A stretch of 64,000 nucleotides of DNA from Minisyncoccota bacterium (GCA_035627655.1 DASPLI010000001.1:665605-729604), one strand, 5' to 3'. Counted from the first letter of the stretch, positions 1 through 64,000 are shown. The notes: generated by a model not told the origin, from the sequence alone. Program-made: numbers and translations.

Positions 1-572
1 CATTCGAACGCTTCCCCGGTATTGGTCCACGGCAGGCAAGACGCTTTGTGTACCACCTGTTGTCCGCTTCCCCGTCCGACCGCTCCCGCCTTTCTGATCT
101 CATCGCGCATCTGGCAAGCGACGTTCGCCAATGTTCGGAATGTCTGCGCTTTGCAAACGGCGGCAACAGCGTCTGCTCTATCTGCAGCGACACCTCTCGC
201 GACGCGCAGATACTCATGGTTGTGGAAAAGGACCAGGACCTCTTGGCAGTCGAGCGTGCCGGTGCCTACAAGGGCTACTACTTCGTGCTTGGCGGTGTGC
301 TCACTCTTTCCGGCAAAGGAAAGATTCGTGAAAAAGAATTGCTCCGCGCGGTAGATAAGCGCCTCTCCAAGGGACTCTCTGAAGTTGTGCTTGCTCTTTC
401 CGCGACCTCTGAGGGAGAAAACACTATGGACCACCTGCGACAGATACTTCTCACCTACCGCGATCGCGTAAAATTGACCGAGCTTGGCCGCGGACTCTCC
501 ACCGGCGCTGAGCTTGAGTACTCAGACGCGGAGACGCTTGCCGGAGCGCTCCAAAACCGCAAAGAGGCCTAA
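1..572 (+). CDS. recR: Recombination protein RecR; the 5' end lies upstream of the window.
   Basis: The frame entering the window reads FERFPGIGPRQARRFVYHLL, which is the RecR helix-hairpin-helix. It is followed by a C4 zinc finger (CSEC...CSIC) and a Toprim-like C-terminal region. Confidence 0.85.
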   Translation, partial: FERFPGIGPRQARRFVYHLLSASPSDRSRLSDLIAHLASDVRQCSECLRFANGGNSVCSICSDTSRDAQILMVVEKDQDLLAVERAGAYKGYYFVLGGVLTLSGKGKIREKELLRAVDKRLSKGLSEVVLALSATSEGENTMDHLRQILLTYRDRVKLTELGRGLSTGAELEYSDAETLAGALQNRKEA

Positions 573-616
573 CGAAAATCGCCGGCGTGTGTGCGCCGGC
601 GATTCGTAGTTGGGTG

Positions 617-814
617 CTATCGATCGTACCGCCAAATCACCCACGCCGAGAGAGCGCCAGCGATGAGGGAGAGCACGAACGAGTGCTGATTGAACAGAGT
701 AGCGCCTGTTTCGCCACCGAAGATGGCGACCACGGTCCAGGCGGCCCAATACATGATCAAGCCGATCATGAGCCATGCCGTCAGGTAGACGGCAACTGTT
801 TTGACACGTGTCAT
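617..814 (-). CDS. Small hydrophobic membrane protein of 65 aa, translationally coupled to the gene upstream of it.
   Basis: There are two predicted transmembrane helices. Its start overlaps the stop of ORF 811..1101 in ATGA fashion. Confidence 0.4.
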   Translation of the reverse strand: MTRVKTVAVYLTAWLMIGLIMYWAAWTVVAIFGGETGATLFNQHSFVLSLIAGALSAWVIWRYDR

Positions 815-1101
815 GCGTCACTCCGTTCTTTCGTTGAGATGTACATGAGGCACCCTGCAAGCAGAGCGCCGACGACGGCAGAGCTGCCGCCAAGCGCGAT
901 GTTGATCCAGTCGGGACGAGTCGCGTGGTACGCCCACTCAGGCAATCCATGCTGGTTGGCGAGCGTGCCAATCACCATGTCGCCCGATAAGAGGAAGCAA
1001 CCACCGATCTGCAGGGTCATGAAGACCCAGAGAACGGTGATGCGCCAATTGTGGAGCATCCCAAGAAACCGCCGACTGGTTCGTACAACTGCTTTAAGCA
1101 C
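811..1101 (-). CDS. Small membrane protein of 96 aa that uses a GTG start.
   Basis: A strong AAAGGAGG ribosome-binding site sits 5-6 nt upstream of the GTG. The protein is hydrophobic. Confidence 0.5.
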   Translation of the reverse strand: MLKAVVRTSRRFLGMLHNWRITVLWVFMTLQIGGCFLLSGDMVIGTLANQHGLPEWAYHATRPDWINIALGGSSAVVGALLAGCLMYISTKERSDA

Positions 1102-1201
1102 GCACTTACCTCCTTTCAGTTACCCGGATAATATTATACCAGGTAAACTAAGTATAGTCAATATAGAGCAATAGCCGCCTTACGGGGCGGCTATTGTGTC
1201 G

Positions 1202-1378
1202 TTAGGATGTCTGATGCCCCCACAGATAGACCTGCCCCATCGTCATCATCAGCCACATAATGAAGCCGACGGCGAAGATGATCCGGTTGGTCCGATCTCT
1301 GGATCGCATGAGCAGGACGAGAAAGAACAGGGCCATGAATGCGTCAACCGCAAGCCACATAGGATTGAATTCCGGCAT
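1202..1378 (-). CDS. Small membrane protein of 58 aa that falls below the ORF-track length cutoff.
   Basis: An AGGAGG ribosome-binding site lies 6 nt upstream of the ATG. The product, MPEFNPMWLAVDAFMALFFLVLLM..., is hydrophobic. Confidence 0.4.
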   Translation of the reverse strand: MPEFNPMWLAVDAFMALFFLVLLMRSRDRTNRIIFAVGFIMWLMMTMGQVYLWGHQTS

Positions 1379-1447
1379 GTATGCCTCCTGTAGTGAACGA
1401 GAGCGATACTAGCACAAACTCGCCGGGAGGCGAGTTTGGTGGAGGGC

Positions 1448-1765
1448 TTATTTGATGCCGTCGATCTTTACTTTCACGAACGGCTGGCGATGGCCGCGGC
1501 GCTTGAGGTAGCGGCTCTTTGCCTTGTAGCGGACGACGTCGATCTTCTTAGCGCGGCCGACAGAGGCGACGGTGCCGGTGACTGATGCGCCCTTTATAGC
1601 CGGGGTGCCAATGTTGACGGTCGAACCGTCGTCGGTCATAAGCACCTCGTCAAAGGTGACCGTATCGCCCTTTTTAAGGTCGCCCGGAAGCTTCTCAATA
1701 GTGATCGTGTCGCCCTTGGAGACGACATACTGCTTCCCGCCCGACTTGATGACTGCCAATTCCAT
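1448..1765 (-). CDS. rplU: 50S ribosomal protein L21.
   Basis: The N-terminus MELAVIKSGGKQYVVSKGDTITIEKL and the C-terminal basic KAKSRYLKRRGHRQ match the L21 family. Confidence 0.9.
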   Translation of the reverse strand: MELAVIKSGGKQYVVSKGDTITIEKLPGDLKKGDTVTFDEVLMTDDGSTVNIGTPAIKGASVTGTVASVGRAKKIDVVRYKAKSRYLKRRGHRQPFVKVKIDGIK

Positions 1766-1851
1766 ATCGGCCTACCTTACCTGAAAAACCCGCTCTAGGC
1801 AAGACGAAAGGCCCACCCCTTGGGATACGGGGCGGGCCTCTGTTTTGCTTC

Positions 1852-2283
1852 CTACGAAGCCTGCGGCTGGGCCGGCGGGTATGAGCCGCGCGGCAGCACG
1901 AGGTCGAGAAGCTGGCTGACGGGCGCCATGATAAGTGCGCCCATCGCAAGAACTTGCAAAAGGTTCCAGTCGATCGGATCCGCGGAAGAATGCGGCTCCT
2001 GGAGGATCTTAGTCACGACCCACGCCAGCGTCACGAGCCCGATGAGGGCCGCGATGCGGCTTGGTTCACCCTGCCCTTCGGTGAGAAGGATGCCATGCAC
2101 AAAGCTTGCGCAAAGCCAGGCAGAGATTGCGGTCGTGACGCTCATGCTGACCGGGTCAGCACTTGCCTGCTGCGGCGCGAAGAGCGCTACGAGCAGCATC
2201 AGACACAGCAGGAATGACGAGATGGAACCCAACACATAGCGTACTTTGAAGAACATTGCGTTCTCCCCCTTACGTCCAGGCAC
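1852..2283 (-). CDS. Hypothetical integral membrane protein; the true start may be the internal MFFKVRY.
   Basis: Several hydrophobic helices. This strand also holds the GC-rich hairpin at about 1790-1850 between this gene and rplU. Confidence 0.45.
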   Translation of the reverse strand: MPGRKGENAMFFKVRYVLGSISSFLLCLMLLVALFAPQQASADPVSMSVTTAISAWLCASFVHGILLTEGQGEPSRIAALIGLVTLAWVVTKILQEPHSSADPIDWNLLQVLAMGALIMAPVSQLLDLVLPRGSYPPAQPQAS

Positions 2284-2326
2284 ATCGCCTGGATTCCTGT
2301 ATTACACAATACAATAAATAGAGGAT

Positions 2327-3388
2327 TTAGTCAATATCCTCGGATCGCGGCTTTTCTAGCGCCATAGTCTCGATCCCGATCTTCGATTCGGCGATGCGGT
2401 AGACGTCCTTATCAATCTTCCCAAGCTCCTTGTAGCCCGAATTGTAGTGCGAGACCGTAGTCTCAAGCGACTTTCCAAGCTTGCGGTAGTACTCCTCGTA
2501 AGCGCCAATATGCTTCCCTAACTCCCCGACACGTTTTTGAATCTCCGCAGCTTTCTGCTCAATCTGGAGGGCGCGCAGTCCCTGGAGCACTGTCTGGAGA
2601 TAGGCGTGGAAGGAGCTCGGCGAGACGACGATCACCTTGTACTTATTCATCGCGTGCTGGATCAGGTCTTCCCCGTCGCCAACTGCGTTTGCAAGAAGAT
2701 CGTAATAAATGCCTTCCGACGGAATGAACATGAACGCAAAGTCCATGGTCCCTTCTTCTGGGCGGATGTACTTGGACGTCTCCTGAATACGCATCTTGAG
2801 ATCGTTGACGAACGCCTTCTCAAACGCAGCGCGCTCTGAGGGCTCGCAACCAATAAGCCGGTTGTAGTTTTCAAGGGAGAATTTGGAATCAATCGGGACG
2901 ATTTTGTCGTTTACATACACAACCGCGTCCACGATCTCGCCATTGGAGAAACCATACTGCATCTGGTAGTTGCCTGGCGACAGCACATTCTTGAGTACCG
3001 TCTCAAGGAAATATTCCCCCAACACGCCGCGCTGCTTCGGGTTCTTCAAAATGTCCTGGAGGGAGCGCAGCTGGTTGGCGAATTCGCCAGTCTGCCGGCC
3101 GATCTCTTTGACGGACGTAATCTCTTCCGTGATTTCCCGAATGAGGCGGGAAGATTCGCCAAGCTGGCTACGCACCGTCTCATGCACCTGACGAGACGAC
3201 TCATGCATGCGCGAATCGAGCGTGCGCTCCAGGTTCTGCATCTGCTGCTGCAGGAGCGTGAGTCCGCTTTGGTCTGACGGCTTTTCCTGCCGCTTGAGGA
3301 TGAAATACAAACCAATACCCTGCACAAACAGCAGAACGAGGACAATAATCGCGATCGTAAAGAGATCCATCGTCCGTAAGTATATCAA
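2327..3388 (-). CDS. rmuC: DNA recombination protein RmuC.
   Basis: An N-terminal transmembrane segment is followed by a long coiled coil and then an RmuC-type C-terminal domain (YKVIVVSPSSFHAYLQTVLQGL). Confidence 0.75.
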   Translation of the reverse strand: MIYLRTMDLFTIAIIVLVLLFVQGIGLYFILKRQEKPSDQSGLTLLQQQMQNLERTLDSRMHESSRQVHETVRSQLGESSRLIREITEEITSVKEIGRQTGEFANQLRSLQDILKNPKQRGVLGEYFLETVLKNVLSPGNYQMQYGFSNGEIVDAVVYVNDKIVPIDSKFSLENYNRLIGCEPSERAAFEKAFVNDLKMRIQETSKYIRPEEGTMDFAFMFIPSEGIYYDLLANAVGDGEDLIQHAMNKYKVIVVSPSSFHAYLQTVLQGLRALQIEQKAAEIQKRVGELGKHIGAYEEYYRKLGKSLETTVSHYNSGYKELGKIDKDVYRIAESKIGIETMALEKPRSEDID

Positions 3389-6048
3389 GCAGCGAGTTTC
3401 CGCGCTCTGCGTTCAGGACCGATGAAGAAGAACTCCTTCGCAAGCTCAATAAGACCGAGGTTCACAACGCCCGCAAGTACCATATAGCCGATATCCTCAA
3501 GGTTTGGTGGTACCGTATGCACGAGCGCCTGAATTGGCGGGGCGAAGAGCGCGAGCATCAGCATGCCCATGCTACCGGCAAGCGAAACCAGGAGGAGCGG
3601 GTTTGAGGAGAACTGGAGTTTCCAGAGTCTCGTACCAAGCGACTTCAAGGAGAGCGCGCCGGCAACCGAGCTCATGGAGATTGCGCCGAACATGATGGTG
3701 CGCAGCTCTGCTTCCGGCAGGTGCATGGACACGAGAACAAAGTGGAGACAGACCAGAAGAAGGCCCGTTGCAACACCGACGCAGAGAATGAGTTTCAACA
3801 GATCATTGGTGAGCACGCGAGCAACTTCCGGATGAGAGGCAGGGCGCTTCATGGCAGACGGATACAGGGGCTCAAAGGCAAGGGCCACGTTCATAGGTCC
3901 ACCTTCAATGAGGTTTGCCCACATGATCTGCGTTGGCAGAATCGGGAGCGGGAGCCCGGCGGCAAGCGAAGCACTAATGACGAAAATCTCGCTGAAGTTC
4001 GTCGAGAGCATGTACGCAAGCATCTTCTTCACGTTGTCGCGGAGGCGCCGCCCTTCCGCGATCGCCTTGGTAATCACGGAGAAGTTGTCATTGAGAAGCA
4101 CGAGATCGGATGCTTCTTTTGCAACATCCGTTCCGGACCCGAGCGCAACACCAATTGCTGCCGCTTCAAGCGCAGGCGCATCATTCACGCCGTCTCCCGT
4201 CATAGCCACTACCTCCCCTGCCGACGTGAGCACGCGTGCGATCCGCAGCTTGTCTGACGGAGTTACGCGCGCAAAGACGGTGTGTTCCCGAAGCAAGCTG
4301 ACCAACTCATCATCCGATAGATCTTTAAACTCGGCACCGGTATAAGCACGAGAATCCCCCTTCGCGATGCCGGTCTCCCGGGCAAACCAGAGCGCTGTCT
4401 CGGGGTTATCGCCCGTAAGCATGATGACGCGAGCGCCGGCCTGCTGCATGACTTCGACCGATGAACGTGCGTCAGCACGCACCACGTCGGAGAAGACGAT
4501 AAAGCCGATGAGCTCGAGCCCCTGAATGAGTGCTTCGAGTTCCGCTTCCGGAGGGAATTCTTCGCGTTCAGTTTCAAGCCGTGCGACCGCAAGCACTCGC
4601 TTTCCTTCTTTAGCGGCACGCTTGAGCGCTTCTTCAAAGTACTCGGCATTCTCCGGCGTAAACGGTCGCGCACCGCCGCGCGTACCCATGCCCTTTGCTG
4701 CGGCAGCAAGAAACAGTTCCGGCACGCCGGTCAGATACATCACGCGCTTTCCTGCTTCCTGCACGAGCATGCCGCCAAATCGCCGGGTAGACGTAAAGTG
4801 AAGCTCATCGAGACGCGGATTCTCTTTGCGCAACTCCCCTTCAGGGAATCCAGCGCCGAGGCCTGCGCGAAGAATCGCCTGCTCGACCGGACGCCCGCGC
4901 GCAACGACGCCGCCCGCATCCCGTGTCTTCTCCAAGTAACCGTCTGACGCAAGCACGGCTGCGCGAAGCATCTCACGCGCCGTCTCGCCATCAGCCTCCT
5001 CAGTCGTGCCAGCAAGCGTCACATACGCAACCGCCTGCATTCTTCCCTCTGTAAGCGTGCCGGTTTTATCGGTCAGAATGATCGTCGTTGATCCAAGCGT
5101 CTCGGCCGCAAGCAGGTTGCGGACCAGGCCGCCCGTCTTAAGGATGCGCTCCATGCCAAGGGCGAGCACGACGGTCACCGCCGCTGGAAGACCTTCAGGA
5201 ATCGAAGCGACTGAAAGTGCAATCGCAATCAGGAGCGTCTCGCCAAGCGTCATACCCTGCAAAAGCGCGAGGCCGCCCACGAGAATAATGACCACCGCCA
5301 CGAGAATAAGCAGCGTGCGTGCCACTCCTTTCATGTCTCCCTGGAGCGGGGTGTCTCCCTTCGGTGCGTTCCCAAGCTCGCGCGCAATCGCACCAAGCTC
5401 CGTATCCCCGCCGGTCGCAACCACGACACCCATACCCGCACCCGCTGATACGAGCGTACCGGCATATGCCATGTTATTGCGCTCAACAAGCGGTGCTTCA
5501 GTACGAACGACATCCGTTCCCTTCTCTACTGCGAGCCATTCACCAGAGAGCGCTGCTTCTTGTATGGAAAGTCCATGCGCTTCCACGAGACGAAGGTCTG
5601 CCGGGATCTTAGCGCCGGAAGCAAGCACGATCAGGTCTCCGATAACGATGCACTCAGAGGCAATCTCTTTGCGCTCTCCGTCGCGGATCACGACCGCGCG
5701 CGGCGCCTCTTCCCGCTTCAGGGCGGCAAATGCGCTCCCTGCCTTTCCTTCCTGGATAAGGCCGATGATGACGTTGATAAGAAGTGCGAGCGCGATGATG
5801 ATCGCGTCGGTGTAGTGGGAGATGAACACCGTGAGGAGCGCTGCGAAAATAAGTACGAGCGCGATCGGGCTTTGGATCTGGCGCCACAGCCGCTTCAAGA
5901 AAGTATCTTGCGGCGGGGTTGGGAGAACGTTTCGCCCTTCCAAAAGCCGGTTAGTGGCAACCTCCTGCGAAATACCCCGTTTGGGGTCAGTGCCGCACGC
6001 GATAAGCGCCTCCGATGCGGGAAGCGCGTGCCAAGAACGTACATCCAT
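3385..6048 (-). CDS. P-type cation-transporting ATPase of the P2/P3 Ca2+/Mg2+ type.
   Basis: The phosphorylation motif DKTGTLT, the TGDGVNDAPAL hinge and a PEGL-like transmembrane motif are all present. Length is 887 aa. Confidence 0.9.
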   Translation of the reverse strand: MDVRSWHALPASEALIACGTDPKRGISQEVATNRLLEGRNVLPTPPQDTFLKRLWRQIQSPIALVLIFAALLTVFISHYTDAIIIALALLINVIIGLIQEGKAGSAFAALKREEAPRAVVIRDGERKEIASECIVIGDLIVLASGAKIPADLRLVEAHGLSIQEAALSGEWLAVEKGTDVVRTEAPLVERNNMAYAGTLVSAGAGMGVVVATGGDTELGAIARELGNAPKGDTPLQGDMKGVARTLLILVAVVIILVGGLALLQGMTLGETLLIAIALSVASIPEGLPAAVTVVLALGMERILKTGGLVRNLLAAETLGSTTIILTDKTGTLTEGRMQAVAYVTLAGTTEEADGETAREMLRAAVLASDGYLEKTRDAGGVVARGRPVEQAILRAGLGAGFPEGELRKENPRLDELHFTSTRRFGGMLVQEAGKRVMYLTGVPELFLAAAAKGMGTRGGARPFTPENAEYFEEALKRAAKEGKRVLAVARLETEREEFPPEAELEALIQGLELIGFIVFSDVVRADARSSVEVMQQAGARVIMLTGDNPETALWFARETGIAKGDSRAYTGAEFKDLSDDELVSLLREHTVFARVTPSDKLRIARVLTSAGEVVAMTGDGVNDAPALEAAAIGVALGSGTDVAKEASDLVLLNDNFSVITKAIAEGRRLRDNVKKMLAYMLSTNFSEIFVISASLAAGLPLPILPTQIMWANLIEGGPMNVALAFEPLYPSAMKRPASHPEVARVLTNDLLKLILCVGVATGLLLVCLHFVLVSMHLPEAELRTIMFGAISMSSVAGALSLKSLGTRLWKLQFSSNPLLLVSLAGSMGMLMLALFAPPIQALVHTVPPNLEDIGYMVLAGVVNLGLIELAKEFFFIGPERRARKLAA

Positions 6049-6086
6049 CCCTCAAAGTATACCAAGTGTGTTACCCTTCCCCATGT

Positions 6087-6539
6087 ATGACAATCCACGA
6101 ATCCATTAAGGGAAGTATTGCGGAGGCAATGCGCGCAAAAGACGCAGTTCGCCTGCGCACACTGCGCTCCCTCTCCGCTGCCATGACCAATGAAGTCGTA
6201 GCTAAGAAGCGAAAGCCGGACGAGCTTCTGACCGATGAGGAGGCGCTCGCGGTCCTCAAGCGCGCGGCAAACCAGCGCAAGGATTCGATCGAGCAGTTCA
6301 CCAAGGGCGGACGCCCGGAACTTGCCGAGCCTGAAGCGGAAGAGCTTGCAGTTATCGAGGCTTATCTTCCGGCACAACTCTCCCGCGAGCAGGTAGAGGA
6401 AGCGGTCAAAGCAAAGATCGCCGAGCTTGGCGCGGACAAGTCCAAGGCCGGCATGGTCATGGGCGCTGTTATGAAGGACCTCAAAGGTCAGGCGGACGGC
6501 AACGTCGTCAAAGAGGTCGTTGATTCCCTCCTCGCCTAG
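6087..6539 (+). CDS. yqeY: GatB/YqeY domain protein.
   Basis: The start was reset to the internal ATG (MTIHESIKGSIAEAMRAKD...). The repeated helical motifs typical of YqeY are present. Confidence 0.7.
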   Translation: MTIHESIKGSIAEAMRAKDAVRLRTLRSLSAAMTNEVVAKKRKPDELLTDEEALAVLKRAANQRKDSIEQFTKGGRPELAEPEAEELAVIEAYLPAQLSREQVEEAVKAKIAELGADKSKAGMVMGAVMKDLKGQADGNVVKEVVDSLLA

Positions 6540-6580
6540 AGCTATAGTTTCCCCTAGTCGTTCTTGAAAGGAGCATACGA

Positions 6581-6817
6581 ATGCTCAGTGATCGGCAAGC
6601 GTCGATGGACGAGGAGCCAATCCTCGTCCATCGCTATCACCCCTGGAAACGCACCTATCGCTGGATGATCGTCGGAAAGACGTCTCGAGAGCCATATGAC
6701 GGCAAGGTTACCTATCCGTATACGGGCGAAGGAAAGATGCACGCCGAAAAGCGCCTCAAAAACCTTCATGCCCGCTGGCTTCGAGAGCATCCATCACAGA
6801 CAAATGAATTCGTATAA
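6581..6817 (+). CDS. Hypothetical small protein of 78 aa.
   Basis: An AAAGGAG ribosome-binding site precedes the ATG, and a hairpin follows the gene at 6826..6849. Confidence 0.45.
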   Translation: MLSDRQASMDEEPILVHRYHPWKRTYRWMIVGKTSREPYDGKVTYPYTGEGKMHAEKRLKNLHARWLREHPSQTNEFV

Positions 6818-6985
6818 GTATAAGGCGGTCCCCTAAGGACCGCCTCGTCTGTTAATAAATAGCTGCGAGTCAGATTGCGTCAACTATGATGGCGGTTTTC
6901 CCTACCGCAGCATAGCAATCAGACAATACGTCCATCGAAAAATCATAGAAATATGGTACGGTATGCGCTTCGTACGGAGGGAGTA

Positions 6986-7303
6986 ATGACTGTAAAGAAG
7001 TACGAGGTGGTCATCGCGCACAACGTGGAGGGCTTGCTTGCGGGCTGTGGAGTCTGCAGGAAAGAGTTCGACTCCGGACCGTTTGTCGTTGGCCTCAAGA
7101 CACAATCGTTCTTTTATGTCGTATGCACGTGGAAGCCACAGACATGCTGCCGGAAGCGGTGGGAGGCGTTTACGATCTTCCCCACGAAGCCGCTTGCCGA
7201 AGCGTATGCGATAGAGCTCGATCAGACGCTCGAGCGAACCGGGAAGATTGAGGGCATGTCTCTCATGAAATTCCCGGTGGCTATCCTGCTGCGACAGCAG
7301 TAA
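6986..7303 (+). CDS. Hypothetical Cys-rich protein of 105 aa.
   Basis: A GGAGGGAG ribosome-binding site precedes the internal ATG, and a terminator hairpin lies at about 7313-7345. Confidence 0.45.
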   Translation: MTVKKYEVVIAHNVEGLLAGCGVCRKEFDSGPFVVGLKTQSFFYVVCTWKPQTCCRKRWEAFTIFPTKPLAEAYAIELDQTLERTGKIEGMSLMKFPVAILLRQQ

Positions 7304-7410
7304 CTGCTAAGACCGGACTCCCCAGGCGGGATCCGGTCTTTCCTTTGTCCGGCTATATTTGACATATGTATGATTATGTGTAATCATAATATACGGAACG
7401 GAGGTGGTTC

Positions 7411-7746
7411 ATGTTTGATATCGTCTGGCTTGCGTGCGCGCCGCTTTTCGCGACGGGCGCTGCTCGCTATCTGTCGAACAAATACGTTGAAACCTGGAGT
7501 TGGAAGCGCTGGCTATATTTCGCCTGCTGGAGTCTCATCTCTCTGCTTGCGCTTACGGCCGGCTTGCGGCTCTTCATCGACAACGAAACGTTTCGCTACG
7601 TGGCCGGTTTGGCGCCGGGAGCACTCCTGCTCATCATGGCTATCGTCCCCTGCGGGATACCGGCCATGAACACACCGGCCATGCGGCCGTTGCGAAACCT
7701 CTTCTTTGTGGTGATGGGCTGCGTGCACATCTTCCAGAACCTCTAA
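7411..7746 (+). CDS. Hypothetical membrane protein of 111 aa.
   Basis: A GGAGGTGG ribosome-binding site is present and the protein has 3 to 4 transmembrane helices. A TTGACA promoter with a palindrome lies upstream. Confidence 0.5.
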   Translation: MFDIVWLACAPLFATGAARYLSNKYVETWSWKRWLYFACWSLISLLALTAGLRLFIDNETFRYVAGLAPGALLLIMAIVPCGIPAMNTPAMRPLRNLFFVVMGCVHIFQNL

Positions 7747-7825
7747 ACTCGACCGGGCCGGACGTTCACACGTCCGGTCCTTGGTAGTTAAAGAACCACT
7801 CCGCGTATACGGAGTGGTTCTGTGC

Positions 7826-8071
7826 TTATTCGCTTGGCGGATTTTCCCGCAAGTAGTTCGGGAGCCAGTCCATAAACCGCTTCCGATGCACATCGAGGGA
7901 CCATTCGGCACTCTGTTTAAAGAGTTCCGGATGGCGTTCGCTGAACCGGCGCAGAAGTGGCGCGGAGGCTTTCGGGAATTGCGAAGGAAGCCCGTCGTTG
8001 TAGACGGTCAGAAAGTCGCGTGCGGAGAGTTTCTTCTCGCTGCGCTCTCGGTCAAGGTCTGGTTTTCGCAT
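7826..8071 (-). CDS. Hypothetical protein of 81 aa.
   Basis: An ORF with balanced composition that sits upstream of the cspA terminator hairpin. Confidence 0.3.
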   Translation of the reverse strand: MRKPDLDRERSEKKLSARDFLTVYNDGLPSQFPKASAPLLRRFSERHPELFKQSAEWSLDVHRKRFMDWLPNYLRENPPSE

Positions 8072-8112
8072 AAGAGTGAACGCACAAGGAGCGCAGACGC
8101 GCTCCTTGATGC

Positions 8113-8310
8113 TTAGATCTTATGAACGTTCACGGCATTCTTGCCCTTCGGGCTGTCGCCGATCTCGAACTGAAGCTTGTCGCCTACACGAAGAGAATCG
8201 AATTGAACATCAACGAGCTCGTTGGCATGGAAGAAGAGATCCTTCTCCTGTCCTTCGATCTTGATGAATCCGAAACCCTCCCTGAGGTTGGTGATAACGC
8301 CTTCCGTCAT
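8113..8310 (-). CDS. cspA: Cold-shock protein of the CspA family.
   Basis: RNP1- and RNP2-like motifs (GFGFI and the FFHANEL environment) are present in a 65-aa S1-like cold-shock domain. Confidence 0.9.
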   Translation of the reverse strand: MTEGVITNLREGFGFIKIEGQEKDLFFHANELVDVQFDSLRVGDKLQFEIGDSPKGKNAVNVHKI

Positions 8311-8434
8311 AGTGATTTCTCTAGATGCACCTGATAACTATCAAGTGCAGGAGGCTGAAAACGAGAAGTCGACTAACTACTTATGGACAGCGCTGCGATT
8401 GATAGAGAGACAATAACACAGATTCCCTGAGAAT

Positions 8435-9148
8435 TCAACGTCTCCCCCGTCGAGCGGCGCTGAACCGAATACCCATGATGAATTCGTAGAATGGTCCTCC
8501 GACAAGCCCGAGGGTAAACGCCCAGGCCAGCTCTTCAAGCGGAATGCCATACAACAGGGAGCCGCTGATTTGCTCCATATGCCACCACTCCTGGATAAGG
8601 GTTGGAAAGAGTGCAAGCCATACCAAATAACCCACAAAGGTTATGCCGAGCACGAGAAGTCCCGTCACCGCCGCATTAAAAATCAAGTCATGCCGGAACC
8701 AGCACATAAACACCGCGAGCGCGAGAAACATAATGAATGAGGCATAAATTGAATTCCAGCCCACCCATAGTAGTCCGTGGAATGAGAAAGCGGCTATGAC
8801 GATGAGCGGAATTACAAACCACTTCCAGTGATGTCTCTTGTCTCTCAGCTTGAGAATTTTTCGAGGAAATGCGAGCTCGTATATGACGCTTGCGATGCCG
8901 CCGATGAGAAAGCCGTATATAAAGTCCTCGACACTTCCCAGCTGTATCGACCATACTTCGATGGGAACTAAATATATGGGACTCCAGTAATCAAAGAAGA
9001 AGGGTGCCCACAGCGGCGCAAGCATGCCTATGAGGAAGCTCATTATGAGCATCTCGTCCCGCAAAGTCCTGTTCCAGAAGAAGAGCACCAGCCACCACGG
9101 AAGGAAAATCAATCCGCCGAGCAAATAGGTATAAGAACCGACCTCCAT
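8435..9148 (-). CDS. Lycopene-cyclase-domain (CrtYcd-like) membrane protein.
   Basis: It has an internally duplicated multi-helix topology typical of lycopene-cyclase-domain proteins. The region has low GC (about 43-47%). Confidence 0.45.
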   Translation of the reverse strand: MEVGSYTYLLGGLIFLPWWLVLFFWNRTLRDEMLIMSFLIGMLAPLWAPFFFDYWSPIYLVPIEVWSIQLGSVEDFIYGFLIGGIASVIYELAFPRKILKLRDKRHHWKWFVIPLIVIAAFSFHGLLWVGWNSIYASFIMFLALAVFMCWFRHDLIFNAAVTGLLVLGITFVGYLVWLALFPTLIQEWWHMEQISGSLLYGIPLEELAWAFTLGLVGGPFYEFIMGIRFSAARRGRR

Positions 9149-9302
9149 TGAAAGAAGTATACCCTCGTCGTCCTCGTGTATCTGGGTCTAGCTGCCTTCC
9201 GAGCTCTTCATTCCGAGGTGCGCCCTCACAAGTGAATCGTTTGGTGAGGATATTCTAACCCTCGTTCGAAAATTCTTCGAGTCACGACAGCTCCGAGACG
9301 TA

Positions 9303-10409
9303 CTAAAAGGAAAGATAGGCACAGCGCCCCTGCTCTAAATAGTGGGTTCCCCAGCGCTGGACCGAGTATTTATCTTCTTCGCCGCGCAGAGCCGCTCCTG
9401 AAGGGTTGCTTGCCGACACGCCATACAGCCTGCAGCCGTCTTTGTAGACTGCGTCAGAATCCACAGCGTCGTACCAGCCTCGTACTTGCTCGACGCGGAA
9501 TGTAGCCGGATCAGCGTCTTCAACTATGTGCAGCTGTGAGCACTGCTCGTCCATGCAGTCAAAGTTATCCATGTAATACACGTGGCTGCTGTCTTTCGCA
9601 TAGGTTCTCATGCTCGCGGATTCGTGGTCGATGATTTCGAAGGTCGATACATCTATCGGCACTTCGATATCCTTCCCCGACTCGGTCAGATCACACTGGT
9701 CATACCCCTCCTCCTCAAGGGAGTGGCGGTTCTTACAGGGTATGTGCTGATGGCGTACGGATACGATAAATGTACCGTCCCGGACAGCCCGCACCACTTC
9801 GCTCCCATAATAAATCTTCCCAGCGCTCAAAACATACCTATAGCTGCCATCACTGCGCGTAAGCACCGGGGCTTTATCCAAGAACTTGAAGTCTGCCGAA
9901 TCTGCTCCTGGCAATTTTGTATCCCTGTAAAATACTGAAGCACTATCCTTGACATAGTATTCGTCTACGAGCGAGACGCTTTTAACATCTACATCGGGAA
10001 CCTTCACGACGTGCCTGCTGGAATAGGAAGAGCTCCATGCAACATAATAAAGACTATTCTTGTCCATGGCATAGAGCCGTCCCAGAGGCTGGAATGTCTC
10101 GGCGTTAGCGCCGTCAATAAAGACACTTTCTGTTTTGAAAGTTTCGCTCAGACACAGGCTGTCTTGACAGGGTCTGTAATAGAAGACTCCTTGATGGGTA
10201 GGATACGTCACTATGTAGAAACCTTCGCCACTACCTCCGCCAATCCTGTTCGAAAAAGTCTCTGGGTATGCGCTGCTGTAATAGATGAAGTAGCCTGCAC
10301 CCAGCACCAGGATAAGTAGTACGACGAATTTTCCCTTAAGACGCTCGAACCAAGAAACCTTTGTCGGAGGAGTAACACTGTCGGGTATATCGTGGCTACT
10401 TGGCGACAT
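9303..10409 (-). CDS. Secreted or membrane-anchored DKNYY-repeat protein.
   Basis: An N-terminal transmembrane or signal segment is followed by repeated [DK]-x-x-x-[VL]-[YF]-Y...GAD/ADP...TF units (MDKNSLYYV, VFYRDTKLPGADSADF, KIYYGSEVV, HVYYMDNFD, AVYKDGCRLYG). GC is low. Confidence 0.5.
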   Translation of the reverse strand: MSPSSHDIPDSVTPPTKVSWFERLKGKFVVLLILVLGAGYFIYYSSAYPETFSNRIGGGSGEGFYIVTYPTHQGVFYYRPCQDSLCLSETFKTESVFIDGANAETFQPLGRLYAMDKNSLYYVAWSSSYSSRHVVKVPDVDVKSVSLVDEYYVKDSASVFYRDTKLPGADSADFKFLDKAPVLTRSDGSYRYVLSAGKIYYGSEVVRAVRDGTFIVSVRHQHIPCKNRHSLEEEGYDQCDLTESGKDIEVPIDVSTFEIIDHESASMRTYAKDSSHVYYMDNFDCMDEQCSQLHIVEDADPATFRVEQVRGWYDAVDSDAVYKDGCRLYGVSASNPSGAALRGEEDKYSVQRWGTHYLEQGRCAYLSF

Positions 10410-10470
10410 ATATGAAATTGTACTACTAGCCCTGCGGTTCTTTTGTAGCTTTGCGAGGAGTTTCTTTTTG

Positions 10471-10542
10471 TGACCCTACGGGGAATCGAACCCCGATTTC
10501 CAGCGTGAGAGGCTAGCGTCCTAACCGTTAGACGATAGGGCC
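10471..10542 (-). tRNA. tRNA-Glu with anticodon CUC.
   Basis: A 72-nt cloverleaf folded by hand, with a 7-bp acceptor stem (GGCCCUA/UAGGGUC), anticodon loop CUCUCAC and T-loop GGGGTTCGATTCCCC. CCA is not encoded. Confidence 0.85.
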
Positions 10543-10630
10543 AATACCTGCGGATTTTAGCAAACAAAGGCGAAAATGAAAGGGGCGCACCGAAATGGTG
10601 CGCCCCCTGTTTTGAAATGGGAGGATGGTT

Positions 10631-10891
10631 TTACGCGGTCGCGAACTCGGTGGATGCCGACCCAGAGCGTTTCGCATTCGGCTTCTTGTTGCCCGAGGGC
10701 TTCGAGAGGCGAATATGTGTGTTCTGCAGCGGCTTACCCATGAAGGTAGCATCCGCATACGGAACCCATTGCGAACCGGTAGGCCCAAGTACCTGCACCT
10801 GCTGCGCCTTCTTGTCGACGTCCATCAGCTTGCGCTGGTGACCGTTGACCATGACGCAGGTTGCGACCTGACCATAAATACGAATATCCAC
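10631..10891 (-). CDS. Conserved small protein of 86 aa with unknown function. It weakly resembles an L31-type ribosomal protein but is unconfirmed.
   Basis: An AAGGGAG ribosome-binding site sits 8 nt upstream, and a rho-independent terminator (GGGGCGCACC...GGTGCGCCCC plus a T-run) lies downstream at 10582..10613. Confidence 0.4.
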   Translation of the reverse strand: MDIRIYGQVATCVMVNGHQRKLMDVDKKAQQVQVLGPTGSQWVPYADATFMGKPLQNTHIRLSKPSGNKKPNAKRSGSASTEFATA

Positions 10892-10952
10892 GTACCTACT
10901 CCCTTGTGCTATCGCTTCCCGCAGAGAAGCGAAGCCCCTAGCATACCACGCA

Positions 10953-12218
10953 CTACGCCTTTTTCAACCACTCTTTATCCTGACGTACCAACTGTCCCCG
11001 GTCCTGAGGATTGCGAAGTAGCGCTTCGGTAATACGTTCCATGCGTATGCCCTGCGAACCCTTGATAAGCACCAAGTCTCCTTCTCGTACGAAATCGGTC
11101 AGTGCAGCTGCTGCTTCGCGCGAGTTTGTGTAGTGATACGCTTCGCGCTCTGCGGCAACTGCCTCATGCACCGCCTTCGCGCGCTCCCCGACCGACACAA
11201 TGACCTGCGCAACACCCGCAGCGAGCTTCCCCACCCGCGCATGCTCTTCCTTGGAATACCGGCCAAGCTCGAGCATGTCACCAAGCACAACGATACGGCG
11301 GGTAATGCCAGGCATGAGTGGAAGCGCGGATACTATTTCAATAACCGCTGCTGGTGAGGCGTTATAGGTGTCGTCAATCAGTATTGAGCCGTTACGGCCC
11401 GGCAAAATACGAGCACGACCTGGTGGCGGTACGTAGTTCCTAAGTCCAGCAAGAGCTTCCTTTTCTTTCATGCCAAGTGCGAGCGCAAGCGTAAGCGCTG
11501 CTGCCGGCGCATAGAGCTGTTGACGTCCAAGCGCGCCTTCTACGCACAGCTCATATTTAATCTGGCGAATCGTGGCAACCGAACGCATACCACTGCCTGA
11601 AATAACAGATGCCTCGCCAAGCGAGACATCCGCATCCTTCGTAAAACCGTATGTGCTGAGGGTGGCAGCTGTTGCTCGTGCAAGACGCTTTGCATGTGCA
11701 TCTTCTTCACAAATCACCAGTGGTGCACCGGCAGGAAGTGCGTGGGCAGGTGCAAATTCTTCTTCACGCACTGCTTCCGGAGTTGCATATGCTTCTACGT
11801 GTACCGGCACGTCTGGAAGCTTCGTTACCACAACCGCATGGGGCGTTGCGATGCGGAGGATCTGCTTCAGGTCTCCGGGTCGGTCCGCACCAACCTCAAG
11901 CACCAGGAGTTTTGGATAATGGTTTGGGAAGAGAAGGAGCGAGAGTCCGTGCGCAAACACACCAAGCCACGCAGAAAAGCTGGTCCAGGGATTCTTCGCA
12001 CCGATGATGGTAAGCGGAACACCAAACTCGCTGTTGTAACTCTTCTCGCTTGCACGAAGGAAGTACCGCTCGGACAAGCAGGCGGCAACCGCGTCCTTGG
12101 TGGATGTCTTCCCCACGCTTCCCGTGACCATTACGATCTTCGGTTCGTATTTAGCAAGAATCCCCCGCGCAAGCGCGGCAAGCATACCCGCGACGATGCT
12201 TCGAAGGACGGTTTTCAT
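10953..12218 (-). CDS. murF: UDP-N-acetylmuramoyl-tripeptide--D-alanyl-D-alanine ligase.
   Basis: Mur ligase P-loop MVTGSVGKTSTKD plus Mur-ligase central and C-terminal domains. It follows ftsI directly with a 4-nt overlap. Confidence 0.85.
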   Translation of the reverse strand: MKTVLRSIVAGMLAALARGILAKYEPKIVMVTGSVGKTSTKDAVAACLSERYFLRASEKSYNSEFGVPLTIIGAKNPWTSFSAWLGVFAHGLSLLLFPNHYPKLLVLEVGADRPGDLKQILRIATPHAVVVTKLPDVPVHVEAYATPEAVREEEFAPAHALPAGAPLVICEEDAHAKRLARATAATLSTYGFTKDADVSLGEASVISGSGMRSVATIRQIKYELCVEGALGRQQLYAPAAALTLALALGMKEKEALAGLRNYVPPPGRARILPGRNGSILIDDTYNASPAAVIEIVSALPLMPGITRRIVVLGDMLELGRYSKEEHARVGKLAAGVAQVIVSVGERAKAVHEAVAAEREAYHYTNSREAAAALTDFVREGDLVLIKGSQGIRMERITEALLRNPQDRGQLVRQDKEWLKKA

Positions 12219-13942
12219 GGTTCAAGGGATGCCCGGTCCGGAGCAACCGCGTAGTAATTGATGAGGAAGTGGGTCAAGTCCATAAACGGGTGCGTGAGGG
12301 TCTCAGACGCGTACTGTACGCCTCCAGGCTCCCGTGTGTAAAGGAGGATGATGAACTCAGGGTCATAGGCCGGGAAATAGCCGAAAAACGAGTGGAGGTA
12401 GAGGCCGGGAGCGTACTTGCCGCCGGGACCCGGGACCTGGGCGGTACCCGTCTTTGCTGCCACGCTCACTTCGGGGATCGAAAGGCTGCCGTCTGCAAGT
12501 TTGGAGTCAACCACTTTGACGAGCATGCGGGTCGTCTCCTCAACCGCCTCCGGAGAGAAAACGCGCTCCGGCTGATTCCATGCAAGCGTCTTCACGACGC
12601 CCGACTCAAGACGAACCGCGCTCACCAAGTGCGGCGTCACCGTCGAGCCACCGTTCGCAAGCGCAGAGAGCGCCTTGATCATCTGCACGGGCGTCTCGGC
12701 AATACCCTGTCCGTAAGAAGCGGTTGCATATTCAATGTCGCGCGGACTCGACTCGATGTTGCGTATGTCACCGCCTGCCTCGCTCGGTAGATCAATGCCG
12801 GTCTCCGTTCCAAAACCAAGCTTCTGGAAGTAGCCACGGAACCGTTCGTGTCCGAGTCGTCCCGCAACAAAGGAAGCGCCGACGTTCAACGACTGCGACA
12901 GCACCTCCTGCATCGGCACGACGCCGCGCGCCTCAAGGTCGTAGTTACAAATCTTTGCCGTGTTGAGCGTAATACAACCGGTGTCGTTATACGTTGTATT
13001 TGCCGAAACGACGCCCGCATCAAGACCGGCGGCCATGGTGAGCGCTTTCATGATGGAACCGAATTCATACTGGTTCTCCACGAGCGGATTGCCGAAGGTT
13101 GCTGGATCCGCCTGGCTGAAGTCGCCCGGATCAAAGGTTGGCACGACCTGAAGCGCAATGATTTCTCCCGTACGCGGATTCATGATGATACCGCCCGTCT
13201 CGCGGCTGCCGTACTGCCCTTGTACTTCCGCAAGCACCTGTCCGAGCTTTTCTTGTACCACCGGTTCGATCGTCGTTACCAAATCCCCTTCGCTTGCCTG
13301 CCGCGCGTCACCAACTGCGTCTCCAACGTCTGCAAACAACTCCGCAAAGAAGTTGCCGAACAGTCCTTCGTTTCCGCGCGAGAGCACATTCTCGTAGTAC
13401 CGCTCAAGGCCAAAGCGTCCGGCAAGATCGTTATCGTTGTCGTACGCGACAAAGCCGATTGATTGCGCCGCATCCTGGCCCGCCGGATACACCCGCCACC
13501 GCTCCCGCTCCACCAACACGCCGGGAATCTTCAATTCCGCAATCGCCTGCCCTGCCGCTTCCGGAACGCGTACCGCGATCACCTCGTACGGATCGTCGGT
13601 CTTCGCCGCCGCCTCATCAAATGCCGCTCGATCAATTGAAGCATGTGCCGAAAGAGCGGCGTACGCAGCTTCCGGGTCCTTGAGACGCTTTGGATCAAGC
13701 GCGAGTCGGAATCCGGTTGCAATACCGGCTGCTGAAAGCATCGTGCCGTCCTTTCGGGTGAAATAAATGGAGCCACGATCATACAGCGCCTGCGTCGAAT
13801 TCTCGTATTGGCGCTCGGCTCGGTGCGCGAAGTCCGCTCCGTGCACGATCTGTACGAAATAAAGCCGCGCCGCAATAAAGAGCGCAAATAGGATGATGAT
13901 GAGGGAGAAGAGCCTCAGCCGCGCTCGGAGCTGCGCCCGCAT
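12215..13942 (-). CDS. ftsI: Peptidoglycan D,D-transpeptidase FtsI (penicillin-binding protein 3).
   Basis: An N-terminal transmembrane segment is followed by a transpeptidase domain with SxxK (STVK-like), SxN and KTG(T) motifs. It sits in the usual dcw-cluster position. Confidence 0.8.
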   Translation of the reverse strand: MRAQLRARLRLFSLIIILFALFIAARLYFVQIVHGADFAHRAERQYENSTQALYDRGSIYFTRKDGTMLSAAGIATGFRLALDPKRLKDPEAAYAALSAHASIDRAAFDEAAAKTDDPYEVIAVRVPEAAGQAIAELKIPGVLVERERWRVYPAGQDAAQSIGFVAYDNDNDLAGRFGLERYYENVLSRGNEGLFGNFFAELFADVGDAVGDARQASEGDLVTTIEPVVQEKLGQVLAEVQGQYGSRETGGIIMNPRTGEIIALQVVPTFDPGDFSQADPATFGNPLVENQYEFGSIMKALTMAAGLDAGVVSANTTYNDTGCITLNTAKICNYDLEARGVVPMQEVLSQSLNVGASFVAGRLGHERFRGYFQKLGFGTETGIDLPSEAGGDIRNIESSPRDIEYATASYGQGIAETPVQMIKALSALANGGSTVTPHLVSAVRLESGVVKTLAWNQPERVFSPEAVEETTRMLVKVVDSKLADGSLSIPEVSVAAKTGTAQVPGPGGKYAPGLYLHSFFGYFPAYDPEFIILLYTREPGGVQYASETLTHPFMDLTHFLINYYAVAPDRASLEP

Positions 13943-13945
13943 GGA

Positions 13946-14236
13946 TTAGCGGCCCGCCCGGGTAACGGCGGGAGCGCCGGAAGACATCACGTACTCGACT
14001 GAGGTCGGCGTGACGTATCCTTGCGCAATGACATCGGTCGCAGAAAGATGCGCGATCGCGTCATAGTACTCGGTCTCAAGCGCTGACACTTTTGATTCAA
14101 GTTCGCGCAGAGACACCATGCGGTCGGTACGAAGGGTGGCAAAGAAAATCGTGGTTGCAACAAGTGCAAGGTACGCAACCACCAACGCGGCGCAGGAGAA
14201 CGACAGATAGGTAATGGCGCGGCTAGGCAAACGCAT
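13946..14236 (-). CDS. ftsL: Cell division protein FtsL-like.
   Basis: A 96-aa protein with a single transmembrane helix and a coiled coil, located between rsmH and ftsI. Confidence 0.55.
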   Translation of the reverse strand: MRLPSRAITYLSFSCAALVVAYLALVATTIFFATLRTDRMVSLRELESKVSALETEYYDAIAHLSATDVIAQGYVTPTSVEYVMSSGAPAVTRAGR

Positions 14237-15167
14237 AGGCAGTAAGGATCTTATTCACGGGAGAATCGCTGCTCGAACGCTCGAAGATCCGCAACTTTGC
14301 GGAGCGAGCGCGCGGATTCTCCTTCGTCTCAAACTCAGACGGAGCGATCGGCTTTTTAGTAATAACGGTGCCCTTCCCCGCATACGCAGCATCGCGCAGC
14401 ATCGACTTCACGACGCGGTCTTCAATGCTATGGAACGTAATGACCGCGACGCGTCCGCCTTCCGACAAGCGCTCGATCGCGGCAGTAAGCCCGTCGCGAA
14501 CAGCGCCAAGCTCGTCGTTTACCGCAATGCGGAGCGCCTGGAAGGTCTTGGTTGCCGGATGAATGCGACGGTGCTGGTACCACGACGGCGTCGACTTCGT
14601 AATAACATCAACAAGCTGGCCGGTCGTGAGAATGCGCGAGCGAGAGCGAGTCTCGACAATGCCGCGAGCAATCTGGCGCGCAAAGCGCTCTTCGCCAAGC
14701 GTGAAGAGAATCTCGGAAAGCTTTTCTTCCGGCGCAGTATTGATGAGGTCTGCCGCGGTCGTGCCCTCCTTCGGCTCGCCGTAGGTCATAAGAAGCGGCT
14801 CTTCTTTCTGGAAGGAGAAGCCACGGCCGGCGGTCAGGTGATACGCGCTCCAACCAAGGTCAAAGAGAACCTTGGATACGGTTTCAACCCCAAGGCGATC
14901 AAGAATGGCACCGAGATTGCGGAAGTTGTCGTTGACCAAATGTACCTCCGTTGCAGAGGAGGTAGAGGCGGCATGCTCACCGCGAACAATCGCGTCTTCA
15001 TCCGCATCGATACCAATGAGCGTGCCCGTCCCGTTGAGCGCATCCAAAAGCGCAAGGAAGTGCCCCGCTCCGCCAACGGTAGCGTCTACGACCGTATCCC
15101 CCCGCTCAATGCGAAGGCCGTCGACGGCTTCCTGAAGGAGAACGCTCTTGTGGAGGGAGTCGTGCAT
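14223..15167 (-). CDS. rsmH: 16S rRNA (cytosine1402-N4)-methyltransferase.
   Basis: The start was reset to MHDSLHKSVLLQEAVDGL.... The SAM-binding DATVGGAGH motif is present and the gene lies beside mraZ. Confidence 0.85.
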   Translation of the reverse strand: MHDSLHKSVLLQEAVDGLRIERGDTVVDATVGGAGHFLALLDALNGTGTLIGIDADEDAIVRGEHAASTSSATEVHLVNDNFRNLGAILDRLGVETVSKVLFDLGWSAYHLTAGRGFSFQKEEPLLMTYGEPKEGTTAADLINTAPEEKLSEILFTLGEERFARQIARGIVETRSRSRILTTGQLVDVITKSTPSWYQHRRIHPATKTFQALRIAVNDELGAVRDGLTAAIERLSEGGRVAVITFHSIEDRVVKSMLRDAAYAGKGTVITKKPIAPSEFETKENPRARSAKLRIFERSSSDSPVNKILTAYAFA

Positions 15168-15172
15168 ACAAG

Positions 15173-15595
15173 TTAGGAAGCAAGATGCTCGGCAAACTGG
15201 TCTGCATCGCGCTCGATGGAAGCGGTGTAGGTAGCCCATGCCTTTTCGTCCCAGATCTCCACGCGATCCATCACACCTGCGATCACCGTCTTCTCCTTGA
15301 GCTTGGCAAAGGACTTAAGGTAGTCCGGAACCAGAATGCGACCTGCCGAATCGACATCCGCTTCTGCGGCGCCAGCAAGCGTCAGGCGCGCAAGGCCGCG
15401 GCCTGCCGCGCTTCCGGTTGAGTGCTGGGCAAACTTTGCCGCCTCCTGCTTCCAGGCACTCTTGGAGTAAATAAAGAGACACTTGTCGAGACCGCGCGTC
15501 ACTACCACTGAGTTACCGAGATCCTTCCGGAACTTAGCCGGAAGCGAGATGCGATTCTTCGCGTCGAATGTGTGGCGGTACTCTCCGATGAACAT
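15173..15595 (-). CDS. mraZ: Transcriptional regulator MraZ.
   Basis: The start was reset to MFIGEYRHTFDAKNRISLP. The MraZ domain is duplicated. Confidence 0.85.
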   Translation of the reverse strand: MFIGEYRHTFDAKNRISLPAKFRKDLGNSVVVTRGLDKCLFIYSKSAWKQEAAKFAQHSTGSAAGRGLARLTLAGAAEADVDSAGRILVPDYLKSFAKLKEKTVIAGVMDRVEIWDEKAWATYTASIERDADQFAEHLAS

Positions 15596-15855
15596 AGGTA
15601 ATGAATGGCGGTTCCGGCGAACCCTTCCACCCGCCTCGGTGTGGTTCCGCCATGACTCGGAACCGGTATGCCTCAAGAAAAAATGAGACGGGCGGAAGGC
15701 TTCGTCGGGGTTCGGAGAGGCTGAGGAAATTCCTCATCCCACTTCATCCCACTGATATGGAAGTATATGCCACTTTGCCCCACTAAACCTGTGTTTGTAC
15801 TGTGGATAAGAGAAAACGGCGCTTGTGGCGCCGTTTCAAAAACCTGTCGGTTCCT

Positions 15856-17316
15856 CTACTCCTTGGGTCGCATCAGCGGGAAAATCTGACCCTCGCGCAC
15901 AGAAACCCCTTCCAGGAAGCTGAAGAGACGCTCGGAAAGTCCGAACCCGAACGCCGGCGGCATGCCGTATTCAAGCGCTTCAACATAGGAAGCGTCGTTC
16001 ATCTGCGCCTCCTCGTCCCCACCATCGCGAAGAGACTGCTGGTGTCGGAAACGTTCCGCCTGATCAACGGGATCGTTGAGCTCACTGAAGCCCTTACCAA
16101 CTTCAGAACCGCCAAGCAAGACCTGGAAGCGCTCTACCACCTGCGGATTCTTCGGATCCTTCTTTGCAAGCGGCTCGAGGTATGCCGGAACACCAATCAG
16201 GAAGCCTGGACCGGCAATCTGCTTGCGGATCTGCTTCCAGAGCAGATCGACGCCGCGCTCAACATTGAACCCCTTCGAGTCATAGGCGATACCCTGCTCC
16301 TTGAGGACCTTCGCCAGCTCGTCTGCGGTCGTGGCAAGCGGATTGATGCCATACGCCTGCTGTATGAGCGCGCAGTAATCGTATCGCTCCCAATCTTTAC
16401 CCAGGTCAACCGTCGTTCCTTTTATATCGAATACAAGCGTGCCGTATACCCGCTGCGCGATCTCCCGATACAGGTCAACGATCATCTGCATCCCCTTCTC
16501 GTAATCGCTAAAGGCCTGATAGAACTCCATCTGCGTATAGTCCTGCAAATGCTCGGCAGACATGCCCTCATTACGGAAAATGCGCCCGATCTCAAAGGTG
16601 GCCGGGATGCCCGCGACCATAAGTCGCTTCTGCCACAGTTCGCCGGCAGAAATGCGCAGGTATACATCGATATCTAGCGCGTTGTGGTGCGTTACGAAAG
16701 GACGCGCGTCTGCGCCGCCGGTTGTCGTCTCGAGCACCGGCGTCTCCACTTCAATAAACCCACGCTCGAGCAAGAAGGCGCGAATGGTGTTCCAAAAGGC
16801 CGAGCGGCGACGCACACGCCCTGCAAGCTCTTCAGACAGCAGGATATCGAGATAACGCTTACGATAGCGCTCATCCTCGTCTTTGAGGCCGTACCACTCG
16901 TCTGGAATTGGGCGAATGGACTTTGCAAGCATTCGCCAGCTCTTACCTAAAAGAGACGGCATGCCCGTCTTGGTCGTAAAGGCAACGCCGTCCACTTCAA
17001 CAAAGTCTCCAACGTCGACCGTCGACACAAACAGATCGTACGCTTCCGCACCAAGACCGTCCTTCTGCAGATACAGCTGCGTCTTGCCGCTTCCGTCAAA
17101 GATATCGGCGAAGAGCGATGCGCCATGCTCGCGCTTACTCATCACGCGGCCAGCAAGTACAACTGACGTTCCTGCCGGTTCGAGCGCAGTATGCTCCGCA
17201 AGGAAGGTGCGTATCTCGTGCGTGCGGTTTGTAGTGACCGGGTACGGATCAATCCCGGACGCCGTCAGGCGTTCGAGCTTCGCTAGTCGTTCGCCTCGAA
17301 TATCTTCAAGCGACAT
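15856..17316 (-). CDS. lysS: Lysyl-tRNA synthetase, class II.
   Basis: An N-terminal OB anticodon-binding domain is followed by class II aaRS motifs 1-3 (FRNEG..., GGSEVGKG...). Confidence 0.85.
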   Translation of the reverse strand: MSLEDIRGERLAKLERLTASGIDPYPVTTNRTHEIRTFLAEHTALEPAGTSVVLAGRVMSKREHGASLFADIFDGSGKTQLYLQKDGLGAEAYDLFVSTVDVGDFVEVDGVAFTTKTGMPSLLGKSWRMLAKSIRPIPDEWYGLKDEDERYRKRYLDILLSEELAGRVRRRSAFWNTIRAFLLERGFIEVETPVLETTTGGADARPFVTHHNALDIDVYLRISAGELWQKRLMVAGIPATFEIGRIFRNEGMSAEHLQDYTQMEFYQAFSDYEKGMQMIVDLYREIAQRVYGTLVFDIKGTTVDLGKDWERYDYCALIQQAYGINPLATTADELAKVLKEQGIAYDSKGFNVERGVDLLWKQIRKQIAGPGFLIGVPAYLEPLAKKDPKNPQVVERFQVLLGGSEVGKGFSELNDPVDQAERFRHQQSLRDGGDEEAQMNDASYVEALEYGMPPAFGFGLSERLFSFLEGVSVREGQIFPLMRPKE

Positions 17317-17434
17317 GATGCTGTGTATCCTAGCACGCCTCCCCGCACGACACTGCTTGCGAAGTTGGCACTTGTGTGTAATGGTTAGTCCTGGAAAGAC
17401 GAGGACCGCCTCGTATCATCCTGGAGTACGCGCG

Positions 17435-17617
17435 ATGCGAACCGTTCTGCTTCTTATCGTCGCGATAGTCACCGGCCTGTACGCTTTCGGTATCGCCCCA
17501 AGCGAATCGGAACCGGCACGAATCGCGGCAGCGATCTGCCTTTTCTCAACTGCCCTGTTCCTTTTGAGCCTGGTGCTCAACATCACCGACGCGCTCAAAA
17601 ATGCAAAAGAACGATAA
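17435..17617 (+). CDS. Possible small membrane protein of 60 aa.
   Basis: A GGAG sequence lies 9 nt upstream. Two hydrophobic helices are predicted, and a terminator hairpin follows at 17621..17650. Confidence 0.3.
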   Translation: MRTVLLLIVAIVTGLYAFGIAPSESEPARIAAAICLFSTALFLLSLVLNITDALKNAKER

Positions 17618-17669
17618 TGAAACGAGCCGGCCCTACGAGGAGCCGGCTCGATCCATATTAATGACTGAT

Positions 17670-18140
17670 TTAGGAGACCTTGTGCACCGTATACGTCTGC
17701 TTGCCGTTTGGCGTCTCGAAGGTGAACACGTCACCCTTTTTTTTGCCCATAAGCGCGGCGCCGAGCGGTGAGACGTGAGAGAGTTTTCGTTCACGCATGT
17801 CCGCTTCTTCGCTGCCGACAATCTGATACTCGTGCATCTCGTCGCTTCCGTCTTTGCGAATGGCGACCGAAGATCCGAAACCGACCACGTCCTTTTTCTT
17901 GCTGTCCGTCGCGATCTTCGCGCGCTTGACGAGCTCTTCGAGCTTTCGAATACGCTCCTCAGTTGCCGCCTGGAGTTCGCGCGCCTCCTGGTACTCGGCG
18001 TTTTCGGACAAATCGCCAAGCGAACGAGCGTATTCAAGGTTCTTTGCGATTTCAGAACGGCGAACAGTTTTCAGGTTTTCGAGCTCTTTGACGAGTTCAT
18101 CGAATTTCTCCTGTGAAAGCAGGGTGTCTTGTTCAGTCAT
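17670..18140 (-). CDS. greA: Transcription elongation factor GreA.
   Basis: An N-terminal coiled coil is followed by a C-terminal FKBP-like domain, in a 156-aa protein. Confidence 0.85.
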   Translation of the reverse strand: MTEQDTLLSQEKFDELVKELENLKTVRRSEIAKNLEYARSLGDLSENAEYQEARELQAATEERIRKLEELVKRAKIATDSKKKDVVGFGSSVAIRKDGSDEMHEYQIVGSEEADMRERKLSHVSPLGAALMGKKKGDVFTFETPNGKQTYTVHKVS

Positions 18141-18280
18141 GAAGGTGCCTAATTGGTGCTCTTCATTGTACGTGGTGCTCCCCTGCCGTCAATGCGACGA
18201 GGCGCGGGGTCTAAATTGACACTATGTATATTCCATGTTATTTTGACGTCGGTCATTGTTCAAACCGAAAGGAGGAATTC

Positions 18281-18595
18281 ATGGCCGAAAGAGCCACACG
18301 GTCGTGGCTTGATGTAGTGTTGGAGATGTCGACAGCGTTCATCGTCTTGATGACGCTCCTCAACTACAACGAGCTCGAACGTATGTTTGTCGCCCACCAC
18401 GCGACTATCGGACACTTCGTGTTCGGCGCTGTGCTCGCCGCACAATTTGGTGCCCTCATGCACTACTTTTTGCGCGCGCAGCAAGAGGAAACGGGACGGA
18501 CTACCGGACGGCTGGTTGTTCTCGTCTACGCCTTCGCGCTGCTCATCACTGCCATCTGGCAGACAGCACAAGGCGTGCTCGTGCTCACCGCCTAA
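18281..18595 (+). CDS. Hypothetical membrane protein of 104 aa.
   Basis: An AAAGGAGG ribosome-binding site precedes the internal ATG. A terminator hairpin (GGCGCCCC...GGGGCGCC plus TTTT) lies at 18605..18633. Confidence 0.5.
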   Translation: MAERATRSWLDVVLEMSTAFIVLMTLLNYNELERMFVAHHATIGHFVFGAVLAAQFGALMHYFLRAQQEETGRTTGRLVVLVYAFALLITAIWQTAQGVLVLTA

Positions 18596-18636
18596 TACAC
18601 CAGCGGCGCCCCAGACTACCGGGGCGCCGTTTTCAT

Positions 18637-20328
18637 TTATTCGTTTGGCGGAAGTCCGAAATATTCCGGCGCAGTCTCCCGCATTTTCGTAAATACCTGA
18701 CTCATCACATACACGCCGCCAAGTGTGGTTCCAGCGGGGCCGCGCTCCATCACGACCGCAAACGCGTATTTTGGTTTGTCATATGGAAAGAACCCGACCA
18801 TCCAGGTGTTGTAGTACTCGTTATTGGCACCAAGCTGCGCAGTACCGGTCTTCCCCGCTGCTTTTACGTACGAGAGCGGATTCAAGCCCACGGACGTTCC
18901 TTCAGTCACGCCCATGCGCATACCTTCTCGCGCAATCCGGAGCCCTTCCCGATCAATCGCGATACTTTCCCCTTCCACCGGTCCGCCCGCAAGAATAGTC
19001 GGTCGGAGCAGTTTTCCGTCGTTTGCAACGGCAGCGATCGCGCGCACTGCCTCAAGCGGCGTAATCTGCATGGCGTACTGCCCAATAGAGGTGTGATACG
19101 TGTTACCGATACGCCACGGCTCGTTATATGTTTCTTCCTTCCAGGCAGGTGTCGGCACAAATCCGGAATTCTCCCCTTCAAGCTCGATGCCGGTAATCGA
19201 TTCAAGACCAAAGGCGTCGTACCAGTATTTCAAGCGCTCGATGCCGAGTCCGCGCTGACCACCAAAGCCGCCGCCCACCGTATAGAAATAGACGTCGGAG
19301 GAATATGCGACTGCGCTTCGCATATTCATGGGACCGAGCGCTTTCCAGTCACGGAAGATGGTTGGGTTTGAGGGGTCATAGGGGTTCGGTACTGAAATAG
19401 CGCCGGTAGAAACAATGATCGTCTCTGGATCGATAATCCCGTCGTTATAGATACCCGCAGCAATCAAGGGCTTCACGATGGAGCCTGGCGTATAGAGTCC
19501 CGACACGGCGCGATCGAGATACGGTTCGCGCGGATTATTCTGGTACGACGCGATCACGTCCGCCGGGGAGCCGCGCGAGAGGATGTTGGGATCGTACTCA
19601 GGGTACGAAACAAGCGCGATCACTTCGCCCGTCTCCACGTCCATCATGACGCCAGAGCCGCCCTTGTACGGAATCTGATCCGCAAGCGAAGAGATCGCAG
19701 TATGCATCGCTTCTTGTACGCGTGCATCTATGGAAAGCGCGATCGTCTCGCCGTTTTGTGCCGGCATCACGCTTCCCTGGCTTTGCACATCGCCAAGCGC
19801 GTTCTCTTCAATCAGCAGCGTCCCGTTCTTGCCGGCAAGCCGCTCTTCAAACGCAAGTTCCGCACCTGCCTGTCCCGTAATTTCCGTTTCGTAATAGTTG
19901 CCGGATGAATCTTTCTTTGGATAGGAAACATAGCCAAGCACGTGCCCGAACCCGGGCGATCGGTACTCGCGAACCGGGAAGCCATCTTCTCCGGCAACGT
20001 TTGCGGCAAGCACGACGCCATTTCGGTCCGTAAGTGCTCCGCGCTCCGCAAATACAATTTCAGGACGCAAACGGTTGCGCTCGCTTTGCGCGGCGTACGC
20101 CTCTCCGCCAATGAGACCAACAGCAACTGCTTTCCCTACCAGAATGAGGAAGAGCGCGGCAGCTCCGAGCATGAGCCCGAGATAACTGCCGTCGCCAAGC
20201 GGTTTTTCAAGACGCCCTTCAAGCCGGGACCGATCAAAGTCCGGCAAGTTTGAGGAATCAAGAAAGATCTCGTCCGGATTGAGCTCATGCCCCCGGTACC
20301 GCTTTCGACGCGAAAACCAACCCATCAT
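18637..20328 (-). CDS. mrdA: Peptidoglycan transpeptidase PBP2 (MrdA).
   Basis: The start was reset to MMGWFSRRKRY, which overlaps the mreD stop in ATGA fashion. The transpeptidase domain carries SxxK, SxN and KTGT motifs. Confidence 0.8.
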   Translation of the reverse strand: MMGWFSRRKRYRGHELNPDEIFLDSSNLPDFDRSRLEGRLEKPLGDGSYLGLMLGAAALFLILVGKAVAVGLIGGEAYAAQSERNRLRPEIVFAERGALTDRNGVVLAANVAGEDGFPVREYRSPGFGHVLGYVSYPKKDSSGNYYETEITGQAGAELAFEERLAGKNGTLLIEENALGDVQSQGSVMPAQNGETIALSIDARVQEAMHTAISSLADQIPYKGGSGVMMDVETGEVIALVSYPEYDPNILSRGSPADVIASYQNNPREPYLDRAVSGLYTPGSIVKPLIAAGIYNDGIIDPETIIVSTGAISVPNPYDPSNPTIFRDWKALGPMNMRSAVAYSSDVYFYTVGGGFGGQRGLGIERLKYWYDAFGLESITGIELEGENSGFVPTPAWKEETYNEPWRIGNTYHTSIGQYAMQITPLEAVRAIAAVANDGKLLRPTILAGGPVEGESIAIDREGLRIAREGMRMGVTEGTSVGLNPLSYVKAAGKTGTAQLGANNEYYNTWMVGFFPYDKPKYAFAVVMERGPAGTTLGGVYVMSQVFTKMRETAPEYFGLPPNE

Positions 20329-20579
20329 CCCCCTATGATACGCGCTTTGATGAATCGGCGCACGAAAAAAGCGATGAGCGAAATGCCGGCTCCGGCGATG
20401 GTCGCAAGCGGATATATACCCGGATGCGGCGCATAGTAGAGCACATCCGTGAAGACACCGGCCAGCAGTCCAATAATGGGAACAAAGAGCGCCCCCGCAA
20501 AGGAAAGGGCGAGCGTTACCGGATATGGAAAGAGGAGCGGCGAAACAAGCGCAAGCACCACTACAATCCAGCGAATCAT
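20325..20579 (-). CDS. mreD: Rod shape-determining protein MreD.
   Basis: An 84-aa polytopic membrane protein lying between mreC and mrdA, coupled 4 nt to each neighbour. Confidence 0.65.
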   Translation of the reverse strand: MIRWIVVVLALVSPLLFPYPVTLALSFAGALFVPIIGLLAGVFTDVLYYAPHPGIYPLATIAGAGISLIAFFVRRFIKARIIGG

Positions 20580-21322
20580 GGAAGAATGCGCACCCAGGTA
20601 AGCGCAAGCGGATTTACCAGAGGACGAATGCGCAGCAGAGCGCGCGGAGATGAAGCGTGGCTCTCAATCCGCTCTACGCGGCCGATGGGAAGCGCACCAG
20701 GACCAGGTACATACACGAGATCTCCCTCGACCACCGGATGCTCGCGCGGCACATCCGCTTCAAAGACGCCAGAACCAGCACCAATGAGCGTGACGGGAAG
20801 ACGAGATTCTCCTACCCAGCCTTCGGTAATACGCTCGGGCGCGGAAAAGAGGAGCGCACGAGAAGATTGTCCGACAACCTGCGCCACCGTACCAATAGGT
20901 ACGCCCTGAGCGTAAATGAGGGCTCCCTCAGTAATGCCGTGATCGGCTCCCCGATCAAGAATCAGCGTGTCATATGGAGAGAGCGGCGGACGAGCAAGCA
21001 CGCCAGCAAGAAGTCCTATGTCTTGCGGCACAGCCCGGTCAGCGCCAACATCGCGCAGCCGTGTACGAAGCGCCTCATTTTCGTTTCGAAGCAGTTCGAG
21101 TTCCGTTACAAGTGCTGCATCAGGGCCGGACTCGTCCCCAAGCGAGAGGAGTGCCGTTGCGCTGGTGCCGGCAGACCACAATGGCGAGACGATTGCCGTA
21201 AGTGCGCTTGGAAACAGCGTCCGCAGTCCAAACAGTAAAAGAAGCACAACGACAACGCCGATCAGGACGAGTCCCCGTCGCGGCGTAAGTACACTAGTTC
21301 TGCGGGAGAATTGCGTCTTCAT
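20576..21322 (-). CDS. mreC: Rod shape-determining protein MreC.
   Basis: An N-terminal transmembrane segment is followed by a coiled coil and MreC beta domains. It lies immediately downstream of mreB. Confidence 0.75.
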   Translation of the reverse strand: MKTQFSRRTSVLTPRRGLVLIGVVVVLLLLFGLRTLFPSALTAIVSPLWSAGTSATALLSLGDESGPDAALVTELELLRNENEALRTRLRDVGADRAVPQDIGLLAGVLARPPLSPYDTLILDRGADHGITEGALIYAQGVPIGTVAQVVGQSSRALLFSAPERITEGWVGESRLPVTLIGAGSGVFEADVPREHPVVEGDLVYVPGPGALPIGRVERIESHASSPRALLRIRPLVNPLALTWVRILP

Positions 21323-22355
21323 CGAGGAATATGCCGCGCCAGATGCGCGGATCTTCGGTAATGATGCCCGTACCGCGCACTACTGCCGTGAGCGGGTCGG
21401 TTGCTACGTACACCGGCACGCCAAGCATCTTGGCGAGCAATTCTGGAAGCCCACGGAGGAGCGCGCCGCCGCCAAACACGGTAACGCCACGTTCAAGCAC
21501 GTCAGAAAGAAGTTCGGGCGGTGTCGCCTCGATCACTTCTTTCATTGCTTCCATCAGCTTATCGAGCGACGCCTCAAGCGCTTCGCGCACGTGCGCATCG
21601 GTAAGAATGATTTCGCGCGGAAGACCCGTTGCAAGATCTCGACCACGCACCGGACGCTCAAGCTTTGTATCAAGCGGGAGCACTGCTCCGATGGCAACCT
21701 TCACCTCCTCTGCGGTCTTCTCGCCAATTGCGAGCTGGAACTCGCTTCGGACGTATTCGGCAATATTGTCGTTGAAGCGATCGCCGGCAACGTGCGAACT
21801 CTTCGAGGAGACGGTGCCGCCCATGGAAATGACGGAGATGTCGGTCGTTCCCCCACCGATATCGAGCACCATGGTGCCGACCGCCTCAGTGACCGGAAGC
21901 TTCGCGCCGATCGCACCAGCCATCGGCTCTTCAACGATATAGACTTCGCGCGCGCCTGAGGCGAGTGCCGCATCGCGCACTGCGCGACTCTCAACGTTCG
22001 TGACACCGGTCGGGACGCCAATAACGATGCGCGGACCAAACAACCGCGACCGGTCGCCCTGCGCCTTGCGGATGAGATACGCCAAGAGCTCCTGCGTTAC
22101 TTCAAAGTCGGAAATGACACCATGCGATAGCGGCCGTACGGCGCGTACATGCGGCGGCGTTTTCCCGAGCATCAGCTTTGCCTCCTTGCCGATTGCGACC
22201 ACCTGTCCCGTCTTATCGTTGACGGTGACGACCGACGGTTCGTTGAGTACGACACCACGACCACGCACGTACACCAGCGTGTTAGCCGTTCCCAAGTCGA
22301 TCCCGATGTCGCTTGAGAAAAGTGAGTTCTTGGAAATGCGTTTTTGCTTTGCCAT
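21294..22355 (-). CDS. mreB: Rod shape-determining protein MreB (actin homologue).
   Basis: The DIGIDLGTANTLVYV phosphate-1 motif and actin-fold motifs are present throughout the protein. Confidence 0.9.
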   Translation of the reverse strand: MAKQKRISKNSLFSSDIGIDLGTANTLVYVRGRGVVLNEPSVVTVNDKTGQVVAIGKEAKLMLGKTPPHVRAVRPLSHGVISDFEVTQELLAYLIRKAQGDRSRLFGPRIVIGVPTGVTNVESRAVRDAALASGAREVYIVEEPMAGAIGAKLPVTEAVGTMVLDIGGGTTDISVISMGGTVSSKSSHVAGDRFNDNIAEYVRSEFQLAIGEKTAEEVKVAIGAVLPLDTKLERPVRGRDLATGLPREIILTDAHVREALEASLDKLMEAMKEVIEATPPELLSDVLERGVTVFGGGALLRGLPELLAKMLGVPVYVATDPLTAVVRGTGIITEDPRIWRGIFLDEDAILPQN

Positions 22356-23597
22356 TTATCGTGTCAGCAGCTCTTCGCGCGAAACCTTCTGCACCTCTCC
22401 CGTCGCGCGATGCACGAGTTCATAGGTTCCCTCTTTCACCGTGTCCTTCCCGACAATGATCCGCCATGGAATGCCGATAAGATCGGCGTCAGCAAACTTC
22501 TCTCCTGCGCGCGCTGCGCGATCGTCGTAGAGGACAGTCGCATTCTTTCCGAGATCTACATAGAGCGACTCGGCAAGCGCTACAACCTCCGCATCATCTT
22601 GCGCGACAGACACCAGGTGATATTTAAACGGCGCGATCGCCTCCGGCCAGACCAAGCCCTTATCGTCCGAGAGCAACTCGGCGATCACTCCCATAAGACG
22701 CGTCGGACCGATACCGTACGAACCCATGACGACCGGCTTACGCACACCCGTCTCGTCCGTATAGGTAAGGCCGAGCGCTTCGGAAAAGCGCGTGCCGAGA
22801 TTGAAAATGTTTCCGACTTCGATCGCCCGCTTTTCAACCAACTCGTCCTTGGAGAGTCCGAGAGTTGCGAGTGCTTCGTCCGTATATACCTCCTTATTGA
22901 CCGCGATGCGCTTCCCTTCATGCACGTAAATAGTGTCTTCACCGGCTTCTGAGATAGTCTGAAACTCTTCCGAAAACGGACTGAAGATGCCGCCAGAAGC
23001 GAAGGTGACGTAAGTCTTATCACCAAGACCAGCGCGCTCAAACACTTTGCGGTACGCGTCGCGTGCCGCTGCATAAAACGCTGCGTGCTCGGCATCGTCT
23101 TTGGAGAAGGAGTACAGATCTTTCATCAGAAACTCCTTGCCGCGCATGATGCCAGACTTAGCGCGCAACTCGTTGCGGAATTTATTTTGGAACTGATAGG
23201 CGTAGCGCGGCAGGTCGCGGTACGACGCGATGTGCTCGGTCATAATGCGTGTGAGGGGTTCTTCGTGCGTAATCGCAAGCCCCGTCTCCCCACCCGACTT
23301 GAACGATGTCTTGAACCAGTTGTCCACTTTCTCGTCGTCCCAGCGGTCCGTGCGGCTCCAGAGTTCTTTATCTTGAAGCGCGGTCATGACCATTTCCTGC
23401 CCGCCAATTGCATCCATCTCTTCACGGATCACCTGCACAATATTCTGGAGTGTTCGATACCCAAGCGGGAGATACGAGTACACGCCCGCCATTTCCTTAT
23501 GCACGTAGCCAGCACGTATGAGGAGCTGGGCGTTTTTCGCCGTTTCGTCAGAAGGCGCCTCCCGGCGCGTTTTCGTAAAAAGCTGACTTTGCCGCAT
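22356..23597 (-). CDS. proS: Prolyl-tRNA synthetase, short class II form. The start could instead be 23633.
   Basis: Class II motifs are present together with the ProRS-typical N-terminus (...SQLFTKTRREAPSDETAKNAQLLIRAGY). Confidence 0.8.
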   Translation of the reverse strand: MRQSQLFTKTRREAPSDETAKNAQLLIRAGYVHKEMAGVYSYLPLGYRTLQNIVQVIREEMDAIGGQEMVMTALQDKELWSRTDRWDDEKVDNWFKTSFKSGGETGLAITHEEPLTRIMTEHIASYRDLPRYAYQFQNKFRNELRAKSGIMRGKEFLMKDLYSFSKDDAEHAAFYAAARDAYRKVFERAGLGDKTYVTFASGGIFSPFSEEFQTISEAGEDTIYVHEGKRIAVNKEVYTDEALATLGLSKDELVEKRAIEVGNIFNLGTRFSEALGLTYTDETGVRKPVVMGSYGIGPTRLMGVIAELLSDDKGLVWPEAIAPFKYHLVSVAQDDAEVVALAESLYVDLGKNATVLYDDRAARAGEKFADADLIGIPWRIIVGKDTVKEGTYELVHRATGEVQKVSREELLTR

Positions 23598-23635
23598 GAA
23601 GGCCAGTATACGGCCCCCTCCCATGAAGGGCAAAA

Positions 23636-24718
23636 CTAGAACAACTTCCCAATATCGCTTGCGGTAATAAGAACCATGAGCAAGATAAGGAAGACGAATC
23701 CGGCGGTGTTGACCGCGCCCGTAACCTTCTCGGGAATCTTGCGGCGAGTGACTGCCTCAATGAGCACGAAGAGAAGACGTCCGCCATCGAGTGCGGGAAC
23801 CGGAAGCAGGTTGATGAGCGCAAGATTCACAGAAATCACTGCCACAAGCGTCAGAAGCGCAACGAGTCCGGTTGCTGACGCGTTCCCAACCGCGCCGGCA
23901 ATTCCAACCGGGCCTGACACCTGCGAGAGGTCTGCTGAGAGCGTAAAGATGCTGCCGAAAAATCCTATAAGACCAATCGCAACATCTTTCGTGAGTTCCC
24001 ACGTCATGCGCGCACCTTCAATCGGCGCTTCAAGTGCCGGGACAGCAACCGTGCCGACGCTTGCAACCCCGATGCCAAGCGCAGCGCGCTCAGGAGTATC
24101 AGGAAGCGTGCCAACTTCTGGCGTTGCCGTAAGCGTGAGCGTCTCTCCTGCGCGCACCACCTGCATCGAGAGCGGTTCTGGGTGGCTGCCGATAAAAGCT
24201 GTAAATGCTTCTGAGTCGGCACTCACAAACAACTCCGCCCCCGCTTCCGCCTTAGTGATGACATCGCCCACGACAAAGCCCGCCTCTTCTGCAGGAGAAC
24301 CGCTGACCACCCGAGACACCATGAGGCGCGCGTCTGGCGCTTGTGCCACTTCTGCGCTTGAAAGCGCTCGCGGCATACCAAGCCCGAGCGATATGGAAAT
24401 AAGCACCCAGGCAAACACGATGTTCATGATGATGCCCGCTGCAAGCACGATGGCCTGCAGGAGGTGCGACTTTGCCGCAAAAGAATCCTTCCCTGCCCCC
24501 TCTCCATCCTCGCCATAAATGCGCACGAATCCGCCAAACGGCAGCCAGTTGAGGGTATATTCGGTGCCATGCTTTTTTGCGAGCACCGCCGCCCGCGGCG
24601 GATACCCAAGCCCAAACTCTTCTACGCGCATGCCCGCCCACTTGGCAGCAAAAAAGTGCCCGAGCTCATGCACAACAATGAGTACGACAAGAACGAGAAT
24701 GAAAAGAAGGATCGTCAT
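23636..24718 (-). CDS. rseP: RIP metalloprotease RseP, a site-2 protease of the M50 family.
   Basis: The HELGH zinc motif sits in the first transmembrane helix. A PDZ-like insert and the LDG motif (PVPALDGG) are also present. Confidence 0.85.
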   Translation of the reverse strand: MTILLFILVLVVLIVVHELGHFFAAKWAGMRVEEFGLGYPPRAAVLAKKHGTEYTLNWLPFGGFVRIYGEDGEGAGKDSFAAKSHLLQAIVLAAGIIMNIVFAWVLISISLGLGMPRALSSAEVAQAPDARLMVSRVVSGSPAEEAGFVVGDVITKAEAGAELFVSADSEAFTAFIGSHPEPLSMQVVRAGETLTLTATPEVGTLPDTPERAALGIGVASVGTVAVPALEAPIEGARMTWELTKDVAIGLIGFFGSIFTLSADLSQVSGPVGIAGAVGNASATGLVALLTLVAVISVNLALINLLPVPALDGGRLLFVLIEAVTRRKIPEKVTGAVNTAGFVFLILLMVLITASDIGKLF

Positions 24719-25270
24719 TTAGGAAGCGATCTCGTCTTTCTTTTTCGCAAGAAGCGCATCAAGTGCCTTGGTGCCGTCGTCAATCAGCTTCTGAACTTCG
24801 TCTTTGAGCCGCTTGAGCTCGTCTTGGCCCATGCCGCCCTCTTTCTCCGACGCTTCCAGCGCCTTGATCGCGTCTGCTCGGTGGCCGCGAAGCGTTACCT
24901 TTGCCTGCTCGCACTTCTCGCCCGCAAGCTTCACGAGCATCGTGCGGCGCTCGGCGGTCAGCTCCGGGAACGTCACACGCAATCCCTGATCGTCCGTTGA
25001 AACGCCAACGCCAAGATCTGCTTCGGTGATCGCCTTCTCAATTGCCTTGGAAACTGTCTTGTCCCACGGCACGATGCGGATCGTGCGTGCGTCTTCAACG
25101 GCAACAGATCCGAGCTGCTGCAGCGGTGTTTTGGTGCCATATGCTTCCGGCTTCACACTATCAAGAAGCGCGGTTGACGCGCGTCCGGTGCGAATGCCGG
25201 TAAATTCGCGCTGCAGCCATTCTTCGGTTTCTTTTATCTGTGCTTTAAGCGGAGAAAAATCGTAAGCCAT
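24719..25270 (-). CDS. frr: Ribosome recycling factor.
   Basis: A 183-aa protein whose N-terminus is MAYDFSPLKAQIKETEEWLQREFTGIRTGRAS. Its stop directly abuts the rseP start. Confidence 0.9.
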   Translation of the reverse strand: MAYDFSPLKAQIKETEEWLQREFTGIRTGRASTALLDSVKPEAYGTKTPLQQLGSVAVEDARTIRIVPWDKTVSKAIEKAITEADLGVGVSTDDQGLRVTFPELTAERRTMLVKLAGEKCEQAKVTLRGHRADAIKALEASEKEGGMGQDELKRLKDEVQKLIDDGTKALDALLAKKKDEIAS

Positions 25271-25326
25271 ATACGTGAGAGTGTAACAAATGTATGAGCC
25301 GCACCGTAGGGGTGCGGCTCACAGTA

Positions 25327-25872
25327 CTAGGATGCCCCATGGGCAATCTCGTTTCCTGCCTTCAGTGGCCTCGGAGGTTTGGGCGTGCAGGAGAGAAATC
25401 CCGCGTACCCCAAAAACCCGATCTGGTCGATCAAGCTCGCAACCGCCTGCCACACATCCCGCCAATCGGTGTCTGGCAGTGATAATACGGCCCACATGAG
25501 TAAAACTTCGATGAAGACGAAGCCAAGCATCATGATGCGGAAGAAGCCCCAGGGAAAGAACGGCCGATACGGACTCATCACTTTCCCCTGATAGCGTTCC
25601 ATCCGGCGATCCAATCCTTCAATTACCTGCAGCAGGATGATGAATAGGATGCCGAAGGCCACGATCCAGAAGTAGTCCCAGCCCGTCTTATGCTCCTCGC
25701 CGATGAACTCCGCCGTCTTGGCAATCAGAGAAAGCCAGATGCACATGCGCGCATAGAAGAAGCAGGTTCGATCAGTTCGGTCGCGAAGCCAGTCGGATGC
25801 TTTCTGGAATACGGAAACGAGCCAATCGTCCAAGCGAACAATGAGCGACATACCGTCCCTCCTTTCTTCCAA
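25327..25872 (-). CDS. Hypothetical membrane protein of 181 aa.
   Basis: There are 3 to 4 transmembrane helices. I recognise no motif. Confidence 0.4.
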   Translation of the reverse strand: MEERRDGMSLIVRLDDWLVSVFQKASDWLRDRTDRTCFFYARMCIWLSLIAKTAEFIGEEHKTGWDYFWIVAFGILFIILLQVIEGLDRRMERYQGKVMSPYRPFFPWGFFRIMMLGFVFIEVLLMWAVLSLPDTDWRDVWQAVASLIDQIGFLGYAGFLSCTPKPPRPLKAGNEIAHGAS

Positions 25873-25903
25873 GAGCTATACGCTCTTCCTTAAGGCGCGT
25901 CAA

Positions 25904-26566
25904 CTAACGTGGCGCCGTAATCAAAATATGCTCAAGAATCGGCTTGAGCGGCGCGGAGCGCTCGTGAAGGATCGGGACGAGACGGTTGAGGTCGCTCAAG
26001 AACGCCCGCGTCTCAGGATCTTTGCGCTTTGCGGAAAGCGCGCGCATTAGTCCTTCGGCAAACGAGAGCGCTTCCGCTCGAGCAGCCTGTTTTTCTTCGG
26101 CCTTGTCGGACTTCGCCCGATCCAATATCGCCTCAATGATTTTTCCGCGCTCACTCTCCTTTCCGGTAAGAAATGCTTTGGCGGCAGCCGATGCGCCAAC
26201 GCCCTCAAGGCCCGGCAGCGGCAAAAGGCGCGAACGAAGCGTTTGAATCAAAACGCCCTCAGATGGCACGATGAGCACTAAATACGTTCCTGCCGGCGGC
26301 TCTTCAAACGTTTTGAGGAGCGCGTTTTGCGCTTCGTGGAAAATGCGCGGCGCAGCGGCGATGATCAGTTTCCGTTCTCCGCTTGCAGGCATGCGACTTG
26401 CCAGTTCCGAAAGCTTACGGGCCTCGTCAACAGAAAACAGCGGCGAGCGAAGCACGATGATGTTCGGATTATTTTGACCAGAAAGACCGAGTGTCTCGCC
26501 GAAGGCGCGCGCCGATTCAATTCCCGCATCCATGTCGCCCGTAACGAAATACGCGTGGTGCTGCAT
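25904..26566 (-). CDS. holB: DNA polymerase III delta' subunit, a minimal form without a P-loop.
   Basis: HAYFVTG is present at the N-terminus, and the NALLKTFEEPP...LQTLRSR sensor motifs are present. Confidence 0.6.
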   Translation of the reverse strand: MQHHAYFVTGDMDAGIESARAFGETLGLSGQNNPNIIVLRSPLFSVDEARKLSELASRMPASGERKLIIAAAPRIFHEAQNALLKTFEEPPAGTYLVLIVPSEGVLIQTLRSRLLPLPGLEGVGASAAAKAFLTGKESERGKIIEAILDRAKSDKAEEKQAARAEALSFAEGLMRALSAKRKDPETRAFLSDLNRLVPILHERSAPLKPILEHILITAPR

Positions 26567-26630
26567 ACCTCCCTAGTGTACCTGAACGCAAATCGGCCCC
26601 GCACAAGGGCGGGGCCGACAGAGCAAACCG

Positions 26631-27281
26631 TTAGAACGTATAGGCGGTGCTGACGCCGAAGGCGAACGCGGAGTCGCGGTCGCCATCGAGCGGCTGATAG
26701 CCGTAGATGGCCGGCGTGATCGAGAGTCCTCCGAATTCGAAGGGACGCTCAACACGGCCGTACACCTGGCTGCCATCCGCATCGGCGTCGTAGCTGATGC
26801 CGCCGCTCAGATCGAGCGCGAGAAGTTCGGTTGCCAGTTCAAGCGCGCCGATGTCGGTTGCGTAGGTCTCGCCTTCCTGGTGCTCATAGATGAGCTCCCA
26901 GGTGACGAGGTCGCCGCCGCCGATCGACAGTTGAACGTCGCCGATGTCTTCCGTTGGCGTTCGCCACCACGCGAGCGTGAGCCCGCAGGTGAACATGCCG
27001 CAGGAAGCCGACGTCGAGAACGTGGCGTCGATTTCTTCAAGCGCGCCGTCTTCGCCATAGCGGTAGCCGTCGACCGCAAGCGACCACGAATCGTGTTCGT
27101 AGGAAATGCCGGCGTGGTACAGCGATGCTTCGTCGTCAACAAGGAATGCTTGCCGCGGGAAGATGTACGCGCTGTCGACGGATGCCGACACGGTCACGGA
27201 CGGTTGTTCTTGAGCGTACGCAGGTTGCGCCACAAACGACAGCGTGCCGAGTGCAGTCGCACACATAAGGAACATGCGCAT
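26631..27281 (-). CDS. Putative outer-membrane beta-barrel protein of the OmpA-like/porin family.
   Basis: A signal peptide (cleavage site AYA-QE), alternating hydrophobic strands and a C-terminal ...STAYTF ending in Phe. It is a paralog of the protein at 44202..44930. Confidence 0.5.
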   Translation of the reverse strand: MRMFLMCATALGTLSFVAQPAYAQEQPSVTVSASVDSAYIFPRQAFLVDDEASLYHAGISYEHDSWSLAVDGYRYGEDGALEEIDATFSTSASCGMFTCGLTLAWWRTPTEDIGDVQLSIGGGDLVTWELIYEHQEGETYATDIGALELATELLALDLSGGISYDADADGSQVYGRVERPFEFGGLSITPAIYGYQPLDGDRDSAFAFGVSTAYTF

Positions 27282-27349
27282 TCAGATACCCTTTCTTTCC
27301 AGGTTTACGCCGTCTACCTTTATATAACAAAACTCTATGAAAGTCAATA

Positions 27350-28363
27350 CTAGCGCTTGGCGATAATACTCTTCTTGTACGTATCCAAATGCTTGAGCGC
27401 TACCCCGGTGCCGCGAGCCACACAGAAGTATGCGTTTTCTGCGAGCATGCCGCGCACGCCGGTTCTGCGGAGAATTAGCTCCGGCATATTGCGAAGCTGC
27501 GAGGTGCCGCCGGTGAGAATGATGCCGTTGTCGATAATGTCGGAGGCAAGCTCGGGCGGTGTTTCCTGAAGCACCTTACGTACCGCGTTCATCATGTCGC
27601 GGAGCTCGCGCGAGACCGCCTGCACGATTTCGTTGGTCTTCAGTTCAATCGTGCGCGGGAGACCCGACACCAAGTCGCGTCCCTTCACAGGCATGGACAA
27701 CTCTTCGGAGACCGGCACCGCAGAACCAATCGTTATTTTGATCTCTTCGGCAGTTTTGTCTCCAATCGAGAGGTTGTGTGCCTTCTTTACGTGATCCACG
27801 ATGGCTCGGTCAAGCGCGTTGCCCGCAACTTTGACCGACGTGGATGCCACGATGCCGCCAAGGGAGATCACCGCAACATCGATCGTGCCGCCGCCGATAT
27901 CCGCAACCATGCGGCCGGACGGCTCATGAATCGGGATGCCAGCACCAATTGCGGCAAGAATCGGTTCTTTGACCACAAACGCATCTGCTGCTCCTGCTTT
28001 CACTGCAGCTTCGATCACGGCACGCTTTTCCGTTGAGGTGACGCCTGCTGGCACTGAGACGAGCACGGTCGGCTTCCAGATGTTGAGCGAGCCGAGCGCG
28101 CGGCGCATAAAGTAGCGCAGCATTGCTTCGGTGACGCGGTAGTCAGCAATAACGCCGTCTTTCATTGGGCGATACGCCTGGATGGAATCTGGCGTTCTGC
28201 CGATCATGCTCTTGGCTTCCGCGCCAATCGCAAGCACCTTGTTCGTTTCGGTCGAGACCGCAACCACCGACGGCTCATTGAGGACAACGCCCTTCCCCGG
28301 CACGAACACCAAGACGTTGGTGGTGCCAAGATCGATGCCAAGTTTTGGAGAAAAGAATGCCAT
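27350..28363 (-). CDS. MreB/Mbl-like actin homologue, a second copy. The start is uncertain (28363 to 28402).
   Basis: The motifs KLGIDLGTTNVLVFV and ADIGGGTIDVAV and an actin fold are present. Confidence 0.8.
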   Translation of the reverse strand: MAFFSPKLGIDLGTTNVLVFVPGKGVVLNEPSVVAVSTETNKVLAIGAEAKSMIGRTPDSIQAYRPMKDGVIADYRVTEAMLRYFMRRALGSLNIWKPTVLVSVPAGVTSTEKRAVIEAAVKAGAADAFVVKEPILAAIGAGIPIHEPSGRMVADIGGGTIDVAVISLGGIVASTSVKVAGNALDRAIVDHVKKAHNLSIGDKTAEEIKITIGSAVPVSEELSMPVKGRDLVSGLPRTIELKTNEIVQAVSRELRDMMNAVRKVLQETPPELASDIIDNGIILTGGTSQLRNMPELILRRTGVRGMLAENAYFCVARGTGVALKHLDTYKKSIIAKR

Positions 28364-28463
28364 TCGTGCGGGCATTGTATCGCGAGGACTAACGGGGAGC
28401 AAAAAGGAGGGTTTGGCCGTGCCTCATGACGTACGGACGCTTTTCTGTTACCCTACTCCCACT

Positions 28464-29258
28464 ATGGATAAGGGCATTAGCTGGGTGAAGAAATATTGGG
28501 CGCTAAGCATTATTTTGGTGGTTATTCTCGTGTTCCTGGGTGCCTATCTCGCCGGGTTCCGTCTTGGCGCTGGCGGCATTGTTCGCGTCGGCTCTGCCGA
28601 GATCCGCGGCATTCCTGAAGGCTCAAAGATTTACGTAGATGAGGCCCGCCTCGTTACCGCAAAGAAAGACGTCACGCAGGTTTATCTCAAACCGGGCGCT
28701 CACTCGGTCATTGTTGATGTTGAAGAGATGCAGCCGTGGAATGAAGTGTTCACGGTTGAGGAAGGCAAAGCTACCGTGCTTCACCCGATTGCAGTACGAA
28801 AGAGCGTACTTCGCGAGACTGTCGAACCGGGCGAGCACGCAAGCGCACGCGGAACCCTAAGCCAGCACCCGATCCCAACCGCGGAGAAGCCGCTGCTGCT
28901 TCAGGATGGCTGCGTTTCTACCTATGTCTCGCAGGGTCGCATTATCGCAAGCGCAACCACGACGCCTGGCTGCACGCCGCCGCCGTATCTCGCTTGCCTT
29001 CCCCAAGAAGGAGCAGCCTGTCCGCCGACTCTTATATTCGCGCCAACCGGCACTATTCGCTCAGTCGTGAAGTACCCGGGCCGTGAAGACGCACTCGTGG
29101 TCGCGTCCGGCACGCTTTCCTATGTCGTCGAGCTTGATCCGCGCGAGCCGCAGTTCTTCTCGCCTGTGCTTCGAAACGGCAATATCCGCATCGCTCCGCT
29201 TACGGACGGCGTTCTCCTTATTGAAGAAGCCGGCGCGTACTATAGGATTACGTTATGA
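28464..29258 (+). CDS. Membrane-anchored PEGA-domain protein.
   Basis: The start was reset to MDKGISWVKKYW... because the 5' part of the track ORF overlaps the antisense of the mreB-like gene. A transmembrane anchor is followed by IRGIPEGSKIYVDEARLV (PEGA-like) and a Cys-rich C-terminus. Confidence 0.5.
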   Translation: MDKGISWVKKYWALSIILVVILVFLGAYLAGFRLGAGGIVRVGSAEIRGIPEGSKIYVDEARLVTAKKDVTQVYLKPGAHSVIVDVEEMQPWNEVFTVEEGKATVLHPIAVRKSVLRETVEPGEHASARGTLSQHPIPTAEKPLLLQDGCVSTYVSQGRIIASATTTPGCTPPPYLACLPQEGAACPPTLIFAPTGTIRSVVKYPGREDALVVASGTLSYVVELDPREPQFFSPVLRNGNIRIAPLTDGVLLIEEAGAYYRITL

Positions 29259-29536
29259 AGCACATCGGCGACCTCGTCCCTAAACTGACGACCGGCGCCG
29301 CTCGCAAAACGGAACGCGGCGAGCTCATGCGTTATTTTGTTGCGCATCTCAACGCTTCCCGCGCGAAAGTAAAGCTTCCCATGATCACCATGGCCCGCAT
29401 GGGCAAGATTCTGGAAGGCATACCGACCAAAGATCTCTACTACCTCAAGAGCGTTTGCGACAAAGCGAAGAATTTCAGCAAGAAATTCTGGTGGGAAGTG
29501 GATCCGAAGAAGCACATGGCGGAGAATCCGTTCTAG
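29255..29536 (+). CDS. Hypothetical basic protein of 93 aa.
   Basis: It is coupled in ATGA fashion to the PEGA gene and lies upstream of def-fmt, which suggests an operon. Confidence 0.4.
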   Translation: MKHIGDLVPKLTTGAARKTERGELMRYFVAHLNASRAKVKLPMITMARMGKILEGIPTKDLYYLKSVCDKAKNFSKKFWWEVDPKKHMAENPF

Positions 29537-29571
29537 CTTTCCTATACGCCGAGTGTTGTTATAGTGCGCAT

Positions 29572-30096
29572 ATGAAGCCTATCGTCCAAAACGGCGACCC
29601 CGTGCTGCGGGAGAAAGCAGCGCCGGTTGAAGACCGGCTCTTCGGCACGAAAGAACTCCAGGACATGGTTGATGCTATGGCAGTCGCCCTTGATGCAGAG
29701 CCGGATGGCGTTGCGATTGCTGCTCCACAGATTGGTCTCGGGAAGCGCATCTTCCTGGTGCGCCACGACCGCCTTCTGCCGCCGCCCGCAGAAGGTACCC
29801 CGCCGTACCCGGTAGAGCTTGGTGTATTCATAAACCCGGAGATAACGAAGACGTCGCGCCGCATGGTGGAGATGGATGAGGGCTGCCTTTCGGTGCGCGG
29901 TACCTATGGACGCACCATGCGGCACGAGCGTGCGAGCGTGCGAGCGCGAGATGTCGACGGTAACGTCTTTGAGCGCGGCGGGGGCGGCGTGCTTGCCCAA
30001 GCATTCCAGCACGAGATTGACCACCTCGACGGCATTCTCTTTATTGATCACGCGCACGACTTCTACGAGCACGTGCATAGTCCAATCGATGAGTAA
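29572..30096 (+). CDS. def: Peptide deformylase.
   Basis: The three deformylase motifs are present: GIAAPQIGL, EGCLS and HEIDHLDG. Confidence 0.9.
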   Translation: MKPIVQNGDPVLREKAAPVEDRLFGTKELQDMVDAMAVALDAEPDGVAIAAPQIGLGKRIFLVRHDRLLPPPAEGTPPYPVELGVFINPEITKTSRRMVEMDEGCLSVRGTYGRTMRHERASVRARDVDGNVFERGGGGVLAQAFQHEIDHLDGILFIDHAHDFYEHVHSPIDE

Positions 30097-30928
30097 GCCT
30101 TTTCTCTTTTTCGGTACGCCGTATGTCGCTCGCGACACACTCGCTGCGCTCGTTGCAGCTGGCTACGTTCCAAAGGCGGTTGTTACCGCACCGGATGCGC
30201 CACGCGGACGAGGCCAGATCGTCACGCCTTGCGAAACGAAGACCTGGGCGCTTGAGCACGATCTGCCAGTTCTTACACCCACAACACTCGATGCGGCAGC
30301 CATCGAAGAGCTGCGGGCGCTTGGTGCTGAGTACGCGATCGTTGTCGCCTACGGAAAAATCATGCCGCAAACACTTATCGACTCCTTCCCGCTTGGCGTC
30401 CTTAACGTCCATTATTCTCTGCTCCCTAAGTACCGCGGCGCCTCCCCGGTTGAAGCGGCGCTTCTCCATAACGAATCAGTCACCGGCGTCTCAATACAGC
30501 AGATGGTGTTCAAGCTTGACGCTGGCGACGTGCTTGCGACAAAAGAGGTCGCTATCGATCCTTTGGAAACAACCCGTGAGCTGCGTCCGCGCCTTATTGA
30601 AGCGGGCGCGCAGCTCCTTATCGATACTCTCCCTGCCTTTGAAGCGGGAACCGTCACCAGAACGCCGCAGGACGAGAATCAGGCGACGCACACTAAGAAA
30701 ATACGCAAAGAAGACGGTTTGCTTTCCCTTTCCGGAGACGCGCAGGAAAACTGGAATAAGTACCGTGCCTATGCAGAATCTCCAGGAACGTACTTTTTCA
30801 TGCAGCGCGGGGACACGCAGATTCGCGTCAAAATAAAGACGGCGAACTACAAAGATGGGCGCTTTATTCCTCTTCGCGTTGTACCTGAAGGAAAGAAGGA
30901 AACCGACTACCGCTCCCTAGCCAATTGA
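30089..30928 (+). CDS. fmt: Methionyl-tRNA formyltransferase.
   Basis: The start was reset to MSKPFLFFGTP. It has a formyltransferase N-terminal domain (NVHYSLLPKYRGASP) and overlaps the def stop. Confidence 0.85.
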   Translation: MSKPFLFFGTPYVARDTLAALVAAGYVPKAVVTAPDAPRGRGQIVTPCETKTWALEHDLPVLTPTTLDAAAIEELRALGAEYAIVVAYGKIMPQTLIDSFPLGVLNVHYSLLPKYRGASPVEAALLHNESVTGVSIQQMVFKLDAGDVLATKEVAIDPLETTRELRPRLIEAGAQLLIDTLPAFEAGTVTRTPQDENQATHTKKIRKEDGLLSLSGDAQENWNKYRAYAESPGTYFFMQRGDTQIRVKIKTANYKDGRFIPLRVVPEGKKETDYRSLAN

Positions 30929-31135
30929 AAATAGCTTCTTAGGTGAGCGATGCCCGGAGAGAAGCTGCACTTTCCCGACAGGCAGACTAAACTCTTCCGC
31001 AAGAAGTTCTCGAACACGACTGTTTGCCAGATTGCGTTCTGCCGGTTCGCGGACAGAAATGGAGTATATAGCCTCTTCCGTACGGATAACGGATTCTTTT
31101 CTGGCCCCGGGCCGTACGGTAACGCGCACGTACAT
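30917..31135 (-). CDS. DUF167/YggU-like protein.
   Basis: A 72-aa protein: MYVRVTVRPGARKESV...NSRVRELLAEEF...VQLLSGHRSPKK. Confidence 0.55.
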   Translation of the reverse strand: MYVRVTVRPGARKESVIRTEEAIYSISVREPAERNLANSRVRELLAEEFSLPVGKVQLLSGHRSPKKLFSIG

Positions 31136-31137
31136 AA

Positions 31138-31497
31138 CTAGCGGTCGAATCCGCGCAAGAGATTCTTGAATGCGTTTCCGCTTCGGTGTAGAAGACTCTT
31201 CCCTTTTCCTTTGGCACGACTCACCTCCCGTGCAACATCACGCATGACGGTCGTGACCGCGTGGTCCAGTTTGGCTTTTGTCGATTCTGCACGATAGGTG
31301 CCGTCGCTGGTGACCGTGAGCACCGCGCGCCAGATGTCGCCGGCGTTCTGGTTCCCAACCGCAAGCTCAAGATCCAGGTGCGCGAGCGCTGTATCCGGCA
31401 GCATCTTCGCTATACGCTCTATCTGTCGGTTTGCCTGTTCGATAATGTCTGGGGTTGGCTCGTAGCGCGTGCCTTTGATCGTGAGGTTCATAGACAA
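31138..31497 (-). CDS. hpf: Ribosome hibernation promoting factor (RaiA/HPF), short form.
   Basis: MSMNLTIKGTRYEPTPDIIEQANRQIERI...; the S30AE fold is recognisable. Confidence 0.8.
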   Translation of the reverse strand: MSMNLTIKGTRYEPTPDIIEQANRQIERIAKMLPDTALAHLDLELAVGNQNAGDIWRAVLTVTSDGTYRAESTKAKLDHAVTTVMRDVAREVSRAKGKGKSLLHRSGNAFKNLLRGFDR

Positions 31498-31538
31498 GTT
31501 AGTATATGATACCGAACCGATTCTAAAGTGTGGATGAG

Positions 31539-31566
31539 TTGCCGAAATGGCTATTTTGGCTAGAAT
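31539..31566 (+). promoter_or_regulatory. Candidate sigma70-type promoter for tRNA-Asn (TTGCCG, 16-nt spacer, TAGAAT).
   Basis: The -10 element ends 10 nt before the mature tRNA 5' end. Confidence 0.4.
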
Positions 31567-31576
31567 GCCCTTACAT

Positions 31577-31648
31577 TCCGCGATAGCTCAATGGTAGAGC
31601 AGCTCCCTGTTAAGGAGTTGGTTCCAGGTTCGAGTCCTGGTCGCGGAG
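31577..31648 (+). tRNA. tRNA-Asn with anticodon GUU.
   Basis: A cloverleaf with a 7-bp acceptor stem (UCCGCGA/UCGCGGA), anticodon loop CUGUUAA and T-arm CCAGGTTCGAGTCCTGG. CCA is not encoded. Confidence 0.85.
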
Positions 31649-31763
31649 CAAGACAGGATTTTGAGAGTAGGTTTCTCTCAAATCCTCAAGGTTTTCCTTA
31701 CTATCTATCGGTTCGAACCGATCATTAAGCTCTCGCGCTATAGGCGCGACGGTTTCAAGACGC

Positions 31764-34091
31764 CTAAGCCTCGACTTTAACCTGCGCTTCTGCCTCAGCA
31801 GTCAAGCGCATCTGCACCGGTAGTAGCGCATCGAATTTGTTAACTACTTGCGAGTAGAGATCGATCGATTTATCTGACAGCTCAACTGAGAGGATTATCG
31901 CAAACTTAATTTTCTCAGTTATATTGCGCTGTCCTCTAGCCAATGCATGAACATGGAAGACCGGGTTCGATACGCCAGATGTTCGCTTATTCACGAGTCT
32001 GCAATCAACGCTGTCCCACTTCATTTCCTTCCTGAGGTCCTCTTCTGAGCTATAAGGATTTGGGCCATTCTGATTCACAGGAAATGCAGACTGTTTCCAT
32101 CCATCAGCCACAAGCTTCGCCACGAGAGCGGGATCTTTTGATACATTGACGCGCTTCTTCTCTGTCTTACCCGCAGCGCTCTTTCTGGAGAATTCGTACT
32201 GCGCCCCATCAGGATAAAAAGCAACCATTATCGAAGACGACGTGTAGTCGTCAGGGCTCTGAGGGTCGATTTTTGTGCATACCACCGAAGTCCACCGGAA
32301 GAGAGCTTCTCCTGAAGAGATTCCTTCTATCCACGGAATCTTGAACTCGGCATATTTGCCGGGCAGCAATTCGGCTTCGTAAATCAAGGTATAGGTTCCT
32401 TTCTCGCATGTAACAATGTCCTGAAGATTCTCCGTGAGAATTCCGTGGCCCAATTCGTTACTGTGCCCATCTCTCTTGTTTGATACAGCTGAATGAATGA
32501 GCATCGCCCTACCGGTCAGAGGACCTATTGCGCCTCTACTGTACCCGATCAAATGGCCTGCATAACGAGAAACTATAGGGGTGGCGAAACTTGTACCCCC
32601 TCGACTCAACACCTTTTCGTCTGCCTTCCCACCCACAAGATGTATTGGGGTTTGGTCGCACCCTCCAAAAGCTACTAGATCCGGCTTCATCTTGTTTCCC
32701 TCGCGGCCGGGTCCAACACAACTGTACGGGGCCTTAAGTATTTTTCCGTCTCTCTTCGTATATGCGCCAACTCCAAGGCCATTAACCATATCGGAGGGAG
32801 ACTGAATACGCTTCAGGTAATCGGGAGTCCTACTTCCATCGTTGCCGACAGCGGAGTTGAAAAGTACGTTCTCCTTCTCCGCGAGGAGATCGCAGGCAAA
32901 AGTAAAGCGGCCTATCGCATCATCCAGAATCGGCTCTGCTGGACCGATACTTAGGTTGTAGACCCTAATGTCCTTGTTCTTTGGAACCGTATCCTCAATA
33001 GCGTCGATTATCTCGTAGATATCAGGCTGTGCAGTGTCATCAGCGGGTAGCACCCTGAAATTACGCACCGCAAGCGTGGGGCGCGGAAGCTCAACCCCAT
33101 CAGGATATTGATTCAAGGGACCGTATAAAATAGCTCCGGTTACTTGCGTCCCGTGATCTACAAACGTCGGATTAGCGGGAAGTCTCGTAAGATCGATTCC
33201 GTCCGCAAAGTGAGATGTGTAAGGGTTATTTGCCTGAAGTCCACCGTCGAATACACCGATCACAACGTCCGACTTTTCGGTCGAAGTTGGAGGTAGCGGT
33301 GCACCTGAAACAGGTTGACCTCGAGTAATGATGGCGAAGTCGCGCATCTCTAGGGGATGTGCGGTTCTAAGAGGATTGAAATCCGACAGGGTCTTTAGGA
33401 TTGAACGGTTACCCCAAAGACTCACGAACGTTACTCCTGATTCGTACTGCTTGTACTTAATACTGGTGTCGGCCACTCCCGCCTTAGTCGCTACTTCGAG
33501 GAAGTTTTTAATTACGAGCTCTCTGTCCAACTTGAACGGATGCAATACAGCTTCTAGCCTGCCTTCACGCCAGTCATCAGGAATACCGAGAATCTGCTCG
33601 GATGATTCGAGTGTATCGACTGCATGTATTTTTCTTATGTCCGTCTTGAAGTTTTCATGCAAACTGCTTTCGGCTTGATTCAAACGGCTCTCGAAGCGGG
33701 CAAGTCCCTGTTCGGTGGCTCTAACGAAGAGAAGCTTTCCTGCATTAACCTCAGAGCCTCTCCTGCCCGTTTGACGCCATACGCGCGACCCCACATCCTC
33801 AAAGCCACTATTCGGTGCTGCTGCCGGGAACAACGTTTCCGGATAATAACTTTTTGCGGAAAAGGCAGGATCAAGTCTTAGACAGAAGATAAATTCGTTC
33901 GGCATTCTATTTTCAGCCGACAGACTAAGCACCTTTTCTTTTGTTGCCTTAATTCCGCCAAGCACACGCTCTCGCGCTTCTGCATACGAGGCGCGAGGCT
34001 CTTTTTGTCTGCCGCCTGCGGTCTTTGTTATAGGCTTGGTATAAACCTCACCTTTATAGAGTATTGGTCGCCTGTTTTCGTTTTCGCTCAT
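31764..34091 (-). CDS. Subtilisin-like serine protease (peptidase S8) of 775 aa, a candidate for the IetS-like component of an IetAS-type defense pair.
   Basis: The full S8 catalytic set is present: VIGVFDGG (Asp), DHGTQVTG (His), SAVGNDG (oxyanion-hole Asn) and GTSFATP (Ser). Uncharacterised N-terminal extension of about 260 aa and C-terminal extension of about 230 aa flank the protease core. The gene overlaps the upstream ATPase gene by 4 nt, and GC is about 48%. Confidence 0.75.
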   Translation of the reverse strand: MSENENRRPILYKGEVYTKPITKTAGGRQKEPRASYAEARERVLGGIKATKEKVLSLSAENRMPNEFIFCLRLDPAFSAKSYYPETLFPAAAPNSGFEDVGSRVWRQTGRRGSEVNAGKLLFVRATEQGLARFESRLNQAESSLHENFKTDIRKIHAVDTLESSEQILGIPDDWREGRLEAVLHPFKLDRELVIKNFLEVATKAGVADTSIKYKQYESGVTFVSLWGNRSILKTLSDFNPLRTAHPLEMRDFAIITRGQPVSGAPLPPTSTEKSDVVIGVFDGGLQANNPYTSHFADGIDLTRLPANPTFVDHGTQVTGAILYGPLNQYPDGVELPRPTLAVRNFRVLPADDTAQPDIYEIIDAIEDTVPKNKDIRVYNLSIGPAEPILDDAIGRFTFACDLLAEKENVLFNSAVGNDGSRTPDYLKRIQSPSDMVNGLGVGAYTKRDGKILKAPYSCVGPGREGNKMKPDLVAFGGCDQTPIHLVGGKADEKVLSRGGTSFATPIVSRYAGHLIGYSRGAIGPLTGRAMLIHSAVSNKRDGHSNELGHGILTENLQDIVTCEKGTYTLIYEAELLPGKYAEFKIPWIEGISSGEALFRWTSVVCTKIDPQSPDDYTSSSIMVAFYPDGAQYEFSRKSAAGKTEKKRVNVSKDPALVAKLVADGWKQSAFPVNQNGPNPYSSEEDLRKEMKWDSVDCRLVNKRTSGVSNPVFHVHALARGQRNITEKIKFAIILSVELSDKSIDLYSQVVNKFDALLPVQMRLTAEAEAQVKVEA

Positions 34092-35212
34092 ACCTTCGTC
34101 TTAGAGATGTGGTGCTGAACGCCTGCTGGACTGAGTCCAGTTATCTCCCCAAGTTCACGAACAGTAATTTTATCCCCCAGAACTTGCTTCGCCGCAATAC
34201 AGAACTCTCCACGAATCTTCTTGTCTCCAGTCTGAATCTCGAGCTCGTGAAGCGCAGCAACCCCCGGATTTTCTTTCTTCAAGACGATTCTTCGCTTCAC
34301 GCTGTCGGAGAATTTGCAGATATTTGCAGGACTCTTACCATCCAACAACTTGGATATTGGCTCCATTAGTGATGCATAGTCCTCAGAAAGGAAGTCGCCT
34401 AGCTGTTTTTGCAGCAATGTAAGGCGCTCGGGAGCATCAGGATTTGGAATTTCTATCGCATGGTCGAATCGTCTCCATATCGCTCGATCTAGTAGCTCAG
34501 GATGATTGCTTGTAGCGATAACCACAGAAGACACCGGCCAACTTTCAAGCTCCATAAGGAGTACGTTCACGACGCGCTTTATCTCACCAAGATCTGTAGA
34601 GTCATCTCGCTTTTTAGCAATTGCGTCAAATTCGTCGAGTAACAAAACAGCCTGAGCTTCCTTTGCGTATTGAAGAACGCGCTTTAGGTTTTGTCCCGTC
34701 TTTCCCAAAAGACTTGAGATGCTGCTCGATAAATCAAGTACCACGAGCGGCTTATCTAAAGCTGAAGCTATGTATCGAGCCAGCATGGTCTTACCAGTTC
34801 CCGGCTGGCCGGTTAGCAAAAGACTAGTCGAGGGCAATATTCCGCTCTCCATCAAGAGCGACATGCTTTTCCGCTCTTCCAGAAACGTCTGAACTCTATC
34901 TTCAAGAAGTGGTTCAAGAACTGGTGCGCGATGCACTTCGAGATTTGGAGGAATAATCGTAACCATTTCCAAATGACTCTCAGAATCAACAGGAACAGGA
35001 TCTGATACACCTCGGGTCAAAGTCCCTCCGAGCGAATAAGACGAGATCACGTCGATGATTCTCTTAGATAGCTTTGGATTCTGCTTCCGATACAAGCGAG
35101 AAAGAATGAGGGCGAGGGATTCCGCATCATTCGGTTTCCTTTCGAGCGCAGATACAATCAAATCAACTAGCACCTTATCTGCGTCCACCCTTTCCTTGTT
35201 CGGTTTATCCAT
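34088..35212 (-). CDS. AAA+ ATPase of 374 aa, a candidate for the IetA-like component.
   Basis: Walker A GQPGTGKT, Walker B LLLDEFD, sensor-1 ATSN and the arginine-finger region RAIWRRFD are present. An N-terminal domain of about 130 aa has unknown function. Confidence 0.75.
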   Translation of the reverse strand: MDKPNKERVDADKVLVDLIVSALERKPNDAESLALILSRLYRKQNPKLSKRIIDVISSYSLGGTLTRGVSDPVPVDSESHLEMVTIIPPNLEVHRAPVLEPLLEDRVQTFLEERKSMSLLMESGILPSTSLLLTGQPGTGKTMLARYIASALDKPLVVLDLSSSISSLLGKTGQNLKRVLQYAKEAQAVLLLDEFDAIAKKRDDSTDLGEIKRVVNVLLMELESWPVSSVVIATSNHPELLDRAIWRRFDHAIEIPNPDAPERLTLLQKQLGDFLSEDYASLMEPISKLLDGKSPANICKFSDSVKRRIVLKKENPGVAALHELEIQTGDKKIRGEFCIAAKQVLGDKITVRELGEITGLSPAGVQHHISKTKV

Positions 35213-35765
35213 GTATCTAAAATATTACTGTACAGAAGGTAAAAATAATATGTATATAAGCCATATCACTCTGTTCGGTATATATAATACTACGTCTAAT
35301 AGCCTGACAGACCCCTATCCGTGTGGATAAAAGATACGGCGCATGAACTAGTGAAGATTGTGTACGTCTCAGGAGCTCAAGACACGAGCGAGGTTCTAAC
35401 GTAATCCAGCCAGCGGAGCAGACTTCTGGTGTACCAGGGATCAGGCCCGCACCTCCCTACGAATCGCCCGCACGCCAAAAAGCAGGAGACTTCTCTTCTG
35501 CATGTCTTCAAGCACGCGATACTCGCCCGCTAACTGAATCTTATTTTCAAGCGGTTCTGGTCTCCATAAGTAGAAGAGTTCATATTCTTTCGTGAAATAC
35601 GGTCGCAATTTTTGAGTCATGAGGAGCAAGGTTAGATAAGTGTTAACCCTACCGTTATAAGCATGTGCGTTTGGTTAAGAATATTTGACATAAGTAAATA
35701 ATATGGTATTGTTGCCACCGGCAACAGATCTTCACTAACCCAACTTCCAAGAAAGGAGGTGTTCG

Positions 35766-36419
35766 ATGTCGTTTGCCAAAAAGACGATCACGGACCTCCT
35801 CTTTGGGGTCCAGCTCGTCGGAGCAGTCATTTTTTGCGGCGCGCAATTCCTGCGTTCGCTTGAGGACGTGCACGGCGTCAGTATCGTTCAGTTCGCTCTC
35901 GCGACAGCCTTTGTGGTGTTTAACTTGTTTCTCGGGATCGGCGCACATCGTGCGCAACCGAGTCGAGTGACGCTGCAGGCTATCGTGACGTACGTCGTGT
36001 GGGTCGTTATGCTCACCGCCGTCGTGCTCGCAGTTGGATTCAACCGCGAGTACGTCTGGAGCGTACAAGATACGATTATTCTGGTGGTCGCTGCCCTCCT
36101 CACGGTCGGCACACTTGGACTTGGTGCGCTTCAACGCAAGCCAGTCCGCGACCCCATGACGCTTGCCCTCCTCGCGATCGCAAGCAAAAGCGTCCCGCAA
36201 CTATTTCTGGTCTGGACCATCCTTGAACAGGGTGGCTCAGGCATTCCGGCGGCGAGCATTATTGTCGGTCACTGCACCATTCTTATCCGTCTCGGCCAAA
36301 TCTACTTCATGGTCCGAGAAGCAGGATGGGAGCGGAATCGGGTGTGGCTTGCGGTTAGCGAAAGCGCTGCAGAAATCACCTGGTTAGCAGCAACCGCTGC
36401 ATGGCTCGTTATGCTCTGA
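35766..36419 (+). CDS. Hypothetical polytopic membrane protein of 217 aa.
   Basis: An AAAGGAGGTG ribosome-binding site is present and the protein has 6 or more transmembrane helices. Confidence 0.5.
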   Translation: MSFAKKTITDLLFGVQLVGAVIFCGAQFLRSLEDVHGVSIVQFALATAFVVFNLFLGIGAHRAQPSRVTLQAIVTYVVWVVMLTAVVLAVGFNREYVWSVQDTIILVVAALLTVGTLGLGALQRKPVRDPMTLALLAIASKSVPQLFLVWTILEQGGSGIPAASIIVGHCTILIRLGQIYFMVREAGWERNRVWLAVSESAAEITWLAATAAWLVML

Positions 36420-36475
36420 AGCCCGCGTCTTACGAGGACGCGGGCTTCTCTTTTTCACGATGCTACAATCCGCCC

Positions 36476-36895
36476 ATGCCTAACCCCATACGCACCGTCG
36501 GCGTTGTCGTGTTTTCTCATACGGACGTACTCCTCGTTCGCCATGGCGCAAGCTCAAAACATCTTACCGATACGTATGGCCTCCCTGCGGGACGCGTCGA
36601 GGAGGGAGAGACAAGTGTTGAAGCAGCGCTGCGCGAGCTTGAAGAAGAAACCGGACTCACCGCCACAAAAGATGACCTTATTGAAATCCCGAAAACGTAC
36701 GAGGCCGTACTGGAGCGGAAGGACGAGGCAAAGCATTTTGTAATGACCGCCTTTCGTCTCGACCGTTTTAGCGGAACACTCCAGGAGACAAGCGAAACAA
36801 AACCGGAATGGGTTTCCCTATCCGATCTTGATGCATATCCCCTCATTCCGAACGTAGCAAACGCTATTCGCGATGCACGAGAACTAACGCCATAA
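36476..36895 (+). CDS. NUDIX hydrolase.
   Basis: The Nudix box GRVEEGETSVEAALRELEEETGL is present. The start was reset to MPNPIRTVGVV. Confidence 0.8.
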   Translation: MPNPIRTVGVVVFSHTDVLLVRHGASSKHLTDTYGLPAGRVEEGETSVEAALRELEEETGLTATKDDLIEIPKTYEAVLERKDEAKHFVMTAFRLDRFSGTLQETSETKPEWVSLSDLDAYPLIPNVANAIRDARELTP

Positions 36896-37297
36896 CTAGT
36901 GCTTATCTTTCTGAACTGATCTTGAAGCTTCCATCACTACCCCAAGAGTAATTCCTATCGCTATACCGATCGGTAGGTTATCAAGCGCACTACCAATACC
37001 AGCGCCAAGCGCGACGCCAATTGCAATTCCGTAGCCCGGAGTGAGATCTTTCATACATATCACTTATATATCTCCAGTGGTGAGAACTACGTGAGTACAA
37101 CATTCATCAACACGTCAGCTCTACTGCGTACAGTATGTGTATGACAAAAATTGATTCTCTTCTTGCGGGAGTTGGCATAGGCATCCTTGTTACGAACCTT
37201 TTCCTCAAACTGTTTGATATATCGTGGCTCCTTATCAGTATCGGCGTCGTACTGCTACTTATTTCTGGCGCACGGAGCTTGCAGAAGTAGAGCCTAT

Positions 37298-37326
37298 TTG
37301 ACATTACAGTATATGTATGTAATTAT
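37298..37326 (+). promoter_or_regulatory. Candidate promoter (TTGACA, 16-17 nt spacer, TAATTA) upstream of the small membrane-protein gene at 37368.
   Basis: It shares the TTGACA-t(a)tg...tatgt signature with the promoters at 7356 and 42634. Confidence 0.3.
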
Positions 37327-37367
37327 ATATAACGGTAGATTGTTCTACCGCAGTACGGAGTACGCAC

Positions 37368-37619
37368 ATGGACTTCATTGCGACCTACTGGTACGTCTGG
37401 GCCATCGTTCTGGTGATTTCGATCGTCTACGCGACGATCAACCAGGTCGGGCGGTTCAAGCGCGTCAGTGCAAGCATCGAATCCGGCTCCGCGGACGGCG
37501 CCTTCGGCAACGTGACCAAGGGCATGGGTTCGCTCGTTATCGCCGGCCTCATCAGCTGGGCGTCGGGCATCCTGCTCTTGATCGCGATCGTGATCCACGC
37601 CATCCGCTACTTCGCCTAA
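37368..37619 (+). CDS. Small membrane protein of 83 aa.
   Basis: A GGAG ribosome-binding site is present, and there are two transmembrane helices around a Gly/Ser-rich loop. An 11-bp perfect hairpin follows at 37626..37653. Confidence 0.45.
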   Translation: MDFIATYWYVWAIVLVISIVYATINQVGRFKRVSASIESGSADGAFGNVTKGMGSLVIAGLISWASGILLLIAIVIHAIRYFA

Positions 37620-37725
37620 CGGCGCGGGCCCCAAGACTCTCCTCTTGGGGCCCAAGTTCGTTTAAGCCCGTCCTCATCCAGCCTTCATGATCAGTGCCTG
37701 AAACTAGGGACAGTGCACCGAAACC

Positions 37726-39804
37726 ATGTTTCCACACATCCCTTTGTACGCACGTCTACTTACCATAACTGACGGTTTTCTTTCTCGAACCGGTCTCCGC
37801 GCGAATCAAGCGGCGCTGTTGGCGCTTCTTTTTATATCGTATGTGGTTACTGCCTATTTCGGTTTGCGTCTACTTTCGGTAAATGACTTTGCGGCCTTTG
37901 TCTGGCTCCCGACAGGAATTGCGATCGCCGTCCTTTTTCTTGCAGGCTACCGGTTGTGGCCGGCTGTCGCGGCAGGCGCACTTTTTATAAATCTCTGGAT
38001 TGGCGCCCCATTTCTGGCGGCCCTTGGTATTGCGATCGGTAATACGCTTGAAGCGATCGTGGGTACTTACCTTCTCAAGCGGCTCAAGGTAGACACACGG
38101 TTCGTGCGGTTTCGCGACAGCAGGAATCTTGTTTATGCCGGAGTTAGCGCGACACTTATCAGCGCAACTATCGGCGTACTGAGTCTCTTTGCGACCGGCG
38201 TCCTTAGCTCGACCGCGCTTAGTATCACCTGGATCACCTGGTGGATTGGTGACGCACTTGGCGCACTGATCATCGCTCCGCTTATTCTTGCGTGGTTCAT
38301 TCCGGCACGCACATATCTCACTACTGCACAGATAGTGGAGCGTGTAGGAATTTTCGCTCTAATCCTGTTTATGAGCTTCATCATGTTCTGGACAGGCTAT
38401 TTCCCCTATGTCTATCCGTTTGCGATTCCACTGGTATGGGCGGCAATCCGCACCACACCTCGTTTCTCCCTCCTTATGGTGTGTGCCATAGCGGCATTTG
38501 GCGCTGCGGGAACCCTTGTTGGTAACGGCGCCTTCGCAATTCCTAATACCACGCTTGGCTTCCTCTATCTCCAGCTGTTTATCGGCATTGCCGCAGGAAT
38601 CATTCTTGTATTTAGTTCGATTGTCGAAGAACGCTCCGCCATTGCCCGACAACTCGGGCACTACGTCGATTCTCTGGAACACGACCTTTCAAAGTCGCGG
38701 CTCGACGATCAGGCGAAAACGGAGTTTCTTGCCATTTTGGCGCACGAACTGCGTAACCCGCTTGCGCCCATTGTTACGACCCTCGAGCTTCTGAAGCTAG
38801 AAGAAGAGAATCGCGAACGGATTGATATGATCGAACGCGCTGAGCGTCAGAGCATGATCATGCGCCGCTTGCTCGACGATCTTCTGGATATCGCCCGTGT
38901 TGAGCAGCAGCACTTCAAGCTACAGAGAGAAATCGTTCCACTCTCCCAGGTTGTCGAACAGGCGGTACATGGTGTGCAGCCAACCATGCAATCCTTCGGA
39001 CATACGCTGAAAGTCGACCTTCCAGCACGAGCAGCCATGGTTGACGTTGATCCAGTTCGTGCCACGCAGATGTTCAGCAACCTACTCAATAACGCTGCCA
39101 AGTACACACCGCCACGCGGACGCATACAGATCTCTATGCGAAAAACCGGACGATTTGCGACCGTGGTCATTTCCGATAACGGGGCTGGCATTGAACCGCA
39201 CTTGCTCGAACGTATCTTTGAACCGTTCGTCAGCATCAGCCCGTCGGCACGTATCGGAACGGGTCTTGGCATCGGTCTTGCGCTTACCAAGCGCCTGACT
39301 GAAATGCATGGTGGCACGATTACAGCAGAAAGCGACGGACCGGGACGAGGCAGCACCTTCCGTGTTTCTCTACCGCTTGTAAATGCAGCACCATCAGAAA
39401 CGGAACCGGTAAAGACAGGAGCGCAACATGCCGGCCGCAAACATAGGATCGTCATCATTGACGACAACACCGCTGCAGCTCGCGGTCTCGCGCAACTGCT
39501 CCGCTACTCTGGGCACGAAGTTCGCGTTGCGTACCTGGGTAAAGATGCGTTCTCTCTCTACGACTTCTTCACCCCATCGCTCATGCTCATCGATATCGGC
39601 CTTCCGGATATTGATGGATATGAGGTGGCACGACAGCTCCGTCTCAAGGAAAACATGAACGCAAAACTCGTCGCGCTTACCGGGTTTGGCCAGGAGAGCG
39701 ACAAGCAGCAGGCTCGTGCCGCCGGCTTTGATCACCACCTCACCAAGCCTGTCAGTTTGGTCGATCTTGAGGCGACCTTTGAAAAACTCGAGGAAAATAC
39801 ATAG
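37726..39804 (+). CDS. Hybrid sensor histidine kinase with MASE1-like membrane domain, HisKA, HATPase_c and receiver.
   Basis: An N-terminal sensor region with 8 or more transmembrane helices is followed by the H-box FLAILAHELRNPL, the N, G1 and G2 boxes (DNGAGI, GTGLGIGLAL), and a C-terminal receiver whose conserved Asp lies in LMLIDIGLPDIDG. Confidence 0.85.
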   Translation: MFPHIPLYARLLTITDGFLSRTGLRANQAALLALLFISYVVTAYFGLRLLSVNDFAAFVWLPTGIAIAVLFLAGYRLWPAVAAGALFINLWIGAPFLAALGIAIGNTLEAIVGTYLLKRLKVDTRFVRFRDSRNLVYAGVSATLISATIGVLSLFATGVLSSTALSITWITWWIGDALGALIIAPLILAWFIPARTYLTTAQIVERVGIFALILFMSFIMFWTGYFPYVYPFAIPLVWAAIRTTPRFSLLMVCAIAAFGAAGTLVGNGAFAIPNTTLGFLYLQLFIGIAAGIILVFSSIVEERSAIARQLGHYVDSLEHDLSKSRLDDQAKTEFLAILAHELRNPLAPIVTTLELLKLEEENRERIDMIERAERQSMIMRRLLDDLLDIARVEQQHFKLQREIVPLSQVVEQAVHGVQPTMQSFGHTLKVDLPARAAMVDVDPVRATQMFSNLLNNAAKYTPPRGRIQISMRKTGRFATVVISDNGAGIEPHLLERIFEPFVSISPSARIGTGLGIGLALTKRLTEMHGGTITAESDGPGRGSTFRVSLPLVNAAPSETEPVKTGAQHAGRKHRIVIIDDNTAAARGLAQLLRYSGHEVRVAYLGKDAFSLYDFFTPSLMLIDIGLPDIDGYEVARQLRLKENMNAKLVALTGFGQESDKQQARAAGFDHHLTKPVSLVDLEATFEKLEENT

Positions 39805-39904
39805 CTATTGACTATAGTAGCTAAATATAGTATATTCAATCCGGACGCACGCAGTGATGCGTGCGATTTCCATTGTCCTATCACCAACACGGGAGAGAGT
39901 ATCG

Positions 39905-40306
39905 ATGGCTACGAAAGAGCGTGTGCTCGCCTATATCGAAGAATGCGAAGTCCGCCAGACGTTCACGTTGATGACGCAAGGGTTCGCCACGCAAATGGCT
40001 GAACGCTTCGCCGACAAGGGGAACGAACTTGGGCAGGAATGCGCCCTCGACCAGGCAGCGCTCTACGAACACATTCAAGATCTCATCATGGCCAAGGTCG
40101 CCGACATGTACGGCGCACTCTACACCGATGAAGAACTCGACCAGCTGACGGAGGTATTCCACCTCCCCATCTCGCGCCGCTCGCGCGAGCTGATGCCTGC
40201 CATCCAGCAGCGCACGGTCGAGATCATGCTCGGTCTCGAAGGCGAGATCCTGAAGTTCACGCTGAAGCGCGAATTCGGCAAACTCGTCGATGAAGCGATA
40301 GCGTAA
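39905..40306 (+). CDS. Hypothetical protein of 133 aa, possibly DUF2059-like.
   Basis: A GGGAGAG ribosome-binding site precedes the ATG, and a terminator lies at 40333..40361. Confidence 0.4.
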   Translation: MATKERVLAYIEECEVRQTFTLMTQGFATQMAERFADKGNELGQECALDQAALYEHIQDLIMAKVADMYGALYTDEELDQLTEVFHLPISRRSRELMPAIQQRTVEIMLGLEGEILKFTLKREFGKLVDEAIA

Positions 40307-40420
40307 ACCATCACGCAAATCCCTCTAGTGAAATCGCCCGGCCTCACGCCGGGCGATTTTTCATATAACCACTGCCTAAAATGGTATAGTGCCAGGATCT
40401 AACAACTAACGACACACGAC

Positions 40421-40768
40421 ATGAGCAAGTTTTTGGTACTGTACCGGATGCCGATTGATGGACTTGATGAGTGGATGAAAATCCCTGCAGAAGAACGTAA
40501 AGCTGCAGAAGATCAGCTCAAAGCAAAATGGGATACCTGGCAAGCGACAAACGCTTCCATGATTCTTGAAACGGCAGGAGCGGGAAAAACGAAGCGTATC
40601 GATAACAGCGGAACCACCGATACCAAGAACGACCTCATGCTCTACTCGCTTGTTGAAGCAGAGTCGCATGACGCTGCCGCCAAACTGTTTGAAGGCCATC
40701 CGCATCTGGAAATTCCTGGCGCATGGATTGAAGTCATGACCGCCAATCCCCTTCCTGGGATGCAATAA
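40421..40768 (+). CDS. Hypothetical protein of 115 aa.
   Basis: An ORF followed by a rho-independent terminator at 40781..40810. Confidence 0.4.
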   Translation: MSKFLVLYRMPIDGLDEWMKIPAEERKAAEDQLKAKWDTWQATNASMILETAGAGKTKRIDNSGTTDTKNDLMLYSLVEAESHDAAAKLFEGHPHLEIPGAWIEVMTANPLPGMQ

Positions 40769-40872
40769 CAATCCTGTACTAGAAACCGCCCGTGCATCGG
40801 GCGGTTTCTTGCATTTATGACTGGTGGCGGTATGGTGCGCCTAGCTGTTCATTCCATACGAAAGGAGGAGCA

Positions 40873-41334
40873 ATGGGTCCGCCCATTTTTGCATCCAAAC
40901 AAGGCGAAGAGACTGAGCGCCGATTCTTTGATGCGGCACGGGTTCGAACCCGTCGTACGCCGTCATGGTTTTTGGGCGTCAGGCGTGCTTCGCCCCAATT
41001 CGATACCGTCGGTCTTGATGCGCTCGCGAGCATTCAGCGTCCAGACGATCCAAAACCGATGTCGGTGCCGATCCAGGTAAAGAGTTCAAAGGGCGGCAAG
41101 CGCCACTACTACCGCGAGCACGCAGACGCGAAACGGGTGAAGGTTCCGGTTCTCGTGGTGACGAAAACCATGAGCCCGGACGATATCCGCAAGCAACTGT
41201 ATGCAGCCCTGAAACCGTTCATGAAAGTGCGCCGAAAGCACTTTACGGACTACTTCAAGAGTCTTGCGCGGCGCCGGCTTGGCAAGCGAGGACTACTCAT
41301 CAAGAAGCACATCAAGAAGCAACGCAGAACGTAA
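40873..41334 (+). CDS. Hypothetical basic protein of 153 aa.
   Basis: An AAAGGAGGAG ribosome-binding site lies 5 nt upstream. It ends with a Lys/Arg-rich tail, and a bidirectional terminator lies at 41349..41378. Confidence 0.45.
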   Translation: MGPPIFASKQGEETERRFFDAARVRTRRTPSWFLGVRRASPQFDTVGLDALASIQRPDDPKPMSVPIQVKSSKGGKRHYYREHADAKRVKVPVLVVTKTMSPDDIRKQLYAALKPFMKVRRKHFTDYFKSLARRRLGKRGLLIKKHIKKQRRT

Positions 41335-41372
41335 CAGCGAAGGGCGAAGACCAGTGGTCTTCGCCCTTTTTC

Positions 41373-41954
41373 TTAGGAGGCGGCTTTGGCAAGCGCACCC
41401 TGTAGTGCTTCGATCATTTGCGCCTCGCGCGTGAACTGACCGTTGGTGAGCGTCGTGTGCGGATCCTGCTTGTCGATCGTAATGCCCTGTTTGGCATACT
41501 GCTCAACCAGCACCGATCCAACTGTATGCTCCTTAAAGCCACGTCGACGCGCTTCTTCAACCGCCTCAGTCGGAAACGAAACGCCACGAGAAATGTGAGC
41601 GATCGGCTTTCCGTTCGGCAGCTGAATCACCGCGATCGCGCGATCTTCCCAACCGTCAGCGGTTTCAAAGATGCCGTTTTCAATGCTCACGACCGCCGTC
41701 TCAGCGCGCGCCACTTCGTCTTGTCCGGCACGCGCGTTTGCGAGCCGGTTGAGCGCACCCTGTTCGGTCATGTCGCCGACCGGCTGTTCATCAACGCCGG
41801 AAGGAACTTTGACCCCCGATACGTTGAACGTTCGGTTGGGAAACAGATTCGAGAGAGCTTTTGCAGCCGTATTGATCTTGATCGCGCTTCCTGAGGTCAC
41901 CACGATCGAAGACGGAAGTTCAAAGCGTTCAGGCTTTACGGGATTCCCTTCCAT
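41373..41954 (-). CDS. Non-canonical purine NTP phosphatase of the YjjX/DUF84 inosine-xanthosine triphosphatase family.
   Basis: VVTSGSAIKINTAAKAL...SGVDEQPVGD match the YjjX family. The start was reset to MEGNPVKPERF. Confidence 0.6.
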   Translation of the reverse strand: MEGNPVKPERFELPSSIVVTSGSAIKINTAAKALSNLFPNRTFNVSGVKVPSGVDEQPVGDMTEQGALNRLANARAGQDEVARAETAVVSIENGIFETADGWEDRAIAVIQLPNGKPIAHISRGVSFPTEAVEEARRRGFKEHTVGSVLVEQYAKQGITIDKQDPHTTLTNGQFTREAQMIEALQGALAKAAS

Positions 41955-42079
41955 AGATACCTCCAGAGGTTGTTTTTCCGTCACCTGCGGCAGCATACCA
42001 TGCTCCCGTTGACCCTAACCACTACTCGTGGCAGCATCCATACGGACGACTGTTCGTCTGCATACACGGAGTAGGTGTT

Positions 42080-42592
42080 ATGGACTTCCGTCCGTACATC
42101 CGAGACGTGCCGGACTTCCCAAAGCCCGGCATTCTCTTTCGAGACATCACCCCGCTACTCGCAAATCCAGAAGTTTTCAATCTGGCCATCTACGAGATGT
42201 GGGAGGCGTGGGACGAGAAGGCGGATGCCGTTGCAGCGCTCGATGCCCGTGGCTTCATTTTCGGCGCCCCACTTGCGCAAGAACTGCGTGTGCCGTTCAT
42301 TCCGATCCGCAAACGCGGCAAGCTCCCCTATCAGACGCACTCGGTGTCTTATGACCTCGAGTACGGCCAAGATACGGTGGAGATGCACGTCGACGCATGC
42401 GGAACAAACGCTCGCGTCCTCATCGTCGACGACCTGCTTGCAACCGGCGGCACTGCAGCTGCAGCCGCCACACTCGTTGAAAAAGCGGGCGCGACGGTGG
42501 CAGGCTATGCGTTCATGATCGAACTTGCCGGTCTTGGCGGTCGCGCCAAGCTTGGCGACCGAAGGATCGAATCGCTCGTCATCTATCCGTAA
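42080..42592 (+). CDS. apt: Adenine phosphoribosyltransferase.
   Basis: IRDVPDFPKPGILFRDITPLL and the PRPP-binding loop VLIVDDLLATGGT are present. A palindromic hairpin follows at 42607..42630. Confidence 0.9.
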   Translation: MDFRPYIRDVPDFPKPGILFRDITPLLANPEVFNLAIYEMWEAWDEKADAVAALDARGFIFGAPLAQELRVPFIPIRKRGKLPYQTHSVSYDLEYGQDTVEMHVDACGTNARVLIVDDLLATGGTAAAAATLVEKAGATVAGYAFMIELAGLGGRAKLGDRRIESLVIYP

Positions 42593-42633
42593 ACTTCAAG
42601 AAGCCGGTCATATGACCGGCTTCTATTATTGAC

Positions 42634-42670
42634 ATATGTCAATAAGTACAGTATAAAATATTTGGGATGG
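42634..42670 (+). promoter_or_regulatory. Candidate promoter TTGACA, 17-nt spacer, TATAAAAT, whose -35 element sits in the perfect palindrome TTGACATATGTCAA.
   Basis: The spacing is canonical, and the palindrome suggests an operator overlapping the -35 element. Confidence 0.4.
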
Positions 42671-42706
42671 GTGCGTTTTGCATGCCCGCCCGTATGGAGG
42701 TGTCTC

Positions 42707-42985
42707 TTGCCACGTAAGGCAGCAACTACACCGAAGCAGGCCGTCCAGGTGCTCGTGGTGAGCGGCGATCCAGCCGCAATCCGCAAAGCACTGCGGGCGC
42801 GAGGTACAAAGACTGATGTCGATCCTGAACGCGTGAAAAACGCGCTCAAGCTCTACGACATGGTCGAGAAGTTCTTCGCGCTTGGCGGCCGCTTCAAGAA
42901 ACCGTACACGCGCGGACAGCGCGGCAAGGCCAAATCGGCCAAACGGCCAGTCAACGGCCGTCGTCGTCCAAAGAAGGGCGCATAA
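42707..42985 (+). CDS. Small basic protein of about 92 aa using a TTG start.
   Basis: A GGAGGTG ribosome-binding site is present. It has a Lys/Arg-rich C-terminus and is followed by a 14-bp perfect hairpin at 42991..43022. Confidence 0.35.
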   Translation: MPRKAATTPKQAVQVLVVSGDPAAIRKALRARGTKTDVDPERVKNALKLYDMVEKFFALGGRFKKPYTRGQRGKAKSAKRPVNGRRRPKKGA

Positions 42986-43067
42986 TGACAGCTGCCTGCG
43001 TATCTTCGGATACGCAGGCAGCACTTCGTTAAAAGGATGCTATAGTCCGACCAGAAAGGAGGTGCCG

Positions 43068-43331
43068 ATGTGTACCGCTCTTGATCTGCCGCGGTGCCAC
43101 AGCTGCGGCAATCCGGTGACCTACGTATACTACCTGGCTAACGAACGAGGAAAGACGCCTGAACGCTTCTGCACGCTCGCCTGCCTGGAAGGGTTTGTGC
43201 GCCGATGGCTGCCTGACTTCATCCCGCACTGCATGTATACGCGGTCGGATTCGAGCAGGCGAACCATTTCTTTTTCCGTCGTGTCGATCAAGCATCGGGA
43301 TCGCCTTCCCATGTACGTTGACCGGGTTTAG
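43068..43331 (+). CDS. Small Cys-rich (zinc-ribbon-like) protein of 87 aa.
   Basis: An AAAGGAGGTG ribosome-binding site lies 5 nt upstream, and CxxC...CxxxC is present. Confidence 0.4.
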   Translation: MCTALDLPRCHSCGNPVTYVYYLANERGKTPERFCTLACLEGFVRRWLPDFIPHCMYTRSDSSRRTISFSVVSIKHRDRLPMYVDRV

Positions 43332-43386
43332 TACGGGCCCGCCCCACAAGGGCGGGCTATTTGTTTCATACGGTATACTTTCCCGC

Positions 43387-44154
43387 ATGGATATTTTCGA
43401 TAGCGTTCTCTTGGGTGCACTTGAAGGCCTGACTGAATTCCTTCCAATCTCCTCAACCGGCCACCTTATTCTTGCGAGCCATCTACTTTCCCTCCCGCAA
43501 ACGCCGTATCTCAAGACGTTTGAAATCACTATCCAGCTTGGCTCTATTGCTGCCGTAGCACTTCTGTACTGGAAGCAGTTTCTTAACTTCAACATGCTGT
43601 TGAAGCTCGCCGTTGCCTTTATTCCAACCGGCCTCGTAGGACTCTTTCTCTATCCCTTTATCAAAGAGACCCTTGTCGGGAACCCGGCGATTGTAGTGGT
43701 TGCACTCATTATCGGCGGTATCGCGCTCCTGGGTATCGAGAAGATCTATAAGGCGCCAAAAGAAGAAACGGAGGACCCCACCTCTCTTTCCTTCAAGCAA
43801 TCCTTTATCGTCGGATGTGCACAGGCGCTTGCCGTCATTCCCGGCGTATCGCGAAGCGGCGCAACCATCAGCGGCGGCATGTTACTTGGCATTTCTCGCG
43901 GCGCCATCCTCTCCTTCTCATTTCTGCTTGCGGTACCAACCATGTTTATCGCGACAGCATACGATCTCTATAAAAATCCCGATGTGCTTGTTGGCGCCAA
44001 CCTCCCACCGCTCGTAATCGGTTTTCTCGTTGCCTTCGTGGTTGGGCTCGTGGTCATCCGCTACGCGCTTCGTTTCGTACGGAAATATACGTTCGTTCCC
44101 TTTGCCATCTATCGCATTATATTGGGCATGCTGTTCTGGCTCATCGTGTTGTAA
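43387..44154 (+). CDS. uppP: Undecaprenyl-diphosphatase (BacA/UppP).
   Basis: MDIFDSVLLGALEGLTEFLPISSTGHLIL and the SRSGATISGG motif are present. A terminator lies at 44155..44190. Confidence 0.9.
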   Translation: MDIFDSVLLGALEGLTEFLPISSTGHLILASHLLSLPQTPYLKTFEITIQLGSIAAVALLYWKQFLNFNMLLKLAVAFIPTGLVGLFLYPFIKETLVGNPAIVVVALIIGGIALLGIEKIYKAPKEETEDPTSLSFKQSFIVGCAQALAVIPGVSRSGATISGGMLLGISRGAILSFSFLLAVPTMFIATAYDLYKNPDVLVGANLPPLVIGFLVAFVVGLVVIRYALRFVRKYTFVPFAIYRIILGMLFWLIVL

Positions 44155-44190
44155 GAAAAAAGCCCCGGATGTATGGTCCGGGGCTTTTGC
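44155..44190. terminator. Bidirectional rho-independent terminator shared by uppP (plus) and the outer-membrane-protein gene (minus).
   Basis: aaaaaaGCCCCGGA-tgtatgg-TCCGGGGCttttg. Confidence 0.7.
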
Positions 44191-44201
44191 GATGAGTCGC
44201 G

Positions 44202-44930
44202 TTAGAACAGGTTCCAGAGGTCCCTGCTCACGCGCACCGACGCTTGGGTGAGCTCGTGCTCTTCGACATGCTTCACCGGCAGGTTGAGGCCATTTGCGGC
44301 CGGACCCAGGGTGAAGTCGGCACCTTCGAGCTCCGCGTATGAGACGCGGGCGCCGAAGGACCAGTTTTCACTGAGTGCGAACTCAACGCCGACGCCGAAG
44401 ATGATTCCTTCTTCGATTTCGCTCGTCGAGAGGTCGTAGGGCGCATAGCCGTTGGCAGGACGGCACCAGCCGAACTGCACGGCGGCCGGATCAGGGCAGA
44501 TCTCGCGTTGTTCGAGTTCGTACCAGACCTGGCCGACTTCCGCGAAGACGTACGCGTCTTCAAATGCATACCCGACTTCGAGCGTCAGAGCGGCGACGCC
44601 GCTGTTGGTCGCTTCTTGGTCGAGGATGTTGCCATCGTTTCTGTAGACGGTGATGTCACCGCCTGCCACTCGAGCGCCGGCGCCGACAACGAGATTGTTG
44701 TCGAGCTGCATGCGACAGGAAAGCGCCGGTCCGACCATGAACCCGTCGAGGTCCTGGTCTGGCTGCGCATTCGGAAACGTCACGGTCGTCGAATTGTAGG
44801 TGGTCTCAAGGCCGAGCGAACAGCCGTCCCACCGATCTTCGTTTTCCGCGGCGGAAGCCACGCTGGGCATCGCAGCAAAGCCGGTGACGGCCGCTGCGAT
44901 GAAGAAAGCAGAATGTATCTTGCTCATCAC
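44202..44930 (-). CDS. Putative outer-membrane beta-barrel protein, a paralog of the protein at 26631..27281.
   Basis: A signal peptide (cleavage site ASA-AE), amphipathic beta-strands and a C-terminal ...LWNLF ending in Phe. Confidence 0.5.
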   Translation of the reverse strand: MMSKIHSAFFIAAAVTGFAAMPSVASAAENEDRWDGCSLGLETTYNSTTVTFPNAQPDQDLDGFMVGPALSCRMQLDNNLVVGAGARVAGGDITVYRNDGNILDQEATNSGVAALTLEVGYAFEDAYVFAEVGQVWYELEQREICPDPAAVQFGWCRPANGYAPYDLSTSEIEEGIIFGVGVEFALSENWSFGARVSYAELEGADFTLGPAANGLNLPVKHVEEHELTQASVRVSRDLWNLF

Positions 44931-45003
44931 TCATCTCCCCAAAAAGAGCAAACGCACCCCGTGGTGCGCTGTTCGTTCTTTGTAGCATGTCAAAAATGAC
45001 CGG

Positions 45004-45408
45004 TCAATTTCCTTGACATTTGTCACAACGACAGCCAAACGGCTTTATATGATCGTCAAAATATTCCTTCCCGTAATCATAGGTAATCTCTTCGCCTGCC
45101 TGGATCGCGCGCTTAGCCATGATGAAAATGCGGCCCTTGCGAATCTCAGGCTCAGCGTTGGGGCGACAGGAGTGGTTTATGTAGCCCGCCTTGTTCCACT
45201 TCGGCTTGCCATCGATGGTCTTGTTTTTAGTGACCTCAAAGAGATACTTGCTTCGACTCGTGTACTCCTCCTCTTTTGAGATGACTCGTCCAACGTATTC
45301 GATGATGCAGGCTCCTTTCGGAATAGGGCCTCCCGCATACAAGCCAAGTCCGGCGCGAGAGCGTCGGACACGAAGATCAAAATCTCCTGGCTCAAACTTC
45401 TTTGGCAT
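45004..45408 (-). CDS. Bacterial SET-domain protein, a putative lysine methyltransferase, of 134 aa.
   Basis: NHSCRPN, EEITYDY and the post-SET CRCDKC motif are present. Confidence 0.75.
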   Translation of the reverse strand: MPKKFEPGDFDLRVRRSRAGLGLYAGGPIPKGACIIEYVGRVISKEEEYTSRSKYLFEVTKNKTIDGKPKWNKAGYINHSCRPNAEPEIRKGRIFIMAKRAIQAGEEITYDYGKEYFDDHIKPFGCRCDKCQGN

Positions 45409-45433
45409 GCGAAAGCACTATCCTATCGCATGA

Positions 45434-46612
45434 TTAGAACAACTTCCAGATATCCTTATCCTCTGCCCCATCAATCTTGAAGATAGAAACGCCGCGCAGC
45501 CCGAGCTCCTTGGCAAGCGCCGTCTTCTGACGAACCGATTCCGCATCGCTCCACCACACCAGGTTGAAGGTGACCGAGCGTCCCGTTTGGTTGGCGTACG
45601 CAAGCGCGCGAGCGGCCGTCTCCATTCCAGACGGAGTACCTGCCGGTGCCTTGACGCTGCGCGGGATCGAGACGCTTGAATCTTCAGGAATATACGTGAA
45701 CGAAAGTTCGCCAGCGGCATTTCGCGACGGCTTTACGTCTGCGTCGTCAGCTGTGTCTTCTGGATAGTCGCCGTTAACGGACCAAAGCTGGTTGTAACCA
45801 GAGAAGCTCTGCGGAGACGCGGTAACCTGCACCTCCCTGCCGTAGGTAGCGATCCCGAGTACGATCTTATCCTTGTCGATCGTCTGCGCGGCAAGATTGA
45901 CGACTTTGCGTATCCACTCGGGATCTGCAACCGGATAGTACGGAAGCCCGAGGCGCGCTTTATTGAGCTTAATATCTGCGCGCTGCTGGTCATACGTCAT
46001 CAAGTAGACGCGGTCGCAGTACTTGTTGATCTCCACGTAGTCATTTGCGTACTCAATTTTTGCTGGCACGACGGTGTAAAGAGAATCGAGCGGCGTACGC
46101 GCTTCTGTCGTACAAGCAAGGAATTTGGAGCCGAGCGCTGCATCAAGCTCTTTGAGGAAGAGCGAATAGTACGGGCGTGTCTCTGCTCGCTTCCCTTCGT
46201 AGTCGATATCTATGCCGTCGTAGCCGCGATCCTCGACGATATCAACGATGGCTTCGATATGCTTTTTGCGAAGCGTTGGATCGGAGAGCACCGTATGAAT
46301 ACTTGCGCCGTCGCTCCACATAACCGTCGGCGTCACCCGCACGCCTTCCTTCTTCGCTTCTCGAAGCAGGCGTTTCCAGGTGCTCTTGGTCATGCCGCCT
46401 AGGTCCTTGATGCTGCCGTCGGGTTGGACGGCGTATACAAAAGGCTGCACCGCATCAAGGGATTCCATATGTGCTCGTGCAGAGCGGACACCCTTAGCAA
46501 CCGTCCAATATGGCATCCAACCCGAAACCTCAAAGGAAGCTTCGGGTGCAGCAAAAGCACTCCCTGGTGCCAGGAGTAAAGCGGCAAGCAGTGCGGTGAA
46601 AGCGCGTTTCAT
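45434..46612 (-). CDS. Secreted glycoside hydrolase family 18 protein, chitinase-like and possibly a peptidoglycan hydrolase.
   Basis: A signal peptide precedes the GH18 catalytic motif DGIDIDYE. Confidence 0.7.
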   Translation of the reverse strand: MKRAFTALLAALLLAPGSAFAAPEASFEVSGWMPYWTVAKGVRSARAHMESLDAVQPFVYAVQPDGSIKDLGGMTKSTWKRLLREAKKEGVRVTPTVMWSDGASIHTVLSDPTLRKKHIEAIVDIVEDRGYDGIDIDYEGKRAETRPYYSLFLKELDAALGSKFLACTTEARTPLDSLYTVVPAKIEYANDYVEINKYCDRVYLMTYDQQRADIKLNKARLGLPYYPVADPEWIRKVVNLAAQTIDKDKIVLGIATYGREVQVTASPQSFSGYNQLWSVNGDYPEDTADDADVKPSRNAAGELSFTYIPEDSSVSIPRSVKAPAGTPSGMETAARALAYANQTGRSVTFNLVWWSDAESVRQKTALAKELGLRGVSIFKIDGAEDKDIWKLF

Positions 46613-46657
46613 GATCAGTAGTATACCTACTAAGACGTCTAAAGCGCTCCGGCGTGA

Positions 46658-46999
46658 CTAAATAGTCGCGACAAAAAGCGCGAGCGCCATCGCAAGAAGC
46701 CCAATGTCTCGATACGTCGGCTTGAAGATGCCCACCACCAGAAGAACAGACAGAAGGTGAAGCGCTGCAAGCCCTGACACGACCGGCATAAAGAGGCCAG
46801 TTGCAAGCCACACACCAACCACAAGGTCGAAAATCGCAACCATCTTTATCGTAAGAACTGCGTCTGGGATCATGGCGCGGATCCAAGAGTTTCGGATGAG
46901 GTTCGCCCAGCCTTCTACGTCGCGGAAGATAAGAACGCCGGTCCAAAAGAACACGAACGCAAGACCGTACTGCACCAATGGGAATGCAAGCGTAATCAT
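46658..46999 (-). CDS. DoxX-family membrane protein.
   Basis: A 113-aa protein with 4 transmembrane helices and DoxX-like topology. Confidence 0.5.
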   Translation of the reverse strand: MITLAFPLVQYGLAFVFFWTGVLIFRDVEGWANLIRNSWIRAMIPDAVLTIKMVAIFDLVVGVWLATGLFMPVVSGLAALHLLSVLLVVGIFKPTYRDIGLLAMALALFVATI

Positions 47000-47003
47000 A
47001 TGG

Positions 47004-48230
47004 TTAGAGTGAGGTTCTCGTTACCCGATAAATCGCACCGGCACGGTCATCAGAAACGTAGAGCGTGCCGCCTGGCTCGATCAGGAGGCCGACGGGCCGC
47101 CCGATCGCATCGTCTTCTGAACCGCCAGCCGGAAGAAAGCCGGTAATGAAATCTATCGGTCCGGGCGTGGCAAGCGTACCTTGGTCCGTAAGATCGAAGC
47201 GGACCACCTTGTATCCCGTGGGTACAGAACGGTTCCAAGAGCCGTGATACGCGACCAAAAGATCATTCCCCATACCATCCGGCCATCCTTCCTCAGGAAC
47301 AAACACGAGGCCGAGCGCAGCTGAGTGTGCTTGTAGGTCGATATGCGACGGGACCGTGTCCGCGCAGGGATCGCGAATGTATTGGTTCTTGTCGAAATCC
47401 CGATCATGGATCCGCTGCCCGTAACAAATCGGCCAGCCATAATTTCCGCCCTCGCGAATGATATTGATCTCGTCTGGCGGGATATCGTCGCCGATGACGT
47501 CTCGCCCGTTTTCACTCGCCCACACTTCGCCAGTGACCGGGTTGGTTGCAAGAAAGACAGAGTTGCGAAGTCCGGTAGCAAAGGGAGTAAGCTGGCGAGT
47601 CTCAAGGTGTAGAGCTTGAATAGACGCGCGAAGCGGATTCTCTTCATTGCACACATTACACGACGAGCCAATGGAGATAAGCATGCGCTCCCCGTCTGGA
47701 TGCATCATGAGCGTTCGTGTGTAGTGACCGTCCCCTGTTGGAAAGGTCGCAAGCGTTACCGGATGGAGTGCGGTGAGATTCTCAGGATCGTATTCATATG
47801 ATTTCAGGACACCCGTCTCTGCAACATAGAGCGTGCAGGACGTTTCGGAGCAATCAAGCAAGAGTCCGTGCGGTTTATCCAACCGATCGAGTACAACAAC
47901 CGGACTCTCCGCAACGCCGTCGTTATTCTCGTCTTTAAGAGCAACGACTCTTCCCTGCGACGTCTCGGATACGAGAAGTGTGCCATTGAAATCTTTCACC
48001 ATGACGCGCGCGCCAGGCGTTTCTCGAGAGAAAATGGTGATCTGAAATCCTTCAGGAACAATCAAGGGCGCTTCGTTTCCAGACGGAAGCGGCGGAGGCG
48101 GCTCCGTCTTGGTGAGAAGGTCAATCAAGAACGCCGGCGGCTTATTCTTGAGAAAAGTGTAGCCAAAGTAGCCGCCGGCAACTACGAGAATAAGTACCAG
48201 AAGCGCGACGGCGGCTCGGCGCGAGGTCAT
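47004..48230 (-). CDS. Soluble PQQ-type glucose/sorbosone dehydrogenase-like beta-propeller protein with an N-terminal anchor.
   Basis: The start was reset to MTSRRAAVALLVLILV. The SGDH-like repeated propeller blades are present. Confidence 0.55.
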   Translation of the reverse strand: MTSRRAAVALLVLILVVAGGYFGYTFLKNKPPAFLIDLLTKTEPPPPLPSGNEAPLIVPEGFQITIFSRETPGARVMVKDFNGTLLVSETSQGRVVALKDENNDGVAESPVVVLDRLDKPHGLLLDCSETSCTLYVAETGVLKSYEYDPENLTALHPVTLATFPTGDGHYTRTLMMHPDGERMLISIGSSCNVCNEENPLRASIQALHLETRQLTPFATGLRNSVFLATNPVTGEVWASENGRDVIGDDIPPDEINIIREGGNYGWPICYGQRIHDRDFDKNQYIRDPCADTVPSHIDLQAHSAALGLVFVPEEGWPDGMGNDLLVAYHGSWNRSVPTGYKVVRFDLTDQGTLATPGPIDFITGFLPAGGSEDDAIGRPVGLLIEPGGTLYVSDDRAGAIYRVTRTSL

Positions 48231-48265
48231 AGCTCCAGAGTAGCGCATCCTCCCATGATAAACCG

Positions 48266-48874
48266 GTGAAGGGGTACTATGGGAGTATGGATCTCTTCCG
48301 CAAGCTCTCAACGCCTGAAAAAATACAGGACTTTCTTGATGCGATGCCCATCAACCACGAACATGGTGGCGAAACCTGCACAAGTCCGGCGCATACCCTT
48401 GAACGTAAGACGGCACATTGTCTTGAAGGAGCACTGCTTGCGGCGGCGGCGCTCTGGTCGCATGGACACGAGCCGCTGTTACTCAACCTGAAGTCGTCTC
48501 CGGGAGACGATGATCACGCAGTCGCGCTCTTCCGACGGAATGGACGCTGGGGTGCTATATCAAAGACGAATCATGCGGTGTTACGCTATCGCGATCCCAT
48601 CTATGCGACACCGCGCGAACTCGCACTCTCCTATTTCCACGAGTATTTCCTCAATACAACAGGAAAGAAAACCCTCCTTGCCTATTCCAAGCCATTCAAT
48701 CTGAAACGCTTCGGGAAGAAATGGATTACTGCAGACACGAATCTTTGGGACATTGCCTATGCCCTGCGCAAAAGTCCGCATACCCTGATCGTACCGACGA
48801 AAGATCGTCGCCGACTGCGTCCTGCAAGCGCCATTGAACGGAAGGCTGGCTCACTGGTTGAGTGGCGGCCGTAA
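48266..48874 (+). CDS. Hypothetical protein with a possible papain/transglutaminase-like Cys...His arrangement.
   Basis: TAHCLEGALLAAAAL (a Cys at the start of a helix) is followed by DDDHAVALF. No family could be assigned. The likely start is MDLFRKL at 48287. Confidence 0.35.
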   Translation: MKGYYGSMDLFRKLSTPEKIQDFLDAMPINHEHGGETCTSPAHTLERKTAHCLEGALLAAAALWSHGHEPLLLNLKSSPGDDDHAVALFRRNGRWGAISKTNHAVLRYRDPIYATPRELALSYFHEYFLNTTGKKTLLAYSKPFNLKRFGKKWITADTNLWDIAYALRKSPHTLIVPTKDRRRLRPASAIERKAGSLVEWRP

Positions 48875-48911
48875 ACAATTTCTTGTAGGGTACGAAGTGG
48901 AGGTACTCTAC

Positions 48912-49460
48912 ATGAAAGTCATACTTCCCAAGACTCGGGTCGACCCCGAGCTCTACCGGCACAAGAAGCTCTTTTTCTTGGCCGGACCGGTCCGTGGCGG
49001 TGGCGATTGGCAGCAACACATGTGCAAGGAGCTCGACCAGCTTCTTGTCGATTACGTCGTTGCTATTCCACAGCGCTACTCGGACGATCATCCGCTGCAG
49101 CAATATCGACTGTCTGGCGATGAGAACGGATTCTCTCGTCAACTCGACTGGGAATCGTTCTACCTTGATGAGGCATCGCGAAGCGGCGGCGTGGTGTTCT
49201 GGCTCGGCTTTGAAAATGCCGAGTCACCGCATCCAGGACCTGAACCCTACGCGATGGATACCCGTGGCGAACTTGGCGAGTGGCGAACCCACAAGCAGTA
49301 CCGCCCGGATGTTCGCCTCTTTATCGGAGCGGACGAGCGCTTCTACGGCCTCAGCCAGATAGAGCGCAATTGCAAGCGGCAGATCGGCCCGGATTTCCGG
49401 ATCTATCCGTCCATGCGCGAACTTGCGCATGCGGCGGCCGGGTACGGAGCGGTCCGATAG
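48912..49460 (+). CDS. Nucleoside 2-deoxyribosyltransferase / DNPH1(Rcl)-like protein.
   Basis: LFFLAGPVRGGGD resembles the Rcl motif FCGSIRGG, and AMDTRGELGEW resembles the GxxELG motif. A terminator lies at 49471..49497. Confidence 0.5.
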   Translation: MKVILPKTRVDPELYRHKKLFFLAGPVRGGGDWQQHMCKELDQLLVDYVVAIPQRYSDDHPLQQYRLSGDENGFSRQLDWESFYLDEASRSGGVVFWLGFENAESPHPGPEPYAMDTRGELGEWRTHKQYRPDVRLFIGADERFYGLSQIERNCKRQIGPDFRIYPSMRELAHAAAGYGAVR

Positions 49461-49522
49461 GACAGACGCGGCTGGAATCAAGCGATTCCAGCCGCTTTCT
49501 ATATCTGTGCTAGGATGCCGCC

Positions 49523-50383
49523 ATGGCCAACATGAAGATCCTCTGGGCAGTTGTCGGTATAAGTATTGTACTCTTTGCCCTCGGCGCATTCTTCTACGTA
49601 CGCACCACCACCGCACTCACGCAGAAGCTCGATACGGCTACAAATGAACTATCGGAAACCGCCGCCTCGCTTGCGGAGGCCGAACGTCAGAATGAGGAGC
49701 TGACCGCAGCCCTCAACGCTGAACGCGAGCGCAACGACGCCTTTGCAAACCAAATCGATGAGATCACAGGAACTGTCGGACGGCTCGATAAGCTCTCGCG
49801 TACTGACCCGGAACTCCTTCAGAAATATTCGCGTGTGTACTTCCTCAACGAAAACTATGCTCCGGCTGATCTCTACCCGGTTCCGCAGAACTACTGGTTC
49901 CAGGAAGGCAAAGACGAAGAGATTCTCACTGGCATTGCGCCGCATCTCATCGACCTGCTTGAGGCCGCTACAGAGGACGGCATCGATCTCTTGGTCGCCT
50001 CTTCCTACCGTTCCTTTGAGCGACAAGGAGAGCTCAAGAACAGCTACGTTGTGCGGTATGGGACTGGCGCAAATGCCTTTTCCGCAGAACAGGGGTACTC
50101 GGAACACCAGCTTGGAACGACCGTCGACTTCACGACCCGAGAAGTCGGCGGCACGTTTGCCGGCTTTGATCAGACTGAGGCCTATGAATGGCTTGCGGAA
50201 AACGCCTATAAGTATGGATTCGTACTCTCCTATCCGAAGGGCAATACGTACTATCAGTACGAGCCGTGGCACTGGCGCTTTGTCGGCCGCGAACTTGCCC
50301 GGGATTTGCATCGGGACGAGAAATTCTTTTACGACCTGGATCAGCGGGAAATCGACACCTACCTGGTCAACTTCTATGACTAA
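49523..50383 (+). CDS. Membrane-anchored D-alanyl-D-alanine carboxypeptidase of the VanY/M15B family.
   Basis: A transmembrane segment and coiled coil are followed by SSYRSFERQ, HQLGTTVDF and EPWHWRF motifs. Confidence 0.75.
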   Translation: MANMKILWAVVGISIVLFALGAFFYVRTTTALTQKLDTATNELSETAASLAEAERQNEELTAALNAERERNDAFANQIDEITGTVGRLDKLSRTDPELLQKYSRVYFLNENYAPADLYPVPQNYWFQEGKDEEILTGIAPHLIDLLEAATEDGIDLLVASSYRSFERQGELKNSYVVRYGTGANAFSAEQGYSEHQLGTTVDFTTREVGGTFAGFDQTEAYEWLAENAYKYGFVLSYPKGNTYYQYEPWHWRFVGRELARDLHRDEKFFYDLDQREIDTYLVNFYD

Positions 50384-50430
50384 CAACAACGCCCCGGATA
50401 GCCGGGGCGTTGTTCTTTCACGAGAATAGA

Positions 50431-51099
50431 TTAGCGAAGGGCGAGAGCGTTTCCTTCAACGAGCTTGCGCAGTTCCTCCTGGGTTTCTGGGAGGTCAGCG
50501 ATATCAAGCTTGCCGAGCACTCGAATCTTGACCCCGGAACATACGCCAAGGGCGATACTCGGGTTTACCTCCTTCCCAGAGACCGTGACGGTATCTGCCT
50601 CATTGAGGAGGACGTCGATCTGAGCGCGCTTACGGCTGTGCATACTGTCTGCAACGACGCGGTAGCCAATAAGGTGCTCGACGGCCCCATAGCCACAGGA
50701 AGCGGTATCAGAAGCATCCCGAGAGAGTTCGATGACCGTTCCGTACGGAAGGGCTGCCGCAAGGTCGATAGAGCGAGCGGCAATAATCTCCGGGTTCGTG
50801 CGGACACCAGAAGCGGTCACGGTCGGGTTATGGTCCGTCTGCTCAGGCACGGCGTTATACGACGTGAGCTTCACGGTATATACCTCCTCCTCCGTGGGAC
50901 GGATAAGGGTAGGCGCCTCAGCGACTGCAAGCGTGGTCGTAGCGACCTCAGCTGCAATCACCGATGCGGCGGTCTCAGGCGGAGCCACGGGGCCCGCTGA
51001 GAACGCGAGAAAGCCCATGAGGGCTATCGTTAGTGCTGGCATAAATGAAAAAACGGCTCTCGCCGTCTTGTGCGTGTAGCTTAGCATTTTGAGATTCAA
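50431..51099 (-). CDS. 3D-domain cell-wall protein (MltA-like C-terminal domain).
   Basis: An N-terminal transmembrane or signal segment is followed by LPYGTVIEL and the three conserved Asp of a 3D domain. Confidence 0.55.
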   Translation of the reverse strand: MNLKMLSYTHKTARAVFSFMPALTIALMGFLAFSAGPVAPPETAASVIAAEVATTTLAVAEAPTLIRPTEEEVYTVKLTSYNAVPEQTDHNPTVTASGVRTNPEIIAARSIDLAAALPYGTVIELSRDASDTASCGYGAVEHLIGYRVVADSMHSRKRAQIDVLLNEADTVTVSGKEVNPSIALGVCSGVKIRVLGKLDIADLPETQEELRKLVEGNALALR

Positions 51100-51289
51100 A
51101 AGTCAATGGCTGTGACATATAAAAATGAATTGTCAATGCTTATTTCCTAAAATACCGAGTAAATAAGCCATATTTTCAAAATGTCGATTATGAAGCTCGA
51201 TTATGAGCCAAACTTCATGATCCTTCCATGTATTTCCCTCTACTCTCAGCTCTGTATACTCGCTATATGATCAAGAACCGCGCGCTCCT

Positions 51290-53338
51290 ATGACCATTTT
51301 TGGTCTCCGACTCTTCCACCCCCTCACGAAACGCCAGTGGCGAGCAGCCATTCTCCTATTTATCGCCTACGTAGCCGCAATGCGGGTTTCCGCAGCACTC
51401 TTTTCAGCTCCTGGGATTATCTTCCCTGCTTCCGGCATAGCTCTTGCCGGCCTCTATCTGGAAGGGTTCGCGCTGTGGCCAGTTGTCTTTATTGCCTCTT
51501 TGGTTGGATACGTTCTCTCCGGCTCCTCCCCAGTCTATATGCTTTTGCTTCCGCTTGCGCACACCCTGCAGGCAATTGCTGGCGCTTGGATGCTCCGGCG
51601 GCTCGGCATAGACCCACTCTTCCGGCGCATGAAGGACATGCTGGCGATGATAAGCGTATCGTTCGTCGCCTCCCTTATTGTTCCAACAATTGGGACGATA
51701 GCCCGGCACCTCAATTCCTTCATCTATAACACCCCCCTTTCAAGCGTCACGTGGTCGTCTTGGTACGTCGCAACCGTGTTCAGCCTCCTTATCATCTCGC
51801 CATTTCTGATCCGCTGGTTTATTAAGCCTCGATTCTCTAGAAACAAGTTCCAGGTGCTTGAGGTCCTCTCAGCGTTCGGCCTTCTCCTTCTCCTCTCTTA
51901 TTTCCTCTTTATCACCCCCTATACGTCGCTTGCCGGCATTTCGCTTGTCTACCTACTCCTTATCCCGCTTTTTTGGATCGCGCTCCGGCTTCGTCCACGC
52001 TTTACGACGCTCGCTCTTATCCTTCTCTCCTGCTTTGCCTTCGCCGGCATCTTTCTTGGTGCAAACGCACCAGACCCAGCCGAGTATGGTCAACGCCTCT
52101 TTCAGACAGAGATTTTCCTAACCATTATCGCTGCAATCTTCTTTATTCTGACTTCGCTTGAGGAGGATCGTCGAATGACGACGAATCTTATGCGCTCGCA
52201 AGTCTCAACGCTCCAAAACGCTCTTGAGCGCGTTGCCTCCCAAGACAAAGCCAAAAGCGAGTTCATCGCCATGCTTGCGCACGAGCTTCGAAACCCGCTC
52301 GCCCCTATTGCAAGCTCGATTGATCTCTTGCGTCTCAAAAGCCCGAAAGATCAGGAACAGATTGAGCTTCTGAATTTGATGGATAACCGTATGCATACCA
52401 TCAAGCGTCTTCTCGATGACCTGCTTGATGTATCGCGTATCGGCGAAAACAAGCTCGTACTTGAAAAAGAGCAGATTGAGGTGTCTACCGTGGTGCGGCG
52501 AGCTGCAGCCTCGGCCGAACCGTACTTCCAGCAGCGCAACCAGAATCTGGTACTCGAGATGCCGGGAACCGAGTTTGTGATCGAAGCAGACCCGGTTCGC
52601 ATTGAACAGGTCATCACCAACCTGCTTACCAACGCCTCAAAGTTCTCTAACCCGCGAGACGAAATCCGGCTGACCGTGCGTCAGTCCGGCGACATGGTTG
52701 AAATCACCGTTTCCGACCGCGGTGTCGGTATCGATGAGGACATGCTTGGACGAATCTTTGAACCGTTCTTGCAGGTAGAACTTGGTAAACGCACCCGCCA
52801 GGGCCTTGGCATCGGACTTGCCTTGGTTCGAAACCTTACGGAGATGCACGGCGGAAGCGTACGTGTAAAGAGCGCAGGCAAAGGCCGCGGCAGTCAATTT
52901 ACGGTGCTGCTCCCATTAGTATCTAAAACACCAAAACGTATGCGTGAACCAGAAGAACGAGTTACCCCTAACCGGGCACCAAACGGCTTTCGAGTACTTG
53001 TAGTTGACGACAACGACAGCGCCGCATGGAGTATTGGTCGAGTGTTGGAACTTCAGGGGTACCAGATTGACTACGCATATGACGGTGAGCGCGCACTGGA
53101 GAAAGCGCAGGGCTTCAAGCCACATGCAGTCCTTCTTGATATTGGACTACCAGACATGGATGGCTATGAAGTTGGGAAAGCGCTGCGCGGGCAAGGATTT
53201 TCAGGACGTTTGATTGCTCTCTCCGGATACAGCGTTGCCGATGACGCGACGCGCGGAAAGGCAGCCGGTTTTGACTCTTACCTCATTAAGCCGGCCAGCA
53301 TGTCTGATCTTACGCGCGTACTTGAAGGACTTGCCTAA
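51290..53338 (+). CDS. Hybrid sensor histidine kinase with MASE1-like membrane domain, HisKA, HATPase_c and receiver; a paralog of the kinase at 37726..39804.
   Basis: The architecture is identical to the first kinase: H-box FIAMLAHELRNPL, G-boxes, and a receiver with the conserved Asp in VLLDIGLPDMDG. Confidence 0.85.
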   Translation: MTIFGLRLFHPLTKRQWRAAILLFIAYVAAMRVSAALFSAPGIIFPASGIALAGLYLEGFALWPVVFIASLVGYVLSGSSPVYMLLLPLAHTLQAIAGAWMLRRLGIDPLFRRMKDMLAMISVSFVASLIVPTIGTIARHLNSFIYNTPLSSVTWSSWYVATVFSLLIISPFLIRWFIKPRFSRNKFQVLEVLSAFGLLLLLSYFLFITPYTSLAGISLVYLLLIPLFWIALRLRPRFTTLALILLSCFAFAGIFLGANAPDPAEYGQRLFQTEIFLTIIAAIFFILTSLEEDRRMTTNLMRSQVSTLQNALERVASQDKAKSEFIAMLAHELRNPLAPIASSIDLLRLKSPKDQEQIELLNLMDNRMHTIKRLLDDLLDVSRIGENKLVLEKEQIEVSTVVRRAAASAEPYFQQRNQNLVLEMPGTEFVIEADPVRIEQVITNLLTNASKFSNPRDEIRLTVRQSGDMVEITVSDRGVGIDEDMLGRIFEPFLQVELGKRTRQGLGIGLALVRNLTEMHGGSVRVKSAGKGRGSQFTVLLPLVSKTPKRMREPEERVTPNRAPNGFRVLVVDDNDSAAWSIGRVLELQGYQIDYAYDGERALEKAQGFKPHAVLLDIGLPDMDGYEVGKALRGQGFSGRLIALSGYSVADDATRGKAAGFDSYLIKPASMSDLTRVLEGLA

Positions 53339-53775
53339 GCTCTGCCGTATCGCTGATCGATCGCTTTGAGCTCCTTCTTATCCTTGAGTACCGCTTCGGC
53401 AATAAGATCAACCTTTTCTTCGAGCCGGTCACTTCCCTCTTTGGACTGCGGAGATCCAAGAAAGAGGAGGAACGCAAGTCCGGCCACCTGCCAGATCAGC
53501 TGGAGGAATTCAGATTGCCAGTTCTCAAGCGTATCCCGCAACATTTGAAGCGTATAACCCGTCACCTCTGGAAGTTCACCATGCATCTGGCTTTCGTCTA
53601 CGTATACATACCAACCAAAAACCCAGTGACCGATAAGGGAGCCAATAAAGAGAGCGAGTGTTGCCCAGAGATAGCCATATCGAATAAAGATTGAGCGTTT
53701 GTGTAGTGATTGCATCAGCTCCTTGTATAGAAAACAGCCTGAATCCTTGGTGAATGGGCATGAAGGCTTCTTCAT
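53335..53775 (-). CDS. Hypothetical membrane protein of 146 aa.
   Basis: Two transmembrane helices are followed by a coiled-coil tail. Confidence 0.4.
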   Translation of the reverse strand: MKKPSCPFTKDSGCFLYKELMQSLHKRSIFIRYGYLWATLALFIGSLIGHWVFGWYVYVDESQMHGELPEVTGYTLQMLRDTLENWQSEFLQLIWQVAGLAFLLFLGSPQSKEGSDRLEEKVDLIAEAVLKDKKELKAIDQRYGRA

Positions 53776-53871
53776 CTAATCTTCCCAGAACTATTGTTAT
53801 CTATACAGGTATGTTCCCGGGTACGCGGGACGCTACGTTATCCGCCACTAACGTCAGTATCATGCACTTAT

Positions 53872-53903
53872 GCAAAAAACCCCGCTGCGGCGGGGTTTTT
53901 GCG
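53872..53903. terminator. Rho-independent terminator downstream of nrdB.
   Basis: aaaaaaCCCCGC-tgcg-GCGGGGttttt. Confidence 0.7.
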
Positions 53904-53912
53904 TTCTAGACC

Positions 53913-54947
53913 TTACCAGGAAAGCTGGCCGCCCGTCTTGTACTCCGTAACGCGCGTTTCGAAGAAATTCTTCTCCTTGTTAAGGTCCACTGCCTCACTC
54001 ATCCAGGTAAACGGATTGGAGACGTTGAACTGAGCTGGGAGACCGACGCGCTCGAGGCGGCGATCCGCAATGTGCTCGATGTACTGTTTGAAACCCGCGG
54101 CGTTCATGCCGAAGATGCCGCGCGGGAATACTTCGGTTGCAAACGTGTACTCAAGCACGACCGCCCGTCGAACAAGGTCAACTATGTGGTCCTGGAAGGA
54201 CTTCGTCCACACCTCCGGCTGTTCCTCCTTGATCGCATTGATCATATTGATGCCGAAGTTTAGGTGCTGCGACTCGTCGCGCATGATGTACTGAATCTGC
54301 TCTGCCGAACCCGTAAGTTTATTCTGGCGCTGGAAGCCGAACATAACGGCAAACGACGAATAGAAGAAGATACCTTCGAGAATCAGCGAGAACACGCACA
54401 GGTTCTCAAGAAACTTCTGGTCATTCTCAAGCGTACCCGTCTTGAAGCTCGGATCGAAGATGCCTTCGTTCAAGCCGAGTACCATATTGTCTTTCTGATA
54501 GATCGCATCAATCTCGCGATACATGTTGAAGATACGACTCTCGTCCATAGAGAGCGATTCCACGATGTACTGATACGCGTGTGTATGGATCGCCTCTTCA
54601 TAGCCCTGGCGAAGAAGATACATACGGCACTCAGGACTCGTAATGTGCTTGTAGAGGGCAAGCACCACGTTATTTGCGGCAATGGAATCTGCGGTCGTGA
54701 AGAAGCCGAGCACCGTTTCAAATGCTTTGCGTTCGTCTGCGGAGAGCACGTCTGGCGCGCGCCACTGCTCAATGTCGCGCTGCATGGAGATTTCAGTCGG
54801 CAGCCAGTGGTTGGCGTTTCCGGCCATGTACGCCTCCCACGCAAATTTATGGCGCATGGGATACAGCTGCATGACGTCAGCGTCCGCGCCATTAATAATT
54901 CGGCGCTTATTGATATCAACGACACTTGCTCCCTTGTTGATCGGCAT
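53913..54947 (-). CDS. nrdB: Ribonucleotide reductase class I beta subunit (ferritin-like).
   Basis: Start reset to internal Met (MPINKG...); di-iron ligand ExxH pairs (LILEGIFFYSSF and MRDESQH-like regions) and the tyrosyl-radical site are present. Confidence 0.8.
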   Translation of the reverse strand: MPINKGASVVDINKRRIINGADADVMQLYPMRHKFAWEAYMAGNANHWLPTEISMQRDIEQWRAPDVLSADERKAFETVLGFFTTADSIAANNVVLALYKHITSPECRMYLLRQGYEEAIHTHAYQYIVESLSMDESRIFNMYREIDAIYQKDNMVLGLNEGIFDPSFKTGTLENDQKFLENLCVFSLILEGIFFYSSFAVMFGFQRQNKLTGSAEQIQYIMRDESQHLNFGINMINAIKEEQPEVWTKSFQDHIVDLVRRAVVLEYTFATEVFPRGIFGMNAAGFKQYIEHIADRRLERVGLPAQFNVSNPFTWMSEAVDLNKEKNFFETRVTEYKTGGQLSW

Positions 54948-55216
54948 ACGCGGTAAATAAATTAGTGATAATTCGAGTTCGTAACGCTCGGTAGTGGTTA
55001 GGTCATTTTCACCCCTTTCGGCAGGTGGAGCAACATGTGGAGAACATGCATTAGGACACGTTTCCAAACGAAAAAATAACCTTGTATTTTCTTGCTCTTT
55101 TAGCGTACGTACCTACACCATATCAAACAAAAAGGATCCATTGACACATATATAAATTATAGTTATTATATTTTCGACCCATTTCGCGGGTCGCTCTTTC
55201 ATGGAGAGTGCGCGAT

Positions 55217-55384
55217 ATGATGCTCGACCCAACCAGCATGATGCTGCTTGAGCTCTTTCCGTGGCTTAAACCCGTGTGCGCCGCCCTTGCGGTTGCGTTC
55301 GTGGGATACAGCCTAGAACAGATGCCCGAGCCCGTGCTGCAAGACGAATCGGCATATGACGAGGACGACTTCCCGTCCCTCTGA
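55217..55384 (+). CDS. Possible small membrane protein of 55 aa, antisense to the nrdA-nrdB intergenic region.
   Basis: A TTGACA, 17-nt spacer, TATTAT promoter lies at about 55143-55171, and a GGAGAG ribosome-binding site is present. There is one transmembrane helix and an acidic tail. Confidence 0.3.
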   Translation: MMLDPTSMMLLELFPWLKPVCAALAVAFVGYSLEQMPEPVLQDESAYDEDDFPSL

Positions 55385-55441
55385 TAGCGCAGAAGGCCGC
55401 CCATACTCAGGGCGGCCTTCTTAGTTTCTATACGAAGCGGA

Positions 55442-58324
55442 TTAGCTCTGGCAACTCTCGCACACGCCCGCTTCCTCCCCTGCGGCCACTCGCGCGAGCT
55501 TTGCCTTCCATTCTTCTGGATCAAATCCGGCGGGGACGGACGGTATCGCGCTTACCTCAGCAACCGGCGTTTCAACAGTCGGTGCAGTCTCAATCGTTGC
55601 CATAGCGGCCGACACGATCGTCGAAGCACCGCGAGTATGGGTTGCGCCGTACTCAGACGTCGACACCGTCGACTTCTCTACCTGTGAAGCACCGAGTGAG
55701 CGGAGGTAGTACGTGGTCTTGAGACCAAGGCGCCACGCATGGAAGTAGATATCTGAGAGTTCGCGCCCGGACGTTCCGTTGAAGAAGATGTTGAGGGACT
55801 GCGACTGATCGATCCACTTGGAACGGCGCGCAGCTGCCTCGATAAGCCACTTTGCGTCGATCTCGAACACCTCCTTGTACCGGCGGCGAACCTCAGCAGG
55901 AATCTCCTGAATGTCCTGGATGGAACCGTCGGCATACTTGATGCGGTTCAACATACCAAGACTCCAGAGACCGCGAGACTTGAGGTCCTCGATGAGGTAT
56001 TTGTTCACTACCACGAAGTCTCCCGCCTGATTGGACTTCACGTAGAGATTCTTGTAGATCGGCTCGGTCGTTGGAATGCAGCCGACGATATTTGCCGTGG
56101 TTGCCGTCGGTGCGACTGCCATCGTGTTGGAGTTACGCATACCGTACTGCTTCACATGCTCGCGCACCCGCGTCCAATCAAGCTTTCCACCACGCGGAAC
56201 CGCAATCTGCTCGCCGCGCTCCTTTTCAAGAAGATCGAGCGTGTCGACTGGGAAGATGCCGCGATCCCACTTAGAACCCTTGTAGGTCTGGTAGGTGCCG
56301 CGTTCCTTTGCAAGCTCAGACGACGAAAGGATCGCGTAGTAGGAAACAATCTCCATGCTCTCGTCGGAGAATTCGACTGCTTCCTGCGAATCGAAGTCGA
56401 TACCGAGAAGGTAGAGTGCGTCATGCAGACCGCGAAGGCCGAGACCCACCGGGCGATGGCGCATGTTGGAACGCTTCGCGTCATCCGTCGGGTAGTAGTT
56501 GATGTCGATGACGTTATCGAGCATGCGCATAGAGATGCGTACCACCTTCTCAACCAGATCGCGATCAAAGCGTGCCTTACCGTCTGCGCCGACCGTCACG
56601 AACTTCGCGAAGTTCAGAGAGCCGAGGTTACAGACTGCAGTCTCGTCAGCACTCGTGTTGAGCGTGATTTCAGTGCAGAGATTTGAGTTATGCACGACGC
56701 CCACGTGATCCTGGGGCGAGCGAATGTTTGATGGATCCTTCCAGGTAATCCACGGATGTCCGGTCTCAAAGAGCATGGAGATCATCTTCTTCCAGAGATC
56801 CTGTGCTGGAATGGTTTTGAAGAGTTTGATCTTTCCTTCGCGCGCCTTCTGCTCGTACTCCATGTACTTTGCGTCAAACGCCGAGCCGTAGATGTCGTGG
56901 AGTTCCGGCGTCTCGTCCGGCGAGAAGAGCGTCCACTCTCCCCCATCGCGCACCCGCTTCATAAAGAGGTCCGGAATCCAGCTTGCCGTATTCATGTCGT
57001 GGGTACGGCGGCGCTCGTCGCCCGTATTCTTACGCAGCTCAATAAAGTCTGGGAAATCGTAGTGCCAGCATTCAAGGTACACACAGGCAGCCCCGCGACG
57101 GCGTCCTGAACGGTTGATGGCAACCGTAACGTCGTTTGCGATCTTCAAGAACGGAATCACGCCCTGGCTGTTGACGCCGGTTCCCTTGATGAAGGCGCCC
57201 GTTGCGCGAAGCGGCGTCCAGTCCGTACCAATACCGCCCGACCACTTCGAAAGCTGCGCGTTGTCGGCGTAGTTCTTGAAGATGGCATGCAGGTCGTCCG
57301 GCACCGTGTTGAGGTAGCAGGAGGAGAGCTGCGGCTTAGGCGTACCCGCATGGAAGAGGGTTGGGGTCGATGGCGTGTAGTAGAAGTCACTCATCACCTC
57401 GTAGAATTCAATGATGCGTTCTGTACGTACTGCTTCATCCTCAAGAATTGCCGTACCCATCGCAATACGCATCCAGAACATCTGCGGCGTCTCGATTACC
57501 TTCTTCGTATTCTCGTCGCGAACGAAGTAGCGGTCATAGAGCGTCTGAAGACCGAGGTAGTCGAAGTTGTGATCGCGCGAGAGGTCGAGCTTCTTCGCGA
57601 GCGTATCGATATCGAATGCAAGCAGTCGCTCGTCGATGCGTTGAATAGACACGCCATGCTCAAGCGACTTGCGGAATGCTTCTGCATGCCGCTCCGTGAG
57701 ACTTCCCTCGCTTTCCGTACCGAGCACTTCAGCGTAAATGGTCTTAAGGAGGAGGCGTGCAGCAAGTTTTGAGTATGCGGGATCGCGTTCGATCATTGCG
57801 CGCACAACCATGATGAGCGCGTTGCCGATATCGGCAGTGCTGATGCCTTCGTAGAGCTCGTACTTGAGCTGCTCCATGATCGCGTCAACATCAACGCTGA
57901 TGCCTTCATCGACGAATTTCTGGAGCGTCTTTCGAATCGGTGCTTCTGAGTACGGTTCAAGCGCACCAGAAGAGGTGGTGATGTTGAGCTTTGACTCCTC
58001 GATCTTCTCGATAACCTCCTGCTGCTTCTCTTCGCGGATTTTGGTGTGTTCGTAGCGGTAAACGATGTAGTGTTTCGCAACTTCGTGGTAGCCGCTCTTC
58101 ATGAGAATGAGCTCTACCCGGTCCTGCACATGCTCCACGGACGGCACGGCCTCCGGGAAGTTGGTCTCAATATCGCGTATAACGACCGACGTCATGTCGG
58201 AAAGGTCGCTCTCTGTGATCGGAACGTTCATCGCAAGAAACGCCTTACGCATTGCGTTCGCGATCTTACCCGAATCAAAATCGACAATCGAACCGTTCCT
58301 CTTCTTTATCTGGCGCATAGACAT
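55442..58324 (-). CDS. nrdA: Ribonucleotide reductase class I alpha subunit with an N-terminal ATP-cone.
   Basis: The ATP-cone (RNGSIVDFDSGKI), the active-site NLCTEI and the C-terminal CESC redox pair are all present. Confidence 0.9.
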   Translation of the reverse strand: MSMRQIKKRNGSIVDFDSGKIANAMRKAFLAMNVPITESDLSDMTSVVIRDIETNFPEAVPSVEHVQDRVELILMKSGYHEVAKHYIVYRYEHTKIREEKQQEVIEKIEESKLNITTSSGALEPYSEAPIRKTLQKFVDEGISVDVDAIMEQLKYELYEGISTADIGNALIMVVRAMIERDPAYSKLAARLLLKTIYAEVLGTESEGSLTERHAEAFRKSLEHGVSIQRIDERLLAFDIDTLAKKLDLSRDHNFDYLGLQTLYDRYFVRDENTKKVIETPQMFWMRIAMGTAILEDEAVRTERIIEFYEVMSDFYYTPSTPTLFHAGTPKPQLSSCYLNTVPDDLHAIFKNYADNAQLSKWSGGIGTDWTPLRATGAFIKGTGVNSQGVIPFLKIANDVTVAINRSGRRRGAACVYLECWHYDFPDFIELRKNTGDERRRTHDMNTASWIPDLFMKRVRDGGEWTLFSPDETPELHDIYGSAFDAKYMEYEQKAREGKIKLFKTIPAQDLWKKMISMLFETGHPWITWKDPSNIRSPQDHVGVVHNSNLCTEITLNTSADETAVCNLGSLNFAKFVTVGADGKARFDRDLVEKVVRISMRMLDNVIDINYYPTDDAKRSNMRHRPVGLGLRGLHDALYLLGIDFDSQEAVEFSDESMEIVSYYAILSSSELAKERGTYQTYKGSKWDRGIFPVDTLDLLEKERGEQIAVPRGGKLDWTRVREHVKQYGMRNSNTMAVAPTATTANIVGCIPTTEPIYKNLYVKSNQAGDFVVVNKYLIEDLKSRGLWSLGMLNRIKYADGSIQDIQEIPAEVRRRYKEVFEIDAKWLIEAAARRSKWIDQSQSLNIFFNGTSGRELSDIYFHAWRLGLKTTYYLRSLGASQVEKSTVSTSEYGATHTRGASTIVSAAMATIETAPTVETPVAEVSAIPSVPAGFDPEEWKAKLARVAAGEEAGVCESCQS

Positions 58325-58547
58325 AAAAACATTACGTTGATAATTCGTCCGGTTGAGGGGTCATGAAAAGCCTCGTTCCAGACGGCACACCTGATGGATC
58401 TCCATGATAGCTCCGGGAGTTACATGAAGCACTGTGGACAGGGTGTCTCCCGACACGGATTTTTTCGAGCGCAAGACCTTCGCTAAAAAAGTAAGCATAT
58501 GCGGGCCCTAGTGGCGCCTTGGTGAAGGCTCGAACTGCGCCCGAGCG

Positions 58548-58577
58548 CTTCAAAAAAGCCGCCCGAGAGGCGGCTCT
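58548..58577 (-). terminator. Rho-independent terminator of the ABC permease gene.
   Basis: On the minus strand the sequence reads GCCGCCTC-tcgg-GCGGC followed by TTTTTT. Confidence 0.65.
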
Positions 58578-58579
58578 CT

Positions 58580-59350
58580 TTAGTTCTTGAAACCCTCGCC
58601 CCGCATGAACATCCACAGCGTCACGAGGAAGAAGACAACCGTCATTCCGCCAAGCACTGCAAAGCAAATCCAGAGGTTTACGTCACTAATACCCAAGAAG
58701 CCGTATCGGAACGCGTTCACCATATACAGAATAGGGTTGAACAATGAGAGGGATTGCCACGGCTCGGGCAAAAGATCGATCGAATAGAAGACGCCGCCCA
58801 AATACGTAAGCGGAGTGAGCACGAAGGTCGGAACAATGCTCATGCCATCAAAGCCCTTAGCATAGAAGCCGTTGATGAGGCCGCCAAGCGAGAATAAGAG
58901 CGCCGTGAGAACCGCCGCAGCGATGATCACGAAGATGTTTGCGATCGAGAGCGGCGTAAAGAAGAACGAGGTAATGATAATGAGGATGCTTACCAAGAGT
59001 GCGCGAATAACGCCGCCAGCAACAAAACCCGCAACGATCGTCCATGCTGGCATGGGAGACACGAGTAGTTCCTCGATGTTCTTGACGAACTTTGCGAAGA
59101 AGAATGTTGAGACCGTGTTCATGTACGCGGACGTGATGAGACTCATCATCACGAGTCCCGGCATGATGAACTGCATGTAGGAGTAGCCGTCAATCGGCGC
59201 AACCTGACTTCCGATGAACCCACCGAAGATCGCGAAGTACAGCGTCGTCGTCACGACCGGCGGCAAGAGCGTCTGTGACCAGATCCGGAAGATGCGGATC
59301 GTGTCCTGACGGATCATCGTATAGAAACCGATCAGTGCGGGATTTTTCAT
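58580..59350 (-). CDS. ABC-2 type transporter permease.
   Basis: Six transmembrane helices; coupled to the upstream ATPase gene by a 4-nt overlap. Confidence 0.75.
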   Translation of the reverse strand: MKNPALIGFYTMIRQDTIRIFRIWSQTLLPPVVTTTLYFAIFGGFIGSQVAPIDGYSYMQFIMPGLVMMSLITSAYMNTVSTFFFAKFVKNIEELLVSPMPAWTIVAGFVAGGVIRALLVSILIIITSFFFTPLSIANIFVIIAAAVLTALLFSLGGLINGFYAKGFDGMSIVPTFVLTPLTYLGGVFYSIDLLPEPWQSLSLFNPILYMVNAFRYGFLGISDVNLWICFAVLGGMTVVFFLVTLWMFMRGEGFKN

Positions 59351-60108
59351 ACTGCTGGCTTCTCCTCCTCGATAAGCTTGAGGAAGATATCTTCGAGCTT
59401 CTGGCCTTCATGGCGATCAATAAGCTCCTTGGTCGGTTCGTCGGTCACGACTGCCCCCTTATTGATGATCGCGACATGCCGGGAGAGCTGCTCGGCCTCC
59501 TCAAGGTAGTGGGTCGTGAGCACAATGGTCGTCCCTTCCCCATTGATGCGGCGCAAGTAGTCCCACATACCGCGGCGAAGCTCCACGTCGACGCCTGCCG
59601 TCGGCTCGTCCAAGAGCAAAATCTTTGGCTGATGCACCAGCGCACGAGCGATCATAAGGCGCCGCTTCATACCGCCAGAAAGGCTCTGGCTGCGCTCCTT
59701 GCGCTTATCGTAGAGGCCGAGATCTTTGAGGAGCTGCTCGACCTTTGGCTTCGCCTCGCTTCGCGGAATACCGTAGTAGCCGGCCTGGCCGAGGATAATG
59801 TCCTCAACCTTCTCAAAGAAGTTGAAGTTCATCTCCTGGGGCACGACGCCGATAAACGTTTTGGCAGTATCCGGGTCTTCGTCAATGGAAATGCCGTTGA
59901 TGCGCACCTCGCCACCCGACTTCTGCACGATACCGGTAAGAATGCCGATCAGGCTGGTCTTGCCAGCGCCATTGGGCCCCAGAAGCGCAAAGAATTCCCC
60001 CGCGGGTACCGTAAGCGAGACTCCTTTGAGAGCCTCTACTTCTTGTGCACCCTTGATGCGGGGCTTATACGTCTTCGTGACGTTCGTTACTTCAATTGCC
60101 GGAGGCAT
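59347..60108 (-). CDS. ABC transporter ATP-binding protein. The alternative start is 60129.
   Basis: Walker A GPNGAGKTS, the ABC signature LSGGMKRR and Walker B ILLLDEP are present. Confidence 0.85.
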   Translation of the reverse strand: MPPAIEVTNVTKTYKPRIKGAQEVEALKGVSLTVPAGEFFALLGPNGAGKTSLIGILTGIVQKSGGEVRINGISIDEDPDTAKTFIGVVPQEMNFNFFEKVEDIILGQAGYYGIPRSEAKPKVEQLLKDLGLYDKRKERSQSLSGGMKRRLMIARALVHQPKILLLDEPTAGVDVELRRGMWDYLRRINGEGTTIVLTTHYLEEAEQLSRHVAIINKGAVVTDEPTKELIDRHEGQKLEDIFLKLIEEEKPAV

Positions 60109-60155
60109 ACGAAAGCACCAGTATACCAAACTCTTCCACGCTATACTCTGTAGGT

Positions 60156-61805
60156 ATGAACGACGTTGTTTCCCTCCTACGAAGCCGACTCAAGGGTGAG
60201 GTGCGCAACGATCCAGAAACGCGAAAGCAGTTTTCGCGCGACATGAGTATCTTCGAGCGGACGCCGTCTGTCGTGGTGTTTCCTAAAGACACGCAGGATG
60301 TCGCGGAACTCGTCAAAGCGATTGCTGGCGCAAAGAAGGAAGGAGCTGACGTGTCGGTAACGGGCCGCTCTGCTGGCACCGATATGTCAGGCGGACCGCT
60401 TACCACCTCGGTGGTCGCGGTGTTTACCAAGTACATGAACAAGATGCTCGCAATTGGCGACGGGCGTGCTACCTGCGAACCAGGGACCTACGACCGAGAC
60501 TTTGAAAAAGCGGTCGGCGAGAAGGGCTACCTCCTTCCCTCGTACCCGGCCTCAAGAAACATTGCAGCGATCGGCGGACTCGTGAATAACAACTCCGGCG
60601 GCGAGCGCACGCTTGAGTACGGAAAGACCGATCGCTATGTCGAAGAGCTGGAAGTAGTGCTCTCAGACGGATCAGTCACTACGCTTCGCGCGCTTGGACC
60701 TGACGAGCTTGAAGCAAAGAAACAACTACCGACGTTCGAAGGAGAGATTTACCGCAAGATGAGCGACCTTATTCTCAAAAACCGAGAGGTCATTGAACAT
60801 GCTCGTCCGCTCGTATCCAAAAACTCCGCCGGCTACGCGCTCTGGGACGTGTTTGATACCGAACACGGCACCTTCGACCTTACGAAGCTCATTGTGGGCG
60901 CGCAGGGCACACTTGCACTCACCACCAAGATGACGTTCCGGCTGGTGCGTCCGAAGAAACACCGCTCTATGCTCGTCATCTTCCTCAAAGACACGAAAGA
61001 GTTGCCGGAAATCGTGCACCGCATTCTTCCCCACAACCCGGAATCCTTTGAGTCGTACGACGACCATACCTTCTCCCTTGCCATTCGCTTCTTGCCGCAA
61101 ATGCTGATGCAGCTCGGCCTCGTTCGCGCCATCCAGCTCGGCCTCTCCTTTGTTCCTGACGTTCTTGCTGCACTTTCTGGCGGCGTGCCGAAGCTGATTC
61201 TCATGGCTGAATTTGCAGCGGACACGCACGAAGAGGCGCTCAAGCGAGTGCGCGAAGCACAGCATGATCTCAAAGATCTCCACCTGCCCACAAAGATTGA
61301 GAAGGATGAGCGTGCGAGCGAGAAATACTGGATAGTGCGCCGAGAATCATTCGCACTCCTTCGCAAGAATGTGCACGGCCTTTACGCTGCGCCGTTTATT
61401 GACGACTTCGTCGTGCCGCCCGACCGCTATCCAGAGTTCATGCCGCGCCTCAACGAGCTCCTCTCAAAATACGACCTCCTCTACACGATCGCCGGGCATA
61501 TCGGCAACGGCAATTTCCACCTGATCCCACTCATGGATCTCTCGCGGCCGGAAGTTCGGAAGATCATCCTTGAACTTTCGCCGAAAGTGTACGACCTCGT
61601 GCTTGAATACGGCGGCTCTACCACCGGCGAACATAATGACGGCATTATCCGCACTCCCTATCTCCCGCAGATGTTTGGTCCCGATATGGTGCGTCTCTTC
61701 CAGGAGACGAAGCTCATCTTCGATCCGCTCAACATCTTCAATCCGGGCAAGAAGGTAGGCGGCACATTTGCAGATATAGAGCGAGACATGCTGAAGCACG
61801 TCTAA
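60156..61805 (+). CDS. FAD-linked oxidase with an FAD-binding PCMH domain (GlcD/D-lactate dehydrogenase-like).
   Basis: An N-terminal FAD_binding_4 region (RSAGTDMSGG) is followed by a C-terminal oxidase domain. Confidence 0.65.
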   Translation: MNDVVSLLRSRLKGEVRNDPETRKQFSRDMSIFERTPSVVVFPKDTQDVAELVKAIAGAKKEGADVSVTGRSAGTDMSGGPLTTSVVAVFTKYMNKMLAIGDGRATCEPGTYDRDFEKAVGEKGYLLPSYPASRNIAAIGGLVNNNSGGERTLEYGKTDRYVEELEVVLSDGSVTTLRALGPDELEAKKQLPTFEGEIYRKMSDLILKNREVIEHARPLVSKNSAGYALWDVFDTEHGTFDLTKLIVGAQGTLALTTKMTFRLVRPKKHRSMLVIFLKDTKELPEIVHRILPHNPESFESYDDHTFSLAIRFLPQMLMQLGLVRAIQLGLSFVPDVLAALSGGVPKLILMAEFAADTHEEALKRVREAQHDLKDLHLPTKIEKDERASEKYWIVRRESFALLRKNVHGLYAAPFIDDFVVPPDRYPEFMPRLNELLSKYDLLYTIAGHIGNGNFHLIPLMDLSRPEVRKIILELSPKVYDLVLEYGGSTTGEHNDGIIRTPYLPQMFGPDMVRLFQETKLIFDPLNIFNPGKKVGGTFADIERDMLKHV

Positions 61806-61929
61806 TCCACAGGATCACTAAAAACCCTTGTTATTTTCCCTTGTTTGTGGCATACTTTCCGTGACTCGCAGACTTCTCGAGCCCCCAAAAAGTTCGGCAT
61901 CGGCGAGAGTTAAAAAATCACGTTCACGC

Positions 61930-62271
61930 ATGGCTAACACTAAACTGTACGTCGGCGGTATCCCGTATACCTCGACGGAGGACACCCTCAAGGCTGCTTT
62001 TGAAGAAGCAGGCCAGGTTACGTCCGCAAGCATTATCATGGACCGCATGACCGGCCGCTCCCGCGGTTTCGGCTTCGTTGAAATGGCTGATGAAGCCGGC
62101 GCGCAAGCTGCAATCGATCGCTGGGACGGCAAGGAGTTCGAGGGCCGCATGCTCTCTGTCTCCTTCGCTCGCCCGCAGGGTGAGCGCCCTCCTCGCCGTG
62201 ATGGCGGAGGCTTCGGCGGCGGCCGCGGCGGCTACGGCAACGACCGTGGCGGTTACGGCGGCGGTTACTAA
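61930..62271 (+). CDS. RRM-type RNA-binding protein with a Gly-rich (RGG/YGG) tail.
   Basis: RNP2 (LYVGGI) and RNP1 (RGFGFVEM) are present, and the C-terminus reads GGGFGGGRGGYGNDRGGYGGGY. Confidence 0.85.
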   Translation: MANTKLYVGGIPYTSTEDTLKAAFEEAGQVTSASIIMDRMTGRSRGFGFVEMADEAGAQAAIDRWDGKEFEGRMLSVSFARPQGERPPRRDGGGFGGGRGGYGNDRGGYGGGY

Positions 62272-62285
62272 AACCGGCCCCTCAA

Positions 62286-62314
62286 GAAAAAACCCGCTCA
62301 CGCGGGTTTTTTCT
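62286..62314. terminator. Bidirectional rho-independent terminator.
   Basis: aaaaaaCCCGC-tcac-GCGGGtttttt. The stop codon of the minus-strand gene lies in the loop. Confidence 0.7.
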
Positions 62315-62735
62315 TTACCCACATTCCCTGCTCACTGTACTGCTTGAAACGGTCCAGGATTGCCTGCCAACCTGCGCGCTGGAAGTCGAGCGAGTTCTCG
62401 CTTTCTGGGTCAAAAGTTTCGACAATATGGACGGCGTCTTCTGTTTGCGTAAACACGACGATAACTTTTCTGCCGTCCTCCATGGCATAGGCGATACGCT
62501 CCTGTGGAATCACCTCATCGTAGGTTCCCTTGAAATCAAATCCCTCGCTGCCGTCTTTCGCCTCCATGCGATAGGAAAAAGTGCCGCCGGTCTTGAGGTC
62601 ATTCATCGACTGCGTCGTATGCCAGTCATCGGACGCAGCATTCCACGCCTTCACCGATTCAGCGTCCGTAAAGTCGTGCCACACTTTTTCAATCGGAGCG
62701 TGCACAGTCGTTTCTACCGTAATGGTTTCGTTCAT
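62298..62735 (-). CDS. SRPBCC/AHSA1-domain protein (activator-of-Hsp90-ATPase-like).
   Basis: A 145-aa protein; TVHAPIEKVWHDFTDAESVKAW... resembles the AHSA1 family. Confidence 0.6.
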   Translation of the reverse strand: MNETITVETTVHAPIEKVWHDFTDAESVKAWNAASDDWHTTQSMNDLKTGGTFSYRMEAKDGSEGFDFKGTYDEVIPQERIAYAMEDGRKVIVVFTQTEDAVHIVETFDPESENSLDFQRAGWQAILDRFKQYSEQGMWVKKKPA

Positions 62736-62748
62736 AGGTACCTATTTA

Positions 62749-63210
62749 CTAACCACACTTGGTTACTGAAGGCTCGCTTGGTCCGAGCACCTCCCGCTTC
62801 TTCCCTTCCGCATGCCAACCAACCAGATTTGAAACAACCTGGAAGAAAGAAGCCACACCCGCAAGCGCAAGCACGAGAATGATCGGCCAGGCGACGGGTG
62901 TTGCAAAGTAGGCAAAGACTACAAAGAACGAGAACCACAGACCGGTGCACCACGGGCAGTTGATGAGCTGGGAGAACGTGCCGGTGAAGCTGTCGCGCGG
63001 GGCGGTTGCAACCGCATCACGAATGAACTTCGTAATGACGTCATAGCTCACCAGCCGCACCAAGCGGAACGTGGCGAGCGCCATGAGCGTCAAGTCAAGC
63101 AGTGAGACGGTCGGCATGAAGCGGCCGCCGTCGGTAAGCAGCATCGCCCCCTTAATAACCAATGCAGCAAAAAAGATACCGAAAACACTGTTCCAAAATG
63201 CGCTTTTCAT
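62749..63210 (-). CDS. DUF1360-family membrane protein.
   Basis: The CPWCTGLW motif and multiple transmembrane helices are present. Confidence 0.5.
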   Translation of the reverse strand: MKSAFWNSVFGIFFAALVIKGAMLLTDGGRFMPTVSLLDLTLMALATFRLVRLVSYDVITKFIRDAVATAPRDSFTGTFSQLINCPWCTGLWFSFFVVFAYFATPVAWPIILVLALAGVASFFQVVSNLVGWHAEGKKREVLGPSEPSVTKCG

Positions 63211-63234
63211 GAGAAGTAGTATACCCTACGAGAT

Positions 63235-63942
63235 ATGGAGATAGACAAAGACGATCGCGAGGCATTATTTCGCGAGAAGCCGGACGCAACAGAAGCAGAT
63301 CTCGAACGCCTGCGACAAGGAGAACCGCTTGCCTATGTGATCGGCAATCAGCCGTTTCTTGGACTCACAATCAATCTCGCCTCTCGCCCACTCATTCCCC
63401 GCCCCGAAACCGAATGGTGGACTGAACTTCTGATTGAGCGCATCGGAACGGCTCCAGTCCGAGTACTCGACCTGTGCGCAGGGTCTGGTGCCATTGGGCT
63501 TGCCGTTCTCAAGCACTGCCCGAACGCACACGTTTCCTTTGGCGAAATAAGCGCAGTGCACACGAAACAGATAGAGGAAAATATCACGCTCAACCGCCTT
63601 GATGCGGCACGTGCAGATATTCGCAGCGGAGACTTGTTCGAGCCCTTTGCGGGCGAACGTCTTGATTTCATTGCGGCGAATCCGCCCTACATTCCTGAAC
63701 GCCGCCCGCTTGATACGAACGTTACGGAATACGAGCCAGCAGAAGCACTCTTTGCTGGCGAAGACGGGCTCTCTGTCATACGCCGCATTGCCGCAGAAGC
63801 AGCCGCATACCTAAGACCTACGGGCGAGGTCTGGATAGAATGCGACATCGATAATATCGAGGCGGCAGCTTCGCTCTTCCCGCACCCTACGATACACACC
63901 GATCCCTATGGGCGCCCCCGTCTCCTAGTGGCATACTACTGA
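63235..63942 (+). CDS. prmC: Release factor glutamine N5-methyltransferase PrmC/HemK.
   Basis: The NPPYIPE catalytic motif and the SAM-binding motif VLDLCAGSGAIG are present. Confidence 0.85.
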   Translation: MEIDKDDREALFREKPDATEADLERLRQGEPLAYVIGNQPFLGLTINLASRPLIPRPETEWWTELLIERIGTAPVRVLDLCAGSGAIGLAVLKHCPNAHVSFGEISAVHTKQIEENITLNRLDAARADIRSGDLFEPFAGERLDFIAANPPYIPERRPLDTNVTEYEPAEALFAGEDGLSVIRRIAAEAAAYLRPTGEVWIECDIDNIEAAASLFPHPTIHTDPYGRPRLLVAYY

Positions 63943-64000
63943 TATGCAGCCGGTACCGAATCTGATGCCGAACCTTCCCGGGGCAAGCATTGAGACGATT

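Follow-up and report, generated by a model that had tools for sequence, protein, structure and literature searches.

An ietAS-type ATPase-protease pair beside tRNA-Asn(GUU) in a Candidatus Paceibacterota genome, a candidate remnant of a serine-recombinase element

IetAS was first reported, according to the account cited in PMC13069673, as a plasmid-stabilising toxin-antitoxin pair. The pair IetA/IetS of the Agrobacterium plasmid pTiC58 (Yamamoto et al. 2009, as cited in PMC13069673) and those of other Rhizobiaceae plasmids have the gene of an S8 protease placed after, and overlapping with, that of the AAA+ ATPase. Among homologs, toxicity comes from the protease and the active ATPase acts as antitoxin; the protease is needed for defence, ATPase-dead IetA could not be cloned, and the molecular mechanism is stated to be unknown (PMC13069673). 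The homolog SgiAT (S026/S025) is located on a chromosomally integrated element, the Salmonella Genomic Island 1 (SGI1), where it is a functional toxin-antitoxin pair that stabilises the island and promotes its maintenance (PMC5006074). Abortive infection by another homolog is set off by YosG of SPbeta (10.1101/2022.08.27.505566). The anti-phage systems assayed in the hosts E. coli and B. subtilis comprise those of Gao et al. 2020 (as cited), of B. cereus m1293 (10.1101/2022.08.27.505566) and of ECOR52 (10.1101/2022.08.21.504612). The related ietHAS (Liu-DS4; PMC13069673) shares IetA and IetS and requires an additional SNF2-type helicase gene.

The pair described here is chromosomal, in contrast to those of Agrobacterium and Rhizobiaceae plasmids, and belongs to a metagenome-assembled genome of Candidatus Paceibacterota, a candidate-phyla-radiation (CPR) bacterium with a small genome. 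It lies in a window, the whole analysed stretch, of 64,000 nucleotides, next to a tRNA gene:

31577..31649, plus strand: tRNA-Asn(GUU) gene (ARAGORN), the target of serine-recombinase elements in related Paceibacteria
31764..34091, minus strand: ietS, ORF of a 775-aa cytoplasmic S8 subtilase
34088..35212, minus strand: ietA, 374-aa ORF of a classical-clade AAA+ ATPase, with an N-terminal region, an AAA core (aa 131-256) and a C-terminal helix-turn-helix (aa ~345-372)

The ORF calls agree with the initial annotation in both lengths, in the ATPase-first order and in the 4-nt overlap (ATGA, at the junction GTATGAGC). Both genes are intact, translationally coupled and under purifying selection: they match homologs over their full length (100% coverage) and, compared with a 75%-identical copy found in another genome and a different neighbourhood (L002), pN is 0.16 against a saturated pS of 0.86, this saturation being the reason for giving pN and pS instead of dN/dS. 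The 3' end of tRNA-Asn(GUU) faces the ietS stop codon at a distance of 114 nt, so that the location formerly noted at a tRNA 3' end holds. GC content is 0.486 in the pair and 0.553 in the rest of the window, 6.7 points higher; among 1-kb intervals (mean 0.548, sd 0.03) no stretch of values under 0.50 in the window is as long as that at 31.5-35.5 kb. The 58-65% earlier given for the flanks was overstated, the local values being 0.51-0.63. Pfam calls on the identical public contig identify the flanking genes as def, fmt, yggU-like, hpf, NUDIX and a hybrid histidine kinase, in agreement with their description as housekeeping genes, and no further defence gene was found in the window beyond a weak RmuC match.

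Profile searches support the initial assignment to IetA/IetS. IetA matches PADLOC PDLC02196 (E=1.5e-82, residues 14-372 against positions 6-371 of a profile of 374), its next-best PADLOC matches being TRIP13 models (6.1e-17), and IetS matches PDLC02197 (E=4.7e-54, residues 24-581) together with seven further IetS models; the C-terminal 190 aa outside the PDLC02197 match align with plasmid IetS in tblastn. The best NCBIfam matches are IteA_antiphage and IteS_antiphage, although with 239.3 bits against an equivalog cut-off of 510 and 138.8 bits against 900, respectively, so that membership is at the level of the family and not of the tight ortholog group of the tested systems. With those systems the window pair shares the two profile families and the gene order. 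The identity to the Rhizobiaceae plasmid pairs is 26-30% for IetS and 32% for IetA, and the low scores together with this IetS identity mean that experimental properties are carried over by family, not by orthology. The lengths are comparable (381/739 aa in the pAtG3_79a pair, 374/775 aa here), plasmid IetS of Agrobacterium and Rhizobium aligns with the window protein over about 97% of its length, and the IetA motifs and a C-terminal ITGxS helix-turn-helix are common to both. The ATPase gene also comes first in almost every sufficiently long locus among the 160 surveyed, and the translational coupling seen here is likewise that of the family. The spread of the pair is patchy (CPR, Bacteroidota, Dependentiae, plasmids and viral contigs), with homologs linked to recombinases and other mobile genes.

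The ATPase and subtilase motifs already recognised are conserved in the family. In IetA the Walker A residues are G135-P137-G138-G140-K141-T142 and the Walker B residues, conserved across the family, D193/E194; K141, D193/E194, the sensor-1 N236 and the WRRFD arginines R247/R248 are invariant among the homologs aligned. The core matches Pfam AAA (E=4.2e-29) and the nearest solved structures are Cdc48/p97/PAN. The pore-loop position reads L-L-G instead of aromatic-hydrophobic-Gly, so threading of a substrate is not assured. The isolated tail matches HTH_24 (E=8.4e-4), which suggests that IetA ends in a DNA-binding helix-turn-helix. IetA has the classical-clade AAA+ core in common with PAN/Cdc48 of the proteasome, FtsH and TRIP13 but differs from them in its own N-terminal region and its predicted DNA-binding tail. 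It also pairs, in a hypothetical IetA-IetS complex, with a subtilase and with neither a proteasome nor a HORMA protein. In type III CBASS, TRIP13 sets a precedent for the restraint of an immune effector by an AAA+ remodeller. In IetS the Asp-His-Ser triad and oxyanion Asn (D282, H313, N417 and S501) do not vary across 30 homologs. The S8 core (aa 274-550) is preceded by a conserved N-tail (aa 1-24) and a prodomain-like region of putative ferredoxin fold (aa ~67-246), a candidate I9-type propeptide, and followed by a C-terminal beta-jelly-roll (aa ~556-775). The N-tail (RRPILYKGEVY) is predicted to be disordered, yet it is nearly invariant. The proposal that these additional N- and C-terminal regions define a distinct protease variant was rejected, since they are the norm of the family, nearly all of the best 150 listed clusters being 740-790 aa long and aligned end to end.

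No conserved third gene, helicase included, accompanies the pair in the window or in close relatives, a difference from ietHAS. The neighbours in L002, L005, L007 and L010 (207-214 aa upstream, 126-133 aa downstream) were rejected as candidates, being unrelated to one another and to the window, and a 217-aa membrane protein because it is a host gene. The profile matches and gene order support the view that the window pair is an ordinary IetAS of the known two-gene toxin-antitoxin/anti-phage type. A different origin, an ancestral ATP-dependent protease made of unfoldase and peptidase, substituting for Lon or FtsH and native to the locus, would agree with the similarity of IetA to the Cdc48/PAN/FtsH modules that feed proteases and with the core genes around the pair. 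The initial annotation had named such an origin, or a lack of similarity to defence pairs, as what would overturn its interpretation. However, the pair is missing beside fmt/tRNA-Asn in all five of the closest genomes found (L011, L012, L013, L015 and L016), the best profiles are defence families, the GC is off that of the host, and distribution and linkage to mobile genes are as described above; this housekeeping origin is thus largely refuted and extremely improbable.

The tRNA-Asn of relatives indicates how the pair may have arrived. In four loci of related Paceibacteria, L005, L007/L008 and L041, ietAS stands between its own leader and a large-serine-recombinase gene that ends inside tRNA-Asn, and in L007, L011 and L041 the recombinase gene overlaps the 3' part of the tRNA by 33-40 nt. 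In L011, the closest genome found, the site is occupied by a recombinase together with Septu and a methyltransferase, whereas the tRNA-Asn of L016, identical to that of the window in 73 of 73 positions, is followed by no recognisable element. Searches of the window with three large serine recombinases (tblastn) were negative and there is none among the Pfam-annotated genes within 10 kb, in line with the integrase-free locus first described and in contrast to SGI1, which retains its integrase and is mobilisable. No tRNA-derived direct repeat was found at the far edge, the best match to the tRNA 3' end being 12/17; the 8-mer GCGGAGCA at 35414-35421 was rejected as an att site because its extended match reaches only that value. 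Because the crossover of serine recombinases takes place in a core of 2 bp, without a long repeat being left behind, an att repeat is not expected. One short feature follows the tRNA directly:

31650..31658, plus strand: 9-nt trailer AAGACAGGA, which may be what is left of a recombinase gene's 3' end

The same 9 nt follow the tRNA-Asn of L011, where they encode P-V-L of the recombinase C-terminus, and differ from those in L016, L007 and L041. In the antisense frame the window reads ...NPVLLRDQDSNLEPTP* and L011 ...SPVLLRGQDSNLRPID*, each up to the stop, most of the peptide being dictated by the tRNA sequence, and the trailer is weakly indicated as a possible relic of a recombinase gene. Since elements with a recombinase and defence cargo occupy the tRNA-Asn of relatives, the islet would therefore be a recombinase-less remnant in a defence hotspot, a comparison that strengthens the earlier idea of a degraded or cargo-only element. 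The pair seems to have come horizontally to the tRNA-Asn site, as indicated by its low GC, its absence from that site in the five closest genomes and the location of the 75%-identical copy elsewhere, its recombinase and accessory genes having since been lost here. Regarding synteny, the part of the earlier expectation concerning absence in relatives is borne out, but no relative was found that joins both window flanks in a two-flank empty site, and insertion is accordingly inferred from one flank and from composition.

The edges of the islet contain the following features:

31656..31685, no strand assigned: hairpin GGATTTTGAGAG / CTCTCAAATCC of 11 bp with one bulge, in the gap between tRNA and ietS, read from the sequence
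35294..35684, no strand assigned: low-GC orphan spacer (GC about 0.45), the right edge of the islet lying somewhere inside
35441..35629, minus strand: unsupported 62-aa ORF in the orphan spacer
35685..35712, plus strand: host promoter TTGACA-16-TATTGT with TG (scan 10/12), of the conserved 217-aa membrane-protein gene

The hairpin is probably a bidirectional terminator, although it is not among the calls of the terminator scan, for which a tighter T-run is needed; a hairpin also stands at this offset in L011. On the other side, the DNA common to the window and the L002 copy comprises only the two genes and 81 nt of leader, ending at 35293, and from 35294 to 35684 no blastn or tblastx match was obtained in any fetched locus. 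The 62-aa ORF has neither a Pfam match nor a homolog, in a region without a called gene on the public contig. The promoter marks the return to host DNA: L203/L204 retain TTGACATA at an unchanged distance, and L201 is homologous from 35719 onward. The neighbours of this right-flank gene differ in every relative, even at 84% identity.

The ietA leader displays a candidate operator:

35228..35310, minus strand: three operator-like half-sites in the ietA leader (leader alignment), namely CTGTCAGG (35310-35303), CCGAACAG (35278-35271) and CTGTACAG (35235-35228), around an AT-rich TATA-like box

In the window the three-half-site arrangement is degenerate, with 4 mismatches over the two arm comparisons (left and right arms). 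The fixed geometry of three half-sites occurs in 16 of 79 ietA leaders against 18 of 1580 shuffles (1.1%), an enrichment of about 18-fold, and in one of 228 real-sequence controls. A generic count of repeats in the leaders performed no better than controls and was dropped in favour of this geometry-specific test. Half-site classes track the classes of the IetA recognition helix, a relationship confounded by the shared ancestry of the loci; the predicted helix is GVQHH in the window and SRDTIRKY in the plasmid pairs, with half-sites CCGAACA and TAGTCC, respectively. The Agrobacterium plasmid leader shows the architecture in part, and the promoter scan called no sigma-70-type promoter on the ietA strand. 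Degenerate operator arms, a 390-nt orphan spacer upstream and the absence of recombinase and att repeat would suit a decaying relic of a lost mobile element, no longer functional. However, the full-length ORFs, the intact catalytic and nucleotide-binding residues, the 4-nt coupling and a non-synonymous divergence of about one fifth of the synonymous one make that quite improbable. The conserved geometry and its covariation with the recognition helix suggest autorepression of ietA, with the helix-turn-helix of IetA acting on the putative operator.

The explanation that we consider likely is that of an IetAS module in which IetS is a protease toxic when unrestrained and IetA a hexamer-type AAA+ ATPase that restrains it. 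IetS would keep its prodomain-like module and disordered N-tail, and IetA, using ATP, would engage or remodel one or both of them, leaving the protease inactive. At the same time, the IetA helix-turn-helix, bound to the three-half-site operator over its own promoter, would maintain low expression in the style of type II antitoxins. A phage cue occupying or disabling IetA would release IetS and derepress the operon, and the freed protease would cleave host proteins, phage proteins or both, the infected cell then ceasing to grow or dying. The same pair could serve addiction only, as a post-segregational killing module of a once-integrated element whose loss is lethal and which plays no part in phage defence of the host; the plasmid-stabilising role first known for IetAS, as cited in PMC13069673, and the maintenance of SGI1 by SgiAT (PMC5006074) point in that direction, and a pair that is the sole survivor of an element without recombinase and accessory genes is what an addictive module would leave. 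Nevertheless, no killing was seen with SgiAT under its native promoter (PMC5006074), homologs protect against phages by abortive infection, the Septu and methyltransferase of the closest genome indicate a defence-biased cargo at the hotspot, and addiction and defence are compatible with each other. Addiction as the exclusive role is therefore unlikely.

A broader proposal, tentative and in our judgement slightly short of an even chance, joins two elements: IetA would be a sequence-specific DNA-binding AAA+ ATPase with a co-evolving operator, and large serine recombinases would exchange defence cassettes at tRNA-Asn(GUU) of Paceibacteria, a site dedicated to their docking. The C-terminal helix-turn-helix of IetA would read the three half-sites, placed at roughly -90, -60 and -15 relative to the ietA start codon. 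If so, a single protein would link the repression of transcription with the ATP-driven restraint of the protease, and an infection that depleted free IetA would at once release IetS and raise its amount. The cassettes at tRNA-Asn(GUU) would be IetAS or Septu with methyltransferase, with recombinase frames finishing antisense to the tRNA.

The value of the locus for annotation is small, as standard defence finders would call IetAS here. It does, however, illustrate clearly how CPR bacteria with ultra-small genomes may acquire defence genes and subsequently fix them: an element with a serine recombinase would dock at tRNA-Asn, and afterwards only its toxin-antitoxin-like cargo would survive. Moreover, the operator with its helix-turn-helix, the prodomain-like module and the nearly invariant N-tail provide family-wide leads on how the ATPase may hold the protease and how the system may be switched on.

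The pair lies on the minus strand beside tRNA-Asn(GUU), in the following arrangement.

31577..31649, plus strand: tRNA-Asn(GUU)
31764..34091, minus strand: ietS, ORF of 775 aa for the S8 protease
34088..35212, minus strand: ietA, ORF of 374 aa for the AAA+ ATPase

These coordinates and the shared overlap ATGA agree with the initial annotation of two minus-strand ORFs of 374 and 775 aa overlapping by 4 nt, and the ietS stop codon is located 114 nt from the tRNA-Asn 3' end. The GC content of the pair is 0.486, close to the 48% first estimated, vs 0.553 in the remaining window, and the region is the longest run of GC below 0.50 within the 64 kb; the flanks measure 0.51-0.63, and the 58-65% formerly assigned to them was not borne out. 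The window is identical to part of a 742,731-bp ENA metagenome contig, whose precomputed gene calls put def, fmt, a YggU-like gene and hpf in one flank and, in the other, a 217-aa membrane protein, a NUDIX hydrolase and a MASE1 hybrid histidine kinase, confirming the flanking def, fmt, hpf, NUDIX and histidine kinase genes named earlier. A perfect 16-nt palindrome, ATCGGTTCGAACCGAT, is found in the tRNA-Asn/ietS spacer at 31708-31723, and a related motif, CGAACCGAT, upstream of tRNA-Asn at 31513-31521.

The proposal of an IetA/IetS-type pair was upheld by profile searches. IetA is matched over its full length by the PADLOC IetA models (E=1.5e-82) and by Pfam AAA (E=4.2e-29), and IetS by eight PADLOC IetS models (best E=4.7e-54, residues 24-581) and by Pfam Peptidase_S8 on residues 274-550. 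The best NCBIfam matches, IteA_antiphage for IetA (239 bits, cut-off 510) and IteS_antiphage for IetS (139 bits, cut-off 900), score far under the equivalog thresholds; the pair is a divergent member of the IetAS family and not an ortholog of the systems tested so far. The Walker A/B and arginine motifs of the ATPase and the D/H/N/S residues of the subtilase, recognised from the start, are kept across the homologs compared: Walker A K141, Walker B D193/E194, sensor-1 N236 and the WRRFD arginines are invariant in six IetA copies, including one from an Agrobacterium plasmid, as are D282, H313, N417 and S501 in 30 IetS homologs. Against the 75%-identical copy of L002, a locus of another genome, pN is 0.16 and pS, which is saturated, 0.86 for both genes, so that ietA and ietS have both been under purifying selection.

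The protease had been considered a possible distinct variant owing to its large additional N- and C-terminal domains. This is contradicted by the plasmid IetS proteins of Agrobacterium, Rhizobium, Paracoccus, Enterococcus and others, which align over 94-98% of the query with 26-30% identity; one Agrobacterium pair, adjoined by a Tn3 transposase, bears the annotations ATP-binding protein (381 aa) and S8 peptidase (739 aa). Moreover, an exhaustive search at E<=1e-30 yielded 394 IetS clusters (50% identity level), and nearly all of the best 150 are 740-790 aa long and align end to end. Judged from these alignments, the extra domains are canonical for the family. In AlphaFold models made at the domain level (pLDDT 80.8 each) the N-terminal region is ferredoxin-like, and its matches include many subtilase propeptides or inhibitors (POIA1, 7.5; PCSK9, 7.1; pro-Tk-SP, 7.1; pro-subtilisin E, 6.2; cucumisin, 6.0). 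Since ACT and S6 folds match too, the modelled likeness to propeptides is at the fold level only. Residues 1-24 are predicted to be disordered, but contain the nearly invariant motif RRPILYKGExY, and no signal peptide is evident from the IetS sequence.

None of the closest genomes that Fmt brought up (64-70% identity; MreB 85%) has ietAS within 10 kb, in keeping with the islet first proposed. The loci of relatives used for comparison were as follows.

Relatives' loci, with protein identity to the window and local arrangement
L011 (UBA6241): Fmt 68%; tRNA-Asn in the same place as in the window
L016: Fmt 64%; tRNA-Asn identical to the window's (73/73), ordinary genes follow
L007/L008 and L041: IetS 53-54%; ietA-ietS, several small genes, recombinase, tRNA-Asn, yggU-hpf-fmt-def
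L005: IetS 54%; layout as in L007/L008 and L041; recombinase divergent and uncalled; tRNA-Asn intron-containing
L010: IetS 47%; pair with a diversity-generating retroelement, a primase-polymerase and another serine recombinase
L002: IetS 75%; neighbourhood unrelated to the window

At 11643-20033 L011, from the closest genome found, has a large serine recombinase of 527 aa with Resolvase, Recombinase and Zn_ribbon_recom domains, whose gene overlaps the tRNA-Asn over 40 nt, then DUF805, Septu PtuA/PtuB (E=2.6e-158 and 4.5e-81), a 511-aa protein with no family match and a D12 adenine methyltransferase. This defence cassette differs from the window's and occupies the same tRNA-Asn hotspot. In L007/L008 and L041 the last 33-40 nt of the recombinase gene likewise overlap tRNA-Asn. 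The recombinases of L007/L008, L041, L005 and L011 strengthen the view of the tRNA 3' end as an integration site. The overlaps are located at 14891-14930 (L007), 11643-11682 (L011) and ~15819-15851 (L041); in all three the last ~13 recombinase codons (...GQDSNLRPID, stop) are antisense to the 3' half of tRNA-Asn, with the anticodon-loop TTA giving the stop codon in antisense. The tRNA-Asn(GUU) of L005, at 13488-13817(-), has a group I intron of ~260 nt (Rfam RF00028, 80.8 bits, E=6.7e-21) inside its anticodon, for which reason ARAGORN misses this tRNA. In L010 (5266-6650) ietAS comes directly after the retroelement (bAvd and reverse transcriptase), and the element also carries an HTH_17 protein.

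The initial annotation saw no integrase at the islet, and no recombinase remnant was detected in the window either. Serine recombinases cross over at 2 bp, so that the lack of a tRNA-derived repeat at the islet is expected. The 9 nt after the window's tRNA-Asn are identical to those of L011, where they encode the recombinase C-terminus, and could be a possible, though weak, relic of such a gene. The DNA common to the window and L002 is restricted to 35293..31765, that is, the two genes and 81 nt of leader. Taken together, the pair is very probably a module of the IetAS family, gained by horizontal transfer and sited at a recombinase hotspot.

Relatives keep the host promoter of the membrane-protein gene at 35685-35712, and L201, from a close relative (L201/L202), is homologous from 35719 onwards; the right end of the islet therefore falls somewhere inside the orphan spacer 35294-35684. 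This low-GC spacer of 390 nt separates the ietA leader from the host promoter and is without a homolog among the 204 fetched loci; it holds a 62-aa ORF, 35441-35629(-), with no family match and uncalled on the public contig. Synteny to the right of the islet is not kept even at 84% protein identity, and therefore a two-flank empty site could not be demonstrated among the relatives compared for this flank. Near the membrane-protein homolog, L201/L202 encode a CD_NTase_C-domain protein (12228-13142), possibly CBASS-related, and have a Prim-Pol/PriCT gene with a small resolvase after it (17846-20362). Immediately upstream of that homolog in two other loci, L203 (7742-9790) and L204 (7842-9743), there is a different S8 peptidase, of cell-surface type (Fervidolysin_NPro-like, surface Ig-like and PG-binding domains) and without an ATPase partner; that it shares the position of the window's ietS is probably a coincidence.

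The C-terminus of IetA is a helix-turn-helix (Pfam HTH_24, E=8.4e-4 with the tail searched alone), and ITGxS in this tail is invariant, the Agrobacterium copy included. The ietA leaders, the DNA 5' of ietA, present an operator-like architecture in which a half-site is followed 27-37 nt downstream by its reverse complement and, after another 39-50 nt, by a second copy of itself; the three are centred on roughly -90, -60 and -15 relative to the ATG. Counted at <=2 mismatches, the three half-sites occur in 16 of 79 non-redundant leaders vs 18 of 1580 dinucleotide shuffles, and in real-sequence controls in 1/72 downstream of ietS, 0/79 inside ietA and 0/77 further upstream; by a looser repeat count, leaders could not be told from controls. 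The half-site sequence varies among loci and tracks the predicted recognition helix of IetA, a covariation confounded by common ancestry of the loci.

Predicted recognition helices and their leader half-sites
GVQHH: ACCGAACA
GVQYH: ACTAAACA / ACTGAACA
ST[VI]QHH: ATCGAAC
S.VQYH: TT[AC]GCACA
SRDT[LI]RK: TAGTCC
SAATVSR: TGAAACA

The Agrobacterium leader (IetA helix SRDTIRKY) contains the inverted pair GTGGACGA and TAGTCC, about 33 nt apart, with no third arm. The window's arms, CTGTCAGG (35310-35303), CCGAACAG (35278-35271) and CTGTACAG (35235-35228), have four mismatches in total, and its copy is therefore degenerate. In the SGI1 study there was no killing from the native promoter, and no operator was described (PMC5006074). 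Autorepression of IetA through its helix-turn-helix on this candidate operator is a tentative reading, to which we give slightly less than an even chance.

In the homologous pairs IetS acts as toxin with IetA as its antitoxin, ATPase-mutant IetA was not clonable, defence requires protease activity, and the anti-phage mechanism is unexplained (PMC13069673). SgiAT of SGI1 is a functional toxin–antitoxin pair (PMC5006074), and the system of Bacillus cereus, which SPbeta YosG expression sets off, works through abortive infection (10.1101/2022.08.27.505566). In the model that we prefer, the IetA ring would spend ATP to hold or remodel IetS, via the conserved N-tail and/or the prodomain-like module (with a unit at residues 176-246), and would repress its own operon through the helix-turn-helix. 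A phage product sequestering or disabling IetA would then release and amplify IetS, and the freed protease would degrade cellular or phage proteins. In this model the restraint of IetS, the binding to the operator and the trigger are all inferred. Threading by IetA is uncertain, as its pore-loop position is L-L-G, not aromatic. The complete proposal, an acquired IetAS module including the toxin-restraint logic, is likely.

Elsewhere in the window, tRNA-Glu(CUC), 10470-10542(-), is followed directly on its 3' side by a second low-GC stretch (8001-10542; 0.49). This stretch codes for a protein with a Lycopene_cyc domain (8435-9148) and one of the DKNYY family (9303-10409); no defence profile matched either of them. 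The 242-aa ORF 44202-44930(-) matches outer-membrane beta-barrel families (OMP_b-brl, E=1.4e-10), which is unexpected in CPR bacteria, generally regarded as lacking an outer membrane. Two hybrid histidine kinases 11 kb apart, 37726-39804(+) and 51290-53338(+), of 692 and 682 aa, share a MASE1-HisKA-HATPase_c-Response_reg architecture and are probably paralogs. The RmuC-family protein at 2327-3388(-) (Pfam E=1.1e-53) gives a weak PADLOC match (E=1.1e-19) to the RmuC associated with reverse transcriptases; as no reverse transcriptase accompanies it and its gene is coupled in translation to a P-type cation ATPase, it is probably a housekeeping protein.

Surveys of the defence systems of CPR genomes, and especially of Paceibacteria, already exist (PMC12259885), and few systems are known in these genomes (PMC12366544). 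An IetAS pair in a CPR genome would be called by standard tools; the parts worth following are the tRNA-Asn/serine-recombinase hotspot and the pairing of the IetA helix-turn-helix with its candidate operator.
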